A DNA stretch of 63,835 nt, the filler included, from Conidiobolus incongruus B7586 (taxonomy: Eukaryota), in the NCBI GenBank assembly GCA_000697335.1. It is 9 parts of 9 records of this genome, joined end to end, with 100 filler letters (N's around TTAATTAATTAA, not from the genome) between each part and the next. Parts side by side here need not be neighbours in the genome. Positions count along the whole stretch, not along the records: positions 60,976 to 62,211 come from JNEM01006584.1; positions 62,312 to 63,835 come from JNEM01006594.1; 7 more parts are not named here. The stretch is one strand, 5' to 3'. Made by a program: the position numbers and the translations under genes. Under the pieces are notes generated by a model. The model worked only from the letters and a program-made list of their open reading frames with translations. It was not told the origin of the DNA and did no database searches. This document shows, piece after piece, positions 1 to 63,835 of this stretch. Numbering within the stretch: position 1 is the stretch's first letter; each line of letters opens with the position of its first letter.

Positions 1-1044
1 TTAAATATTAATTTTGATAAATTATTAACTAAATTAGATTATATCATTGATATTAATCAAGAGAATTATTTTAAATTAATATATAAAAATATATTAAAAT
101 AATAAAAAATTAATTTTACATTTCAAAATATTCATATATAATAATATATTTATATATTTAAATAAATTAAACCAAAATGAAATATTAAGCAATTCTTATA
201 CAATTTAATAAATTTAAAGCTTTCAATTATTATTCAAAATATTTTTTTATTTATTAAATTAATATTAATTTTTAAATTATAATAAATCAAATTATATTAA
301 AAATTATAATATATTTTCATTGACAAGGGTTTATTTAATTATATCTTAAATAATGAAATATAATTAGATTTTGAATTCATAAAATATTTATATTATAAAT
401 TAAGTTTATAGTAAATTTTATTTGATATCATATTTATAGTATTTATTATTTACTATTTAAATATGTATTATAATAAAATTTATAAATTATAAGAAAAAAA
501 CAATATTTTAATTAAAATCTATTGATTATATTTGTAAGTCAAATCCTAGTTATAAATATATATTTCTGATTTAAAAGTTAATAAATATATTTTAAGTCTA
601 AAATAAAAACAATATACATATTAAAAGTTTTAACTTAAAAGAGTATCCAATATAGCCTAATTAGCCAAATTGGATTTATTTTTGCAAATACTCGCTTATG
701 ATTGTAAGAATAAATTAACTGGCTTTCAAATATATCAATTCATGGAGATAATCAACATTGACACAGGTAATTATCAATATGACATTATGTCATATATTTA
801 TTAATAAAAGATAATCAATGAATAATATAGTTCTTGAGTAATAAAGATGAATAAGATCTAATTGAATAAATATTTTTGGGTATTTACAGGTTTTTTTTTG
901 AAATATTCCAAAAATTAATTATGTTCAATCCATTAGTAAATAAACATATATATATATATGACTGAATATCATTTTAAAACTTAAGTGAAATATATATAAT
1001 CATTAGCAATTAATGTGTTTTATGAATTATATAAGTGAAATACT

Positions 1045-2427
1045 AATGAATACATGCTCATTAATTTACTCATTTTAGGAAACAACTTCACCTCCATTGA
1101 AATATTTGGCTTCAATGATTGTCAAGTTGTGAAGTAAACTGTACCAATAAAGTTTCTGCTAATGAGTGTATGATACACATCAGGAGTCTTTCATCGAAAT
1201 TCCAAACCATTCATCGTCACTACAGTCCAATTACTGGTGATGATTGGTAGAAGCAATCACATCATACTCATATTTGATAACTTTCCTAATGCAATTTATA
1301 TATAATCATACTTTGATAAATGTATTAAATGGAAGTGGAATAATGAGTTTTTATAAAATTTCCTCTCAGATCATAACGGATTTTTTATATTTCTTAGTTT
1401 GTTCTTACCATGATTGTAATTAGTTAAAGTTGCTCAAAGGTAACTTGGTGCTCTTTCATATAGGATAAGATTTTTTCTGAGGTATTTCATGATTGTAATA
1501 AACTTAATTTTTAATAAGATATATTTTTGAGGGGAAATATGTGAAAATTGATTGATTAAATCTGCTATAACCTTGTGAGATAACTTATTAGTTGGATTAA
1601 TTTTGTGATTTGGTGGTTCTGCAACATATTGATTATTAGAAATGGTATCTAAAGTTGTACCGATTCCTGAGAATGATACAAACACTACGCTCTAAACCAT
1701 ATTTGGCCAGCCTTTAATATATTCATGAATGTAGGGCAGATTTTCAACAACAAGAACTGAAATTCCATATCTACGGGTGTGATTTTGATTTGGAATCTTG
1801 AGCATTAATTATATGCCAATGGAAGGCATTTAGTTTACTGTATAACAGGGCATAGATAGTAAGATTTAGAGGTTTTGAAGCCATCCAATTACCATCTGTA
1901 TCAATAAAAATAACACGACGAGGATAGAGAGGTTTAACTTTGACTCAAGAGGAGTAGGAGGAATATGATTTAGACTTGTCTTTTTATCAAATTGAGAATA
2001 TCGAAAGAAAAATTCTAAACCATGCATAGCACCATAGATGGATTTAGCTTTTATCGCAGCTGATGCAATATTGGCTAGGCTATTGATGACGATAGAATAT
2101 GATTCATTAGTATTCATTGTGAATTCAACATCAGAGTTATTTTCAACCACTTGAAGAGTGTTCAGAGCGGAGAATTGTGACAAGGGAGATGCTTTAAGCA
2201 ATGAAACAATGAACTAAATACTTTCATAGCTTATTGATTTTTTGGTATTTTTTTGCTAGTGCTCTGAGTCGATTTGATTGAGCTAAAGTTCCTACTTGAA
2301 AACAATTACTTGCGATAATTATGATATTGTCAGAGCTAGCTGGTTCGATGGGTTGAGGGAATATATTATGAATTCCAACTAATTCTAATGCAAATAGAAA
2401 ATATTAAACTATAATAGTTTTAAACAT
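1045..2427 (-). pseudogene. Decayed tandem paralog of the GH20 beta-N-acetylhexosaminidase
   Basis: Fragments align in order to the 4757-6454 protein: GIHNIFPQP vs GVHNIFPKP, EFTMNTNESYSI vs DFTIKTDESYSI, IKAKSIYGAMHGLE vs IKAKTIYGAIHGLE, AEPPNHKINPTNKLSHKVIADLINQF vs AQPPSGQIDPTNPKSHKIVHDLIDEF. Many stops and frameshifts; 3' boundary approximate. Confidence 0.9.
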
Positions 2428-4756
2428 TATAAAATTGTTATAATGATAATAGTATTTGATATAAAAAAGTAGTAATAAAATTTATGCCAATAAGGAAATT
2501 AAAGATTGATCAGTTATAATTTCTCTGAAATCAATTTAAAGCATCCAAATTAAGATATCTTTGAATATTAAATATTTTCAATTTGATAAAATGTTTCAGA
2601 TTGAAATACCAAAATGTTCCAAATTAATTGTCATTTTTGTCTCATTTGATATGTCTCAGAATTGCAGTTTTATAAATTGTAAACTTGTGACTGAGCGTGT
2701 ATCTTCATGTTATCTATAATAAATAAAATATCTTTATTATTGATAAAATAGTATTTTCAGAATAGTTATCAAAATAGCCACATTATACATTCATTAAAAA
2801 TTACTCTATCATATATTATTGCTAGAAAGTTACCATAGTTTTATATAAAATGATATTTCAAATCCCAAATGTAATGATAATGATATCAAATAAAATAAAT
2901 ATTGGATAGTGTTATATTGCATTAAAAAAGCTTTATTAATAATATTTGACTATTGATTTGATTTATAAATAATTTGTAGTTTTGAATTCAAATTTAGTTA
3001 ATTAATTTTTAATAACATTAACAATTTTTATGATAAATTAATTTCAATTATTTTTTATAACTTGTCTATATATTTATTTTTAAATGATTTGGGCTTATAT
3101 TATCAATTGACTTATTCAAAACAAGAAATTGTTAATACTTTAATTTGATTTATTTTAGTAAATGATAAATAACTATCAGAAAATGGCCAAATAAGCAGAT
3201 ATTTTCATAATCAAGTTGGTATTATATTCAATTTAAATTTTTAGAATTCGAATTATGCATTTTAAAGGAATTCTCTATAATAATGATAATTCTCAAGGAT
3301 TAATATGAACATTACATTGTTTCATTTTATATATATACGAATTTATTTATCCACTAAAAAACAATATATTATCTTAGAAATTGAGGTGAATTCAGAGTTT
3401 TGAAATATTATTTTATTGTAATTTTATATATTACTCTATTAAAATTAGTATAGAAATTTTATTATCAAATATATTTTTTTACAATGATGTATTAGTACAT
3501 AAAGAAAGTCAAATTTTGTTAACAAAACTCTAACTATGAATACATAGTAAAATACAAAAATGTAAATATATAATTATAGTAAAAAATAACTCTCAATATA
3601 CAATACTCATGATTAATCAATATTCTATAATTAATATGTTATTTTTTATTCAATAAATTTGAAGCTTATTAGTTATTAAATAACCTAGTAAATTTTACTA
3701 TGATTTATAAATTTGTAGCTATCTTTCAAATTGAATATAAAATATTAAATTTAATTTATTATTATATCACTTAAAATTATTAATATTAATATTATTATTA
3801 TTATTCAATAAATTTTGTTTTAAATACTAATTAAAATATTATTATAATAATCAAAATATATATTAATTAAAAATTTTAAGGGAAAAAAAATTTTTTTTAT
3901 AGTGAAAATTAAAAATTTTTTTTAAATATTAATTAAAATTAATTGAGGTTTAAAAATTATAAATAATTAATAGACTTTAAATAAAATGAGGATTGGTATC
4001 CATCCATTTCTTAATTTAATAGATTAATTAATAGTAAATATATTTAATTGTACAGTATTTAATAGCTTATAACATAATAGAAATAATATAATTATATAAT
4101 CTAAGAACCAATATTAATGCATTCATTTATTATGATATTTAAACTTTGTAGATATCAACATTAACCCATTTGATTAGTATCAACTGTGAGAAACAGTTTA
4201 TAAAAATTAAAATATAAGACAATTATCCGTATTAGAAAAAATGGAAAAATTAAAACTAGTAACATGTAGCGAATTTATAATTTAACATTTTAGTATTATA
4301 ATACGAGATTTTTTGAGTATGTTAAATGTGAAATTTCCTAAAATCTAAAATATATTTATAAATATTCTGCATAATTTAAAAGTATGCTTATTATAAAAAT
4401 ATTCATAGTAAAATTGGTTTATTTTGATATCGAAATACTTGAGAAATTCTTATACATAATAAATACTATTTTTAAATTGATTAGTTTCAATTTCTTGTTT
4501 ATGTTCGCTATAATTTTGATCCTTCAAGCGGAAATTTGCACAATAAAGCTTAATAAATATCAAATATAGTAATATAATTGTTTATTGTAGAAGATGACGT
4601 TTGGAATTTTCTTTGGATTTAGAATTGTGATTCAAGAGTAATCAACACTAGAAATAAAACTTTTATTAAAAATAAAATACCGCAATTTTGAACGCAGTCA
4701 AAAACATGTGCAAAATCAAAAGAAATAAGTTAATAATTAATTAAAAATCGTTATAA

Positions 4757-6454
4757 TTAAGCCTTGGGGACATAGGGAGCTCTGAGCTTTTCAAGGCCCT
4801 TAGTGGAGTCACAGCGGTAAGGGTTCTTGACACACCAGAGGGGTTGAAGAGGTTCGGCGGGAATACCACGGTTGACCATACGGAAACGCCAGTCATTCAA
4901 ACGAGGAAGGACGTGCTTGGTGCTGCGGATCTTGTCACCATCACGGTTACCAGTCCAGAGGACTTCAGAGGCAGCGGAAGCACGGGGCCAGAGGTACTTG
5001 TCAATGACATGTTCGTCAATTTGTTCAGACCAGGCAGTAACTTCACCACCCTTGACGCGTTGAGCTTGAGTGGAGGTCAAGTTGGCAATTAAATCGTAGG
5101 TGTAAACGATTTGCCAGTGCTTGTAGGGATCACACCAAGAGGAACCGGAAGGAGCATCACCAATCCAGGCACCGTGACCACAGTCGAGATACCAGTATTG
5201 GTAAGAGGAAGCAATAACATCGTGTCCACGTTCAATGACCTTCTTAGTGTCACCAGCACCTAACCAGACTTGGACTAAGGCATCAGAGGGAAGGGTAACA
5301 TTGTGATTCAAGAGAATTTCTTCCCAGACCATAATGGACTTCTTGTGTTTCTTGGCTTGAGCTTGCATACCAAGGTTGAAATCGCCCAAAAGCTTGTCGA
5401 AAGTAACATTGTTCTTCTTGACATATTCTCTGATGGTGGCGGAAGAGTTCCAAGACTTTTCGTTAACTTCATCACCACTTAAGTGGATGTATTGATCAGG
5501 GAAAAGTTGAGCAAATTCATCGATCAAATCGTGAACAATCTTATGAGACTTGGGGTTAGTAGGATCGATTTGACCACTGGGAGGTTGGGCAGCAGTGATA
5601 TCCCAGTCATCATCATCTAAAGAAGTACCGAGTTCGGGGAAGGCCTTACCAATGGAATAAGAGTGAGCGGGAGCTTCAACTTCAGGAATGATACGAACAG
5701 CGCGTTGGAGACCGTATTCAACCAACTCCTTAATTTGATCATAAGTATAGAGTTGATCTTCTTCAACGACACCCATGGATTTCCAGAGTTCAGGATGAGA
5801 CTTAGACTTGAAATTGAAATCTTGTGAATCAAGAATGTGCCAGTGGAAAACATTCAACTTGTTGTAGGACATAGCATCAATGGTACGCTTGAGGACATCA
5901 AGAGGCAACCAGTTACGGTTGGTATCGATCAAAATACCACGATGGGGATAGAGAGGCTTGTCATTGACTTTAACAGGGGTGGCAGGAATGTGGCTGACCT
6001 TGGACTTCTTGTCGTATTGGACGAGTTGAGAGAAAGATTCTAAACCATGGATAGCACCATAGATAGTCTTGGCCTTGATGACAGCGGAGGCACGACTGTC
6101 CTTGGGAGCGATTTCAATGGAGTAAGATTCATCAGTCTTGATGGTGAAATCGATGTCATCACCATTTTCAACTTCAACTTTAACACTCTTCAAGATAGTA
6201 GGGTAGTTAGAGGGAGTAGATTTGAAGAGAGGAACAATGGGAGAGTATTTTTCTTTGTTGATCAACTTTTGGTATCTCTTGGCAGCGTCCTTGAGTCTGG
6301 ATGATTTGCAATCAACAGAAATTTCAAAGTCATTAGATAAGACAACAGTAGTGTTACCAGAGCTGACTAATTCAGAAGGCTTGGGGAAAATGTTGTGAAC
6401 TCCAGCTAAGACACTGGCAAGCAAAGTAGTAATAATTAAGGTAGGCTTAACCAT
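4757..6454 (-). CDS. Secreted beta-N-acetylhexosaminidase, glycoside hydrolase family 20 (565 aa, intronless)
   Basis: Hydrophobic N-terminal signal, PHRGILIDT, KLNVFHWHILDSQ, IPEVEAPAH, catalytic IHLSGDEV, WYLDCGHG, GGEVTAWSEQID, WPRA motifs; strong C/T-ending codon bias. Confidence 0.97.
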   Translation of the reverse strand: MVKPTLIITTLLASVLAGVHNIFPKPSELVSSGNTTVVLSNDFEISVDCKSSRLKDAAKRYQKLINKEKYSPIVPLFKSTPSNYPTILKSVKVEVENGDDIDFTIKTDESYSIEIAPKDSRASAVIKAKTIYGAIHGLESFSQLVQYDKKSKVSHIPATPVKVNDKPLYPHRGILIDTNRNWLPLDVLKRTIDAMSYNKLNVFHWHILDSQDFNFKSKSHPELWKSMGVVEEDQLYTYDQIKELVEYGLQRAVRIIPEVEAPAHSYSIGKAFPELGTSLDDDDWDITAAQPPSGQIDPTNPKSHKIVHDLIDEFAQLFPDQYIHLSGDEVNEKSWNSSATIREYVKKNNVTFDKLLGDFNLGMQAQAKKHKKSIMVWEEILLNHNVTLPSDALVQVWLGAGDTKKVIERGHDVIASSYQYWYLDCGHGAWIGDAPSGSSWCDPYKHWQIVYTYDLIANLTSTQAQRVKGGEVTAWSEQIDEHVIDKYLWPRASAASEVLWTGNRDGDKIRSTKHVLPRLNDWRFRMVNRGIPAEPLQPLWCVKNPYRCDSTKGLEKLRAPYVPKA

Positions 6455-6514
6455 GATGTAATTATTTACAAGGTGAAAATGGTTGTTGATGAATTCCTGG
6501 TAAACACTCTGAGC

Positions 6515-6522
6515 TATTTATA
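6515..6522 (-). promoter_or_regulatory. TATA box (TATAAATA) ~60 nt upstream of the GH20 start codon
   Basis: Consensus TATAAATA on the minus strand in a locally GC-richer context (GGCATATAAATAGCTC); position only. Confidence 0.4.
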
Positions 6523-7499
6523 TGCCAGACACACATCATAATTCACTTTGTGCAATCTTAAATGATTCAATTGAATTTTACTATATTTAGGATAGCTTAT
6601 CCTCTTTTTCTAACTCCCATGCGCCATTCTGATAGGTTAATTTGGTAATTGTGGAGTATTCTATATGAAATTTACTTAAGCTTAATTCTTTTGCATAATT
6701 ATTTTGAATTTATAAATTTTTTGAGATTTTAACTAAATTTCGTGGTTTGACTAATTAATCCAATCATTTTAAATTTAAATTTTTATATCCATGAAATAAT
6801 AATATGATTGGATAATTTCAGGTTATATAGTATTTTAATTTAATTAATATTATTCAATTTTTATTAATATTTTTATTGTTATAATATAATCGATAAGGGA
6901 TAACAATTAATAATATAAATTATACTTATAAACATAAAAGCATTATAATAACGTAGTTACTTTGAGCTATTAATCTAGACATTTAATTAATAGATCTAAC
7001 TATATATCATACTTGATACTATTAAAATACTTCTTAATTCCGGAAAAATAAAAACCGAATGCACCCTAAATTTTATAATCTAGTAAAAATTATCAAATGC
7101 TTAAAAAAATTAATTATTATTAATTATTTGATATTTTCTTATAATATTCACATTGAAATAATATTTAAAACATATGAAAATGTTTAATCCCTTAACAAAT
7201 GAGTAATTAACGAAAATAATCATCATATCACAATTTCCATTTTCAATGATTTACAATTTAATTGATGACTTGTGATTAATATGGATAAATTCTTGTATAG
7301 AATCTAGTTTTGAAATAAAAAATATCATTATCTTTTATTCATTTTACAAATTCTATTCAATGTCCTATTAATTAATAGAACAATCTCTTAGAATTGTATC
7401 CTTTAAAATTTTTTTGTTTATCTCATAAATTAATATTAAATGATGTTAAAAATATCTCATTTTGTCAGCAATATAATCATATTTTCCGTTATATGTGAA

Positions 7500-8078
7500 T
7501 TTTTTTTCAATACAAACAGATTGATAGATTACTTGGATTAAATAAAATGTGGCTATATTCAATCCACTAAACCAAAAGATAAAATCTAACAGATAAATTG
7601 TATTGATAGGAGAAACTAGCAAAAATTTGAAACTGTAATCAGTAATAATACTAAATTGACTCTAAATGTTATTATTATTAATGAGATAGAACTAATAAAA
7701 GTATTAATGAATTTGTTAATTGTAGTTTGAACGTAGTAAGGGATTCCTTTTAATCAAGTAGTTTTGCCCATTGATCAATTTTGTATTTCATTATCTTATA
7801 TTTCTAGTATGATATAACTCAGCTCAATAAAAATTGATAGGGAGTATTAGTCCTGAATGCTATACTTGATATAATTCATTTAGATCTATCAAAGATATAT
7901 TAAGTATAAATTTAAACTGTTTTTGATTATTTTCATTCTCAAACTTAGTTAATACTATAATTTTCAAAGGTACTTTATTTTTGTTGTTATCATCAAATGA
8001 TAAAAATATAGAAATTATATTAAAGTAATGGCATCTTTAATTTATCTATTTCAAAGTCATAATCTTGTTAAATTCCAT
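7500..8078 (-). pseudogene. Possible heavily decayed 7TM receptor relic
   Basis: Fragments KFILNISLIDL (TM2-like) and WIEYSHILFNP (TM7-like) in the expected order amid many stops; weak. Confidence 0.2.
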
Positions 8079-10688
8079 TAAAAATTAATTAATTTCGAAT
8101 GTTCGAATGTAATATTTTTTTTATTTTGATATTGACTTATTATTAAATTAGATAATTTTTAAATATTTATATCAGATCAATACTGATAAAAAATGATAAA
8201 AATATTAATATATTAGAATTAATAATTGAAGGTTATAGCTATTTTCAAATTATAAAACCAAGTATAATTCAGTATATAGTACCATATAAACTATAAATAT
8301 ATATTATTTCAAAGAGTTGAATATTATTTTGAATAATTTTTTGAAATATAAAAATGTCTCATTATACTAAATATAGAAACCATCTAGCTTTCACATTGCA
8401 CCTCATAGCTACTAGAATTAAAAAAAATCCACATATTTCATGATTATATAGAATTCAACCAAAGTCCCTTTACGTATCAAATTTGGTATCATTCATTCAG
8501 CACACCTCAAATTTTAAAATGACGCAAAAATTAAAGATTTCAAAATTGATAGAAGTTACTATAGAATTTTAGTTTATTTTTCATAAATATCTTAACACTT
8601 TAAGTTTTACAAATATTGAAATATTATTTTCATATTTTATTTTTAATATTAAATTTTTATTGTTTTTTCCCTTTTTTTAATATAATTTAAATTATATTAT
8701 TTTTAATTATTTTAAACTTTTTTTAAATTCTTAATAAATATTATTCATATATATAGATATTATATAATATTATTAAGTATTATTTATTAATATTTTTTAT
8801 AATTATCTTTTAAAGATGAATATAAGATAAAATAACCCAAAGTCATCAAAATTAAATAATATTAAAAAATAATAAAACCATTTAGGACTTATATTAATAA
8901 ATTAATGATAACTTTTTAAGTTATCCAATCATATTATCTTATATTACTATCTTGTAATCAATTTATTAATAGACTTGAGAGTTTTTTCAACCATGTGGAT
9001 TTAGTGCATATCATAAACCTAATTCTAGTAATTGTTAGAATTTATAAGATTTTATTTTTATTAAATTATTATTCAATTTATGCTCTTTTTTATCTTTTAG
9101 ATCGATATTACTGTTGAAAATAAAGAATTCTTTACAATAAAATCATTCAATATATTTTACGTTAAATTAATTTATATAATGAATATTTTAGTTATTATTC
9201 TTGTCTTAATATTTTATTTCGTGTACATTAAAGAATTTTCTATTATTATATTCGATTAAATTATTAGAAATGCAAATTAATATGTATATTGATAACGTTA
9301 TCAATAAGAACTTTTTTATTAAAGATCACCTTGATCCAGTCCGTGTTGATCCCTTGATTATAATAATATAGCTGCTTTTAAAAGCTATTTCTTATCCATA
9401 TATGAAAGTATGATAAGAAAGTTCTATTTAAATATATTGATTCTCAATACTATAGTTTATTAATTCAAATTTCAATAGATTTAAACTGTATGTAAAAATA
9501 TATTTATCAAATTGTTTAAAATTAGATATATACTTTCACAATCTAATGATTTAATAGAACAGTCAGAATATGATACTAAATTCAAATACAAATTATTCCA
9601 GTCATTTGTTATTAAAAGTATAATTAATATATAAAATCAATCTTTTGGTTGAAGATCATTTATTGATAATAAATATAATTTAAAATTATATGAAAATATT
9701 AAATTATCAAATTTAATTAAATACAATGTATAATATTATTATTCTACAGCATTTCCTGATGTTATTAAAAACTGAAAATATCTTTCCATTTTAAAATAAT
9801 TCTAATTCTATATATCTCAGATGTTATAGAATATTGTGTTTTTTAAAAAATTCAAGGAATCTTATTTATATCAAAAGATTAAAGTATTATGATTATATAG
9901 ATTATAACCTTATTAATTATATTTATTTTATCATCTATTCCTTATAGTCATTATACCCCATAAAATATATCACTTTACTTTAAAAGCTTTATTTTTTAAA
10001 AAACTTATCTAATTTTTAAATATTATCTTTATCTGACAATTTGGTTATAAAAATACTAAAGTTATGTCTAATTAAAGAATATTAGAAAACCTCTTATAAT
10101 ATAATAATATTTTTTAAAAAACATTCTTAATTTAATAATATAATTTACTATTAGAATTATACTTGCTTTATTTACTTAATTCATTTATCAATAACCATTG
10201 GTATTGAAATAATATAGTATATTTTAACTTAATAACACTAATAATTTTTATAATCTGATAATAAAAAAAGTTTTGATAAATATATAAAATTTAGTTATAA
10301 AACTATATAATATATTTATTTATTATTTTCAAGTATTTGAAATATCAATTTTATTTATTCAATAATATATTGAAATTTCAAAAATTCAAGACTAATTTTA
10401 ATTTTTAAATATTCAATATATTTTATAAATATTTTAATAAATTTATTTGATTAATTAATAATTTTTGATTTTTAATCTATTATCATTGAATTTAATCCAA
10501 ATTAATTAGAATTTGGATAAAAAATATTTTAATAATTTTTTATTTGAAAGACTTTAAATATATATATATATATATATATATATTTATTAAAGATAACCAT
10601 ATATATTAAATATCTCTAAATATAAAATTCCAAACTTTTTATCTTGTTTTGATCATATTGATAATAAAATTATAAATATTCAAATAAT

Positions 10689-10788
10689 NNNNNNNNNNNN
10701 NNNNNNNNNNNNNNNNNNNNNNNNNNNNNNNNTTAATTAATTAANNNNNNNNNNNNNNNNNNNNNNNNNNNNNNNNNNNNNNNNNNNN
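10689..10788. other. Artificial 100-nt contig linker (N44-TTAATTAATTAA-N44)
   Basis: The same construct occurs eight times; TTAATTAATTAA gives stops in all six frames. Confidence 0.97.
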
Positions 10789-12191
10789 ATATATATATAT
10801 ATATTAAAATTTTTCATTTCAATAAATTTTGATAAAATCATTTAATATATTATATTTTATTTCATATTGATATAATATTTTAATTAAATAAATTATTAAA
10901 ATTTAATTTAAATTATTTTTTTTGATATAAATATAGTTATAATGATAGGTTAATAATATATTAATATAATTTAATGGAATATTTGATAAAAGTATTGAAA
11001 TAACTTAAAATCTTAAAAAGCATATTTATAAAATACTTAGGTAAAATAACAATATTAAATAAACTAGGAATTATATTAAATTTATAAAAGTTAGTATATA
11101 TTTGAGAATAATAATGATTGATATTAATCAAATATCAAAAGTGAAATTTAAAACAAAAAAATAAAACCAAGTTTAAGAATTTAATTTCAATAATACTTAT
11201 ATAAGGTAATTATTTATAATTGATTTTTGGAAGATATTTTTGAATAAAAATCCATAATTGATTAGTATTAATAAAACATAATATATTTTATTTCAAACTC
11301 AAGGGCTGGTCCCTTAATATTATTTGATTGGTTATTGTTTATTTTTTATTATATTGAAATTAAACAAGTTTTTGTTTATTTGAAAATTTTAAACAATAAA
11401 GGTATAATATATCAAATGATAATAAAATATAATATATATAATTTGGAAGAGTTTTATGAAATATAATTTTTTGAATTCTAATTTTATTTTAATATAGTAA
11501 TAACGTTAAATTACATAATTTTAATATTTGATACTTTTTTTAATAAAATCAAATGAAAAATTGTTTTGGTATTTTTATCCAAGAATTATACTATACTTTC
11601 AAGTTAATATTTGTTTGGCCAATTTTTGAATAAAATAAAATGGAAATTAAATAAACAAATAGTATTAATATTGATTTAGGAAATTGAGCAATATTATTAA
11701 ATATTATGTATCAATATATTTGAAGAAATTGATATCTTATAAAACATATAATATATTATATTGTTAGTCTAAATCGCCTATATTGTAACATTTAAAAAAT
11801 CACAGATTTTATGCTTTGGCTAACAACATAAAAAATAATATGAGAAATATCAATATATTTAAAACTATTCTAGCCGAATTGTAGTCATTATTAAAGTTGA
11901 ATAATCTATTTACCTTTCGAAAAAACATAAACCAGTGTTTTCCATTTACAGAAAATATTTGATAAATCTATATTCAATGTTTCAAGTTTTTTAATATTAA
12001 TAATCTTAGATTTTTCAAAATATTACCATAAAAATATGTCTTGGAATATCTCGATATTTAACCGTCACATATTAACCTTTTAATTTTATTTATATTAAAT
12101 TATAAAATTTGATTTTGAAATGAAAATTCTAGTTTATTAACCTTTAAATTTGATAATTGTTTTTTTTACTAATTATAGAAAGGAATTAAAA

Positions 12192-12640
12192 ATGTCTTTG
12201 AGAATAAAGTATGAGTTGTTTAAATATAAAAATCAAAAATTATTCCTCCCTTTGAAGTATTGAGGACAGAGAGTATTCATCAGATACACTTATTTTTTTA
12301 TATATCCTCAATTATCAGAACTATGGCTAAAATTTAATTAATAAATTATAGTGTGCGCTCAAAAGCAAAAGCTCTTAAGTTGGTTGATAGGAAAAAATTG
12401 CTAAACTTCATTCAAGTATATAGTCCATATTTCAAGGAGGTCGTAAGCCAGATGCTGAAACATCATCAATAAAAGTTAATTAGAATTCAAAAATGCACTA
12501 GAACAAAATATACAATTGGAATCTGAAGTCAATTGAAACAGCTGTCAAAAAAGTGACGATTGCTCAGAATTAAAGGAAATTGTTATTGACCTCAATTCAC
12601 CTAAAACAGACAACAGAAGATATTTAAAATTTATTATTCA
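12192..12640 (+). pseudogene. Possible decayed F-box/LRR-family gene fragment
   Basis: ATG exon MSLRIKYELFKYKNQKLFLPLKY*, a GT..AG intron, then LLNFIQVYSPYFKEV...IQKCT, resembling LSHFLESYGPSFRYM...IHQCP of the 20157-21662 protein; in-frame stops. Confidence 0.25.
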
Positions 12641-14353
12641 AACTTTATATTATTACAATGAATTTTTAGTTTAATATTGAATTATTGGTAATAAACTTTA
12701 TATTTTCACATATTCACTAGATAATTTATGATAATAAATTTATCATATTTTCAATCAGTGTTTGAATTTATCTGGAAAAAGCTGCACAGTCAGACCTCTA
12801 TTATTTCACAATACAACATAATATATAAAAATGAAACAGATATTTGATCTAATAAAATTAAGACTAATATAAAAAAGAATGTTGATATAATGAGAATATG
12901 ATTATTATAGTACCAATTCTTTTTGATATCATTTATTCCAAATTATTATGTGAATTAATGGAGGACTGACTGTATATAGTTAAAGAAATAAATTCCCTAT
13001 CATATTTATTACATGAAAATGTTATTCAACATTTGAAGAATGGACACAAATTTAATATAACACATTGTAAGCTTGATTGTAATATCATTAATAAAAATAA
13101 CCAAACTTTTGATACTATCATTTATTTGAACCTTAAAGTTAGAATGATTAGACCTTTATTGGCAAACACATATTAATTTATTTCAAATTTTTCAAATCTA
13201 TTACATTATAATAGATAATTATCACATAATGAAATATATAAAATGTCGAAAATATAGTAATAATTTATTATTCGATATTAAGCCATTCAAATTACTGAGA
13301 TAAATATTCTTATTTCATTACAAATTGTAACATTTGTACTATTCTCGGATTTTAAATTAAATGTAGTAAATCTTTATATTAAAGTGGCAATTCACCAGAT
13401 AAATGAATGTTTGATTAATTGGAATTGGCCAAAATTTCTTAGTGAATTCGAAATACTGAATAAATAATTTTCACAAATAATTTACTTGATTTCTCTTTTG
13501 TATTACTCAAATTAAATATCAAGAGATTAAAATTTTATTATATTTTAAAAATATTAATAATTTTATTATATTAAATTATATTATTTAAAATTTTTATAAT
13601 TTCAAATAAAAAAACCCTTATTCTCTATCACTATACTAATAACAAAATAAACATTTTAAAAATCTTAAAATTTACTTTCAAGTTTTAATACTAAAATTTG
13701 AAATGTTTTAATTTGATGAGATCATGTTTATTAAATTACTAAATTAGGTTGTTGATTCAGAGCGTGGAATTCAACGGATTGAGACTGTTAAACTTACATC
13801 AAACTGGGTTTTATATTAGCTGTGTTACGAGAGTGGTTTTAATTAAGGGTTAAGCTATATTATTCGCGGTTTGATTATTATCCAGTGTCGATGCTTTACA
13901 GGCTTTGTTAAATCTGTGTTTAGTACTTGAGAGATATGTTAATTTACATCATAATATATTTTAAAGATTTTTGACATTTATCAGTAGACTATATGAATAA
14001 TAAACCGAAAACAAACAGGTAGAAATATGATGCAATGGTTGGAAAAATTAAATTATATTATTCAAGACTTCGTGTTAAATTAAATATTCTAAACCAATGA
14101 ACTCGTATTTTATTGACTAGTAATAATGGAGTGATAATCCCTAATCAATCTAAAATCAAGTTAAATTTTCTCCAAATCTTAATTAAGTTAAATTGTGTCA
14201 AATAAATCCATGATTACATATAAATATGTTCAGGACGCGATGTGCTTTTAATCATGATGAATTACTAATTTTTTTCGCTTATTTATTGTAAATAATCGAG
14301 TGTATATAAGTATAATAATTATAATTATTGTCTTGGATTTGTGAATAATAAAG

Positions 14354-15514
14354 ATGATGGACGTATCGCCTTCAACTTCGCATTTGTCTGCCTCTTCTTT
14401 GGAGGAGTATCGTGCCTACCATTTACAACAAGTCAGAGAAGGAAAAAGAAAATTTCGTATTTTAGCAATTGATGGAGGAGGTGTTCGCGGTGTCATCCCT
14501 AGTGTGGTGCTTCAGTATATTGAAAAACAGACCGGAAAACCGGTATGTGAACTGTTTGATTTAGTATCCGGAACTAGTACTGGAGCCCTCCTAGCACTGA
14601 CTTTAGCTGTACCTGAAAAGCAAGCTGTGGTAAAGACATCAGCTGAAGGTGAAATTTTAATTGATGAGAAGACTACAAAAAAATCTAACAGTTCAAATTC
14701 TAAATCACCTCCCTTCCTGAGGCCAAATTACACTGCTCTCCAATCTTTGGATCTGTATTATAAAGAAACTCCTAAGATTTTCAAGACTAATCTTTATAGG
14801 AAAATTACCACAGGATTTGGTCTAAAAGCGGCACGTTATAATTCCAAAGTCAAACGTCAAGTTATTGAAGAATATGTCGGTGATTTGACTCTCAGAGATA
14901 CTCTTGTTGATGTACTCGTACCAACTTATGACGTGCGCGAAGGCATTCCATATTTCTTTAGCAGCTGGTACGCTCGCATGAATTCACACAAGAACTATTA
15001 TCTCAAAGATGTACTTGATGCAACATCCGCTGCGCCAACCTTTTTCAACCCCGTAAAAGTTGATGGTTATGACGCTTTCCCTAAACTTGGATATAGATTG
15101 TTTACAGATGGTGCTTTGACTGCTAATTGCCCAGCATTGTGCGCTGTGGTTGAGGCTGTTAAGCGTTATCGGCTCACACCTGACCAAATCGTTCTCGTAT
15201 CTCTTGGGTGTGGTGATGGAGATATTACTAAAAACTTCGAAGATGTCAGTCGATGGGGTGCACTTAACTGGTTATCATACTTGAGTGAGTCATTGATCTC
15301 CAGCTCAATGAACACTGTAAAATACCAACTTCAAGAAATTATGCCACCACAGGGATATTGGAGATTCCAAACCCTAGTTAATGCTTCCCACAGCTCTATA
15401 GACGACAGCAGTATTGGAAATTTAAATTATTTAAAGAAAGCTGGTGAAGCTCTTGTAGAGAAGGAGAAATCAAGATTAGATGAAGTCATCAATCTTCTCA
15501 CTTTGGGACTTTAA
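14354..15514 (+). CDS. Patatin-like phospholipase (386 aa, intronless)
   Basis: RILAIDGGGVRG glycine-rich loop, GTSTG nucleophile motif, ATSAAPTFF, catalytic DGA (FTDGALTANCP), VSLGCG. Confidence 0.95.
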   Translation: MMDVSPSTSHLSASSLEEYRAYHLQQVREGKRKFRILAIDGGGVRGVIPSVVLQYIEKQTGKPVCELFDLVSGTSTGALLALTLAVPEKQAVVKTSAEGEILIDEKTTKKSNSSNSKSPPFLRPNYTALQSLDLYYKETPKIFKTNLYRKITTGFGLKAARYNSKVKRQVIEEYVGDLTLRDTLVDVLVPTYDVREGIPYFFSSWYARMNSHKNYYLKDVLDATSAAPTFFNPVKVDGYDAFPKLGYRLFTDGALTANCPALCAVVEAVKRYRLTPDQIVLVSLGCGDGDITKNFEDVSRWGALNWLSYLSESLISSSMNTVKYQLQEIMPPQGYWRFQTLVNASHSSIDDSSIGNLNYLKKAGEALVEKEKSRLDEVINLLTLGL

Positions 15515-16412
15515 AACTTCAACTCCTTATTTCTAGCTAAATCACATCTCAATGTAAATATTACTTATTGAATTTTGATTAAAAATTTTTTATTTAATTA
15601 TATGATTGGGTTAAACTATCCCTTCACCACCACGTGATTGTTTAATATATCTTGATTGGAATAATTATTCCATAATAGATTTTTTATAGATTAAACGTTT
15701 TATCCGATTTTTTTTAAAAAAAATATGTTAAAATTTAGTTTACTTAAGGATTATTAATTATTTAATTCAATAATAATATCATTTGATTTTTATATGTTTT
15801 GTTATATTATAAAATTTTAAATTAAAATCATTATTTTATTTAATCTTTATTGAAAAAACAATCTAAAATATTAATACATAATTTATTTTGAATTGTAATG
15901 TATATTTTTAAATTTTATAATTAATAACCTAAATTTCAAATTTCATCATTATTCAATTTTTCAAGTTTTATAAATATATATAAAAATTAAAACTTTGATT
16001 CAACTTACAATTAAGGTTTATCCTTTAGTTTTTTTATTATTTATAACAGATTTTATAATTTATTTAAGATATTTAATCTTAAATAGGATTAATAAATAGA
16101 TATATCATATTTATATATACTTCATCGAATATCATTCTTATTAATTTTCCAAATTTAAATGATTGATTAAAAATAAAATATTAATGAGTTGATTTTATAT
16201 CAATTATAATCCTTAAATATCACAATTTACTTTAATAATTATTACTAACTTAAATTAATGTTAGAATTCTTATATATTTATTAAATTAATCTTATACTCT
16301 ATTTTATCAAAAAATTAAATATCAATTAATAATATATATCCATTATTATAAATAAATTCAAAAATTTATTAATTAAATATTTAAACTATTACCTTTTTTA
16401 TATATTATTATT

Positions 16413-16637
16413 TATTACCATGGAATCAAAGAAATGGGAAATTTTTTAATTTCTGATTTTTCAAACATATTATTAGTTTCAAATAAGCAAATATATACAA
16501 AACAAATAGGAAAATAAATAGTTTTGAATTATATATATATATAATAATTTTTTTGATTAAAAAATGAATTTTTTAAAATTAGTTGTTTAATTTAATCATG
16601 CTTAAACCAAATAGTAACCATCAAAAGTTTTTTATTG
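16413..16637 (+). mobile_element. Degenerate mariner-like (DD34D family) element, 5' end, truncated by gap
   Basis: Begins TATTACCATGGAATCAAAGAAATGGGAAATTTTT (TIR-like, TA terminus); ATG at 16598 reads MLKPNSNHQKFFI; reverse complement of ~17240-17458. Confidence 0.75.
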
Positions 16638-16737
16638 NNNNNNNNNNNNNNNNNNNNNNNNNNNNNNNNNNNNNNNNNNNNTTAATTAATTAANNNNNNN
16701 NNNNNNNNNNNNNNNNNNNNNNNNNNNNNNNNNNNNN
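16638..16737. other. Artificial 100-nt contig linker
   Basis: N44-TTAATTAATTAA-N44. Confidence 0.97.
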
Positions 16738-17458
16738 GGTTAATTTAATTTAAAATTTTGATTTTATTTTAATAAAAAATTATATAAAAAGATTTAAGAT
16801 TTATTAATTATAATAATTTATTATAAAGGTTTTAATTTCTAACTATACTTTAATAAATTTTATTTAACAATAATTATTCTAATTTTTTTAAGCTTATTTA
16901 AATTATAAGGTATTATTTTATATTTTTATTAATTAATTTTAATTTAAACTTTAATATATATAAAATGTTAACATAACTAATATTAAAACATCTTAATAAT
17001 TTTTTAACTAAAATAAAAAGATGTTTTTTAATATATTTTTTTATTCTATTAATAATTAAAAGAGTAATAGTTAAAATTAATCTTTTAAATTTTAATAAGT
17101 TTTAAGTAGTTTTTTTTAACCTTAAAGTAATTTACTTAGTAATAAATTATTAATTTAAATAATATTTCATTATTAAAAGTTATTTGTAAATTTTAAATGA
17201 TTTTAAAGGGTTTATAGTTAAGTTTTATTAATTCTAAAATAAAAAACTTATGATGGTTATTATTTAGTTTAAGTATAATTAAATTAAATAATTGATTTTA
17301 AAAAATTATTTTTTAATCAAAAAAATTATATATATATATATAATTCAAAATTATTTATTTTCTTATTTGTTTTTATATATTTTTTTATTTAAAACTAATA
17401 ATATATTTGAAAAATCAGAAATTAAAAAATTTTCCATTTTTTTGATTTTATGGTAATA
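16738..17458 (-). mobile_element. Degenerate mariner-like element, 5' half
   Basis: Directly similar to ~22550-23270 and ~28210-28916; ends in CCATTTTTTTGATTTTATGGTAATA, the reverse complement of the TIR at 16413. Confidence 0.75.
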
Positions 17459-17994
17459 TCTCACATTTGTTATAACTTAAACCATTGTGAGTGTTATGAG
17501 AAAAACTTAGAGACTAGATACTTTGAAATAAAGATAAAAAAGATGTGTTTATTAGTTTGTTCATGATAATCTTATATTAGCTTTCATTATTGATTTTTAT
17601 AGATAGGGTTAACTTAATGACAGAAAGGAACATAACTATCCAGTTCAGGAAATAAGTGTTCCTAATGTGATTTCTTGATATAGTGTGGTAATTATAGTTT
17701 CTTGAGTGATTGACAAGATCTTTTCACATCACAATGAATCTAAATCAAATACAATACAATAAACTTGAATTTAATTAAGATATATTAATTTATTACAGGT
17801 ATTATTCAAAAATATTATTTTAATTAACTATATTGATTTTAATAATTAAATATTAATAAAAGACACTTTTCGAATTGTTTTAAATCAAATTAAATGACTC
17901 AGCTCTGAAATGTAGAGAACCTAGAACCCAAATAATCTATCGGGATTTATCGAGGTTTTTATGGGGGCTTTTATTCTATCCTAGTTGGTTAGTA

Positions 17995-19425
17995 TGACTT
18001 TTTTATAACCTATAATATTAAAACTTGTGTCCAAAATGAGTAATCGAAATTGATATTGATATTGATATCAGCATGAGTGATTGAGGGTTTATAGATCAAG
18101 TTGGCTGTATGGCAAAAATGAAATTGGTTTAATAAGGAGTTTTAAAGATTAATTCATTTTATAAATGTGTGTTAATTTTCTCAATAGTAACGAATAGCTC
18201 TTTCCAAAGTATTGGATACTCGGATGATAAAATGATTTATGCCCAATCACATTTATGACTTGAAAATATCATGTTAGTCACTTAAAGGAATAGTAGAGGT
18301 ACATAACTAAAGTTCATTAATACATCATTTCTATCAAAGAACATGAGGAGTAAATTAAATGTAACAACATTAGAAAATATATGTTAGATCACTTGATAAT
18401 GTTGATGAAGATTTTGTTCTAATATTGTGAAGTACGTTTTTAAAAGAATCCAATGGATGTAAACTTATTGAATTGTTATAGTGAAGAACAGTTAAAAGGG
18501 ATTCGAAACTCATTTAACATAAGTTTGGACAGCGCTCAATGATATAAATAATTTATTCATCGATAAGTCAGAGTAAGCATAATTAATTTGATTCATTTGT
18601 GAGGATGAGGCTGTATTGGTTTATCAAAGAATCCTAACTTATTTTGGACAGAGGTCTCCCCAAAGAGCCATTTCAAGGCTTTCAGTTTGCTAAAGCTTGG
18701 GGTTGAAAATATAATGGCCAGCTCAGAAGTCAAGCATGATTTAATTAAACTATGAAGAAATCAATTAATCCAATTTCCAATATGCTCTAAATTATCATTA
18801 ACTTGTTAGGAATTGGTATGAATGATAATGTTAGAAATATACTGGGATCATAACTATTATTTATTTTAAATCAATCTATTCCAACAGATTCATTACATTA
18901 TGTTTTTAATAGATGGTAAAATTATCAGGACTAACGTGCATATTTTTAATTTTGAGATCAAGACAGCATATTAAGGAGAGGGATTAAACGAAGACTTTAA
19001 ATAAAATTTAAAATTTTTGAGTTAGAAGTATATAAATTACTTGAATAACCTGATTCCAATGAATATCTGGGTGATATTTATCAATATTCTATGCTAAGAT
19101 AAATATATATTTTATCACGTTACAGGCTAATAAAGTCCAAATTAAATTATCTGAACTTAATTTTTCAATCCAAGTATATCGATTGATTACTTTTGTTTTT
19201 CTACCAAATGACTACTATAATAATAGTGGAAAAGTGATCCATATATTGTAATGGAATAACTTATATCTAGCTATTATTGATATTCACAATATTAATGAAT
19301 TAACTGAATTAAACGAACGCATATTAATTATTCTAAGATTCAAGTTGCATGGCTTTTTTGGATTGCTGTCAATTATAATAATAATTTGTGGAGATAGTCT
19401 AAGACATAGATATTGATTTATCTAT
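17995..19425 (-). pseudogene. Decayed tandem paralog of the F-box/LRR gene at 20157-21662
   Basis: Colinear similarity, e.g. CATTTGTGAGGATGAGGCTGTATTGGTTTATC (~18594) vs CATTTGTGAGGATGAGATTGTATTGGTTTATC (~20767). Start codon appears as ATA and the F-box Trp codon as TAG; multiple stops and indels; ends approximate. Confidence 0.85.
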
Positions 19426-20156
19426 TTTTTATTAAATTGAAATATATTTGAAAATCAAAATTATATTCAATTAATTATGAAAAGAAAACAAATTATAAAA
19501 TTATATAAAATATTCTATATGTGAAAGCATAGATCACATTCTTAAGCAATAAACTTTATAAATTGGTATTATTTATAATATTAGACAATTTAAATATGAT
19601 ATAATATGGTGATGAACAAAATATTTTATGTGTATCTAGAAAATTTGAGAAAAATTAAGTATAAATTAAACCAAATATATTTGATTTTGTTGGAGATTGA
19701 TAATAAATCTTTTCCTATTAATAAAATAAAATGAAATAAATTATATTAATATATAGTGAAAAATTGTAACTTTAACATATTCAGGTAATAAAAATAATAT
19801 AATATTAATAATTGCAATTTGAATTTGGGAATAATTATATAACAGCATCAAACATATATCAAAGATCAATTTTTATTATTCTTACAAAAGGAAAGCTATT
19901 ATAAAAAATAAATGCGACCTGGTTTTAATTAACTATTTATAATATTGCTATTCAAAATTAATCTATGATAATTAGTAATTTTAATTATACTAAAAAATTC
20001 AATCCAACTTTCTCTATATTTGTAAATATATAAATATTTTTGATAAATTTAAAAATAAAAATATGATACAATATTAAATATTTTATTATAATAGTTGTTA
20101 CTATAGTAAAAATCTACCATGAATTAACAATTTGAAAGGAATATATTTTCTCAATT

Positions 20157-21662
20157 TCAAAGTCTAATTTCTCGATGTATATTTATATTATAACTCATAT
20201 CAAAAAATTGATACGATGAATATATGCGAATATCTTTACGAGTAATAGTAGGTTGATAAACATTATCGTCTATATCGCAAAAGTAAAAAGATTTTAAATT
20301 TGGTGCTTTTTGAATTAAGGTATCATATCCATTTGGTTTAGAATCATAAATTTCAATATATAATTCTTCCCATTTTAAAAGGTAGTCGGAGCTTGAGATG
20401 AGTTCTGTGAAATCGTATTTGAAACTTGAAAATATCATTTTAATAACTTGAGGGAATAATAGAGGTATAGAGATGACGTTCATAGATATACCTTCAGTTA
20501 CATTGGGCACGCGAAATAAATTTAATGTAACGACATTTGGAAATAGGTGCTGAATTGCTTGATAATGCTCATGTAAATTCGGCTTTAACCCTGAAACGAG
20601 TAGCCTTTTAAGTGATTTCAATGGGGATAAACTCATTGGATTAGGATGATTAGGAACAACTAAAGGAGATTCGAAATTCATTTCACACAAGTTTGGACAA
20701 TGCTCAATGATATAAGCCATTGAATATTCATCGATTGAAGTCAGAGTGAGCATAGTTAAGTTAGTCCATTTGTGAGGATGAGATTGTATTGGTTTATCGA
20801 ATAATCCAGACATTGTTTGGCTTGAGGGCTCACCAAAACGCCATTGTAAACTTTTCAATTTATTAAATCTAGGATTTAAAAATACCATAGTTAGTTCAAA
20901 AGCCAAATACGATTTTATAGATAGTTGATCATGAGGATAATCTTCTATCCAGATACTAAGGTCCTGCAAAGTATCATGAACGAGTAATATATTAGGCGTT
21001 GGCATAGATGATATTGTTGGAAATCTATTTAAGTGATAACGATATTCTACTTTCAAACTAAACTTTTTCAACTGCCTCATAGCTTTATATTTTTCTAAAG
21101 CCGGTAAAATATTCTCTGGATTGGTGAATAGTGTCAAATTGGTAATCTGTGATTCTGATATCATGTCTAGTAGTGTCAATAGACATTGACGATCTAATAC
21201 AAGATTAAATTCTCTAAGGTTCGGAAGACTAGCTATTATTTGGAATGCTTGATTCCAATCAAGATTTTGATACACTTTTTCAGGTCTTACCACAGAAAGA
21301 TTAATAGATTTGATTAATCTCCAATTTGATAAAACAAGTGTTAAGCTACTTAGACATGGTTCTGTTACACACCACTCTAAAGTTTGAATCAAAGGGCATT
21401 GATGGATAATATCTATGAACTCCTCATCTTTAAAGTAAAAATTATTCATATAGCGAAATGATGGTCCATAACTTTCAAGAAAGTGACTCAATGCATAACC
21501 ATTCCTTGCTGCTATATCAAGTATTAATGACTGAATTGCACGGCACCAATGTTTGTTAATTAATCGAATATCTAAAATCCATTGCTTTGTAAGGTAACTT
21601 GAAATTTTGAGAACAATATCTTCAGGAAGATTTGTCCAAGATATAGGAATTGATTTAATCAT
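20157..21662 (-). CDS. F-box / leucine-rich-repeat (RNI-like) protein (501 aa)
   Basis: N-terminal F-box WTNLPEDIVLKISSYL...IRLINKHW followed by LxxLxL repeats (LPNLREFNL, CPNLCEMNF, APNLKSF). Confidence 0.85.
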   Translation of the reverse strand: MIKSIPISWTNLPEDIVLKISSYLTKQWILDIRLINKHWCRAIQSLILDIAARNGYALSHFLESYGPSFRYMNNFYFKDEEFIDIIHQCPLIQTLEWCVTEPCLSSLTLVLSNWRLIKSINLSVVRPEKVYQNLDWNQAFQIIASLPNLREFNLVLDRQCLLTLLDMISESQITNLTLFTNPENILPALEKYKAMRQLKKFSLKVEYRYHLNRFPTISSMPTPNILLVHDTLQDLSIWIEDYPHDQLSIKSYLAFELTMVFLNPRFNKLKSLQWRFGEPSSQTMSGLFDKPIQSHPHKWTNLTMLTLTSIDEYSMAYIIEHCPNLCEMNFESPLVVPNHPNPMSLSPLKSLKRLLVSGLKPNLHEHYQAIQHLFPNVVTLNLFRVPNVTEGISMNVISIPLLFPQVIKMIFSSFKYDFTELISSSDYLLKWEELYIEIYDSKPNGYDTLIQKAPNLKSFYFCDIDDNVYQPTITRKDIRIYSSYQFFDMSYNINIHREIRL

Positions 21663-21859
21663 TAAATTAAATACAAAAATTATTGAAATTTATAAAACAT
21701 TAACTTTGTCTATTTAATACAAAAAATAAACTATCTAATTTCAAATCATTAAATTTCAAATTAACATTAAATCCAATTTTAGTATTTTATTGGAAATTAG
21801 AATTTACTAAATACTGAATTAAATTATTATAAATATTATGGTTTTGTATTATTTAAATT

Positions 21860-22365
21860 TATACTATAAGGAAGGAATGGCAAATTTTTTAATTTTTGAT
21901 TTTCCAAACATATTGTTAGTTAAAAGAAATAAATCATATAGAAAATAAACTGGAGAATTTATATTTTCATATTATATATATTTATTAATATATATATATA
22001 TATATATCAAGATTTTTTTATTTAAATTATTATTAATGAATTTAATCATTTTTAAAATAAAATGATTATTAAAAGTGTTTTATTTTAAATTTATTAATAC
22101 TTTACCACAAACCCTCTAAAATTATTTAAAATTTGCAAATATTATAAAAAGTCAATAGTTTATCTAAAACTACAATTTATTACTAGATTTATTATTTTAT
22201 AACTAAAAAAAATATTGTTCAAAATTTATCAAAATTTAAATTACTAAATTTTTCTGTTTATATTTTTATTAATATAAAAATTATATATTAAGAGAATTTT
22301 TATTTTAATCAATAAATAATTAAAGCAATTTATTTTTAATTATATAAATTTATTATATATTAAAA
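21860..22365 (+). mobile_element. Degenerate mariner-like element, 5' part, truncated by gap
   Basis: GGAATGGCAAATTTTTTAATTTTTGATTTTCCAAACATATTGTTAG matches ~16430-16480; interior is the reverse complement of ~17000-17260. Confidence 0.7.
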
Positions 22366-22465
22366 NNNNNNNNNNNNNNNNNNNNNNNNNNNNNNNNNNN
22401 NNNNNNNNNTTAATTAATTAANNNNNNNNNNNNNNNNNNNNNNNNNNNNNNNNNNNNNNNNNNNN
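22366..22465. other. Artificial 100-nt contig linker
   Basis: N44-TTAATTAATTAA-N44. Confidence 0.97.
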
Positions 22466-23276
22466 AAAAATTATATAATATTAAAAATTATGGTAATAAT
22501 TAATCTTTACTTATAAATTAAGTATTTATTTATCGGAATTTATAAAAAGGATTAATTTAGCTTAATTCACCATTTTGTTTTATTTTTTATATAAAGAGTT
22601 ATATAAAAAATCCAAATATATTTAATTATAGGAATTTGTTATAAATTCTATATTATTGGTTATATTTTAATGAATATTGATTAACAATAACTATTCTAAT
22701 CTTTTATATGCTTTGGTTCAATTAAAAGGTATTTATTATTGTATTTTTATATATTAATACAAATTTAAGCTTTAATATATTTATTATAATTATATATTTA
22801 ATATTAAATGATCTAGATAATTCTTTATTTAAAATGTAAAAATATTATTCAATATATTTTTTAATATATCAATGTTTAAAAAAATAATAATAGAAATTAA
22901 TCATCTAGATATAGATAAATTTTGAATAATATTCTTTTAGATTTGAAATAATGAATCTGGCAATAAATGGTAGTTTTAGATATAATACTATCTTCATAAG
23001 CTGTTTGTAAATTTTATATGATTTTAAAGGGTTTATGGTTAAGTTTTAATGGTATTAAAATAAAAAACTTTTGATGATCATAATTTGATTTAAATATATT
23101 TAAATTTAAATTTTTAACAAAAAATATTATAAAGAAAAAATAATAAAAAGCTATATATAATATAAAAATACTAACTCTCTTATATATTATATATATAACT
23201 AATTTCACCAAACTAGCAATATATTTGAAGAATCATAAATTAAAGAATTTGCCATTTTTTCTTTCCAAACTAATAT
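22466..23276 (-). mobile_element. Degenerate mariner-like element, 5' half
   Basis: Reads ...IFKSNYDHQKFFILIPLKLNHKPFKII (transposase N-terminus, cf. 16598); colinear with ~28120-28916; TIR-like end AATTTGCCATTTTTTCTTTCC. Confidence 0.72.
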
Positions 23277-24634
23277 AGAGTGAATATGATAAATTATTGG
23301 ATTTTAACTTCCATTTATAATGATATTAAAATCACAGTAAAATCATTGTAATTGTTAGAGTAACATTCAATTTAGGGATAATAAATTATTTTTTGAAACA
23401 CTGAAAATAAATTTAATTACTGAGATAGATGAAAATATTTTTAATAAAAATTTTAACCTAGAAAATAAAAATATATATATTATGCGTAATTTAAATATAT
23501 TTGAGTATTCTGATTAATTTTAATAATTTATTGATCATCATTTGATTGTATGATTAATCTCAAGTTTATAATCAATATGTGTGTATACTTAATTAAAATT
23601 ACTTAATTTAATAATACATATTATGGTTTAAATTCATTATATTTCAAATTGATTTTTAATGATTAAAATTTGATAATGCAATAAAATTCCAAAAAATCAA
23701 TGGTAAGATAATGCATCAAACAAAATAGTTATTGATAAAATGATTTATATGCAAATTTAACATTATATCAATCAAATATTATAAATTATATATATATATA
23801 TCATTGTATAACGTGTAGTAATATTTTATTATAAAATATTTGGCTAAATTATAAATGAAAATTATTTAATATACATTACATGAAATAAAAAGGAAATAGA
23901 CTATTTATTTAAGTAATTAATAAAAATTCACAATATTAACCCAAGCTTTTTTATATTATGTGTTTAATTTTTTTTAAATTATTTTTGATCAAAGGTCATA
24001 AATACAATTCAAAAATTCGGAAAATTTTGCAAAATTTTATGAATTTTAATATATTTTTAACTTAACAGGTATTTAATTATTGTCGAATTTAATTAAATTT
24101 ATCGATTTTTTATGATATTAATATCCAATCTAAATATCATGTTGTGACGTTGGAAGAGTCATTTGGCTGGGTGGTTGACTGTTAATTAAATATTAACTTT
24201 AATTAAATACAAAGGCTATTGAGTTTTTGAAGTTACAAAATTATAATAGCTTATAAGTTATTTTAGCTTACATATAAATAATTCTTAAGAATGATTTAAG
24301 ACAATTTTTAATGATTAATAATAATGAATTCATTGAAAGCATACTACAGATTACACCAATTGAATCTTCTGGAATCAACCAATATTTTGAATGGATCAGA
24401 TTATGGAATGAGTGAATGATGATATGTAAATTTAATGAATTCTATTTGTAGAATTAAGCGAAAAACCTTTTATGATTTATTGACACCATTGGATGAGATC
24501 ATTGCAATTTTAAGTTATATAAATAGGTCACATCACTAAAATTTCAGAATTATTGATTTTTATTATTAAAGTAATTTTATAAGTGATTGAGTGACAGAAT
24601 GATTGATTAATAGTATTTAGTTTATTTAGTAGCG

Positions 24635-25660
24635 ATGCCTTCAGTTTTAGAACAATTAAAGAAATTAACTACCGTCGTTGCCGATACTGGTGATTTTGAA
24701 AGTAAGTAATCTGTTAATTGAAATTCAGGTTTGATGACTTATGTATATCTTAATTGTTTAGCTATTGCCGAATACCGTCCTACTGACGCCACCACCAATC
24801 CTTCCTTGATCTTGGCCGCTGCTCAAAAGCCCCAATATAAGCACCTCATTGATGATGCCATTAGCTACGCCAAGCAAAAGGGTGGCAGCATCGAAGAACA
24901 AACCGAATGGGCTGTCGACAAATTATTGATCAATTTCGGTACTGAGATCTTAAAGTTGATTCCTGGTCGTGTTTCTACTGAAGTTGACGCCAAATTATCT
25001 TTCGACAAGCAAGCCACCATCAACAAGGCTCTCCGTTTGATTAAGCTCTATGAAGAAGCTGGTATCTCTAAGGAGCGTATTTTAATCAAGATCGCTTCCA
25101 CTTGGGAAGGTATCCAAGCCGCTAAGGAACTCGAATCCAAACACCAAGTCCACTGTAACCTTACCCTTCTCTTCAGTTTCCCTCAAGCTGTTGCCTGTGC
25201 TGAAGCTGGTGTCACCTTGATCTCTCCCTTCGTTGGTCGTATCCTCGACTGGTACAAGGCCAACGAAAAGAAGGACTACGCCAGCCACGAAGATCCCGGT
25301 GTCCTCAGTGTCCAACGTATTTACAATTACTACAAGAAGTACGGTTACAAGACCATTGTTATGGGAGCTAGTTTCCGTAACACTGGTGAAATCGAACAAC
25401 TCGCCGGTTGTGACTACCTCACCATCTCCCCCGCCCTCCTCAAGGAACTCAACGCCGCCACCCACGACCTCAAGCAAGTCCTCAGTGTCGAAGCTGCCCA
25501 AGCCAGCGCCGATCCTAAGGTTAGCTTCGACGAAGCTAGCTTCCGCTGGCACCACAACCAAGACGCCATGGCCTCCGACAAGTTATCCGAAGGTATTCGT
25601 AAATTTGCTATCGACGGTGACAAGCTTGTCGCTCAGCTCAAATCCCAGCTTTCTGCCTAA
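24635..25660 (+). CDS. TAL1: Transaldolase (321 aa; exons 24635-24701, 24762-25660)
   Basis: Spliced N-terminus [35 protein letters not shown], catalytic [33 protein letters not shown] 60-nt GTAAGT..TTTAG intron keeps the frame. Confidence 0.97.
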
Positions 25661-27632
25661 TTTAAACGAAGTGAACCACGTATTACCTAAGCTCTTCCAG
25701 TCATATAGTTTAATTGTTAAATATTAAAAACTTTTCAATTTATTAACCTTTTTTCATAATCTAAAATTTATTAATTTGTCACAAACAGATTCTTATTAAT
25801 ATTATATATATCATAATAATATAAAATTGAGCAATTTTAGTATTTAAATAATGGAAATTCACTTCAGTTTTTTATATAAACTTGTTTAGTTTACCTTTGT
25901 TATTTTTATCTTGAATTTTATTAAAGGATCAAACAGAAACATAGTCTTATGTATCCAACAGTCATAAAATTTGTTCTTTATATATGATTGATATGTATGT
26001 TTAAATTTAATTATTAATAGTTAACCCTTTAGGTACAGCATGAACTTGGGATACTATTATCCCATGATTATCATTTATTTATTGGTAGATTTCTTAATTA
26101 GTGTTGATTATTGGATGAATATAATCTTTTAATAATTGGTTATATGCAAGTGGGATTTGTAGATCCCATCTTTATAACAATATGATTTGTTAATAATATT
26201 AATACACTTTGTAATAATTAAGCTTATTTTTAATTGTTGCAATATATTAATAAGGGTTTACAATATCAATATTAATGTAAAAAAATAATTGAAAATATTG
26301 TTGAAATACCAAAGTATAAAATATTATATTGTGATTTTGTTATATTTGATAATAATAATAATAATCAATCATTATAGTGTGTTATATTTGAGAATATTGC
26401 TCATAAAGTTTGCTCACACAATTTATCTTTGGCATTAAATTGAGAGTTTGATAATAATATTGTTTTTGTTGGATTTATTATATATAACAATATAAAAAGT
26501 TTTTAGGTTTATCATTTGATATAAATAAATCTTTAAGATATCTATAAGCTAATAAAGAATTTTATTTTAATAATACAAATAATTTAATTGATGATTTTAG
26601 TGATTTGTTATAATATACTTTAGAATCTCAAATTATGCCAGTATATATTAATAAATATAATAAATTATATTAATTATGCATTTAATATTTAAATTGTGTT
26701 TTGATTAAATATAATTGAAATGGTATACTGGGTTTATTTTATCATTTTATAACTAAATATTCAATAACGTTAGGACTTAAACTAATTAATATATTAAAAC
26801 TACTAAAATTACTGAAACTAAATTTAATATATTTTTATCTTAAAAATTATAATATCTTAATAAAATTAAATTAAATCAAGAATTATTAGTCAAGTAAACC
26901 ATTTTGTAAAGTTGAAGTGTTTAAACAACATATGGCAAGAGATTAATTTTTAGAAATTTATAATTTTTTAAAATTTCATCTTAATCCTTTACCAAACTTA
27001 AAAAACAGATATTATGATCCTTTTTAGTTTTTTCACATATTACTTCAATATTTTAAACAAAATTATAGTTATATTGTTATTCTAAGGGGTATTTGTAATT
27101 TTGATAAAAGTTTATATTTAATAATAATAAAAATTAAAACCAAATCTTATAATCTTAAAAAACCAAATAAATATATAATTTGATTTTATATATTAATTGG
27201 ATAGAAGAATTTATATATTTATATCTTATAATATAATAATATAGGGAATATTATCATAAATCCTCTAGAATAATTTTTGCTTAATATTTTATAAACTTAG
27301 TGATTTTTATTTTAAAAATATTAATCAATAATTTAAAACAAGCCTTATTTTATTATAAATATTATAAATAGCTTTAATAAATAAATATGATAATTTTTAT
27401 TTTATATTTATTATAGATAATTTTTATTTTAGATATCCTTCGGCAAAGCTATTATATAATATTATTTAAAATAATAGTTAAATGCTAGGAACTTATTAAA
27501 TTAATAATATTTAATCAAAAGATTAATTATTTATTAAAAAAAATTAATATTTTTAAGTTATAACTTAAAAGATTAAAGGTATTAGTTTAATATTCAAATT
27601 ATTAAGTATTTGTAAAAAACACTAGTTATATT

Positions 27633-28916
27633 ATTAATACAGAAATTAAATAATAGCACAAATTTAAAATTAAAATTAAATATATATATTAATATAAAAT
27701 ATATAATATCTATTATATAATATAAAATTAATAATCTTCTCTATTATTAATAGTTTTTTTATATTTCTGATAAGCTTCCAGTATCTAAAAAATGGTTCTT
27801 TTTATTAAGGACTGAAATTTGATATTTTATGAATTAATTTAATTTGTTTGCAAGAATTTTTTTTCTTGTAAATTATTTTTTTAATTTTCTAAAACAATTA
27901 TAATTATATGGGTTATAATCAGGTAAATATATTGGATGTAATAACTTTATCTAGTTTTTTATATATAAAATCTTTTATAGTTTTAGTTTTATATATTTAA
28001 TAATTATTATGCAAAATAAAAGATATATAAAATTTATATTAAAAACACTGTATAAGAGTTGTTTTATTTAAAAAATTAATATATAATTTATTATTAATTG
28101 ATTTTCCTTGGGGTATTAAATAAAAAAACCATATATCATTATAATCTATTATAAATATAAATATTTGTTTATATCTAAAGTATTTATTTATTAGAATTTT
28201 AAAGGGTATTGATTTAGTTTAAACCAATACCTTGTTTTATTTTTAGGCAAAAGATTATATATAAAATATAAAATTTGTTAATTATAAGTATATGTTGTAA
28301 AAACTTATAATTTTAGTTATACCTTAGTAAATTTAGTTTAGCTATAGTTACTTTAATTTTCTTTTAAGATTTTATTAAATTATGATATATCTATTTTATA
28401 TTTTTATTAGTTAATCTAAATTAAAACTTAAATATATATAACATACTTATATAATTAATATTAAATTACTTTGATAGTTCTTTAGTTGAAATAAAAAGAT
28501 ATTTTTTAATATATTTTTTTACTTTATTAATAAATAAAAAATAAGAACAGAAATTAATTTTTTAGATTTTGGCAAATTTTAAATAATGTCCCTTATAGTT
28601 TTAAAATTATAAATCTAATGATAAATGGTAATTTTAGATAAAACACCATCTTTATAAGTTATTTACAAGTGTTAGATAATTTTAAAAGGTTTATGATTAA
28701 GTTTTTAAGATCCAAAATTAAAAGTTTTTTGATAATTATTATCTAATTTAAATATAGTTAAATTTAAATATAAATTTCAAAATTAAAACATTATTATTAA
28801 ATATATAATTAAAATTAAATATAAATATATTTATATATAGTTTGAAAATATTTATTTTCCTTATATTTTATAAATAAATAGTTTTTTAAAATATATAATA
28901 TATTTGAAAAATCAAA
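27633..28916 (-). mobile_element. Near full-length (~1.3 kb) degenerate mariner-like DD34D transposon
   Basis: Minus-strand translation gives KQIFIFIIDYNDIWFFYLIPQGKSINNKLY, ILHNN (cf. LHDN) and LLHPIYLPDYNPYNY (cf. HPPYSPDxxPxDY); colinear with the other copies; left boundary approximate. Confidence 0.8.
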
Positions 28917-29016
28917 NNNNNNNNNNNNNNNNNNNNNNNNNNNNNNNNNNNNNNNNNNNNTTAATTAATTAANNNNNNNNNNNNNNNNNNNNNNNNNNNN
29001 NNNNNNNNNNNNNNNN
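28917..29016. other. Artificial 100-nt contig linker
   Basis: N44-TTAATTAATTAA-N44. Confidence 0.97.
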
Positions 29017-29243
29017 TTTCTGCAGGAAAATTTAATTGGTTTGTGAAACATCAAATTTCAGTCCTTAATAAAAAGAACTGTTTTTTAGGTGTTAGAAGTT
29101 TGCTAAAAGTATAGCAAAAAGTTATTAATAATAAAAGAAACTATTAAATTTATATTATATATTTATTTTTATATATCATATATTTAAATGTTTATTTATT
29201 TTTAATCACAAAAAATTCCCATTATTAAAAATGTAGAGTAATA
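29017..29243 (+). mobile_element. Degenerate mariner-like element, 3' end with TIR
   Basis: Reads SAGKFNWFVKHQISVLNKKNCFLGVRSLLKV*QKVINNKRNY* (mariner C-terminus G-x-x-x-L-P-x-x-W-x-K-x-I-x-x-x-G-x-Y). End AAAAATTCCCATTATTAAAAATGTAGAGTAATA is an inverted match to the 5' TIR at 16413. Confidence 0.8.
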
Positions 29244-30546
29244 TTTAAATTACAATATATATTTTTATAATTAAAATTAATCAAATATATAGATTTAATT
29301 ATTTGGATCTTTGTAATTAAAAAATCAATTTTAAATTTTAATTATTACTCAAAATTATCAAGGTAAATAATCTTATATTATTACTAATTAAATTAATATA
29401 ATATATATTCTTGCTTTATAAAATATTAAAAATTAAAAAATAATAAATATGATAATTTTAAACTCTGATTAAAATAGAAATTAATTTATATTTATATTAT
29501 ATTGCCATAGATTAAATTTTCAGTTTTGTTATTAACCATGCAACAAAATTAAAATATAATAATCTTAGAAAATAAAAGCATTCAATTAAATTGTTATTGG
29601 TTATTTTATTAGTAACAAAATTATTAGACTTATATAGTGATTTTGTTTCGATTTTTAATTTTATCATAATTTTTATTTATTTTATTCCATAATCTTTTTA
29701 TTAAATTTAAATGGATAAAATATCAAAATTATATAGATATATTATTTATTGATAATTATTAAATAAAATATATACAAAATCTGAAATTAGAATATATTTA
29801 AATTTTAATGTTTTTTATATATTAAAATTATATAAATTATTTAAATCAGATATAAATTTAAAATAATTATTTTGTTACTATATATTTAAACCAATGTTTT
29901 CAAGTCTAACCTATTATAAACATAAGAATAACTAATTATATAACAAAAATCCTATATAGTAATTTATATAACTATATAGATAATTAATTAACTGTTATAG
30001 TTCTAGTTATATAATTTATTTATAAAATACTCTAAATATAGAGAATATAATGATATTGGAAAGAGTCATTTATATATTTATATTATTAATGGAATTTAAG
30101 CTAAAATTGAAATATATTTAATAAACTTAAATATAAATAGTTATGATTTAATTTTGAGTAATATATTTTTGAAAACAAGATAAAAACAAGTTGTTAATTA
30201 TATATTATAGTATTATCAATTTCAATATCAAAAACTTTATTAGATTGTTGATTTACCATAAAAACTAATATTCCAAAAATTGGCATATAATTGTGGGAAA
30301 GTTTGTATTAAAGTTTTAAATCATTCAAATTCAATAATATTCTTATAAACTGAAAAAATTAGGGAATGAGGATATTAAATTGTGTGATGGTCATAAAAAT
30401 CTTGCTCGGCATTAATATTCTCTTTATGTCAAAAGCAATAAACATTTGTAATACAGTGATTTGATTAAAAACTTAAATATTATACCAAATTTATTCATAA
30501 TTTTATGAAAAAAAATTAATTTATACATAAAATTGTTTTGATGGTA

Positions 30547-31560
30547 TTACGCTTGGTAATTATAATCAATTCTAGGTTGATTAGAAACTTCAGCTGTTTC
30601 AATACCAGGCTTGGATTTAGTCCAATATTTATCGTAAACAGATCCCAGACCCGTCTTTTTAACTAACTCGTGCTGAATTGGCTTATTGATTTTGAGTGTA
30701 ATGATTGGACTGAATAATTTATAACTTTCGAGTAAACACAGAAAGATGCAATCGACCCATGGATCCCTCCTAATATCGAAAATACCTTCTAGAAGGAAGG
30801 AAATTCCAATTGGTAGCATGGAAACGTTGATGATGATGATATAAGCTGAGGATTTGAGTGCCACTCTCCACAAGTGGTTCTCCATCACTTCGTGCCGACG
30901 GATGATATTCGGATCATTGGTATGCCATATAGTTCTTTGAGTTTTCATAATACTCTTCCGAAATATCCTATAAATTCGAAAATAAAAGAAACTGCTCACA
31001 ACTGGTGGTAACACAAATGCTAGAAAAATAGCAATTGCCAACACTTCTTTATGGTCCGTATGCTGCTCAATAGCGATGAAAGAGTATCCCGACGTGGTTA
31101 GGGTATAAGCATCTTCAAGATCGATCCAAGTGGCTAGTAGAATAATGATCAGCCACATTAGACTCAAAAGACCTATGATGTGCTTCATTTCCAATTTCCT
31201 ATCCCAAACTACATGGCAGTATTTGGTGAATGCAATACATGTAGCAGACAGTAACCAACTCATATAAGCGATAAAATTAATCCCACCAGCAATTTGCATG
31301 TCCATTTTACCGAGGGTTACCACTGATCTCGAATCTGTCGCAGTTGAAATAATTATAATACAAGCGTATATAAAATCCATACAAGTTAAATGAGCTACCA
31401 GGATATTATCAACATTTCTTAATTTTTTAGAACTTAAAATTGTTACAATAATAAATAAACTAGGTAATAAAATAATACAACTCACAGCTATACGAAATCC
31501 GTTACGTACTTGGTATTCAATATCATCTAAATCTTTAAAAAACTGTGGAATTTGCCACAT
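30547..31560 (-). CDS. Seven-transmembrane, class A GPCR-like receptor (337 aa, intronless)
   Basis: Seven hydrophobic segments; TM2 NILVAHLTCMDF (LxxxD), TM3 end IAFTKY (DRY position), TM5 FYFRIY, TM7 FSPII (NPxxY position). Confidence 0.8.
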   Translation of the reverse strand: MWQIPQFFKDLDDIEYQVRNGFRIAVSCIILLPSLFIIVTILSSKKLRNVDNILVAHLTCMDFIYACIIIISTATDSRSVVTLGKMDMQIAGGINFIAYMSWLLSATCIAFTKYCHVVWDRKLEMKHIIGLLSLMWLIIILLATWIDLEDAYTLTTSGYSFIAIEQHTDHKEVLAIAIFLAFVLPPVVSSFFYFRIYRIFRKSIMKTQRTIWHTNDPNIIRRHEVMENHLWRVALKSSAYIIIINVSMLPIGISFLLEGIFDIRRDPWVDCIFLCLLESYKLFSPIITLKINKPIQHELVKKTGLGSVYDKYWTKSKPGIETAEVSNQPRIDYNYQA

Positions 31561-32737
31561 TCCAGTTCATCAATATATTTTAATAATTGACTGGAAAAAC
31601 TTTTTTATATTAATATTTTGATTAATTTAATAGCATAAGGTTACTCTATGAATTTATATTAAAAATAAAACCATATAAAACTTCAATGACTTGGTAATGA
31701 ATTCATTGGATTTTTAATTTCTGATGAAAAGATTGGGTAAATTGTAATCAAACAGCTGTTTCAGATTGTAACTTGAAAATCTTTATTGAATAAAGTATGG
31801 GTTGTCAGATAACAGTATCATCCTTTTTACAATTCAATCATTATTATATACAAATGATAATATTATAGATAATATTTTAATCATTTTATATTAATTTTTC
31901 TTATATTAAAAGTAATTTACAGTCCAATCAATTTATACAACCAATTATAATTATTAACTTGAGATATTAATTTTATTAGTGTGATAATATGCAAGAATAT
32001 GATAATATACCAAATATCAATGCATTGGTTATCAAATCTCAGAATTTTCTTTGAAATTTTCATTTTAGTAAATTTTCCATCTATGATGAGTTATTTTCAA
32101 TTAATTTTATTTTTAACAAATATATTTTATTTAATTTCCATTATATCTTAAATTTAAATTAAATATAATTTATAGTTTTTTATTTAAATTTAATGAGTTC
32201 ACGCGCTGTAAATTTAGAATAAATTATTTTATAATTGAGAGTTGGCAAAGTTCATTTTCATCAGATTATATAACAACATGCTTTTGTGATTCATTCTATT
32301 TCAAAAACTGATTTAATAATAATTGCTTGACTCATTTGCTTTTTAATAATCTTAAATAGGTAAAAATAAAAACATATTGGAATTAATATTTGAGTAATTG
32401 ATTCAACTATACTCTCTAATATTTATCTATTAATGGAAATCAGATTATAAATTTTTGATTAAAAATTATATCAAAATATTTTGAATATGAACAATATAAT
32501 ATAACAATATTATATATAATTTTAATCAAATTTTCAATAAAGTATTCATATTTGGCAAAGTTCAATTGCTTAATGGAGATTAAAATACAAAATTATATAC
32601 TTAAATCTATAATAAAAAAATTAATTAAATATAATTGATTTTATTTTATTAATATCTGAAAATATAAAGCTATATTTTGAATGATATTTATTTAGACTAG
32701 ATTTATATTAAATAAATCATATTATTATTAATATATA

Positions 32738-32837
32738 NNNNNNNNNNNNNNNNNNNNNNNNNNNNNNNNNNNNNNNNNNNNTTAATTAATTAANNNNNNN
32801 NNNNNNNNNNNNNNNNNNNNNNNNNNNNNNNNNNNNN
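32738..32837. other. Artificial 100-nt contig linker
   Basis: N44-TTAATTAATTAA-N44. Confidence 0.97.
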
Positions 32838-33949
32838 TTTTTTAAAATTATGGTAATTTTTTTAATTATTAATTAAAAATATTATTCAATATAAATTAAA
32901 ATATATAAAATATTAGATATTAATTATTTTGATTAATATAATCCTTATAAGTATAATATAATATATATAAATTAAAATGATTAATGAAATATTAATTCAA
33001 TTAAAAAATATAGTAATTTTTATTTAATCAAGATATAAGTAAAAGTAATTTTTATTTAAATTTTCCAATTAACTGGAAAGAGAATATATAAAAGTATTTT
33101 TGAAATAAAATTAAATACCAAATATGTTTAATATTAACTATTATATTATTATATGCTATATATTTTTTGTAGCTTGATTGAATATTTGCTAGTGATTCAT
33201 CTTATTTAATATTCCTTATCAATAAGATAAAAATATTAATAGTAAATTTGATTAAATAAATTTCAATTTTTTATTAATAAAATGAATTAGTTTTAATAAT
33301 CCATTTATTTATTAAAATATTGAAATTCTGATTTAATAAAATAAAATAGAATATATTGTTTATTAGATAATGATAATAAAAACATTTAAATAATTTCGAA
33401 TTTAATTCATAAAAACAATAATAATATAATTTATTTAGTATATTTTTCTAATGAAATGCAAAATATGTATATTACCATTAATATACTCAAGTAATAAATT
33501 GATGATATTTATATCTTATAATATACACATAAATTCTAAAATTTTGTTTGAAATAAAATATTTTAATTGACAAATATAAGTAATATTTTCAAAGTATTAT
33601 ATTATACTTGATTCAAATAAGGAATCAAATCAATTCAATATTGAAAAATATTTATTTTAATGACATTCAAATTTCATCAAAGTCCAAATTCATAAAGCTT
33701 ATTCAGAAATCCTAGTAGATCCCTAATATTTGTTGCTTTGCCAATAATTTAAATCCAAATCCAAAAATGAATGACCAATAAAAATTATGATGATTTGATT
33801 TTTAGAATAAATTTTTTATTCTAATACTGCTAAAACTTTGACTAATTCAAAAAGAATTAATTGTACCTATTTCAATCAATTAGTTTATTTTAAATATCAA
33901 ACCATCGTATCATTAATCATAGTCATATTTATACATTATCGCATATAAA

Positions 33950-34466
33950 CATTCCCCTAATTATACATTGTCTCAGACATGCAAAAGAAGATGATAATCA
34001 GTGCCCTTGAATGAATTGTCAAGTGAGTTTTAGTAATCATAATTATTAGTATATTAAACTATTTCATATTTATGGTTCAGTTGTATACATTATTTAGAAA
34101 AATGTATTAATAGCCACAATAATGCACCATTAATAAAGTTAATCCAACTAAGAAGAATATAAACATTGACGTATTTATTTGAGACTAGTTACAGCTTCAA
34201 AATAATCCAACAATCAAATTACATAAATTATTAATGGATACATTCAAATTATTAAAATGTATAAACACTATTAAATATATTGAATTTAAAATATCATTCA
34301 TTGATACGTTAATAGCACAATTCATTTTGAAATATCAATATCACCAAAGAGTGATAATGAATATCGATGAAATCATAAACAATAAAGCTGATGATTTAAT
34401 AATTGAGTTTGAAAAAATATCCCACATATACAATATGACATCAGCACACTGAAAATAAGTCTCCAT
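33950..34466 (-). pseudogene. Possible decayed 7TM/membrane-protein gene
   Basis: ATG at 34466 reads METYFQCADVILYMWDIFSNSIIKSSALLFMISSIFIITLW*...AINVSMNDILNSIYLIVF...NLCNLIVGLF*, a TM1-TM3-like pattern with stops; 3' end unclear. Confidence 0.3.
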
Positions 34467-34801
34467 TCAATTAAATTTTAATATATTTCCTGAATATCGG
34501 ATATCAATTAATTTTCAAATGACTTTCATGAATTTGTTTTAATAATACCAGTCACTTAAATGGATACTGATTTTAATTTAAAATTTTTAGTAATAAAAAA
34601 TATTTAAGTTAAAAATTAACTAAATTAAGAAACTTTATAAATACGGTAAATTGTCGATTAAATGTTAATTAAAATTGAAATTAGCCAGAAATATGGAAAT
34701 TATATAAATAGCAAAAAGTAATTCCACTTAAGCCAATTTTTGAACAGATAATTATTTTTAACCGTTTCATTTAACTTATTATTAGTTAGATATTGCAAAC
34801 T

Positions 34802-35686
34802 ATGTCAATTGACACGATCCAATTGGATAGGTAATATAGCTTTTATTGGATTCATTCATGTTATAATGTTAATTTGGATAACTTTATTTTTAGTAACAAA
34901 AAGTTGGATTTGGAAAAACTTTTCAGTCAGTTTGATATAAATAACAAGTCACTCCAGAGTACGCCCCAAGGTCAGAGGCCGTTGAGCTTGAGAATTAAAC
35001 AGAGAAAGGAGAGAGAAAGCATTCAAATTAGCACTTTCACTGAACGTAGCAGAGATTCTGTGTATTTAAAACAACTATTAGATAGGATGAATATCACAAA
35101 ATATTCAATTGACCAGATATTATTTTCAACCCCAAGTAAAAATATTCGTACCCCAGAACAGCTGGATAGTTCTCACGATAAACCAACAAATGATTTTGTA
35201 TTTCCTAAAGAACATAGAAGAGTATCTACTAATTCTATGATACCAGTTCCCAAGTCTTATAAACTAAGAAGTTCAATCTCTAAGCCCGATCACAGAAAGA
35301 GCCAGTGTGAGAGTAAAGTAACAACACCTACAGCAAAAGAACAAGTCACGGTAGAGGCAACACTAAGCAAAGGAGATATCTTGGTTGAAAAAGAAAGCAA
35401 GAGTAAAATCACAGCACCCACAACGAAAGCACAGGCTACGATAGAGACGATACCATGCAATGAAGGTGCACTGATTGATTCAGAAACCCAAAGTTTTAAA
35501 CTGAATCTGGATACTCAACTCAAACCAAGTAAACGCATCCAACTCAAACCAGCCATCAGTAACATCAACGAATTTATGAAAAAGAATCAGTCTATCTCGC
35601 AAAGCTTGAGCTGGTACCATCCCACACCCAAATCAAGACTTCCCATACCAGCTAAATTTCACCACAAGGAAGGTGTATCTGTATAA
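34802..35686 (+). CDS. Uncharacterised basic Ser/Thr/Pro-rich disordered protein (273 aa; exons 34802-34830, 34894-35686) with SxIP-like motifs
   Basis: A GTAATA..TTTTAG intron joins an ATG exon in frame (MSIDTIQLDSNKKLDLEK) with the ORF-track frame; contains SMIP and SRLP. Confidence 0.7.
35311..35490 (+). repeat. In-frame 90-nt (30 aa) diverged tandem duplication
   Basis: GAGTAAAGTAACAACACCTACAGCAAAAG at 35311 vs GAGTAAAATCACAGCACCCACAACGAAAG at 35401; SKVTTPTAKEQVTVEATL vs SKITAPTTKAQATIETIP. Confidence 0.75.
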
Positions 35687-36001
35687 CTCAAACTACTCTT
35701 ATCAATTTCCTAGTTAAAACCATTATACCGACTAAACTATTCTAAAAATATGCAAGTGATTCCAACAGAGGCAATGTGACTTATATTCCGTGTAAATCAC
35801 TTCAAATTCCAATTAGTATGAAATTATTGAACTCCAAATCTTATTCACTAACATTTACAGTGTTAATAAATCCAAGCACACTTATTTATTTGAAACAATT
35901 CCCTTATTCTCAATTTTCTAAAATATATAAATCATTATTATCCTGTATTATTTAATATATTTTGAGTTAAATTTATCAACTTGATTTTCAAAATTATCTC
36001 A

Positions 36002-36032
<31 letters not shown>

Positions 36033-36218
36033 CTAAATACAATCTCTCATTTCAAAAAGCTCATTTTCTAAAAACTTTATGATAATAAAAATAATTTTCT
36101 ATTATTTAAAATTTATTATAACCTTTTTTTAAACTTGAATAATTAATTAAAAATAATATTTTTTTTAATTTAAATTTATTAAATAATAATATTAAAATAA
36201 AATTAAAAATAAATAAAT

Positions 36219-36318
36219 NNNNNNNNNNNNNNNNNNNNNNNNNNNNNNNNNNNNNNNNNNNNTTAATTAATTAANNNNNNNNNNNNNNNNNNNNNNNNNN
36301 NNNNNNNNNNNNNNNNNN
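36219..36318. other. Artificial 100-nt contig linker
   Basis: N44-TTAATTAATTAA-N44. Confidence 0.97.
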
Positions 36319-38197
36319 AATAATTATTAAATTTAATCTTCTTTTTAAAATAAATTATTAATAAATTAAATAGGATTATAAGAATAGGTTATATTAATTA
36401 AAAGTTAAAATAAATTAAATTACCTAGAATTATTAAAATAAATATAGTAATTATAATGCATTATTTATAATTTAATAATAATAATTATTATTATTATTTT
36501 ATTTTATTAAAATAAATTTTTAATATATTTAAAAAATTTTTCGAATTAATAAAATGAATTATATATTTTAATAATTAATTAATCTTATTGTCAATTATAT
36601 TATATAAAAGAATAATTAAAATAAGTGATTATATAGATTAATTTATATTTTTTCAGTATATATAATTTAATTATAGAATTTTATAATCAAGTATATAATA
36701 TAATGAACCAAATAAATAATATAATGTGAATGTATATGTTGATCAAATAAGTTAAATATATTGATTATTTTATTGATAAGTTAATATTATAAATTAAATT
36801 TCAAATCAAAATATTTAATTTTAACTTTATATTATGAGATTAATATAATAATCTTTGGATTGGATAATTGGATCGAATGTATAATTAGGAGAAAGGAGAT
36901 ACATGAAAAGATCAATATATATATATATATATATATTTAAGATATATAAATTTTGTATAAGAATTTACTTAATCAATATATCTTTTTTAAAATTGATTTT
37001 TTGTTTTAATTTTCATAATCCAATTATCATAAATTTTTATTGAATTTAATAAAGCACATATTAAAATTTGGCATAGTATATTTAAATTAAAATTAAAATT
37101 AAAAAATCATTCAATTTAAAAAATTAAAATAATTTAATAAATAAAATTAGAAAATTTTATATTAAAAGTAATAGAAAATTGTAATTTATCTAATCAAATT
37201 ACTTCAATATCAATTTTATTGAGTATTTAAAAAAATTAATCAAAATAGGATCAAGATGATCAAAGAGCATAATCTATGAATATTTTTGTTATCTTTTTTT
37301 GTTCAATATGATTAATTTTAATTACACTGTAAAAATAAATCCAATATTTGGATTCAAATCAATATATTTGGCTATAATCTAAAACTGTTACCCAGTCTAT
37401 TAATAAAATAAGAACATAACATTCAAATGCTTTCAGAAATTTAAAATTATTGGAGAAATTAATTAAATCATTCCTTTATTTTTTCAAATCATATCAACCT
37501 ACTTAAAATAATAATTAAAATAATAGCTAATAACTAATAAATAAAATTAGATTATATCAATGTGACGTTTATTCAATATTAGTGATTTAAATTTAATATC
37601 AATATTGATCAGGTGAATACTATCAAAACCCTCAATAATAAAAATCATAATTCTATCAAATTAGATATTAAATATAACAATATTTTAAGTTGTAGAATCT
37701 TAATTATTTATTAAAAGTTTTAAATCATTTTTTAAAAAAAATTTATAAAATTTCAATTAAAATTTGAATAAATTTATATTTGTAATATAGTATTCTATGT
37801 TTAAAGAATTATTAATATTGATAAATATTATAACAATAATATTTTAAATAAAGTGAATTATTAGTATGAAAAATTGAAATATAGTTAATATACCAAGTAT
37901 CATTAGTAAAATTATACTTGATTCAACCCCAACAATCTAATAAATTATTTTATTCAAAAATCTAATAGCTATTGTGGAAGAAATATTCCTTGTATATATT
38001 AAATATATAAAATCTCATAAATTTTAAATTTTCTTACAAAATTATTAATTAATCTTGAAACACTATTACAAATATATTATTTATAAAAAAAATAATAGAT
38101 TTAATAATATCTCCTGTTAAAATTAGATTGGAATATAGTAATTAATTATTCATAATAATTGCTTTAGAATAATTAGTAATGGTAATATATTAAAGTC

Positions 38198-39351
38198 ATG
38201 GAACAATTTTTCACTCCATTGTATATTGCAACAAATAGGTTACCCAATTTCAATTATGATACCAAGTTGAATTACCAATTATTTTTGAACAAAGGTATCG
38301 ATTTGAAGATTGTAGACTGTCCTAGTAAGTACTATCCTTTTCATTTTCTGATTTATTGATATTAATAGATAATTTAGGTGGTACTGGCGATGTATATAGT
38401 ATATGCTTGGTCAATAGAATATTCTTATAACAATGCACTATTTAGATGTTGAATAAGTTGAAATCGAAGGATTTAGATTGTGCTATTTTAGTCTGAAGGA
38501 TTTATCGCATGTAAATACATTAATATGACTAATGAATATTATATATATCTAATAATTTCAAATTTAGCTAAATTTAATAACAATGAAGATTTAGTAGCCA
38601 TTGGTACGTATGTAGCGTTTCCATTATGCTGGGCTGCATCCACCAGTAACGATCGCAATATTAAAAATTTTGAATCTTAACGACCCCGCCTTCGGTATCA
38701 GTCGCTTTGCAAGCGACATTCATATTATGGCCTTATATTCGGCTCACTTGAGAAGTTGGAAGCTTAAAGAAATCCAATTTAAAGTTCACCAAAATTTGAA
38801 GGAATAAGCCGATGGTGTCATTTCTGAGAATTCAGATTTGTTCTTGTGGGATCATTTCACTACTAAAGTAACTAATTATGTATTTTATTCTCAATTCTTT
38901 TATTTAACTGACATTTTACATCAAATAGCCCCACTATGATGACGAAGCCCTCAAAAAGATTGGTGAAGTAGTCCCCCTTTGGTCATCCTTCACCATTGTC
39001 ACCATCAAATCCTACCTCTCGCAAACCTCGGTTGAGACTTTACAGTGTATGATGGAAGGCATTCAATCTAGCATCGACTAATTTAATACCTTCGATCACT
39101 GCGTTGACTTTATCCAACAATGCTTCGGCTACAATCCTGAAGACATTTGCGCATGGTACCAAATCGTACAATATCCCAAACGCGTGACTAAATTGAACTA
39201 TTCTCAACTAGTCGACTTCACCAGAGTGCTGCAATTGGCCCAAGAACAAACCACTCAAACCGATGCTGTAAAGATTAACGATTGGATCGATACTAGAATC
39301 GCTCAATGGAACAATTTTACTAATTCATTTAATTTATTGAATAGAGATTAA
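38198..39351 (+). pseudogene. Disrupted type 2 periplasmic-binding-fold (Ca3427-like / NMT1-THI5 superfamily) gene
   Basis: Spliced fragments EQFFTPLYIA, DCPGGTGD, EGFIA, GTYVAFPLCWAAST, FGISRFASDIHIMA, FLWDHFTTK-PHY, IGEVVPLWSSF match the family pattern (EHFSxP, GGTG, GxYVxSPLxW, GxSRxGSGS, WExFTTKP, TPWPSF). In-frame TAA at 38805 and 39079, frameshifts near 38490 and 38675. Confidence 0.75.
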
Positions 39352-39479
39352 AATTCTATAATTTTTGAAAATAATTAATAATATTAATACTATTTTTATC
39401 CCATAAAAAGAATCAATTTTCAATTAATAGATTAAACCACACTAATTATGACTGATTACAAATTCAAATCAACACTAAA

Positions 39480-40459
39480 ATGAGTATACCTAAAAAATTA
39501 ATCACATTTGACTTCTTTTCCACTCTAATTGAACCCAAGTACAGTATTGGCCAACACTACGTATAGACTCCTCAATTTGTATAATACTTTATCATACTAA
39601 TAATTTCGCAGTCTTTAATAGGCAAAAATCACGGATTTAACATTAATCCCACTAAATTAAATTCGGAATTTTTGAAGAGTTACAAATATTATACAAAAAA
39701 GTATAAAAATATGGGTTATTTTGATAATTTGAGTAGTAGAAATTGGTGGAAATTGGTAATTATTTTTTGAGAAATTAGTAATTAAATAATATTAATATAT
39801 CTGTTAGGTGGTTAGAGATACTTTCCAAAACTGTGAAGTTGACTCCAAATGTATTCAAATTTAACCATTTAATCATTCATATTAATCAATTAATATAGTA
39901 ATGGAATCCCATTTCAATCCAATGTTTCATGAACTTTTTACAAAATTCTCTAAAAAAGAAAATTATTACATGTATGACGATGTATTACCCTTGCTAAACC
40001 AATTAAAATCTAATGAGAATTTCAAATTGGGTATTGTTAGCAATATGGATGAAAGAATACGTAATTTTTATAATCTTAACATTGTTTAATGAATACTAAT
40101 TATTCGAAAAGATGATTTACTAAAAGAATTTAACCTGATCCAATATTTTGATTATATTGTCATAAGTCGAGAATGTGGCAAAATTAAGCCTGATCCGAAT
40201 ATCTATCTGAGAATGAATCAATTGGCCAATATTGAGCCAAAATATAGCTATCATATTGGTGATGATTATGAAAAGTAGTAGTTACCATTTTAATTGATCA
40301 ATTATATTCATTAATAATTTGTTTTTTAGAGATTATTTAAGTTGTGAGCAAGTTGGATGGAGAGGTTACTGGCTACAAAGAGACTCTCTAACAATTGACC
40401 CAAAATTAACTATTCCAAAGGATCAAATATTGACCAAATTAACTGATTTTCAAATCTAA
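39480..40459 (+). CDS. HAD-superfamily hydrolase, HDHD3-like (240 aa, 6 exons)
   Basis: Introns 39561-39611, 39756-39807, 39851-39898, 40061-40111, 40275-40329 give an open 723-nt CDS; motifs ITFDFFSTL, WW, GIVSNMDER, KPDPNIY, HIGDDYEKDY. Confidence 0.88.
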
Positions 40460-40504
40460 TAAATTTTAATATTTAAATAATTTAATTTATTAGAAAAAAG
40501 TAAT

Positions 40505-40712
40505 TTATAATAAATTTTGGATGTAGTCTAAAGCGATAGGAGCTAAATTTCTAATCAATATAAAATTCACAGTCAGATTTGATTTAATATATACCTAAGT
40601 TGAGACCGATAGCAATTAAAGTAAAATTTTGAGCGGTAGAAATGGTTTTCTGTCTAAGGATACGTCTTTCTTCTTCTGTTAATTGAGGGACTTGAGGTTG
40701 AAAGGAAAACAT
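40505..40712 (-). CDS. TOM5: Mitochondrial outer-membrane translocase subunit Tom5 (51 aa; exons 40712-40595, 40542-40505)
   Basis: MFSFQPQVPQLTEEERRILRQKTISTAQNFTLIAIGLNLAPIALDYIQNLL: MF start, acidic (S/T)EEE helix and C-terminal tail anchor with conserved Pro, as in yeast Tom5. A 52-nt GTATAT..TTTAG intron keeps the frame. Confidence 0.85.
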
Positions 40713-41068
40713 TTTGTTTTAATTTGAAGTATTTAAAATAAAAATACTATATAAATAGAGTAAGTTAATACTGAATTAAATTGAGATATGATTTTTAATA
40801 AATTGATTATTTTAAAATTAATTATTATAAAATTATTTTTTATAAACTTACATTTAAAATTAAAATTTATTAATTTTTAATTTTCCTTTTATAAATTGAT
40901 ATAATTTATTTATAGTTTCACAAATTTAAAATTAAAAATATGGGATAATTGAAAATGATTTTATTTGTTATGAAAAAGTTTTAGTCCCATAATTAGTTAT
41001 ACACTAAGATAAAAATCCAAAAATAAACCCTTATCAAACCACCACCATAATATAGCAAATATTATAAA

Positions 41069-41693
41069 ATGATTTATATAGAGCAACTAGGTTGCCATAT
41101 CTACAAAATCAACATTGCCAACTGTTACAAGTCCGTTGAAAAGCTCCTATCTCTGACCCCGTATTCCAATGGGAGCTAGGTGTCCAATTCATAGAATTAT
41201 TATTTATTCATCAATTAAACAATAAATAGAGGGAAAAAGATAAATCAACCGAGATTCTAAGTTTTGGATTTCATCAAGTAAATATGAGCAATATTGTATG
41301 ATATAATGACAATTGATTGATATTTGGACTTCTATACCTGGTCAATTACCTCAACCTAGTAACGAAGATGAATAAAATATTGAGGGCTTATTCATAAGTT
41401 TGGAATACGTTTACAATCAGTACAAATCATCAGTGTTACTCAACCAATCAAAACCTAATGAATTATCTATAAAGCAACAGGTTGAAGGCCGATTACCAAT
41501 ACTACTCGCTCATGGTATCTGCCATCGGTTGGATTACGATCATGAGTTGAAAGAAGATTATACTAAAGTAAATAATCAATAATATTTTCATTTTTAAAGT
41601 TGGCGACTATTTAAGATTTATATTTACGAACAAAAAATTTAAACTTATAAAATATGGCAAAACCAAGAGCCTGAGTTAAATTTATTAGAATAA
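41069..41693 (+). pseudogene. ybeY: Disrupted YbeY endoribonuclease gene
   Basis: IHQLNNK*REKDKSTEILSF (cf. LNxxYRxKDKPTDVLSF), EDE*NIEGLFISLEYV (cf. LGDIFIS), LLAHGICHRLDYDHE (HxxxHxxxxDH zinc motif). TAG at 41227, TAA at 41373, plus a 5' frameshift. Confidence 0.8.
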
Positions 41694-43032
41694 TTAATAC
41701 TTAATTCAATATAAAATAAAATTATAGATAATTTTAAAAGTTTTGATTGAGATTATATAATAGTTAATCAATGATACAATTATATTTTTACAATTTATAA
41801 CTATTAGTTTATTTTAAAATTTTAAAATTTATTCAAGTGATTGAATATTAGTAAATTTTCAAATATTCTATACTAATAATTTCAAAGAAAAATATATTTT
41901 TATTTCATAGATAATAAATGAATCATTATCAATTAGTTAATTATATTTATATTGAATTATTTTAACATTACACAAATTTAGTTATATACTTTTTTGGAAA
42001 ACTGAGCAATTGCTGATAATAAATTAAAAAATAATGGTTAAAGTGAAAATTGATGAAATAGTTATTGGAATAGTAAACAATTTTCAAGAAAAAATTGAAT
42101 ATTTTTCTTAATAAATTCAGAATAATAAGGTTTGAATTATGATTACATGTTGATATGAATAACTAAAAATATTTAAAATGTTAAGTAAGTTAATATTCGC
42201 TATTATTCCATTATAATATATATTATCATTTCTTTAAATTGATATTCATATAATTTGACGAAATTTACTATTTTGTAATTTATACTATGGAATTGAAATC
42301 CAATTACATCCAAAGCAACGCTGATCTAATTTCGGATTTAAAACAATTTTAGCAAGATATTGGTATATATGTATATGACAATTAATATGTCATGATTACT
42401 GATTCAAATTCTAGTAAATACATATCAATGATTGTACATTGAATTAATTTATTGTATTCCCAACATATTTATAAACAATTACTATTACTTTCATTGAATA
42501 TTAAAAATAATTGAAGTTGGTAAACTATCAAACTTGATAGATATTGTTCAAAATTTAAGTGATAATATGGTTCAGCAAATGACGTAAATTTTTTAACCAT
42601 TAATTGTTTTTCAATTGTTCAATCATAATATAACATTATTGTCATTGATTTAAGCTTATGTGTAATATAATGAAAAAAAAATAATGTGATTAGCCATAAT
42701 AAGATTTTGAGTAAAATTGAATAAAGTTAAAAATTCAATATTTGTTGATTATTAACAATGAATAAAAATTATATTATTAATAAGCTTACCCTATAATCTC
42801 AACTATTAAAAAATATAATTTAAATATTTATAGTGTTTTTGTGGATATATACTCTTTTATATATTAAGTTAAAATGAGTTAAAATTGTCATATAGTTCTA
42901 TTTATTTACACAATTTTATTTCTCCCATAATATTACGAATTCTTATAATTGATAAACTAAGTCTCAGTTCCAAATCAAATTAATATAATTTGATAGTTAA
43001 TAGTATTATTCAATTTAATATATTAAAAAAGA

Positions 43033-43693
43033 ATGTCAACTGAAGGAGCCTCAAATAGTAATAAATATTCTATGTAATAATCTAATAAAATATTAAGATT
43101 AATCTGAATCTTTAGTTGAAATTATTATTTCAGCTTGTAGAAATGATCAAATTGATTTGTTGACGGAAACTGTTCAAAATGCTACCGAGTTAGATATTAA
43201 CCAAACCGATAGCATTGGAAATACTCCTTTACACTGGGCGTAAATACCCTTAAACTTTATATTGACAACATTCATTAATTTAACATGTTTAGATGTATTT
43301 CAGGTTCTTTTGAATGTCTCGAATATCTATTACAATTTGAAAATATTTCCACTTCCTCTAAGGATAAAGTATTGGGTGAAACACCTTTACACAAAGTCTT
43401 CAACCCTTTGAAAAGTCCCAAAATTAGTGAAATTTTGGTGGGTTTGTTGTTGGAAGCTGGTTGTGATTATAAATTAAAGAATAAGGAAGGTAGAACCGCT
43501 TTGGACTTAGTCCCTAAGGATGGTGAATTTGAAAATGTTAGAAATTTGATACTCCAGGCTGAGGCTTCTTCATTATTAGTAATTATATTTTAGCATATTA
43601 TCAAGTATTATCTACTTATTCATAATTTTTTAGGACTTACCGGTTGATGATGATGACGATGATGACGGTACTGCAAGTGATATTTCCGAATAA
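43033..43693 (+). CDS. Ankyrin-repeat protein, yeast YGL242C-like (164 aa, 4 exons)
   Basis: Introns 43058-43115, 43240-43292, 43579-43633 give an open 495-nt CDS; MSTEGAS start, GNTPLHWA, GETPLH, GRTALDL, acidic tail. Confidence 0.88.
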
Positions 43694-45238
43694 ATTCAAT
43701 ATTTTTTTTTCATTTTTTTCACCTGGTTCATTATTAATATATTTATTAATCGATTTTGATATTTAGATATTCATTTGGATAAATATAGATGCCTTAAATA
43801 TAAAAAGTAAATTGTTGGTTTATATAACTAATGTTATTGTTGTTATTCATTATTTTGTTTGTTGGTAAATTATTAATCTATTCAAATATTTTTATTCTTA
43901 TTCAATCAATCAGCATTTAATAAATGAAAAAATAGTCATATTTCCATTATTCGTTAGTATGAAGAATAATACATATTAATTACCAAATGAAAGCTGAATA
44001 GATAAATATTTTTTAATATAAATTTATGATTCTAAATATTTATCCAATCATAATTCAAGTTATTTAAAAAAAATCAACTTTATTGTGTTAAAATTGATTA
44101 CGCGACCTTACTATCAATAATATATTAAATTTAAAACCTTAATGAGTGTACGATTCAATAATTTTGAATTTTAAAAGCCAGATAAAGAGTTGACTTAAAA
44201 TAGTTCAAAATGATAATTAATCATCATCTTAAACTACAATTTTTATCCCATTTAAATTCCAACCTTCTATCAACTTAATGACACTCAATATTTGATTCTC
44301 ATAAGAATAATCATTCAATTATTTCGCTATTTCTATGAGATTATTAGCTAATCCTTCATAATTTCATTAAAAGGTCACAAAACTTGAATTTGGCGATTAT
44401 AAATTTAGCGAAATATAGCAATATCGAATGCAAAATATTGTTATTCAGGTATTATAGTCGGTGAAAGTATAAAATTTAACTTTTTTACTCAATATAGTAT
44501 TAATCGATAAGCATTGATGAAATATTAAATTTTAAATTACAAATGATTTTAATCGCCAAATTGATAGAGCTTAGTACAAAATGATATTAATTAATTAAAT
44601 TGTTAAAAATTATCATTACATAGTTGGATTTTTTCAAAATTAAATGTTTAGAATTATATATTGGCAAGGAATCTACTGAATTTTTCAATATATGTTAATA
44701 AAAATTCTGTTAATTTAATAATAAAAATATTTTTGTTCTAATAGACTATTTGATATTTTACTGATTAAATTTAATAATCAAATTAAATTAAAAATCTAAA
44801 ATATCACAAAGAATTTAAAGTGATAATAATAATATATAACATCATTGAAAAAATATTAGATTGATTATTATGAACATCTACTTAATAAGAATAACGCATC
44901 TAAAATATTTATATATTAAGGAAAATTTCTATCAGATTTGAATACAATATCTATAAATATTTTTCATATTTGAATTGATATTAATTTTAATATATTGTAA
45001 CCTGTTATATATACTAATTGATAAATTTTGAAGATTTCGATATTATGAATAATCACATTAAATTATGTATTATTTAACAAATCAATCCCAAAAAACATCA
45101 ATTTCGAATTGTAACAAAATCATATTTGGAAATTTTATATATACAAAAATTCATAATATTTTAACCAATCAACTATACCTATCTATATTGATCCAATTAA
45201 TTACATAAGTTATATTATCAAATTTCCAAATATTTTCT

Positions 45239-45909
45239 CTATGGCGATACTTTTGTACCGAATCTACTTAGAGGCCACACTACAAACAATACTTTAGCTT
45301 CGACTAAACCCATACTCACCTAAAAATCATTAATAACATATATGTAATTTAAATAACAAACGCTTACAGGTCCAAAGAATCCCGAATCGTAAGTACTACC
45401 GAAACGATCTCCCGAAATCCAAATATGATTCGTAGGCACTCGAACAATTCTTTGTAAATTATCGTTTTTGCCGTTGATAATGATGTCTGGTTTGCGCATC
45501 TCAATAATATCGTGGGGTAGTCCTTTGATGCGTTTGATGACATGATGTTCAGCATTCATTGGTGATCTTTTATAAAGTATTATTAGTATTTGAAATTTGA
45601 GATAGTTTGGAATAAGATTACTTGCAAATTACAACATCATCATATGTCAAATTCTTATTAAGTTGAGGACGTTTTAAACCCAGTACCCAATCTCGAGTGG
45701 CTCCATTACTGTCGGGATTCAATGTAGGCTAATATCAATAAATAATTGATAATTCACTTGAAGAATATGAATAGGCATTAACCTACCTGCATGGACTGTC
45801 CCTCCACCTTATAAATAGAGAATAAATATTCATTAATGGTTACGAATACTGGTATCCATAATATTGGTTTAATAATTTTTAGAGTTAGCTGACTTGGATT
45901 GATTGCCAT
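45239..45909 (-). CDS. IMP2: Mitochondrial inner membrane protease subunit 2 (peptidase S26; 169 aa, 4 exons)
   Basis: Introns 45786-45729, 45621-45567, 45367-45320 give an open 510-nt CDS; VEGQSMQPTLNPD (catalytic Ser), IKRI (catalytic Lys), HIWISGD, DSGFFGPVS, VWP. Confidence 0.9.
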
Positions 45910-46330
45910 TTTTATTCTTTAAATTGAATGTTATGATTTCAGAGGGTTGAGATATTTTTAATAATTTAATTAGATTTGAAATTATTATGGGATTATATTA
46001 TATAATTTGAACTTGAATATAAGAATTGTAATAATTTTGAATCCACTTGTCATTACACCATTAACATATATAACTTTATATCACCAATTTATCTTTAACA
46101 AATTCTGAATAAAAATTCTTTCCTCATTCAATGAGAGATTATTATAAATAACCAATTTTAACCAATCAAAAAATCCCATAATATCCAATGTGATTGTCAA
46201 TTCCATCATCACTATAAATATGTGTAATTTGAAGACACTAATAATCAACATTTATTTTTTCTTTCAAATTATTCAAATATCAATTGTACAATACAGAAAT
46301 TTTCTATTTATCGACTATAGCAGTTAAATA

Positions 46331-47670
46331 ATGGAACAAATATTAAATAAAGTAGCGATGACAGCCTTCAATACGGCGATTAATACAGCCAGTCGAGCAG
46401 CTTTCGGTGCTGTGACTACACTTGTAGTGGTAATTTCAAAACATATAGCTTTTAGTATTAGTTGATTAATTTTTGATTGTAGAAACAAACTACCAAGCTC
46501 ATTGCCAAATCACAGACTAAAGACAAACCCAATATTGAAAAGGCGTTGAATGAATTTCAAACTAAGTTGAAGGTGGTGAACCCCATAATACAACTGTTGG
46601 AACTTGGAGCTTGTAGAGGTAACAGTTCCATTGAGACAATATTCGAAATGACTGAAGAATTGAAGATAACTGTCGAGAGTGTGGAATCTATATTGAGTAA
46701 GGAAACGAATAAGAAAGAACCCGATAATGAGTTGATTATCAAACAGTTGAAACTGGCATCTGAAGCAATTGATAAGATTGTACCATACTTGAATCTAGCA
46801 GTCTCAACTATAAACATTACTAAATCAAGCACTTTCAAAACCCAAATATCATTGAGCAGACTGTGCCAAGCTTCCAATCTGCTTTCAATCATTGATCAAA
46901 GCATCCAACACTCGAAAGACCCGTACACAAAGGTGGGTAAAGGCTACATCTTCCAACTCTTTAAATTGTTTCAGGGATCCAATCGTCCCAAAGGTATCAG
47001 TGACCTCACATGGACTGAGCACTTCCCAAAATGCTTTGGGTATCTCAATCGTCAACCTACATCAAAACCCATAGCTTACGAATTAGTCTTTGAAGAAAAC
47101 CTTGATGATGGCAGATACCACGATCCCGAAGAAACCAAGCGAACGGACATTAGTACGAGTATTCCAATTGGTAGGGAACTTTGTCTCAATCTCCAGAAAA
47201 TCCACAAAGTATATTTTAGTACCAGCGGTAATTTGCTGAATATTGACGGAATGAATCAACCTGTACTCGTGATTCAAATTGAAAAACCTGACAAAAATGA
47301 ATTAGAACCCTACGATTATTTTGCATTTGGGTTTTATAAAATTTCTGTTAAAGATATTGAAGATAATGAGAGTGATGACGGAGATACTGAAAATACTGAA
47401 GATTCGTTAACCAATCAATTCCACGAATTCAACCTAGCAGTTACAAAAACTCAAGATGAGTTACCAACTGAAGAGTTGTTATTCAGACAATTAGTTATCA
47501 AACCCAATACTGACAAATTGATTGCAAAGGATCCAATACCTAATAGTGCTTTAAGTCTGTTTGAGTACTTAATTAAATTGGCAATTATTGAAATTCATCT
47601 GCAGCAATCTCATTTATTGTTGAAGGATGAAATACTTTTGAATGTTTTTAAGAATGAGATTGATAAATAA
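46331..47670 (+). CDS. YRB30: RanGTP-binding protein, Yrb30-like (428 aa; exons 46331-46429, 46483-47670)
   Basis: MEQILNKVAMTAF start, LLELGACRGNSSI (cf. AARGNTxL), PYLNLA, ISLSRLCQAS, EENLDDGRYH, SGNLLNI; intron in frame. Confidence 0.8.
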
Positions 47671-48049
47671 TTAATAAAATTGATAGTATTTAATTATATG
47701 TCCATATTTGATATAAATAAACAAGGTAAAATGAGATTGATCATTCTATAGATTTTGGCAATAGCTGAGTTAAAATACAAGAATAATATTGAATTAGTAT
47801 ATTGATTATATGTAATAATATCGATTATTCCAATCTAGATCTTTTGAATATGATGCTTTTGAATCAATCCAATTGACTGTTAATGAATTTTTGCTAATAG
47901 AAAAAATTTTAAGAAAACAAAAATTTAATCCAATTCATGTTGAAAATAGAATTATGAGAAGATTTATTATAATTAAACAAAGTAATTAATATGAGATAAA
48001 ATTTTTTAAAGGCATTTAAATTAATTAAGATTGGGTGGTAATTATGGAT

Positions 48050-51000
48050 TTAACTGGGGAAACTCGACGACTTGCCACTTACATTATTCCTAGGGATAAA
48101 AGGTAAAGAAGCATTCGGTGCCATGTATCCTAACTTGTCAAATTCCTTCAATAAATCGACATTGGACGTCGTGGGAGTGATATCCGTACCCACCTTGGAC
48201 TGGTATTCGAGGAGGTTGGCCGCCATGACACGCTTGTCGCGTTCGAAATCGCGCCAGCGTTTCATGACGATTTGACTTGAATCGAATTCTCCAACCTTCT
48301 TGCCGTGATCTTCTTTCTCGCCCTTCTCACCCTCCACTTGTCTGGTTTGGCCCCAGCTGAAGTCGTCAAAGTGCCAGTATGCGTACACGGGGAGAACGAA
48401 GTTCCAAATTGGTAATGATAGCAAATAGACTAACATCCAGCCGACATACACCAATTTACGTGTTGTAAACACAATGAGCACCGCTGGAAGTCCCAAAATA
48501 GCAGCAAGTAACATCAGTGGAATGATGGGTACAGGTTTGACAAAGAACGAAATCACAATAAGATAAATGGTAAATGTAATGGCTGCAGGTAGTACTACTG
48601 TACCTACAAGTTCCATAAAGATGACGAACTGCATCGAGAAACAGAAAGTGCCACAGAGATCGCGAATTAGCACCAGTTCCAAAAGGTTATGAACGGTAGA
48701 ATTGATCCATCGACGGCGTTGACTTAATAACACTTCCATTGTATCTGGTACAATTGTTTTACACACAGCTTGAGGTACGAATAACATTTTGCGCTTTGGA
48801 AAGGTTTTGAGCATGAGTGTGGTTAGGTAACGGTCTTCCCCAAGTAATAAAAGATTCTTCTTGTGTAATGTATCTACCACATTTTCGGAATAGTATTCGA
48901 CAATATCCGGATTAGCTAGAATAGGCACCCAATAACCATTGCGACCTTTGGGTGATTTAATACGATACATGCAGAAACATCCAGGTAAGCAGGTGACACC
49001 GCCAAAAACCGACTCAAACGCTTTAGACAGATGGTGACTGATATAGTACTCGAACACTTGAATCATAGTAACCCAACTCTGTGTCTTGTTCGCAATCTTG
49101 GTCTCGCCACACAGGCCCATGACCTGAGGGTCCATCACCATCACACGCACCATCTTGGTCAACGAATCCGGGAACACTTTGGTATCTGCATCGACCATTA
49201 AGACGATTTCATAACTGTCTGGAGTCACTCCGGTAACATTCCACATCGCATTGAACATTTCATAATCGAGGGAGGATAGTCTCTCGTCAAACATGATGCG
49301 CTGCAAGAACGACATGAGAATAATTTGACCGTCTCGTTTACCTCGATTTCCTGGTTTGGGATTGTTAGCTTCTTGTGGCGTACCACATTTCACTACCAGT
49401 ACCATTGGGACTTTCACCTGCTGACTAGGATCTACCGTTTTATCGTCATATTTGTAATATCCAGCATACACTTTAGCCATATTGTGACGTTTTTGGCCAT
49501 CAGCAATGGCTACATAACTGTGAGGCTGAACATTCTCAGCGGGAATCACCAAATCCTTCATCATGGACAAACAGATATCTGGAGTGGATTGTGTATTGCC
49601 ACTGCCCTTGATAATACCGTCACATACCACGTAAATGAGCTTGTGACTCGAGGGATAGTCAGTAGTAGCCAGAGAATCGAAAGTGGTCCTCAATCCCTCT
49701 TCACCCTCTGAATAGCACGTAACTAGAAGCAGAGTGTGGGCAAGGGGAAAGTCAAATGGTTGGAAATCTTGAGGAGGTGGAGGTGGGGCAACGTGACGGG
49801 GTGTGACTTGGGAATAGTTTTGAAGACTTGCCAATGTTAATGCACTTGATAATTCGTACCCATGTTGGTTGCTGTATGGATACGTGTTCTCTTGATTGGG
49901 ACTCAGTGACGTTGTTGACATTCTTCCTGGAGTGTAAGCCTGCGAATTTCGATTCAGAGATAGTGAACTATTGCCGAAATGAGCATCAGAAGGCCGTCTC
50001 AGAGCATTCGTGGGCATGTTCGAAGAACCGTAGGGATAATACATATTGGGAGGCGGCCACTTTTTATTTTTATTGCTTCCAGGCTGATCACCCGGCTGAG
50101 GGGTTGAAAATCTACTTGTTGAAGGTAAAAATGAAATTCTGTGCCCTTGTTCCATGCCCAATTTTGGAAGTTTGCTGAAATTGAATTGTGACAGACTTGC
50201 AGTTGAAAATCTTGCAACACTGTTGTTTTGGTAATACTGGGTGGGGAATGCAGATTGGTTAGGAATATCCGCCCTTAAATCCATCCTTTCACTCCAAGCT
50301 TCAATAATTTCTTGTCTGCGTTTTCTCTGTTCGGGTGTCTCTGGCGTTAGTTGACCTAATTTGGGTCCCATTACCCATCCGAAGAACAGTGCCATAAAGA
50401 ATTTGGCAAGTACCAAACTCAAAATGACGATTAAACTGGTGTAGAGCACAATATTGGAGCTGATACATCCAATGGATTGAGTGTCAATAACCCCCACTTT
50501 GAGAATTTCCTCCATGCATCTCCCCAGCTTAGGATTATTGTTTGCTAACAGGTAGGATATATCCAAACCAGAAGCTGTTTGGGCCGTGTTCGCAGCGAGC
50601 GACGAACTGGTGACGATAGGATGGAGAAACTGACTCAATTCCGTATCCAATTGAATATCATTGGAAGCCCACAAGAGTCTTTTGAGGTCTAATACGTTCC
50701 CATTGTACACCAAAAATCTGCTATTGCCATCTTTAATATCCTCCCAGGTGAAATAGAGAGTACCAACCCATTTCAAACTTTGAAACCATTTGGGACTGAA
50801 ATTATTATGGCACCCAATTCGCTCTGGATTGAGATTTGGATTGGGGACTGTGTCAGACGTCGTCATAACGCATGGAAAGTAATTCGTGGGATAGAAATTA
50901 GGTTGAGCATTCTTTAATCCAATAAATTGTCTACAATTCTGGTTCACTGTTTGAAATAAAAAGGACAAATCTTTGCCACCAGCATCTGGAAATGGTTTAC

Positions 51001-51622
51001 TTAGTAGAAAACCATCCCCTTGGTTCCAATCTGGAACTTGCGGGTGCTGAAAGCTCGTAACATTATACAACTCCCCATTTATTAGAATGAGATCCGTTCC
51101 AATTCCGTTGCGATATGGCAAACGTCTAGAGTCGCCAGGTCCACAGATGGCAGGTTGGAGACCGAAAGTAAGGAAACCTACACATAAACACAAGGTTACA
51201 ATAATAGTCACAAGTGCCATTTTCTCTCGCCATGCCTGTTGAATTTCTGGTAAATCCATTTTAAAGAATCTTAGGACGGGACTCGGTGCATACCATGTTA
51301 CAATCCTGCTAAACAAAATCCACGGTGACGGACAATCCGACTCATTTTTGGTATCTTGCTTTTTGGTATCAGTGCGAAAGCCCATGGATAGACCTCGACG
51401 CGCGTGAGGCTCTAAGAAATCGCGCTTGAGAGACATTTTACGTCGGTCTATTGTCCTTGCCCTCTCGTGCCTCACGAGAGACTTGGAGCGGGACACCGGA
51501 CCTTCCGAGTCGATGGGCGAGTACAGCGTCTCGATCTTTGGGACGTAAGCACTATTGTTAGAAGACGATTCATGATGAGTATGATGGTTAGAATCTTCCG
51601 AATTGGAAGACTTTGACGACAT
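48050..51622 (-). CDS. Chitin synthase, class IV (Chs3-like), ~1190 aa
   Basis: RSKSLVRHERAR, AWREK, TFG, cytochrome b5-like region, VTCYSEG, KPGNRGKRDGQ, VDADT, TCLPGCF, LGEDRYL, SQRRRW, WHFDDFSWG. True ATG likely 51622 (MSSKSS); the upstream ORF extension lies in a pyrimidine-rich probable intron. Confidence 0.96.
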   Translation of the reverse strand: MSSKSSNSEDSNHHTHHESSSNNSAYVPKIETLYSPIDSEGPVSRSKSLVRHERARTIDRRKMSLKRDFLEPHARRGLSMGFRTDTKKQDTKNESDCPSPWILFSRIVTWYAPSPVLRFFKMDLPEIQQAWREKMALVTIIVTLCLCVGFLTFGLQPAICGPGDSRRLPYRNGIGTDLILINGELYNVTSFQHPQVPDWNQGDGFLLSKPFPDAGGKDLSFLFQTVNQNCRQFIGLKNAQPNFYPTNYFPCVMTTSDTVPNPNLNPERIGCHNNFSPKWFQSLKWVGTLYFTWEDIKDGNSRFLVYNGNVLDLKRLLWASNDIQLDTELSQFLHPIVTSSSLAANTAQTASGLDISYLLANNNPKLGRCMEEILKVGVIDTQSIGCISSNIVLYTSLIVILSLVLAKFFMALFFGWVMGPKLGQLTPETPEQRKRRQEIIEAWSERMDLRADIPNQSAFPTQYYQNNSVARFSTASLSQFNFSKLPKLGMEQGHRISFLPSTSRFSTPQPGDQPGSNKNKKWPPPNMYYPYGSSNMPTNALRRPSDAHFGNSSLSLNRNSQAYTPGRMSTTSLSPNQENTYPYSNQHGYELSSALTLASLQNYSQVTPRHVAPPPPPQDFQPFDFPLAHTLLLVTCYSEGEEGLRTTFDSLATTDYPSSHKLIYVVCDGIIKGSGNTQSTPDICLSMMKDLVIPAENVQPHSYVAIADGQKRHNMAKVYAGYYKYDDKTVDPSQQVKVPMVLVVKCGTPQEANNPKPGNRGKRDGQIILMSFLQRIMFDERLSSLDYEMFNAMWNVTGVTPDSYEIVLMVDADTKVFPDSLTKMVRVMVMDPQVMGLCGETKIANKTQSWVTMIQVFEYYISHHLSKAFESVFGGVTCLPGCFCMYRIKSPKGRNGYWVPILANPDIVEYYSENVVDTLHKKNLLLLGEDRYLTTLMLKTFPKRKMLFVPQAVCKTIVPDTMEVLLSQRRRWINSTVHNLLELVLIRDLCGTFCFSMQFVIFMELVGTVVLPAAITFTIYLIVISFFVKPVPIIPLMLLAAILGLPAVLIVFTTRKLVYVGWMLVYLLSLPIWNFVLPVYAYWHFDDFSWGQTRQVEGEKGEKEDHGKKVGEFDSSQIVMKRWRDFERDKRVMAANLLEYQSKVGTDITPTTSNVDLLKEFDKLGYMAPNASLPFIPRNNVSGKSSSFPS

Positions 51623-52668
51623 GCTAAAGAAATAAATTAAAGAAAAAAAATTAAACAAGAAAGAAAAAAATCCAAACTAACAAATTTTCTACCCCAAGCT
51701 CAATTTAGTAAGCTTTCACGTTAATCAACAACTTAAGTAATAGCCCAGAAATTTTATATTATCAATTACAAAATTTTTAATCGGTAAATTTTATGAATAT
51801 TGCACTAAATATACTAGTTATCAATGATTTAATAATAATGGATCAATCATTCAATTATATCAACTACTAGTCCAAGTATATACTTCTAGTGATAACCGAC
51901 AATCTCAACAATACTCAATTGATAAGCCTTAAGATTGTCCAAAAGTTAAAATTATAACAACCCAATGAAAAAATAATTTCAGGTATCAATTTTAGAATGA
52001 TACATTGTTTAAATATGTCAGTTCAATTAGTGTCAGTAACAATCTTAACTCGATTTAAATTTTACCCCACACCCAATTTTAATTTCAATTAACAATTTTT
52101 AGATATGGATTAACTCTTAAAATTGGTATCAACAAGTATTTTATTAAAATATAATTATTATAATTATATTGACTTTATATTAATGGTTCATATATTTTAC
52201 AATTAAATTTATTCTCATTCAATAATATTAATAATTTATTAATTAAGATTTTTGAATCAATTTAAAGTTTGATCAAAAATATGTTATATTTTAATTATAA
52301 AAAGATTATAAAAAATCAACCAATCCTAAAGCCATGTGTATTGCAAAAAACCCAATAATCAACCATAATAATATCCTTGCTATATCAATTATCTAACAAC
52401 TTTACCTATCAATCTTTTACTTAAACTTATTAAGTTAGTTATATGTGTTTTACTTTAAGCCTTTGATTTTTTCTCCTTTACCCTTATCCATTACCCTTAA
52501 TTTCTCCACACTTTGAAATTTAGTTGCCAAAATTTTTCGATAGGATTTTAAGTTTTTTTGTATGGTTGAAATTTGGATTAAGTCATTAGGAGGAGGATAA
52601 TTAGTATAACTGATAGATTTTATCGTATTGATACAATGATGAATTAATTAATTAAAATTATTAACCAG

Positions 52669-52672
<4 letters not shown>

Positions 52673-52706
<34 letters not shown>
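52673..52706. repeat. (AT)n microsatellite
   Basis: Perfect AT dinucleotide run; shorter runs near 10560, 21990, 36005 and 36915. Confidence 0.9.
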
Positions 52707-52709
<3 letters not shown>

Positions 52710-53168
52710 TGCTAGATTATATATAGAGAATTTTGAAATAATTCAAAATAAACATCATTTAATCGAATCAGATCGAAATAGAAACTTTCATTATATATTA
52801 ATATAATTTTCTTGATAACTGTAATTAATACACTTACAATTGTTGGTGAATACAAATCTAAGTTTGAATGACATATTTATTCTTATATCAATGATGATAA
52901 TTCAAATAAAATTATATATTTTATTCATTATAATATATCATTAAGAGTTAAAAATTTAATTTATAAAAAGCATTTTAATTTATAAACTATGAATTACAAC
53001 ATGATGTAATACGTCGCAATATTATTAATTTATCCCATTTGTGACTCTGTATTCAAAAACCAATTTATCAGGCTCCCATAATTATTAACCAGAATTCAAA
53101 TTATATTGATTATGAATTATAAATAATACGAATTTACTTCTAAATGAATATTACTTTAAACATAAAAA

Positions 53169-53868
53169 ATGAAACCTAGTGAATTTGACAAACAATATAA
53201 CAAAAACGAAAAAACTTTTAGAGACCCAAGATACCAATCCAGTTCCAAAGGTGGAGAAAGACAGAAACCTACTAAAAAATTGATTGATGACATTCCTGAA
53301 GATGAAAAATGGCGATTAATTAGAGAGAGTGGGGTATTAAATAAATTCCAAGATCACATGAAGGAGAAGAACGGTGAGCAACAGAGGGGAAGGATTGTCG
53401 AGGACGACCCCGTCGAACCCGATTATATTTTCGAAGCTATCTTTTATTCGATTCCTTTTACAACTGCTTATTCCGTTTTTGAAATGATTGTCTTTCAGCA
53501 GTATCAGGAGCCTTACGGTTATAAGGATGCTCTTTGGTGTTTTGCGAAGACGTTTCCAGGTAAATTGGAATATACTATATTCATAATAATCTTTTTGACT
53601 AAATGATATTATAGTGTTATTAGGTTTAATCTACTACTCCAATCAATATCGCACTTACAGAATAGCTCAAGCTCTATTCATGGTGGGAGGCATATTCGCA
53701 GGTTGTAAGACCATAGGGCTCGTTAATGATACGCCTACATTTATGGAGATGCAGACGTGCGCTGGATTAGCGACCATGTGGATATATTTTATATTTCAAG
53801 CAGAGTTCGTCCCCTGTTTAATTGCTGTTCTCATTCCTGGTTTGTATTATTACTATACCAAATCATAA
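53169..53868 (+). CDS. Conserved fungal small multi-pass membrane protein of unknown function (214 aa; exons 53169-53559, 53615-53868)
   Basis: A GTAAAT..ATAG intron joins the two ORF-track ORFs in frame; DIPEDEKWRLIRESGVL, FQQY, LATMWIY and 4-5 hydrophobic segments. Confidence 0.8.
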
Positions 53869-54164
53869 ATTTTAACCTTTGTTTGATTATTTAAAGTTTT
53901 CATTTATAATCTGTAATTTCAATTTATTTATTTTAATCCTTTAAGAGTTTTAATAAAGCCTAATAATTTTAAATTTAAAAACTAATATCAACATAAAACT
54001 TAAAATTATTTATTATTGAAAAATGTAATTTATATAATTGTTAAGTGTATATTTTATACTTAAATATTTTAAACTGAGTGAATATTTTTAAATATTTTAC
54101 GATTATTAAATTATTGGAGAACAACTTATCTACAATAGAGGGGGAAAGGCAGAGACTGTGTGAT

Positions 54165-55594
54165 TTAAAGAATGTCTCCTAAACTTTCACCCATCTTAAT
54201 CTTTTGGCCTGCTTCAATATGGAATTGGAAGTTCTTAGGTGCTTCGAAGACAAGGACAACGGTTGAACCTAATTGGAAACCTCCAATTTCTTGACCGGAT
54301 TGGAGAGGGTAACCCTTGAGGAGAGAACTGACTTTTTGGTAGGATACTTCGGTATAAGTACCACGGTTGCGAACACGTTTTTGATTCGTTTTCAAATCTT
54401 CGTCGAAGTGAATCTTAATGGAACCGACGTTAGTGGCACCGACAGGAAGCATGGAGAAGAATCCATATCGCCATTTACCAACCAAAGCAACACGTTCGTT
54501 GAGAATGAAGAGATTCTGGAAATATTTGGCCATGAAAGGAGATACAGAGTAGAGTTCACCCGCGAAGTGACGTCTGGAATGGACGACCCAGTTGGAGGGC
54601 GAGTGGAAGCGGTGATAGTCACCAGGAGCAAGATAAATAACACAGAAAAATAACTTATGATCAGGTTTGAGGGTGTGCCATGAAGGGACGGGAGCAGCGG
54701 GTTCAGTTGCATTCTGATTAGAAGTTTCAATAGGTTGAGAAATTTCATTTCCTTCCAAAAGATCATCTAAAGAATAAGTAATGCCATTGACTTGAGCAAA
54801 TTCTTTTTCATCTGTATGAGCAAATGTTTTGGATTTAACAGCGTATTCTGTAGGGGAAGCAGGTTTACGACCTAACAGATCATCCAAAGAATAGGTAACA
54901 CCTTTAATTTGTTCAATTGTACTACCAACAACTTCACCAAAGTGTAAAACTCTACCATCAGCTGGACTGACAAGAGCGGATTTGGCAATAGGTCTTATAC
55001 CGTCCTTAAGTTCACGGAAAAAGAATGAAGAAAGATTAGGATAATGTTCAAGGACAGGATCTTTCATTTCATCTAAATTACAATTGAAAAACCAAGCATA
55101 TAATTTATAACCGGGGGCACGTAAAAAAGTTGGTAAAGTGATCTCATTAAAACGACCAAATAATCTAGAAAGTGATTTAAGAGGTAAGGCGGCATATGAT
55201 TGGAAATACCAAGGTCCTCTATAACGTGTAGGAGTAGATTCAGGATCTTCAACGGGTTGGTAGTAGAAAAATTTCCAAAAAGTGAGATAAGCAAGACCTA
55301 AGCCAATAGGAATGGGTGCCCATTTGATTGGACTTTTTAAACCATCTCTAAGTTTTTCTAATGAATAGTAAAATTAGTAAATGAAAAATGATCAAAAATT
55401 AATATAATACCTCTGAAACGTTTGCGTTCCTGACCATTGTTAGTTTGAGTGGTATAATTTTTTTGGGAGTAGGACTGTTTAGGTTGTCTGAAGATATTGG
55501 GGCGTCTAGTAGGACCCCTGCGCATAGGAAACCACATGGCTTGATTTTTTACAAGTGTGGGGCAATTAGTCAAAATCAGTCTAGAAGTCAACAT
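54165..55594 (-). CDS. PSD1: Mitochondrial phosphatidylserine decarboxylase proenzyme 1 (458 aa; exons 55594-55411, 55357-54165)
   Basis: Arg-rich presequence, WAPIPIGLG TM, LPLKSLSRLFG, FFFRELK, SPADG, YLAPGDYHRFHSP, NERV, GATNVGSI, autocleavage LGST; 53-nt intron in frame. Confidence 0.96.
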
Positions 55595-56945
55595 TTTGCA
55601 AGTTTTTATACTTTTTAGATTATATAGAAATCGTTAAATAATATTCGTTTGAGGATCTGATAAAATTAATTGGGAAATAATCAGCAAACCTCCTTAGATA
55701 AAGGATCAGTTTTGTAACTCAATTAGTAATGGTCGAAATATATCAGAAAGCACAATCTGTTTCTTGTAAAACTTCGAATTCAACAAATTAAATTATTTTG
55801 AATTGGATAGTGTCGATATTTGTGGGATTCCAATGTTGCTCACTGATCACCAAAATTGAAGTCTTCTTATCAAATAACCTGCACTTAAATATGAACGTGT
55901 TTCTTTAGTTTCTTTAGCTTGATGATCAATTTACAAAAATTTATTTATTTACTATTTTCACGCTTAAGAAAAATTTCTTGTTCAAATTTATTAAATTACC
56001 AGATATTAATAATTCCCAAATAAATGATAAATTATGCTTTAATGTTCGAAGATGCAACTATTTAATTTAACATAGATTTGTATTGTGACAAGCTTTTTGT
56101 ATAAAAAATTAAATTCTTTTTTTATTAATTTCATTAAAGATATTCATTCTAATACTAGATTTAATAGATTAATAATCTCAATTCAATTTTATCACCAAAT
56201 ATAATTACTCCAAAATTCATTCAACCAATCATTATTTGAAAAGAAAAAGAATCGCTTAATAGTAATATTGTCATTTCCATATAGTTCGGATTATACTAGT
56301 TCCCATTTGGAAAAAATATTTTTCTTAATTCCTTTAAATTGCTCTATAACTGTTGAAGTATTCTTATGATAAATGTAATTGACTTTCAATCGTGCAATAT
56401 TGCTCGGATAAATACTTTTTTTTCAATTTAAAAAACTTTACAATATCCCACTATTTTGTCATTTTACAAATAGTTTATTCCTAAATTTTTTAAAAATTTT
56501 CAAAAATAAACACATCAAATGTTCTTCTTGGCACAAAAATGGAGCTTTAAGATGAAAATTATTTTCTATATATTATATATTTTTCTCAGATCAAAATCAA
56601 TTTATAATTTCTACTGGATATGTTCACTGTATAATATATAATTTACCTTAATTATCCACCAATTTTATAGCCTTGATAAGAAATAGTTAATTAATTTTGA
56701 ACAAATATAAAAGCATGTTCATATTAAATATAAACTTGGTTCGTGATTAAAAAACTGTACACTTTGATCAATACAATAGTTAACAAATAGCAATAATTCA
56801 AAGATTGTAAGGTTTTGAACAATGGAGATGTTTAAACCTGATTTGCATTTAATAAATGCAATAATCAATATATATATATAATTTCTTGATCCTTGACGAT
56901 TTTTTATATTTTGAAAATTTCTCATTTCAATAAAATTTTATCATA

Positions 56946-57437
56946 ATGACCGATAAATTTACAAAAAATGACTATGCAATGAATGCTAAGATATCCACAA
57001 ACAGTATCACTACAACTAATCAATCAATCTTTGATTACAAATTTGAACCTCAAGAAGATTTAGTATTTATCAATAACGAGATTGAAAAATATCAAATTGA
57101 ATTTGAGAATAAATTTCAAGGTAGTTTGATTGTATTATAATATTCATTGATATTGCTTTAAAATATAATTTTCAAATAGAAATATTTGAATCTTTAAGCC
57201 AGGAATTAAATGAAATTTACGAAAAGTTTAATTCCATAATTAATTCAATATTTGAACAGGCAAAATTAAATACTAGAAATAAGATCAATACAATTAATGA
57301 GTTGAAAATGAAAAGAGGTAAAGTAATCTTTTATTATTTTTATTCTAATAATTCATTATAAAATAGAAGAATTGACCAATTCTTTATTTAAAATGAAAGA
57401 GGCAGTAGATGCTTCATTTGATAAAATAGGAAAATAA
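56946..57437 (+). CDS. Uncharacterised small coiled-coil protein (127 aa; exons 56946-57120, 57180-57317, 57367-57437)
   Basis: Two canonical introns give an open 384-nt CDS with an E/K-rich heptad pattern; no family recognised. Confidence 0.6.
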
Positions 57438-57551
57438 TATTACATCAAACTTTTAATGTTGGATGCAAAGTATATTATTATTTAATGATTTTATGAAATT
57501 AGGAAATATTTATACAACTTTAAAAATAAATGAAATTGCTTAGCTGTTCTA

Positions 57552-59131
57552 TTATAATAAACCTTCCATTTGCTTTAAGAACTCCTCGTAATCTTTCTGT
57601 GTTTTAGATTGTTTTGTATTTTGAGTAGTGATAGTAGGATTAGAAGGAGCTGGAGTATTGGTATCATCATCTTCATCATCTTCATCATCGCTAAATGTAG
57701 GAGCTGCATTGATCGTAGGTTTGAAAACTTTCATTGGAGCAGATAATGATGCTGATGGTTTGGATAGCGAAACACTGGTTTGATTCACGGTTGATTTGGA
57801 GGTAATATTTTTTCTTTTCAAAGTAGTTGGGACCATTGTAATCAATTCTTTTCGCAAATCTCTCAATTCAGGCTCAGCAGATATTATAGCAGGACCCTTA
57901 CTAGTACTAGATTCAGGGTTTGCCAGTGTCTCAAGGACTGATTTCGGTGCAGTGGTTGGTTTGGGTACATTAGGGTTCAGCTGAGGAGCTGATGAGTAAT
58001 GGGAACTGGTTAAAGCAGATGGCGGAGCTGGTCTATTAGGCCTTGGGTAATATGGAGGTCTTTGGTGCATAGGAGGTGGTGGAGGTGGGGGATAGTAATG
58101 AGGATATGGTGGCGGAGGATGAGCTCCCTGATATGGAGGACGCATGGGAGGTGGTGGCACAAATGGAGGATTCAGCTTATGAGTTGGAGGTGGGTTGGCT
58201 TTGGATTTTTGTTGTATTTTTGGAGGAAGTGGAACTGGGTTTGGTATTATTTTGGCTGAAATAGGAGGAGGGCCAGAAGGAAGCGGAGGTAATGAAATTG
58301 TGTCAGATCTTGAAATAGTCGATTTTTTGGATGTAGGTAAGATGGATTCAACTTGAGTTGCAGGAACATCTTCAAGTTTTCCTTGTCCTTCAACTTCGAT
58401 ATCTAGATGTATCGATCCATCTTCATCATCACTTTCGCTATCAGAATCTTCTTCACTTAATTCTTCTAGATAACTATCTCCAAGTGAATTTTGGCCGTAA
58501 TCTTCATATTGAGTCTCTGATTCATCAATATCTCCAGAATTCCCAATATGGCTCATATTTGTAACAGATGGAACATGTTGTCTAAGAATAAATTGGTCAA
58601 TATAAATATTAGCTAAATCGATTAAAATATAGTACCCTGACTTTAATAGGCCTTTTTCCTAAGTCAAATAAATCTAATTAATAAACAGTAAAATCCAAAA
58701 TCTAATATCCCATACCCTCTTTAATTCAATTGCTTTTTGTCTATTTTTAAGAACTTGTTCTAATTTGGCTTTGCCATTTTCATCTAATTGACCCTCTCTC
58801 TCTAAAGATAATTAGTAATGATGTTAATAATGAAAAAAAATAGTATACCTAATTTACGATATTTCCCAACCAAAATATCGAATTTTTTTAAATCAGTATT
58901 TAATAATTGTTGATTTTTCTGTTGAATTTTAGCCTCTTTATTCTAAATTAAAAATTTTAAGTATTCTAAAAAAAGTATTTATTAATTAAAATTTACTTTT
59001 TTCAATTCTTTTTTCCTTTGGTTTTTCCCTAAAATATTATAAATTAATATAAAAGAAATAAAATTGGCATTTTGATTTTTACTAAATGTATCCATAGGAT
59101 TCGCAGATAAATTATTACGACCTTTAGCCAT
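57552..59131 (-). CDS. WBP11: WW domain-binding protein 11-like splicing factor (437 aa, 6 exons)
   Basis: Exons 59131-59083, 59028-58997, 58942-58849, 58801-58716, 58658-58636, 58581-57552 sum to an open 1314 nt. N-terminal NPMDTFRKNQRKKELKKNK, acidic and poly-Pro regions, ISAEPELRDL, MVPTTLKRK, C-terminal DYEEFLKQMEGLL. Confidence 0.88.
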
Positions 59132-59749
59132 GATTAAAGTCTATTAACACAGCTTATTAATATTCAATTTCTCTAAATAATGGATTGTAAGGTTAATTGC
59201 TGATTTTTTATAGTTTACATGAATTGAATGTAATTCTAGGGAATTCAGATTAATTTATATTGGGTTGATAAATAATACAATTATGGGATTTTTTTTGAAA
59301 TTAGTTTTTTGAAACTAACCTATTTAGTCAATTAAATATGATGTATTGGAAACATTTTCAATCATATATTATTTATCTTACAATTACTTTCCAAACTAAA
59401 GTTAACTTAGTCAAATCTATATATATTCACAATATAAATATTTAATTTTATTAATATACAAAATAAAAGAATGATTAGATATTATTATATGAAATATCTC
59501 AGGTTAAAATCATTTAATAGCTAAAATGACAATAACATTGAATATATTTTTAATTTAGTAATAGATGAATATTTAATTTTAAACCATATTTGACAGATTG
59601 TTGATTTAAAATATTTTCAAAAAATTTGTGAGTGTTTAAATTCTATTTAAATTAATGTAATTTAATGAATCCTCTATTGGATTTAATATTGGATGATATC
59701 AATAAAGTCATAAGTGAAGTTCAATTAAGATAAAAAAATAATAACTCAA

Positions 59750-60070
59750 ATACTTACTGATTGCATATATTATTGCTATCATCATCTTGATATAATAATT
59801 GATGACCTCTTGATAAGTTGAATTGATTCACTATTCCAATATTATTATCTGAATTAATAAAAGATAGATACTGATTCGAAGAATTTCCCATTAGGTCAAT
59901 CAACTTAATATTAACTATATGATGTTATTAAATTTTAATACAAGTAGTAGATAAATTATATGCTACTTACCATTTGATGATAATCCCAATAATAAAAATT
60001 GTTTTGGAGGTAATAAAGTTTTTCTTGTATATAAAAAATAAATTGTCAACAATTTACCTTTTCTAAATAA
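59750..60070 (-). pseudogene. Possible decayed exons of a WD40-like gene
   Basis: Exon-like segment LIDLMGNSSNQYLSFINSDNNIGIVNQF...DDDSNNICN bounded by AG and GTAAGT; flanking exons not reconstructable. Confidence 0.2.
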
Positions 60071-60324
60071 TAAGATTAAGTAATATTTTTAAATAGACTT
60101 AGATAACATCTGAATCACTATATATTAATGATGAGTTAATAAACAAGTTGTTATAATTTTGAAAGTTATTATAACAATTTTAATTATTGAGCTGTGACAA
60201 TCAATTATTGATAAATATTAGTTTGAGTAATACTCCTGAACAGTGTAAATTGTTAAATAATATCAATAATATTAAATTAAATATAATTTAAAATATCTAT
60301 AAGTAATTAAGTGATTAATTTATT

Positions 60325-60875
60325 TATTACTTTGTAATTTAAATAATGGGAATTTTTTGTGATTGAAAAAAAATAAACATTTTAATTTATAAAAAGTAAA
60401 AATAATTATATAATATATAATTAATAATTTCTTTTATTTCTAATAACTTTTTACTATACTTTTGGTAAAGATCTAACACCTAAAAGATAGTTTTTTTTAT
60501 TAAAGACTAAAATTTAATGTTTTATAAACCAATTAAATTTTTCTGTAGAAATTTTCTTTCTTACAAGCTGGTTTTTTAATTGCTTAAAGCAATTATAATT
60601 ACATAAGTTATAATCTAAAGAGTATACTAGATAAGGTAGTTTTTTCCAGTTATTTTTAATTAGAAAGTTTTTTACAACTTTAGATTTATATATTTTATAA
60701 TTATTATATAAAATAATATGTTTTTTTAAATTATATTAAGAATACTAATTAAAAATAATTTTATTTAAAAAAAAATATAAAGTTTATTATTAATTGATTT
60801 TTTTTAAAAACTAAATAAAAATAACATATGCTATTATAATTTATTACAATAATTAAAATTTGCTTATTAATAAAA
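60325..60875 (-). mobile_element. Degenerate mariner-like DD34D element, 3' part with TIR
   Basis: Single frame ...HIILYNNYKIYKSKVVKNFLIKNNWKKLPYLVYSLDYNLCNYNCFKQLK...LGVRSLPKV**KVIRNKRNY*. Reverting transitions gives LHDN...HPxYSPDYNPCDY with 34 residues between the inferred Asp positions. TIR TATTACTTTGTAATTTAAATAATGGGAATTTTT at 60325. Confidence 0.82.
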
Positions 60876-60975
60876 NNNNNNNNNNNNNNNNNNNNNNNNN
60901 NNNNNNNNNNNNNNNNNNNTTAATTAATTAANNNNNNNNNNNNNNNNNNNNNNNNNNNNNNNNNNNNNNNNNNNN
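60876..60975. other. Artificial 100-nt contig linker
   Basis: N44-TTAATTAATTAA-N44. Confidence 0.97.
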
Positions 60976-62074
60976 TGTGCTATGCTTCTTGAATATATTC
61001 TTAAAGTTGATTTAAATTTTTTACTGGGGGGAAAGCTTTAATAGCTTTTTTTAACTAATCCTAAAGGTGTTTAATTAGATTAAAGTTAAAAGATTAAAGA
61101 AACCACTTTATAACTATTATCTTATTATTTTTAAGCTATTTAATAATAAAAGTTATAGTATAGCAAGAAACATTATCTTACTAGAAAATAACATCAGATT
61201 TATTTAACCTATATTATTCAATGGTTTTTTTCAATTTATTATTTAGAATACTTTAGTACATTTTAGTATTAATTCCCCTATTAACTTTATAAAGATACCT
61301 TACATTTAAAGATAATATACATCCTCAAACAATAATTAACCCACTATTATACTTTTGGGTAGAATTAACATAATGGTTATAAAGTAGTTCTGTATCTTTT
61401 TTGAAGCATCTAGCTTTTTTATTAAATCTACTAAAGTATATTTTTGTTTCATTAGATTAAATAACCTTACTTTAATTAGTTTTAGTTTAATATTATTAGT
61501 GATATTTAAACTCCCACCTAGTTTTATAATGGGATTTCTTTAGGTAGGGGTGTTTTTTCTTAAAGTGTAAGTAGTATCTATGTTGATATAAAACACATAT
61601 AATAGTATCAGTATTAACTAATATTCTTATATAGTTTTATAGTTTCTGTTATATTTTTACAGTAGTATTATATTTACCTATATTAACTAACCTACAAATA
61701 TATTTCTTATTATATTCATCTATAATTTTAACACACTTAAGTTTAAGTTTAAATGTTTCTTTATTGTTATTCTTAATAGTTTTAGCTATAGTAGACTAAC
61801 TAACACTAGTAATTCTAACAATATCACAAGTTGATTTACCTTCTTTATAAAGTTAATTAATATATAAGTAGATTTTTTTAGAGAGGGATTTAGGTATAAT
61901 AATACTAATAAAAAAATTTAATATATCTGTAAAATATTATATAAAATAATAGCAAAGAGAGAAAAGAGATATAGTTATATATTGTTAAATATATCCCTTT
62001 ATCTTAAAAACTTGCAAATTTATAACTCACCTTGGTTAAATATTAAAGGTTAATATTTTTGCTAATAGTTTACT
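60976..62074 (-). mobile_element. Tc1-like (DD34E) transposon copy 1, inactivated, 3' end cut by gap
   Basis: Colinear with 62685-63783 at a constant offset of 1709; start codon ATA at 61897; retains VWGCI, F**DN and IKHL* motifs. Confidence 0.9.
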
Positions 62075-62211
62075 AAATATATCTAAATATATTTATTTAT
62101 TATTAAATAATATACCTTAATTATATATTATAGTTTCAAGTAATCTAATATATATAATTGTTTTAGTTATTAATTAAAATATATATATTTTTGATTTTAT
62201 AACTTACTTTT

Positions 62212-62311
62212 NNNNNNNNNNNNNNNNNNNNNNNNNNNNNNNNNNNNNNNNNNNNTTAATTAATTAANNNNNNNNNNNNNNNNNNNNNNNNNNNNNNNNN
62301 NNNNNNNNNNN
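62212..62311. other. Artificial 100-nt contig linker
   Basis: N44-TTAATTAATTAA-N44. Confidence 0.97.
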
Positions 62312-62508
62312 TTATAATCTATTTGATTATAATTATTTATATAATTAAAAAATATCTCTATACTAACCTATAAAAGTAAGTCATAAAATCAAAAACACTT
62401 ATATTTTTACTAATAATTTAATTAATATTTAATAAAACAAACCTAAATTAAATAATAAAATCTATTATATTTATTTATTATATATATCATTAAATGATGA
62501 TATTTAGC

Positions 62509-63783
62509 TATTAATTGGCTAAAATATAAACTCTTAAATTTTACCTAGGGTGAGTTATAGATTTATAGGTTTTTGATGATAAAAAAAAATTAAAACCTAG
62601 TGTATCTACCTTTAGCTTTTCTAACTTTTTTAAGTTTATAGGGTATAGAATCAATTAACTTCTTACACTAAAAAAGGTTAATCTTGTTCTATGCTTCTTA
62701 AACATATTCCTAAAGTTAATTTAAATTTTTAGCTAGGGGGAAAGCTTTAATAACTTTTTTTAATTAATCCCAAAAGTGTTCAATTAAATTAAAGTTAAAC
62801 AATTGAAGAAGCTACTTTATAACTGTTATCTTGTTATTTTTAAGATATTTGATAGTAAAAGCTATAGTATAGCAAGAAGTATTATCTTACTAGAAAATAA
62901 TATCAGATTTATTTAACCTATATTATTCAATGGTTTTTTTTAATTTATTGTTTAGAATACTTTAGTACATCTTAATATTAATTCCCTTATTAACTTTATA
63001 AAGATACCTTATACCTAAAGATAATATATATCCCTAAATAATAATTAACTTATTATTATACTTTTGGGTAGAATTAATATAATAGTTATAAAGTAATTCT
63101 ATATCTTTTTTAAAACATTTAGCTTTTTTATCAGATTTACTAAAGTATATTTTTGTTTTATTAAACCAAATAACTTTATTTTAATTAATTTTAGTTTAAT
63201 ATTAATAGTAATATTTAAACTCCCATCTAGCTTTATAATGAGATTTCTTTAGTTAGGGGTGTTATTTCTTAAAGTATAAGTGGTATCTATGCTAATATAA
63301 AATATATATAATAATATTAGTGTTAACTAATATTATTATATAGTTTTATAATTCCTACTATATTTTTATAATAATATTATACTTACCTGTACTAATTAAC
63401 CAATAAATATACTTCTTATTATATTTATCTATAATTTTAACATATTTAAGTTTAAGTTTAAATGTTTCTTTATTATTATTCTTAACAACCTTAACTATAG
63501 TAGACTAGCTAACACTAGTAATTCTAGCAATATTATAAGTTGATTTATCTTCTTTATAAAGTTGATTAATGCATAAGTAGATTTTTTTAGAGAGGGATTT
63601 AAGCATAATAATATTAATAAAAATATTTAATATATCTATAAAATATTATATAAAATATCAACAAAAAAAGAAAAAAGATATGGTTATATATTGTTAAATA
63701 TATCCCCTTATTTTAAAAACCTATAAATTTATAACTTATCTTAGTTAAATATTAAAAGTTAATATTTTTGCTAATAGTTTACT
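62509..63783 (-). mobile_element. Tc1-like (DD34E) transposon copy 2, full-length, inactivated (transposase relic 63606-62590)
   Basis: ATG at 63606 to TAA at 62590 is 1017 nt in one frame. The two-copy consensus reads VIWSNETK, VWGC, IF**DNA, WLLQSFNFNLIEHLW (cf. IWSDETK, FQQDNA, WPPQSPDLNPIEHLW; D-34-E); C-terminus DSIP..VRKAKGRYTRF. Imperfect ~65-75 bp TIRs at ~62509-62575 and ~63715-63783. Confidence 0.92.
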
Positions 63784-63835
63784 AAATATATCTAAATATA
63801 TTTATTTATTATTAAATAATATACCTTAATTATAT

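Follow-up and report, generated by a model that had tools for sequence, protein, structure and literature searches.

Transposons in a 63,835-nt stretch of a Conidiobolus assembly (here called the window) are riddled with C>T and G>A transitions, and unique DNA in the window is spared. Two heavily affected elements, copies A and B of a Tc1 family, acquired their mutations independently of each other. We consider it about an even chance that Conidiobolus transposons are subject to a repeat-targeted, methyltransferase-linked C>T hypermutation that leaves unique DNA alone. The window consists of 9 contigs joined by non-biological linkers (N44-TTAATTAATTAA-N44), and copies A and B are not neighbors. 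The initial annotation treated them as neighbors of single-copy genes; in fact each copy is one whole contig, set apart by linkers and carrying no host gene.

Copies A and B align without gaps over 1149 columns (offset 1709), in agreement with the earlier remark that there is no net indel over ~1150 nt. The alignment contains 129 differences, 118 of them transitions and 11 transversions. A hand count of the first 185 positions in the initial annotation proved exact (21 transitions, with 11 in CpA, 8 in CpT, and 2 in ambiguous context, and 4 transversions), and the independent loss of G and C on both strands was borne out over the full length, with 27 C and 18 G lost from copy A and 37 C and 36 G from copy B. 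The GC content is 0.20 in copy A and 0.17 in copy B, and CpG is indeed absent from both, against 11.8 and 11.5 expected.

The mutations depend on the 3' neighbor of the cytosine, with changed/kept counts of 56/22 for CpA, 50/89 for CpT, and 10/43 for CpC (p=8e-10); C>T is independent of the 5' base (p=0.77). At the conserved Arg columns 24, 55, and 101, copy A has TGT and copy B has TAT, which means that a CpG was once present there and has been destroyed. CpG was hence a target too, hit at least as strongly as CpA, followed by CpT and then CpC. The bias proposed earlier for CpA and CpT therefore holds only in part: CpA leads among the surviving contexts, but CpG, wholly lost, was also attacked, and some CpA changes are second mutations at a former CpG. 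In line with the earlier claim, the signature is nevertheless not limited to CpG: each copy lost ~55% of the cytosines in CpA and ~22% of those in CpT. Per site, C>T exceeds the transversion rate ~170-fold in CpA, ~50-fold in CpT, and ~20-fold in CpC. Both copies lie within the published stringent cut-offs for repeat-induced point mutation (RIP; product >1.15, substrate <=0.75, composite >0), with product and substrate indices of 1.32 and 0.58 for copy A and 1.26 and 0.57 for copy B.

The direction of change was read from columns in which 66 intact homologues show conservation of 70% or more. Changes reachable only via C>T/G>A number 24 in copy A and 30 in copy B, none is reachable only via the reverse, and 5 and 6 fit neither; judged by these columns, the direction is C>T/G>A. 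In 4 of the 14 stops shared by the copies, A and B have different codons. Transitions occur at 37 of 87, 39 of 82, and 25 of 72 C/G sites in codon positions 1, 2, and 3, and there are 67 nonsynonymous versus 23 synonymous single changes. The reading frame was kept despite the many stop-generating changes, as first described (see the table for the number of stops).

Features of the window, with coordinates counted along its whole length
Feature	Coordinates	Strand	Remarks
Tc1 copy A	60976..62211	-	whole contig; 5' part of element, 3' end lost at contig end
Copy A transposase relic	60977..61897	-	307 codons in frame, 20 stops; SB100X match E=1e-19
Copy A terminal inverted repeat arm, ~210 nt	61998..62211	.	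70% inverted match to 62372-62583
Tc1 copy B	62312..63835	-	own contig; extends beyond stretch end
Copy B transposase relic, full length	62593..63606	-	338 codons in frame, 22 stops; length equals intact P0123
Copy B 3' terminal inverted repeat arm	62372..62583	.	inverted matches: 61998-62211, 63715-63823
M7, mariner transposase 3' part	60316..60875	-	chitin synthase/PSD contig; Mos1 match E=3e-5
M3a, mariner 5' part	16738..17458	-	F-box contig; heavy C>T; composite +0.53
M4b, near-complete mariner relic	27640..28916	-	transaldolase contig; CpG 0, composite +0.19
M2, mariner 5' end	16413..16636	+	CpG-free, CpA not depleted
M3b, older mariner relic	21868..22364	+	CpG-free, CpA not depleted
M4a, older mariner relic	22466..23264	-	1 CpG, CpA not depleted
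M5, mariner 3' end	29017..29252	+	CpG-free
Hexosaminidase-like pseudogene, frameshifted (control)	1051..2463	-	34-47% aa to its neighbor, several frames
F-box-like pseudogene, frameshifted (control)	18058..18922	-	CpA and CpG kept
Transaldolase exon	24722..25660	+	92% identity to C. coronatus; assigns host to Conidiobolus
Linker N44-TTAATTAATTAA-N44	60876..60975	.	non-biological
Linker separating both Tc1 contigs	62212..62311	.	non-biological

A profile match to Sleeping Beauty SB100X (E=3e-17) identifies the element as Tc1. Like the DD34E element SB100X it has a 338-codon transposase with HTH and DDE domains and terminal inverted repeats of ~210 nt, whose arms are 70-76% alike; it differs in that both copies are dead and the nearest intact relative found, P0123, is distant, with 34-36% identity to the mutated A and B proteins. 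The copy A relic is colinear with P0123. The neighbors of P0123 in the ESM Atlas fall into Tc1 clusters of Basidiomycota, arthropods, and chordates and are uninformative on provenance. No relative was returned by word-indexed protein searches, whether the query was copy B or the A/B alignment, and there was no match for the A/B alignment among metagenome and viral contigs or for copy A among plasmids.

Unique intergenic DNA in the window has a GC content of only 10-20%, and the CpG observed/expected (o/e) ratio in low-GC unique tiles is 0.53. Both values would suit a genome-wide AT-biased mutation, or an APOBEC-type deaminase, that erodes GC-rich transposons down to the very low intergenic GC. 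However, the 98 low-GC unique tiles are rich in CpA (o/e 1.13, versus 0.59 in Tc1), whereas a simulation applying the Tc1 rates genome-wide predicts 0.58 for unique DNA. The hexosaminidase-like and F-box-like pseudogenes, which are only 34-56% like their own paralogues and decay via frameshifts, likewise keep CpA (o/e 1.22 and 1.23) and retain 15 and 6 CpG. In paralogue pairs, transitions and transversions number 116/82 and 55/53, although these counts are confounded by coding constraint. Editing by APOBEC-type deaminases depends on the 5' base, and no such dependence is seen in the Tc1 copies. With CpA retained both in AT-rich unique DNA and in the two pseudogenes, the pattern is not a genome-wide bias, and this explanation, already contradicted within the window, is highly improbable. 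The proposal that the signature is limited to repeats thus withstands, within the window, the comparison with unique DNA and single-copy pseudogenes on which it had been staked. Five further AT-rich candidate repeats near contig ends are likely low-complexity chance matches and were dropped.

The same C>T signature is present in mariner relics that are joined to host genes. M7, which is connected to the PSD gene with no N between, agrees with the Tc1 copies in each index: its coding part has a CpA o/e of 0.67 (0.65 and 0.53 in copies A and B), a CpT o/e of 1.42 (1.42 and 1.53), and no CpG, its product and substrate indices (1.19 and 0.71) lie within the stringent RIP cut-offs, and its 115 codons contain H>Y, D>N, P>L, and W>stop changes. 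M3a differs from M2 by 16 transitions, with 15 losses in M3a and 1 in M2, and by 2 transversions; in this pair CpA is not favored over CpT (8/18 versus 6/10). The product index of M3a (1.12) is below the stringent cut-off, and the other five mariner relics besides M7 also fall outside the stringent set. M4b, likewise joined to the transaldolase gene with no N between, shares 72.6% identity with M7 across 537 nt, and M5 differs from M7 in the first 130 columns by 15 transitions (12 losses in M7) and 3 transversions. Together, the 7 mariner relics contain 1 CpG versus 17.9 expected. The composite index is above that of all equal-length low-GC host windows in 3 of the 7, the exceptions being M2, M3b, M4a, and M5. 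Older relics, compared in pairs, differ by numerous A/T transversions and gaps; one such pair has 101 transitions, 91 transversions, and 15 gaps. A Pfam search with 6 read-through mariner frames found nothing; against the PDB, the M4b frame had no mariner match and M7 was the only frame with one.

Which organism do these contigs come from? The transaldolase is 92% identical to that of C. coronatus, compared with 70-77% for the next named fungal matches, and its contig is the only one tied to Conidiobolus via named homologues. On this homology the gene-bearing contigs are those of Conidiobolus, a member of the Zoopagomycota, which agrees with the earlier placement of the host outside the Dikarya; the Tc1 contigs contain no gene for placement. 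A Conidiobolus-like transaldolase used as query against metagenomes gave 80 loci, the best at 73% identity and none Conidiobolus-like. We infer that the Tc1 contigs derive from the same organism, because mariner relics with the same pattern lie on gene-bearing contigs. However, each Tc1 copy stands alone on a contig of a concatenated assembly, and the source of both could therefore be a co-sequenced Pezizomycotina mold with ordinary RIP, leaving only the weaker mariner pattern to Conidiobolus. In line with this, no convincing piece of the Tc1 family was found on the 7 gene-bearing contigs (~60 kb), and the 4 sequencing runs that contain the family all come from one sample in one study. A mold as the source is still unlikely: M7, gaplessly joined to chitin synthase and PSD genes, shares the Tc1 indices, >22,000 contig pieces over 911 nt mark the Tc1 family as highly abundant in the sample, and the only gene of the window tested by named homologues, transaldolase, indicates Conidiobolus. 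Moreover, among 30 relative clusters looked up from the 150 matches listed, the 5 with an organism name belong to Calcarisporiella (2), Closterium (2), and a beetle (1) and none to an ascomycete, a weak argument as these are not the closest relatives.

We hypothesize that silenced repeats attract a putative methyltransferase of the DNMT1 superfamily (DIM-2- or RID-like) and that the cytosines it targets would be converted to T at a rate far above background, CpG first, then CpA, CpT, and CpC. The dependence on the 3' base and not on the 5' base points to a methyltransferase as the agent, and a CpA rate ~170 times that of transversions suggests that the conversion is enzyme-assisted rather than passive. 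Targeting would probably go through chromatin or small RNA, and not through direct DNA pairing. The Tc1 family would have multiplied and been mutated copy by copy after insertion, each copy dying by stop codons before indels could build up, and the older mariner families would have been mutated earlier and then have returned by drift to a composition nearer the background. DIM-2, present in Phycomyces, acts in every CpN context (PMC13297926), the transposons of Phycomyces carry CG and CHH methylation (PMC11258239), and Entomophthoraceae have tandem DNA_methylase-domain proteins (PMC11105155). According to reviews, Zoopagomycota and other early-diverging fungi have little 5mC.

The context order without a 5' effect is the expected footprint of a methyltransferase, and dense methylation of repeats in all contexts, followed by spontaneous 5mC deamination and poor T:G repair, could produce it with no dedicated mutator; the methylation known from Phycomyces transposons adds to this case. 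Passive 5mC deamination has a roughly tenfold effect, and the C>T rates in the Tc1 copies are well above this in CpA, CpT, and CpC. The authors of work on a similar process in Zymoseptoria also argue against passive deamination (PMC8016269), and we regard purely passive decay as improbable. True RIP in Conidiobolus, in which a RID-like enzyme would act on homology-recognized duplicates in bursts hitting both copies around zygospore formation, would account for the index values of both Tc1 copies and M7, for massive transitions with ~1% transversions and no indels, for the sharply unequal dose in M3a and M2, and for the sparing of pseudogenes with so little likeness to their paralogues. Magnaporthe, Botrytis, and Sclerotinia, all with RID, also show CpA plus CpT signatures (PMC4352252). 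We nevertheless think this doubtful: C>T changes cluster only weakly by strand (P=0.23 and 0.06 under a null model that preserves the layout), the composite indices are 0.69-0.73 whereas values >1 are stated for most windows of RIP-capable ascomycetes, the complete loss of CpG is assigned to a methylation route and not to RIP (PMC4352252), and RID/Masc1 homologues have been reported from Dikarya only (PMC5751038). Just as tentative is a homology-sensing RIP-type defense of Conidiobolus with its own methyltransferase and a context code in which CpG is hit at least as much as CpA, then CpT, then CpC. Non-CpG methylation-linked C>T mutation, the alternative named in the initial annotation, fits the order of contexts equally well as classical RIP or better.

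Several known systems resemble the one proposed here. RIP in Neurospora crassa and other Pezizomycotina (RID, DIM-2) also causes C:G>T:A changes only, on both strands and in repeats only, leaves transposases dead by stop codons in an intact frame, and yields indices within the stringent cut-offs; here, by contrast, the host genes are those of Zoopagomycota, CpG is fully lost, CpT is heavily mutated, and the composite index is <1. In Zymoseptoria tritici, Dim2-dependent C>T mutation in repeats is mitotic (PMC8016269). It shares with our case a probable link to methyltransferase, confinement to repeats, a C>T share of >90%, and CpA as the strongest surviving context, but >98% of changes there are in CpA and CpG is spared (PMC8016269), compared with 56 of 118 transitions in CpA and no CpG left in the Tc1 copies. 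Basidiomycota with Masc2/DNMT1 (Microbotryum and rusts; PMC4352252) have likewise erased CpG in the repeats of a lineage without RID, although there the signature is limited to CpG and does not extend to the heavy CpA and CpT losses seen here. Closest in relationship, and in the same order (Entomophthorales), are Zoophthora, Entomophaga, and Entomophthora, for which a RIP-index signal with RIP-positive repeats and a RID-like domain architecture have been reported with caveats, 24.2% of the Zoophthora radicans genome being RIP-positive (PMC11105155). In view of these reports, the idea in the initial annotation of a possibly undescribed system is not supported. That signal consists of a composite index >0 in windows and does not include Conidiobolus (PMC11105155), whereas our evidence is alignment-based, polarized, and context-resolved. 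A literature search, which took in few subscription journals, found no report of RIP or hypermutation in Conidiobolus. A 2025 kingdom-wide screen describes RIP-like signatures as unique to ascomycetes (PMC12543289); in the part of its genome table covered by 12 of 19 supplement files, the only Entomophthorales row found is the repeat-poor C. coronatus (6.4% repeats).

We thus describe a RIP-like scar, likely made by a methyltransferase, in a fungal group in which such a defense is not established. If true, this turns a 2024 hint based on indices only (PMC11105155) into a testable system and extends it to another family of the Entomophthorales. It would bear on whether mutagenic transposon defense needs RID and meiosis or is instead a general output of repeat-targeted DNMT1-superfamily enzymes. 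If the homology-sensing reading were true, RIP-like defense would either predate the Dikarya or have a second origin in Zoopagomycota, and the host can be cultured for direct tests. Hypermutated copies look old and are missed by protein searches, so that transposon ages and counts in such genomes would also be misjudged.

The Tc1 family extends well beyond the two copies. It was compared over 911 nt in 26,073 contigs of run X1 and 22,346 of run X2, both from one sample, perhaps that of the window; the summed contig depth of these pieces does not equal copy number. In two runs on other samples with the same species label, X5 and X7 (25-33 Mb of contigs), no contig aligned to copy A, and X5-X7 contain almost none of the words of copy B, neither being proof of absence. 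At 284 variable places in the family, 267 (X1) and 269 (X2) variants are transitions, and no indel reaches 3% in either run. In the best-supported 40 of 293 variant rows, a biased sample, mean C retention is 0.45 in CpA (n=15), 0.57 in CpT (n=21), and 0.77 in CpC (n=2).

The two dead Tc1 copies, A and B, carry a strong and real signature of C>T/G>A change that is RIP-like in its outcome, its membership in RIP being unproven. They align gap-free at offset 1709 over 1149 columns, in line with the initial annotation, which had reported no net indel over about 1150 nt. The alignment holds 118 transitions and 11 transversions (6 A/T, 3 A/C and 2 G/T); copy A has lost 27 C and 18 G relative to B, and copy B 37 C and 36 G relative to A. 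A hand count over the first 185 positions proved exact (21 transitions, with 11 at CpA, 8 at CpT and 2 ambiguous, and 4 transversions), and a recount also bore out the claims that CpG is missing from both copies (0 each, with 11.8 and 11.5 expected) and that stops lie within an intact frame: each transposase relic is a single frame, of 307 codons with 20 stops in A and 338 codons with 22 stops in B. The element is Tc1; its relic matches Sleeping Beauty SB100X (E=3e-17 and E=1e-19), and its inverted repeat arms measure about 210 nt.

Relatives were collected by a full HMMER scan with an A/B profile, which listed 150, and the 66 near-full-length ones were used for polarising. At columns at least 70% conserved among these 66 homologues, 24 changes in copy A are explicable only via C>T/G>A, none only via the reverse and 5 via neither; the corresponding numbers for copy B are 30, 0 and 6. 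The two copies have five of the "neither" changes in common. Transitions at codon positions 1, 2 and 3 number 37, 39 and 25, among 87, 82 and 72 C/G sites, single-base codon changes between the copies are non-synonymous in 67 cases and synonymous in 23, and 4 of the 14 shared stops are encoded by differing codons. The Tc1 changes arose once the two copies had diverged, and free of selection. The best of the 150 listed relatives, the intact, colinear transposase P0123 (338 aa, 34-36% identity to the relics), is their nearest living relative among the matches listed; it belongs to a 14-member cluster carried on contigs of about 1.2 kb.

Copy B is present in four runs of one sample, perhaps the window's own source. 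When run contigs were placed on 911 nt of copy A at 80% likeness, 26,073 were placed from run X1 and 22,346 from run X2. In this tally, which leaves some differences uncounted, 284 places varied in at least 3% of depth, with transitions at 267 (X1) and 269 (X2) and no indels at that depth. In X1, 145 of the 195 C/G sites of copy A are variable and C/G is seen elsewhere in the family at 122 of its 716 A/T sites, which puts the ancestral GC of this stretch at 35% or more, compared with about 21% now. The 16 family pieces listed have depths of 3-9; we take the family to number in the many hundreds to thousands, although summed depth is not equal to copy number. Contig totals are 81-115 Mb in the Tc1-bearing runs X1-X4 and 25-33 Mb in X5-X7 under the same species label, a gap explained either by strongly inflated repeats or by a sample that is mixed.

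Features of the window
Feature	Position	Description	Remarks
Linkers 1-4	10689-10788, 16638-16737, 22366-22465, 28917-29016	N44-TTAATTAATTAA-N44	
Linkers 5-8	32738-32837, 36219-36318, 60876-60975, 62212-62311	N44-TTAATTAATTAA-N44	
GH20 hexosaminidase pseudogene	1051-2463	frameshifted	adjoins intact GH20 gene 4757-6517
F-box/LRR-like pseudogene	18058-18922	frameshifted	adjoins intact intronless gene 20157-21689
M7	60316-60875	Mos1-type mariner transposase end	in frame 115 codons
Tc1 copy A	60976-62211	relic on minus strand	contig of its own, gene-free
Tc1 copy B	62312-63835	relic on minus strand	contig of its own, gene-free

The base 3' of the cytosine governs the change. Changed and kept sites number 56/22 at CpA, 50/89 at CpT and 10/43 at CpC (p=8e-10); the base on the 5' side is without effect (p=0.77). 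With ambiguous neighbours excluded, each copy has lost a fraction of about 0.55, 0.22 and 0.09 of these sites, respectively, or about 170x, 50x and 20x the per-site transversion rate; the changes cluster weakly by strand (P=0.23 and 0.06). At three columns with Arg in 53-86% of homologues, copy A has TGT and copy B has TAT, which are CGT changed once and then twice; CpG was thus also a target, and some "CpA" changes are second changes at former CpG. An order of CpG >= CpA > CpT > CpC set by the 3' base only is the footprint that a DNMT1-superfamily C5 methyltransferase would be expected to leave. The size of the excess, set against a passive benchmark, favours enzyme-assisted conversion, and passive decay is rather improbable. 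We give about an even chance to a DIM-2-like, repeat-targeted mutator, our favoured reading. True RIP is unlikely, and we are equally doubtful of homology-sensing RIP in this Conidiobolus lineage; the data are as compatible with chromatin or small-RNA targeting as with homology sensing, and with vegetative as with meiotic timing. In the parts of the sources consulted, RIP-like signatures are called unique to ascomycetes (PMC12543289, whose sole Entomophthorales row found is C. coronatus, with 6.4% repeats), and RID/Masc1 homologues are confined to Dikarya plus one bacterial-like chytrid gene (PMC5751038, which also describes one Conidiobolus genome as TE-rich and C. coronatus as TE-poor). By the composite index, RIP affects 24.2% of the Zoophthora radicans genome and 2-6% in three relatives, among values that include no Conidiobolus, and the authors caution that proteins with a RID-like domain layout are not to be taken as RID homologues (PMC11105155). 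CpA plus CpT signatures go with RID and CpG-only ones with Masc2 (PMC4352252); Dim2-dependent mitotic C>T in Zymoseptoria lies >98% at CpA and spares CpG (PMC8016269). 5mC is scarce in early-diverging fungi, but Phycomyces carries both DIM-2 and DNMT1, and its transposons are CG- and CHH-methylated (PMC11258239, PMC13297926, PMC7862722). The literature searched yielded no account of RIP-like mutation in Conidiobolus.

A genome-wide bias or deaminase is very improbable. The comparison of repeats with unique DNA that the initial annotation had proposed located CpA depletion, within the window, in the Tc1 copies (CpA o/e 0.59, CpT 1.42, TpA/ApT 1.28) and not in 98 low-GC host tiles of 15% GC (1.13, 0.86 and 0.89). 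Tc1 rates simulated everywhere, with the CpG rate and back rates assumed, bring CpA to 0.58 for 13-17% GC, so the AT-richness of the host has a different cause. Both frameshifted pseudogenes retain CpA (1.22 and 1.23) and some CpG; paralogue pairs give transitions/transversions of 116/82 and 55/53, values confounded by coding constraint. The "neighbouring" genes with which the copies had been compared are not neighbours, A and B being separate gene-free contigs in a joined window, and the origin of the copies therefore has to be argued. That they are ascomycete contaminants has a small chance: no convincing Tc1 piece was found on host contigs, which counts against a host link, but the organism names on 5 of 30 relative clusters are Calcarisporiella (2), Closterium (2) and a beetle, with no ascomycete. 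A link is offered by a second family, seven decayed mariner relics at the ends of gene-bearing contigs. No N separates M7 from the PSD gene; its motif changes are H>Y, D>N, P>L and W>stop, and the indices of its coding part (CpA 0.67, CpT 1.42, product 1.27, substrate 0.62, CpG 0; index cut-offs from PMC7882544) resemble those of the Tc1 frames. M4b, 72.6% alike to M7, lies on the transaldolase contig. Between M3a and M2 there are 16 transitions, 15 being losses in M3a, plus 2 transversions; between M7 and M5 there are 15 and 3 across 130 columns. The seven relics together hold 1 CpG where 17.9 are expected. The composite index places three relics (M3a, M4b and M7) above all low-GC host windows of their own length, none of the 390, 270 and 423 overlapping windows, respectively, reaching them, whereas the other four do not stand out in this way; the many A/T transversions and gaps in older mariner pairs also count against the link.

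Eight identical artificial linkers join nine contigs into the pseudomolecule that forms the window, so gene order across contigs is meaningless. Of the 13 internal ends of gene-bearing contigs, 7 are occupied by mariner relics (16413-60875), which probably broke the assembly there. The transaldolase (24722-25660) has 92% identity to Conidiobolus coronatus, and to two further proteins, with the next named fungal matches at 70-77% (Basidiobolus 77%, Entomophthora and Neoconidiobolus 75%); the chitin synthase, PSD, GH20, patatin, 7tm_1 and F-box genes of the remaining contigs were assigned by family, not taxon. The patatin-like phospholipase gene (14345-15514) is one long exon, and an intronless receptor-like gene at 30547-31566 (E=4e-12) belongs to the 7tm_1 rhodopsin-family class, which is uncommon in Dikarya.
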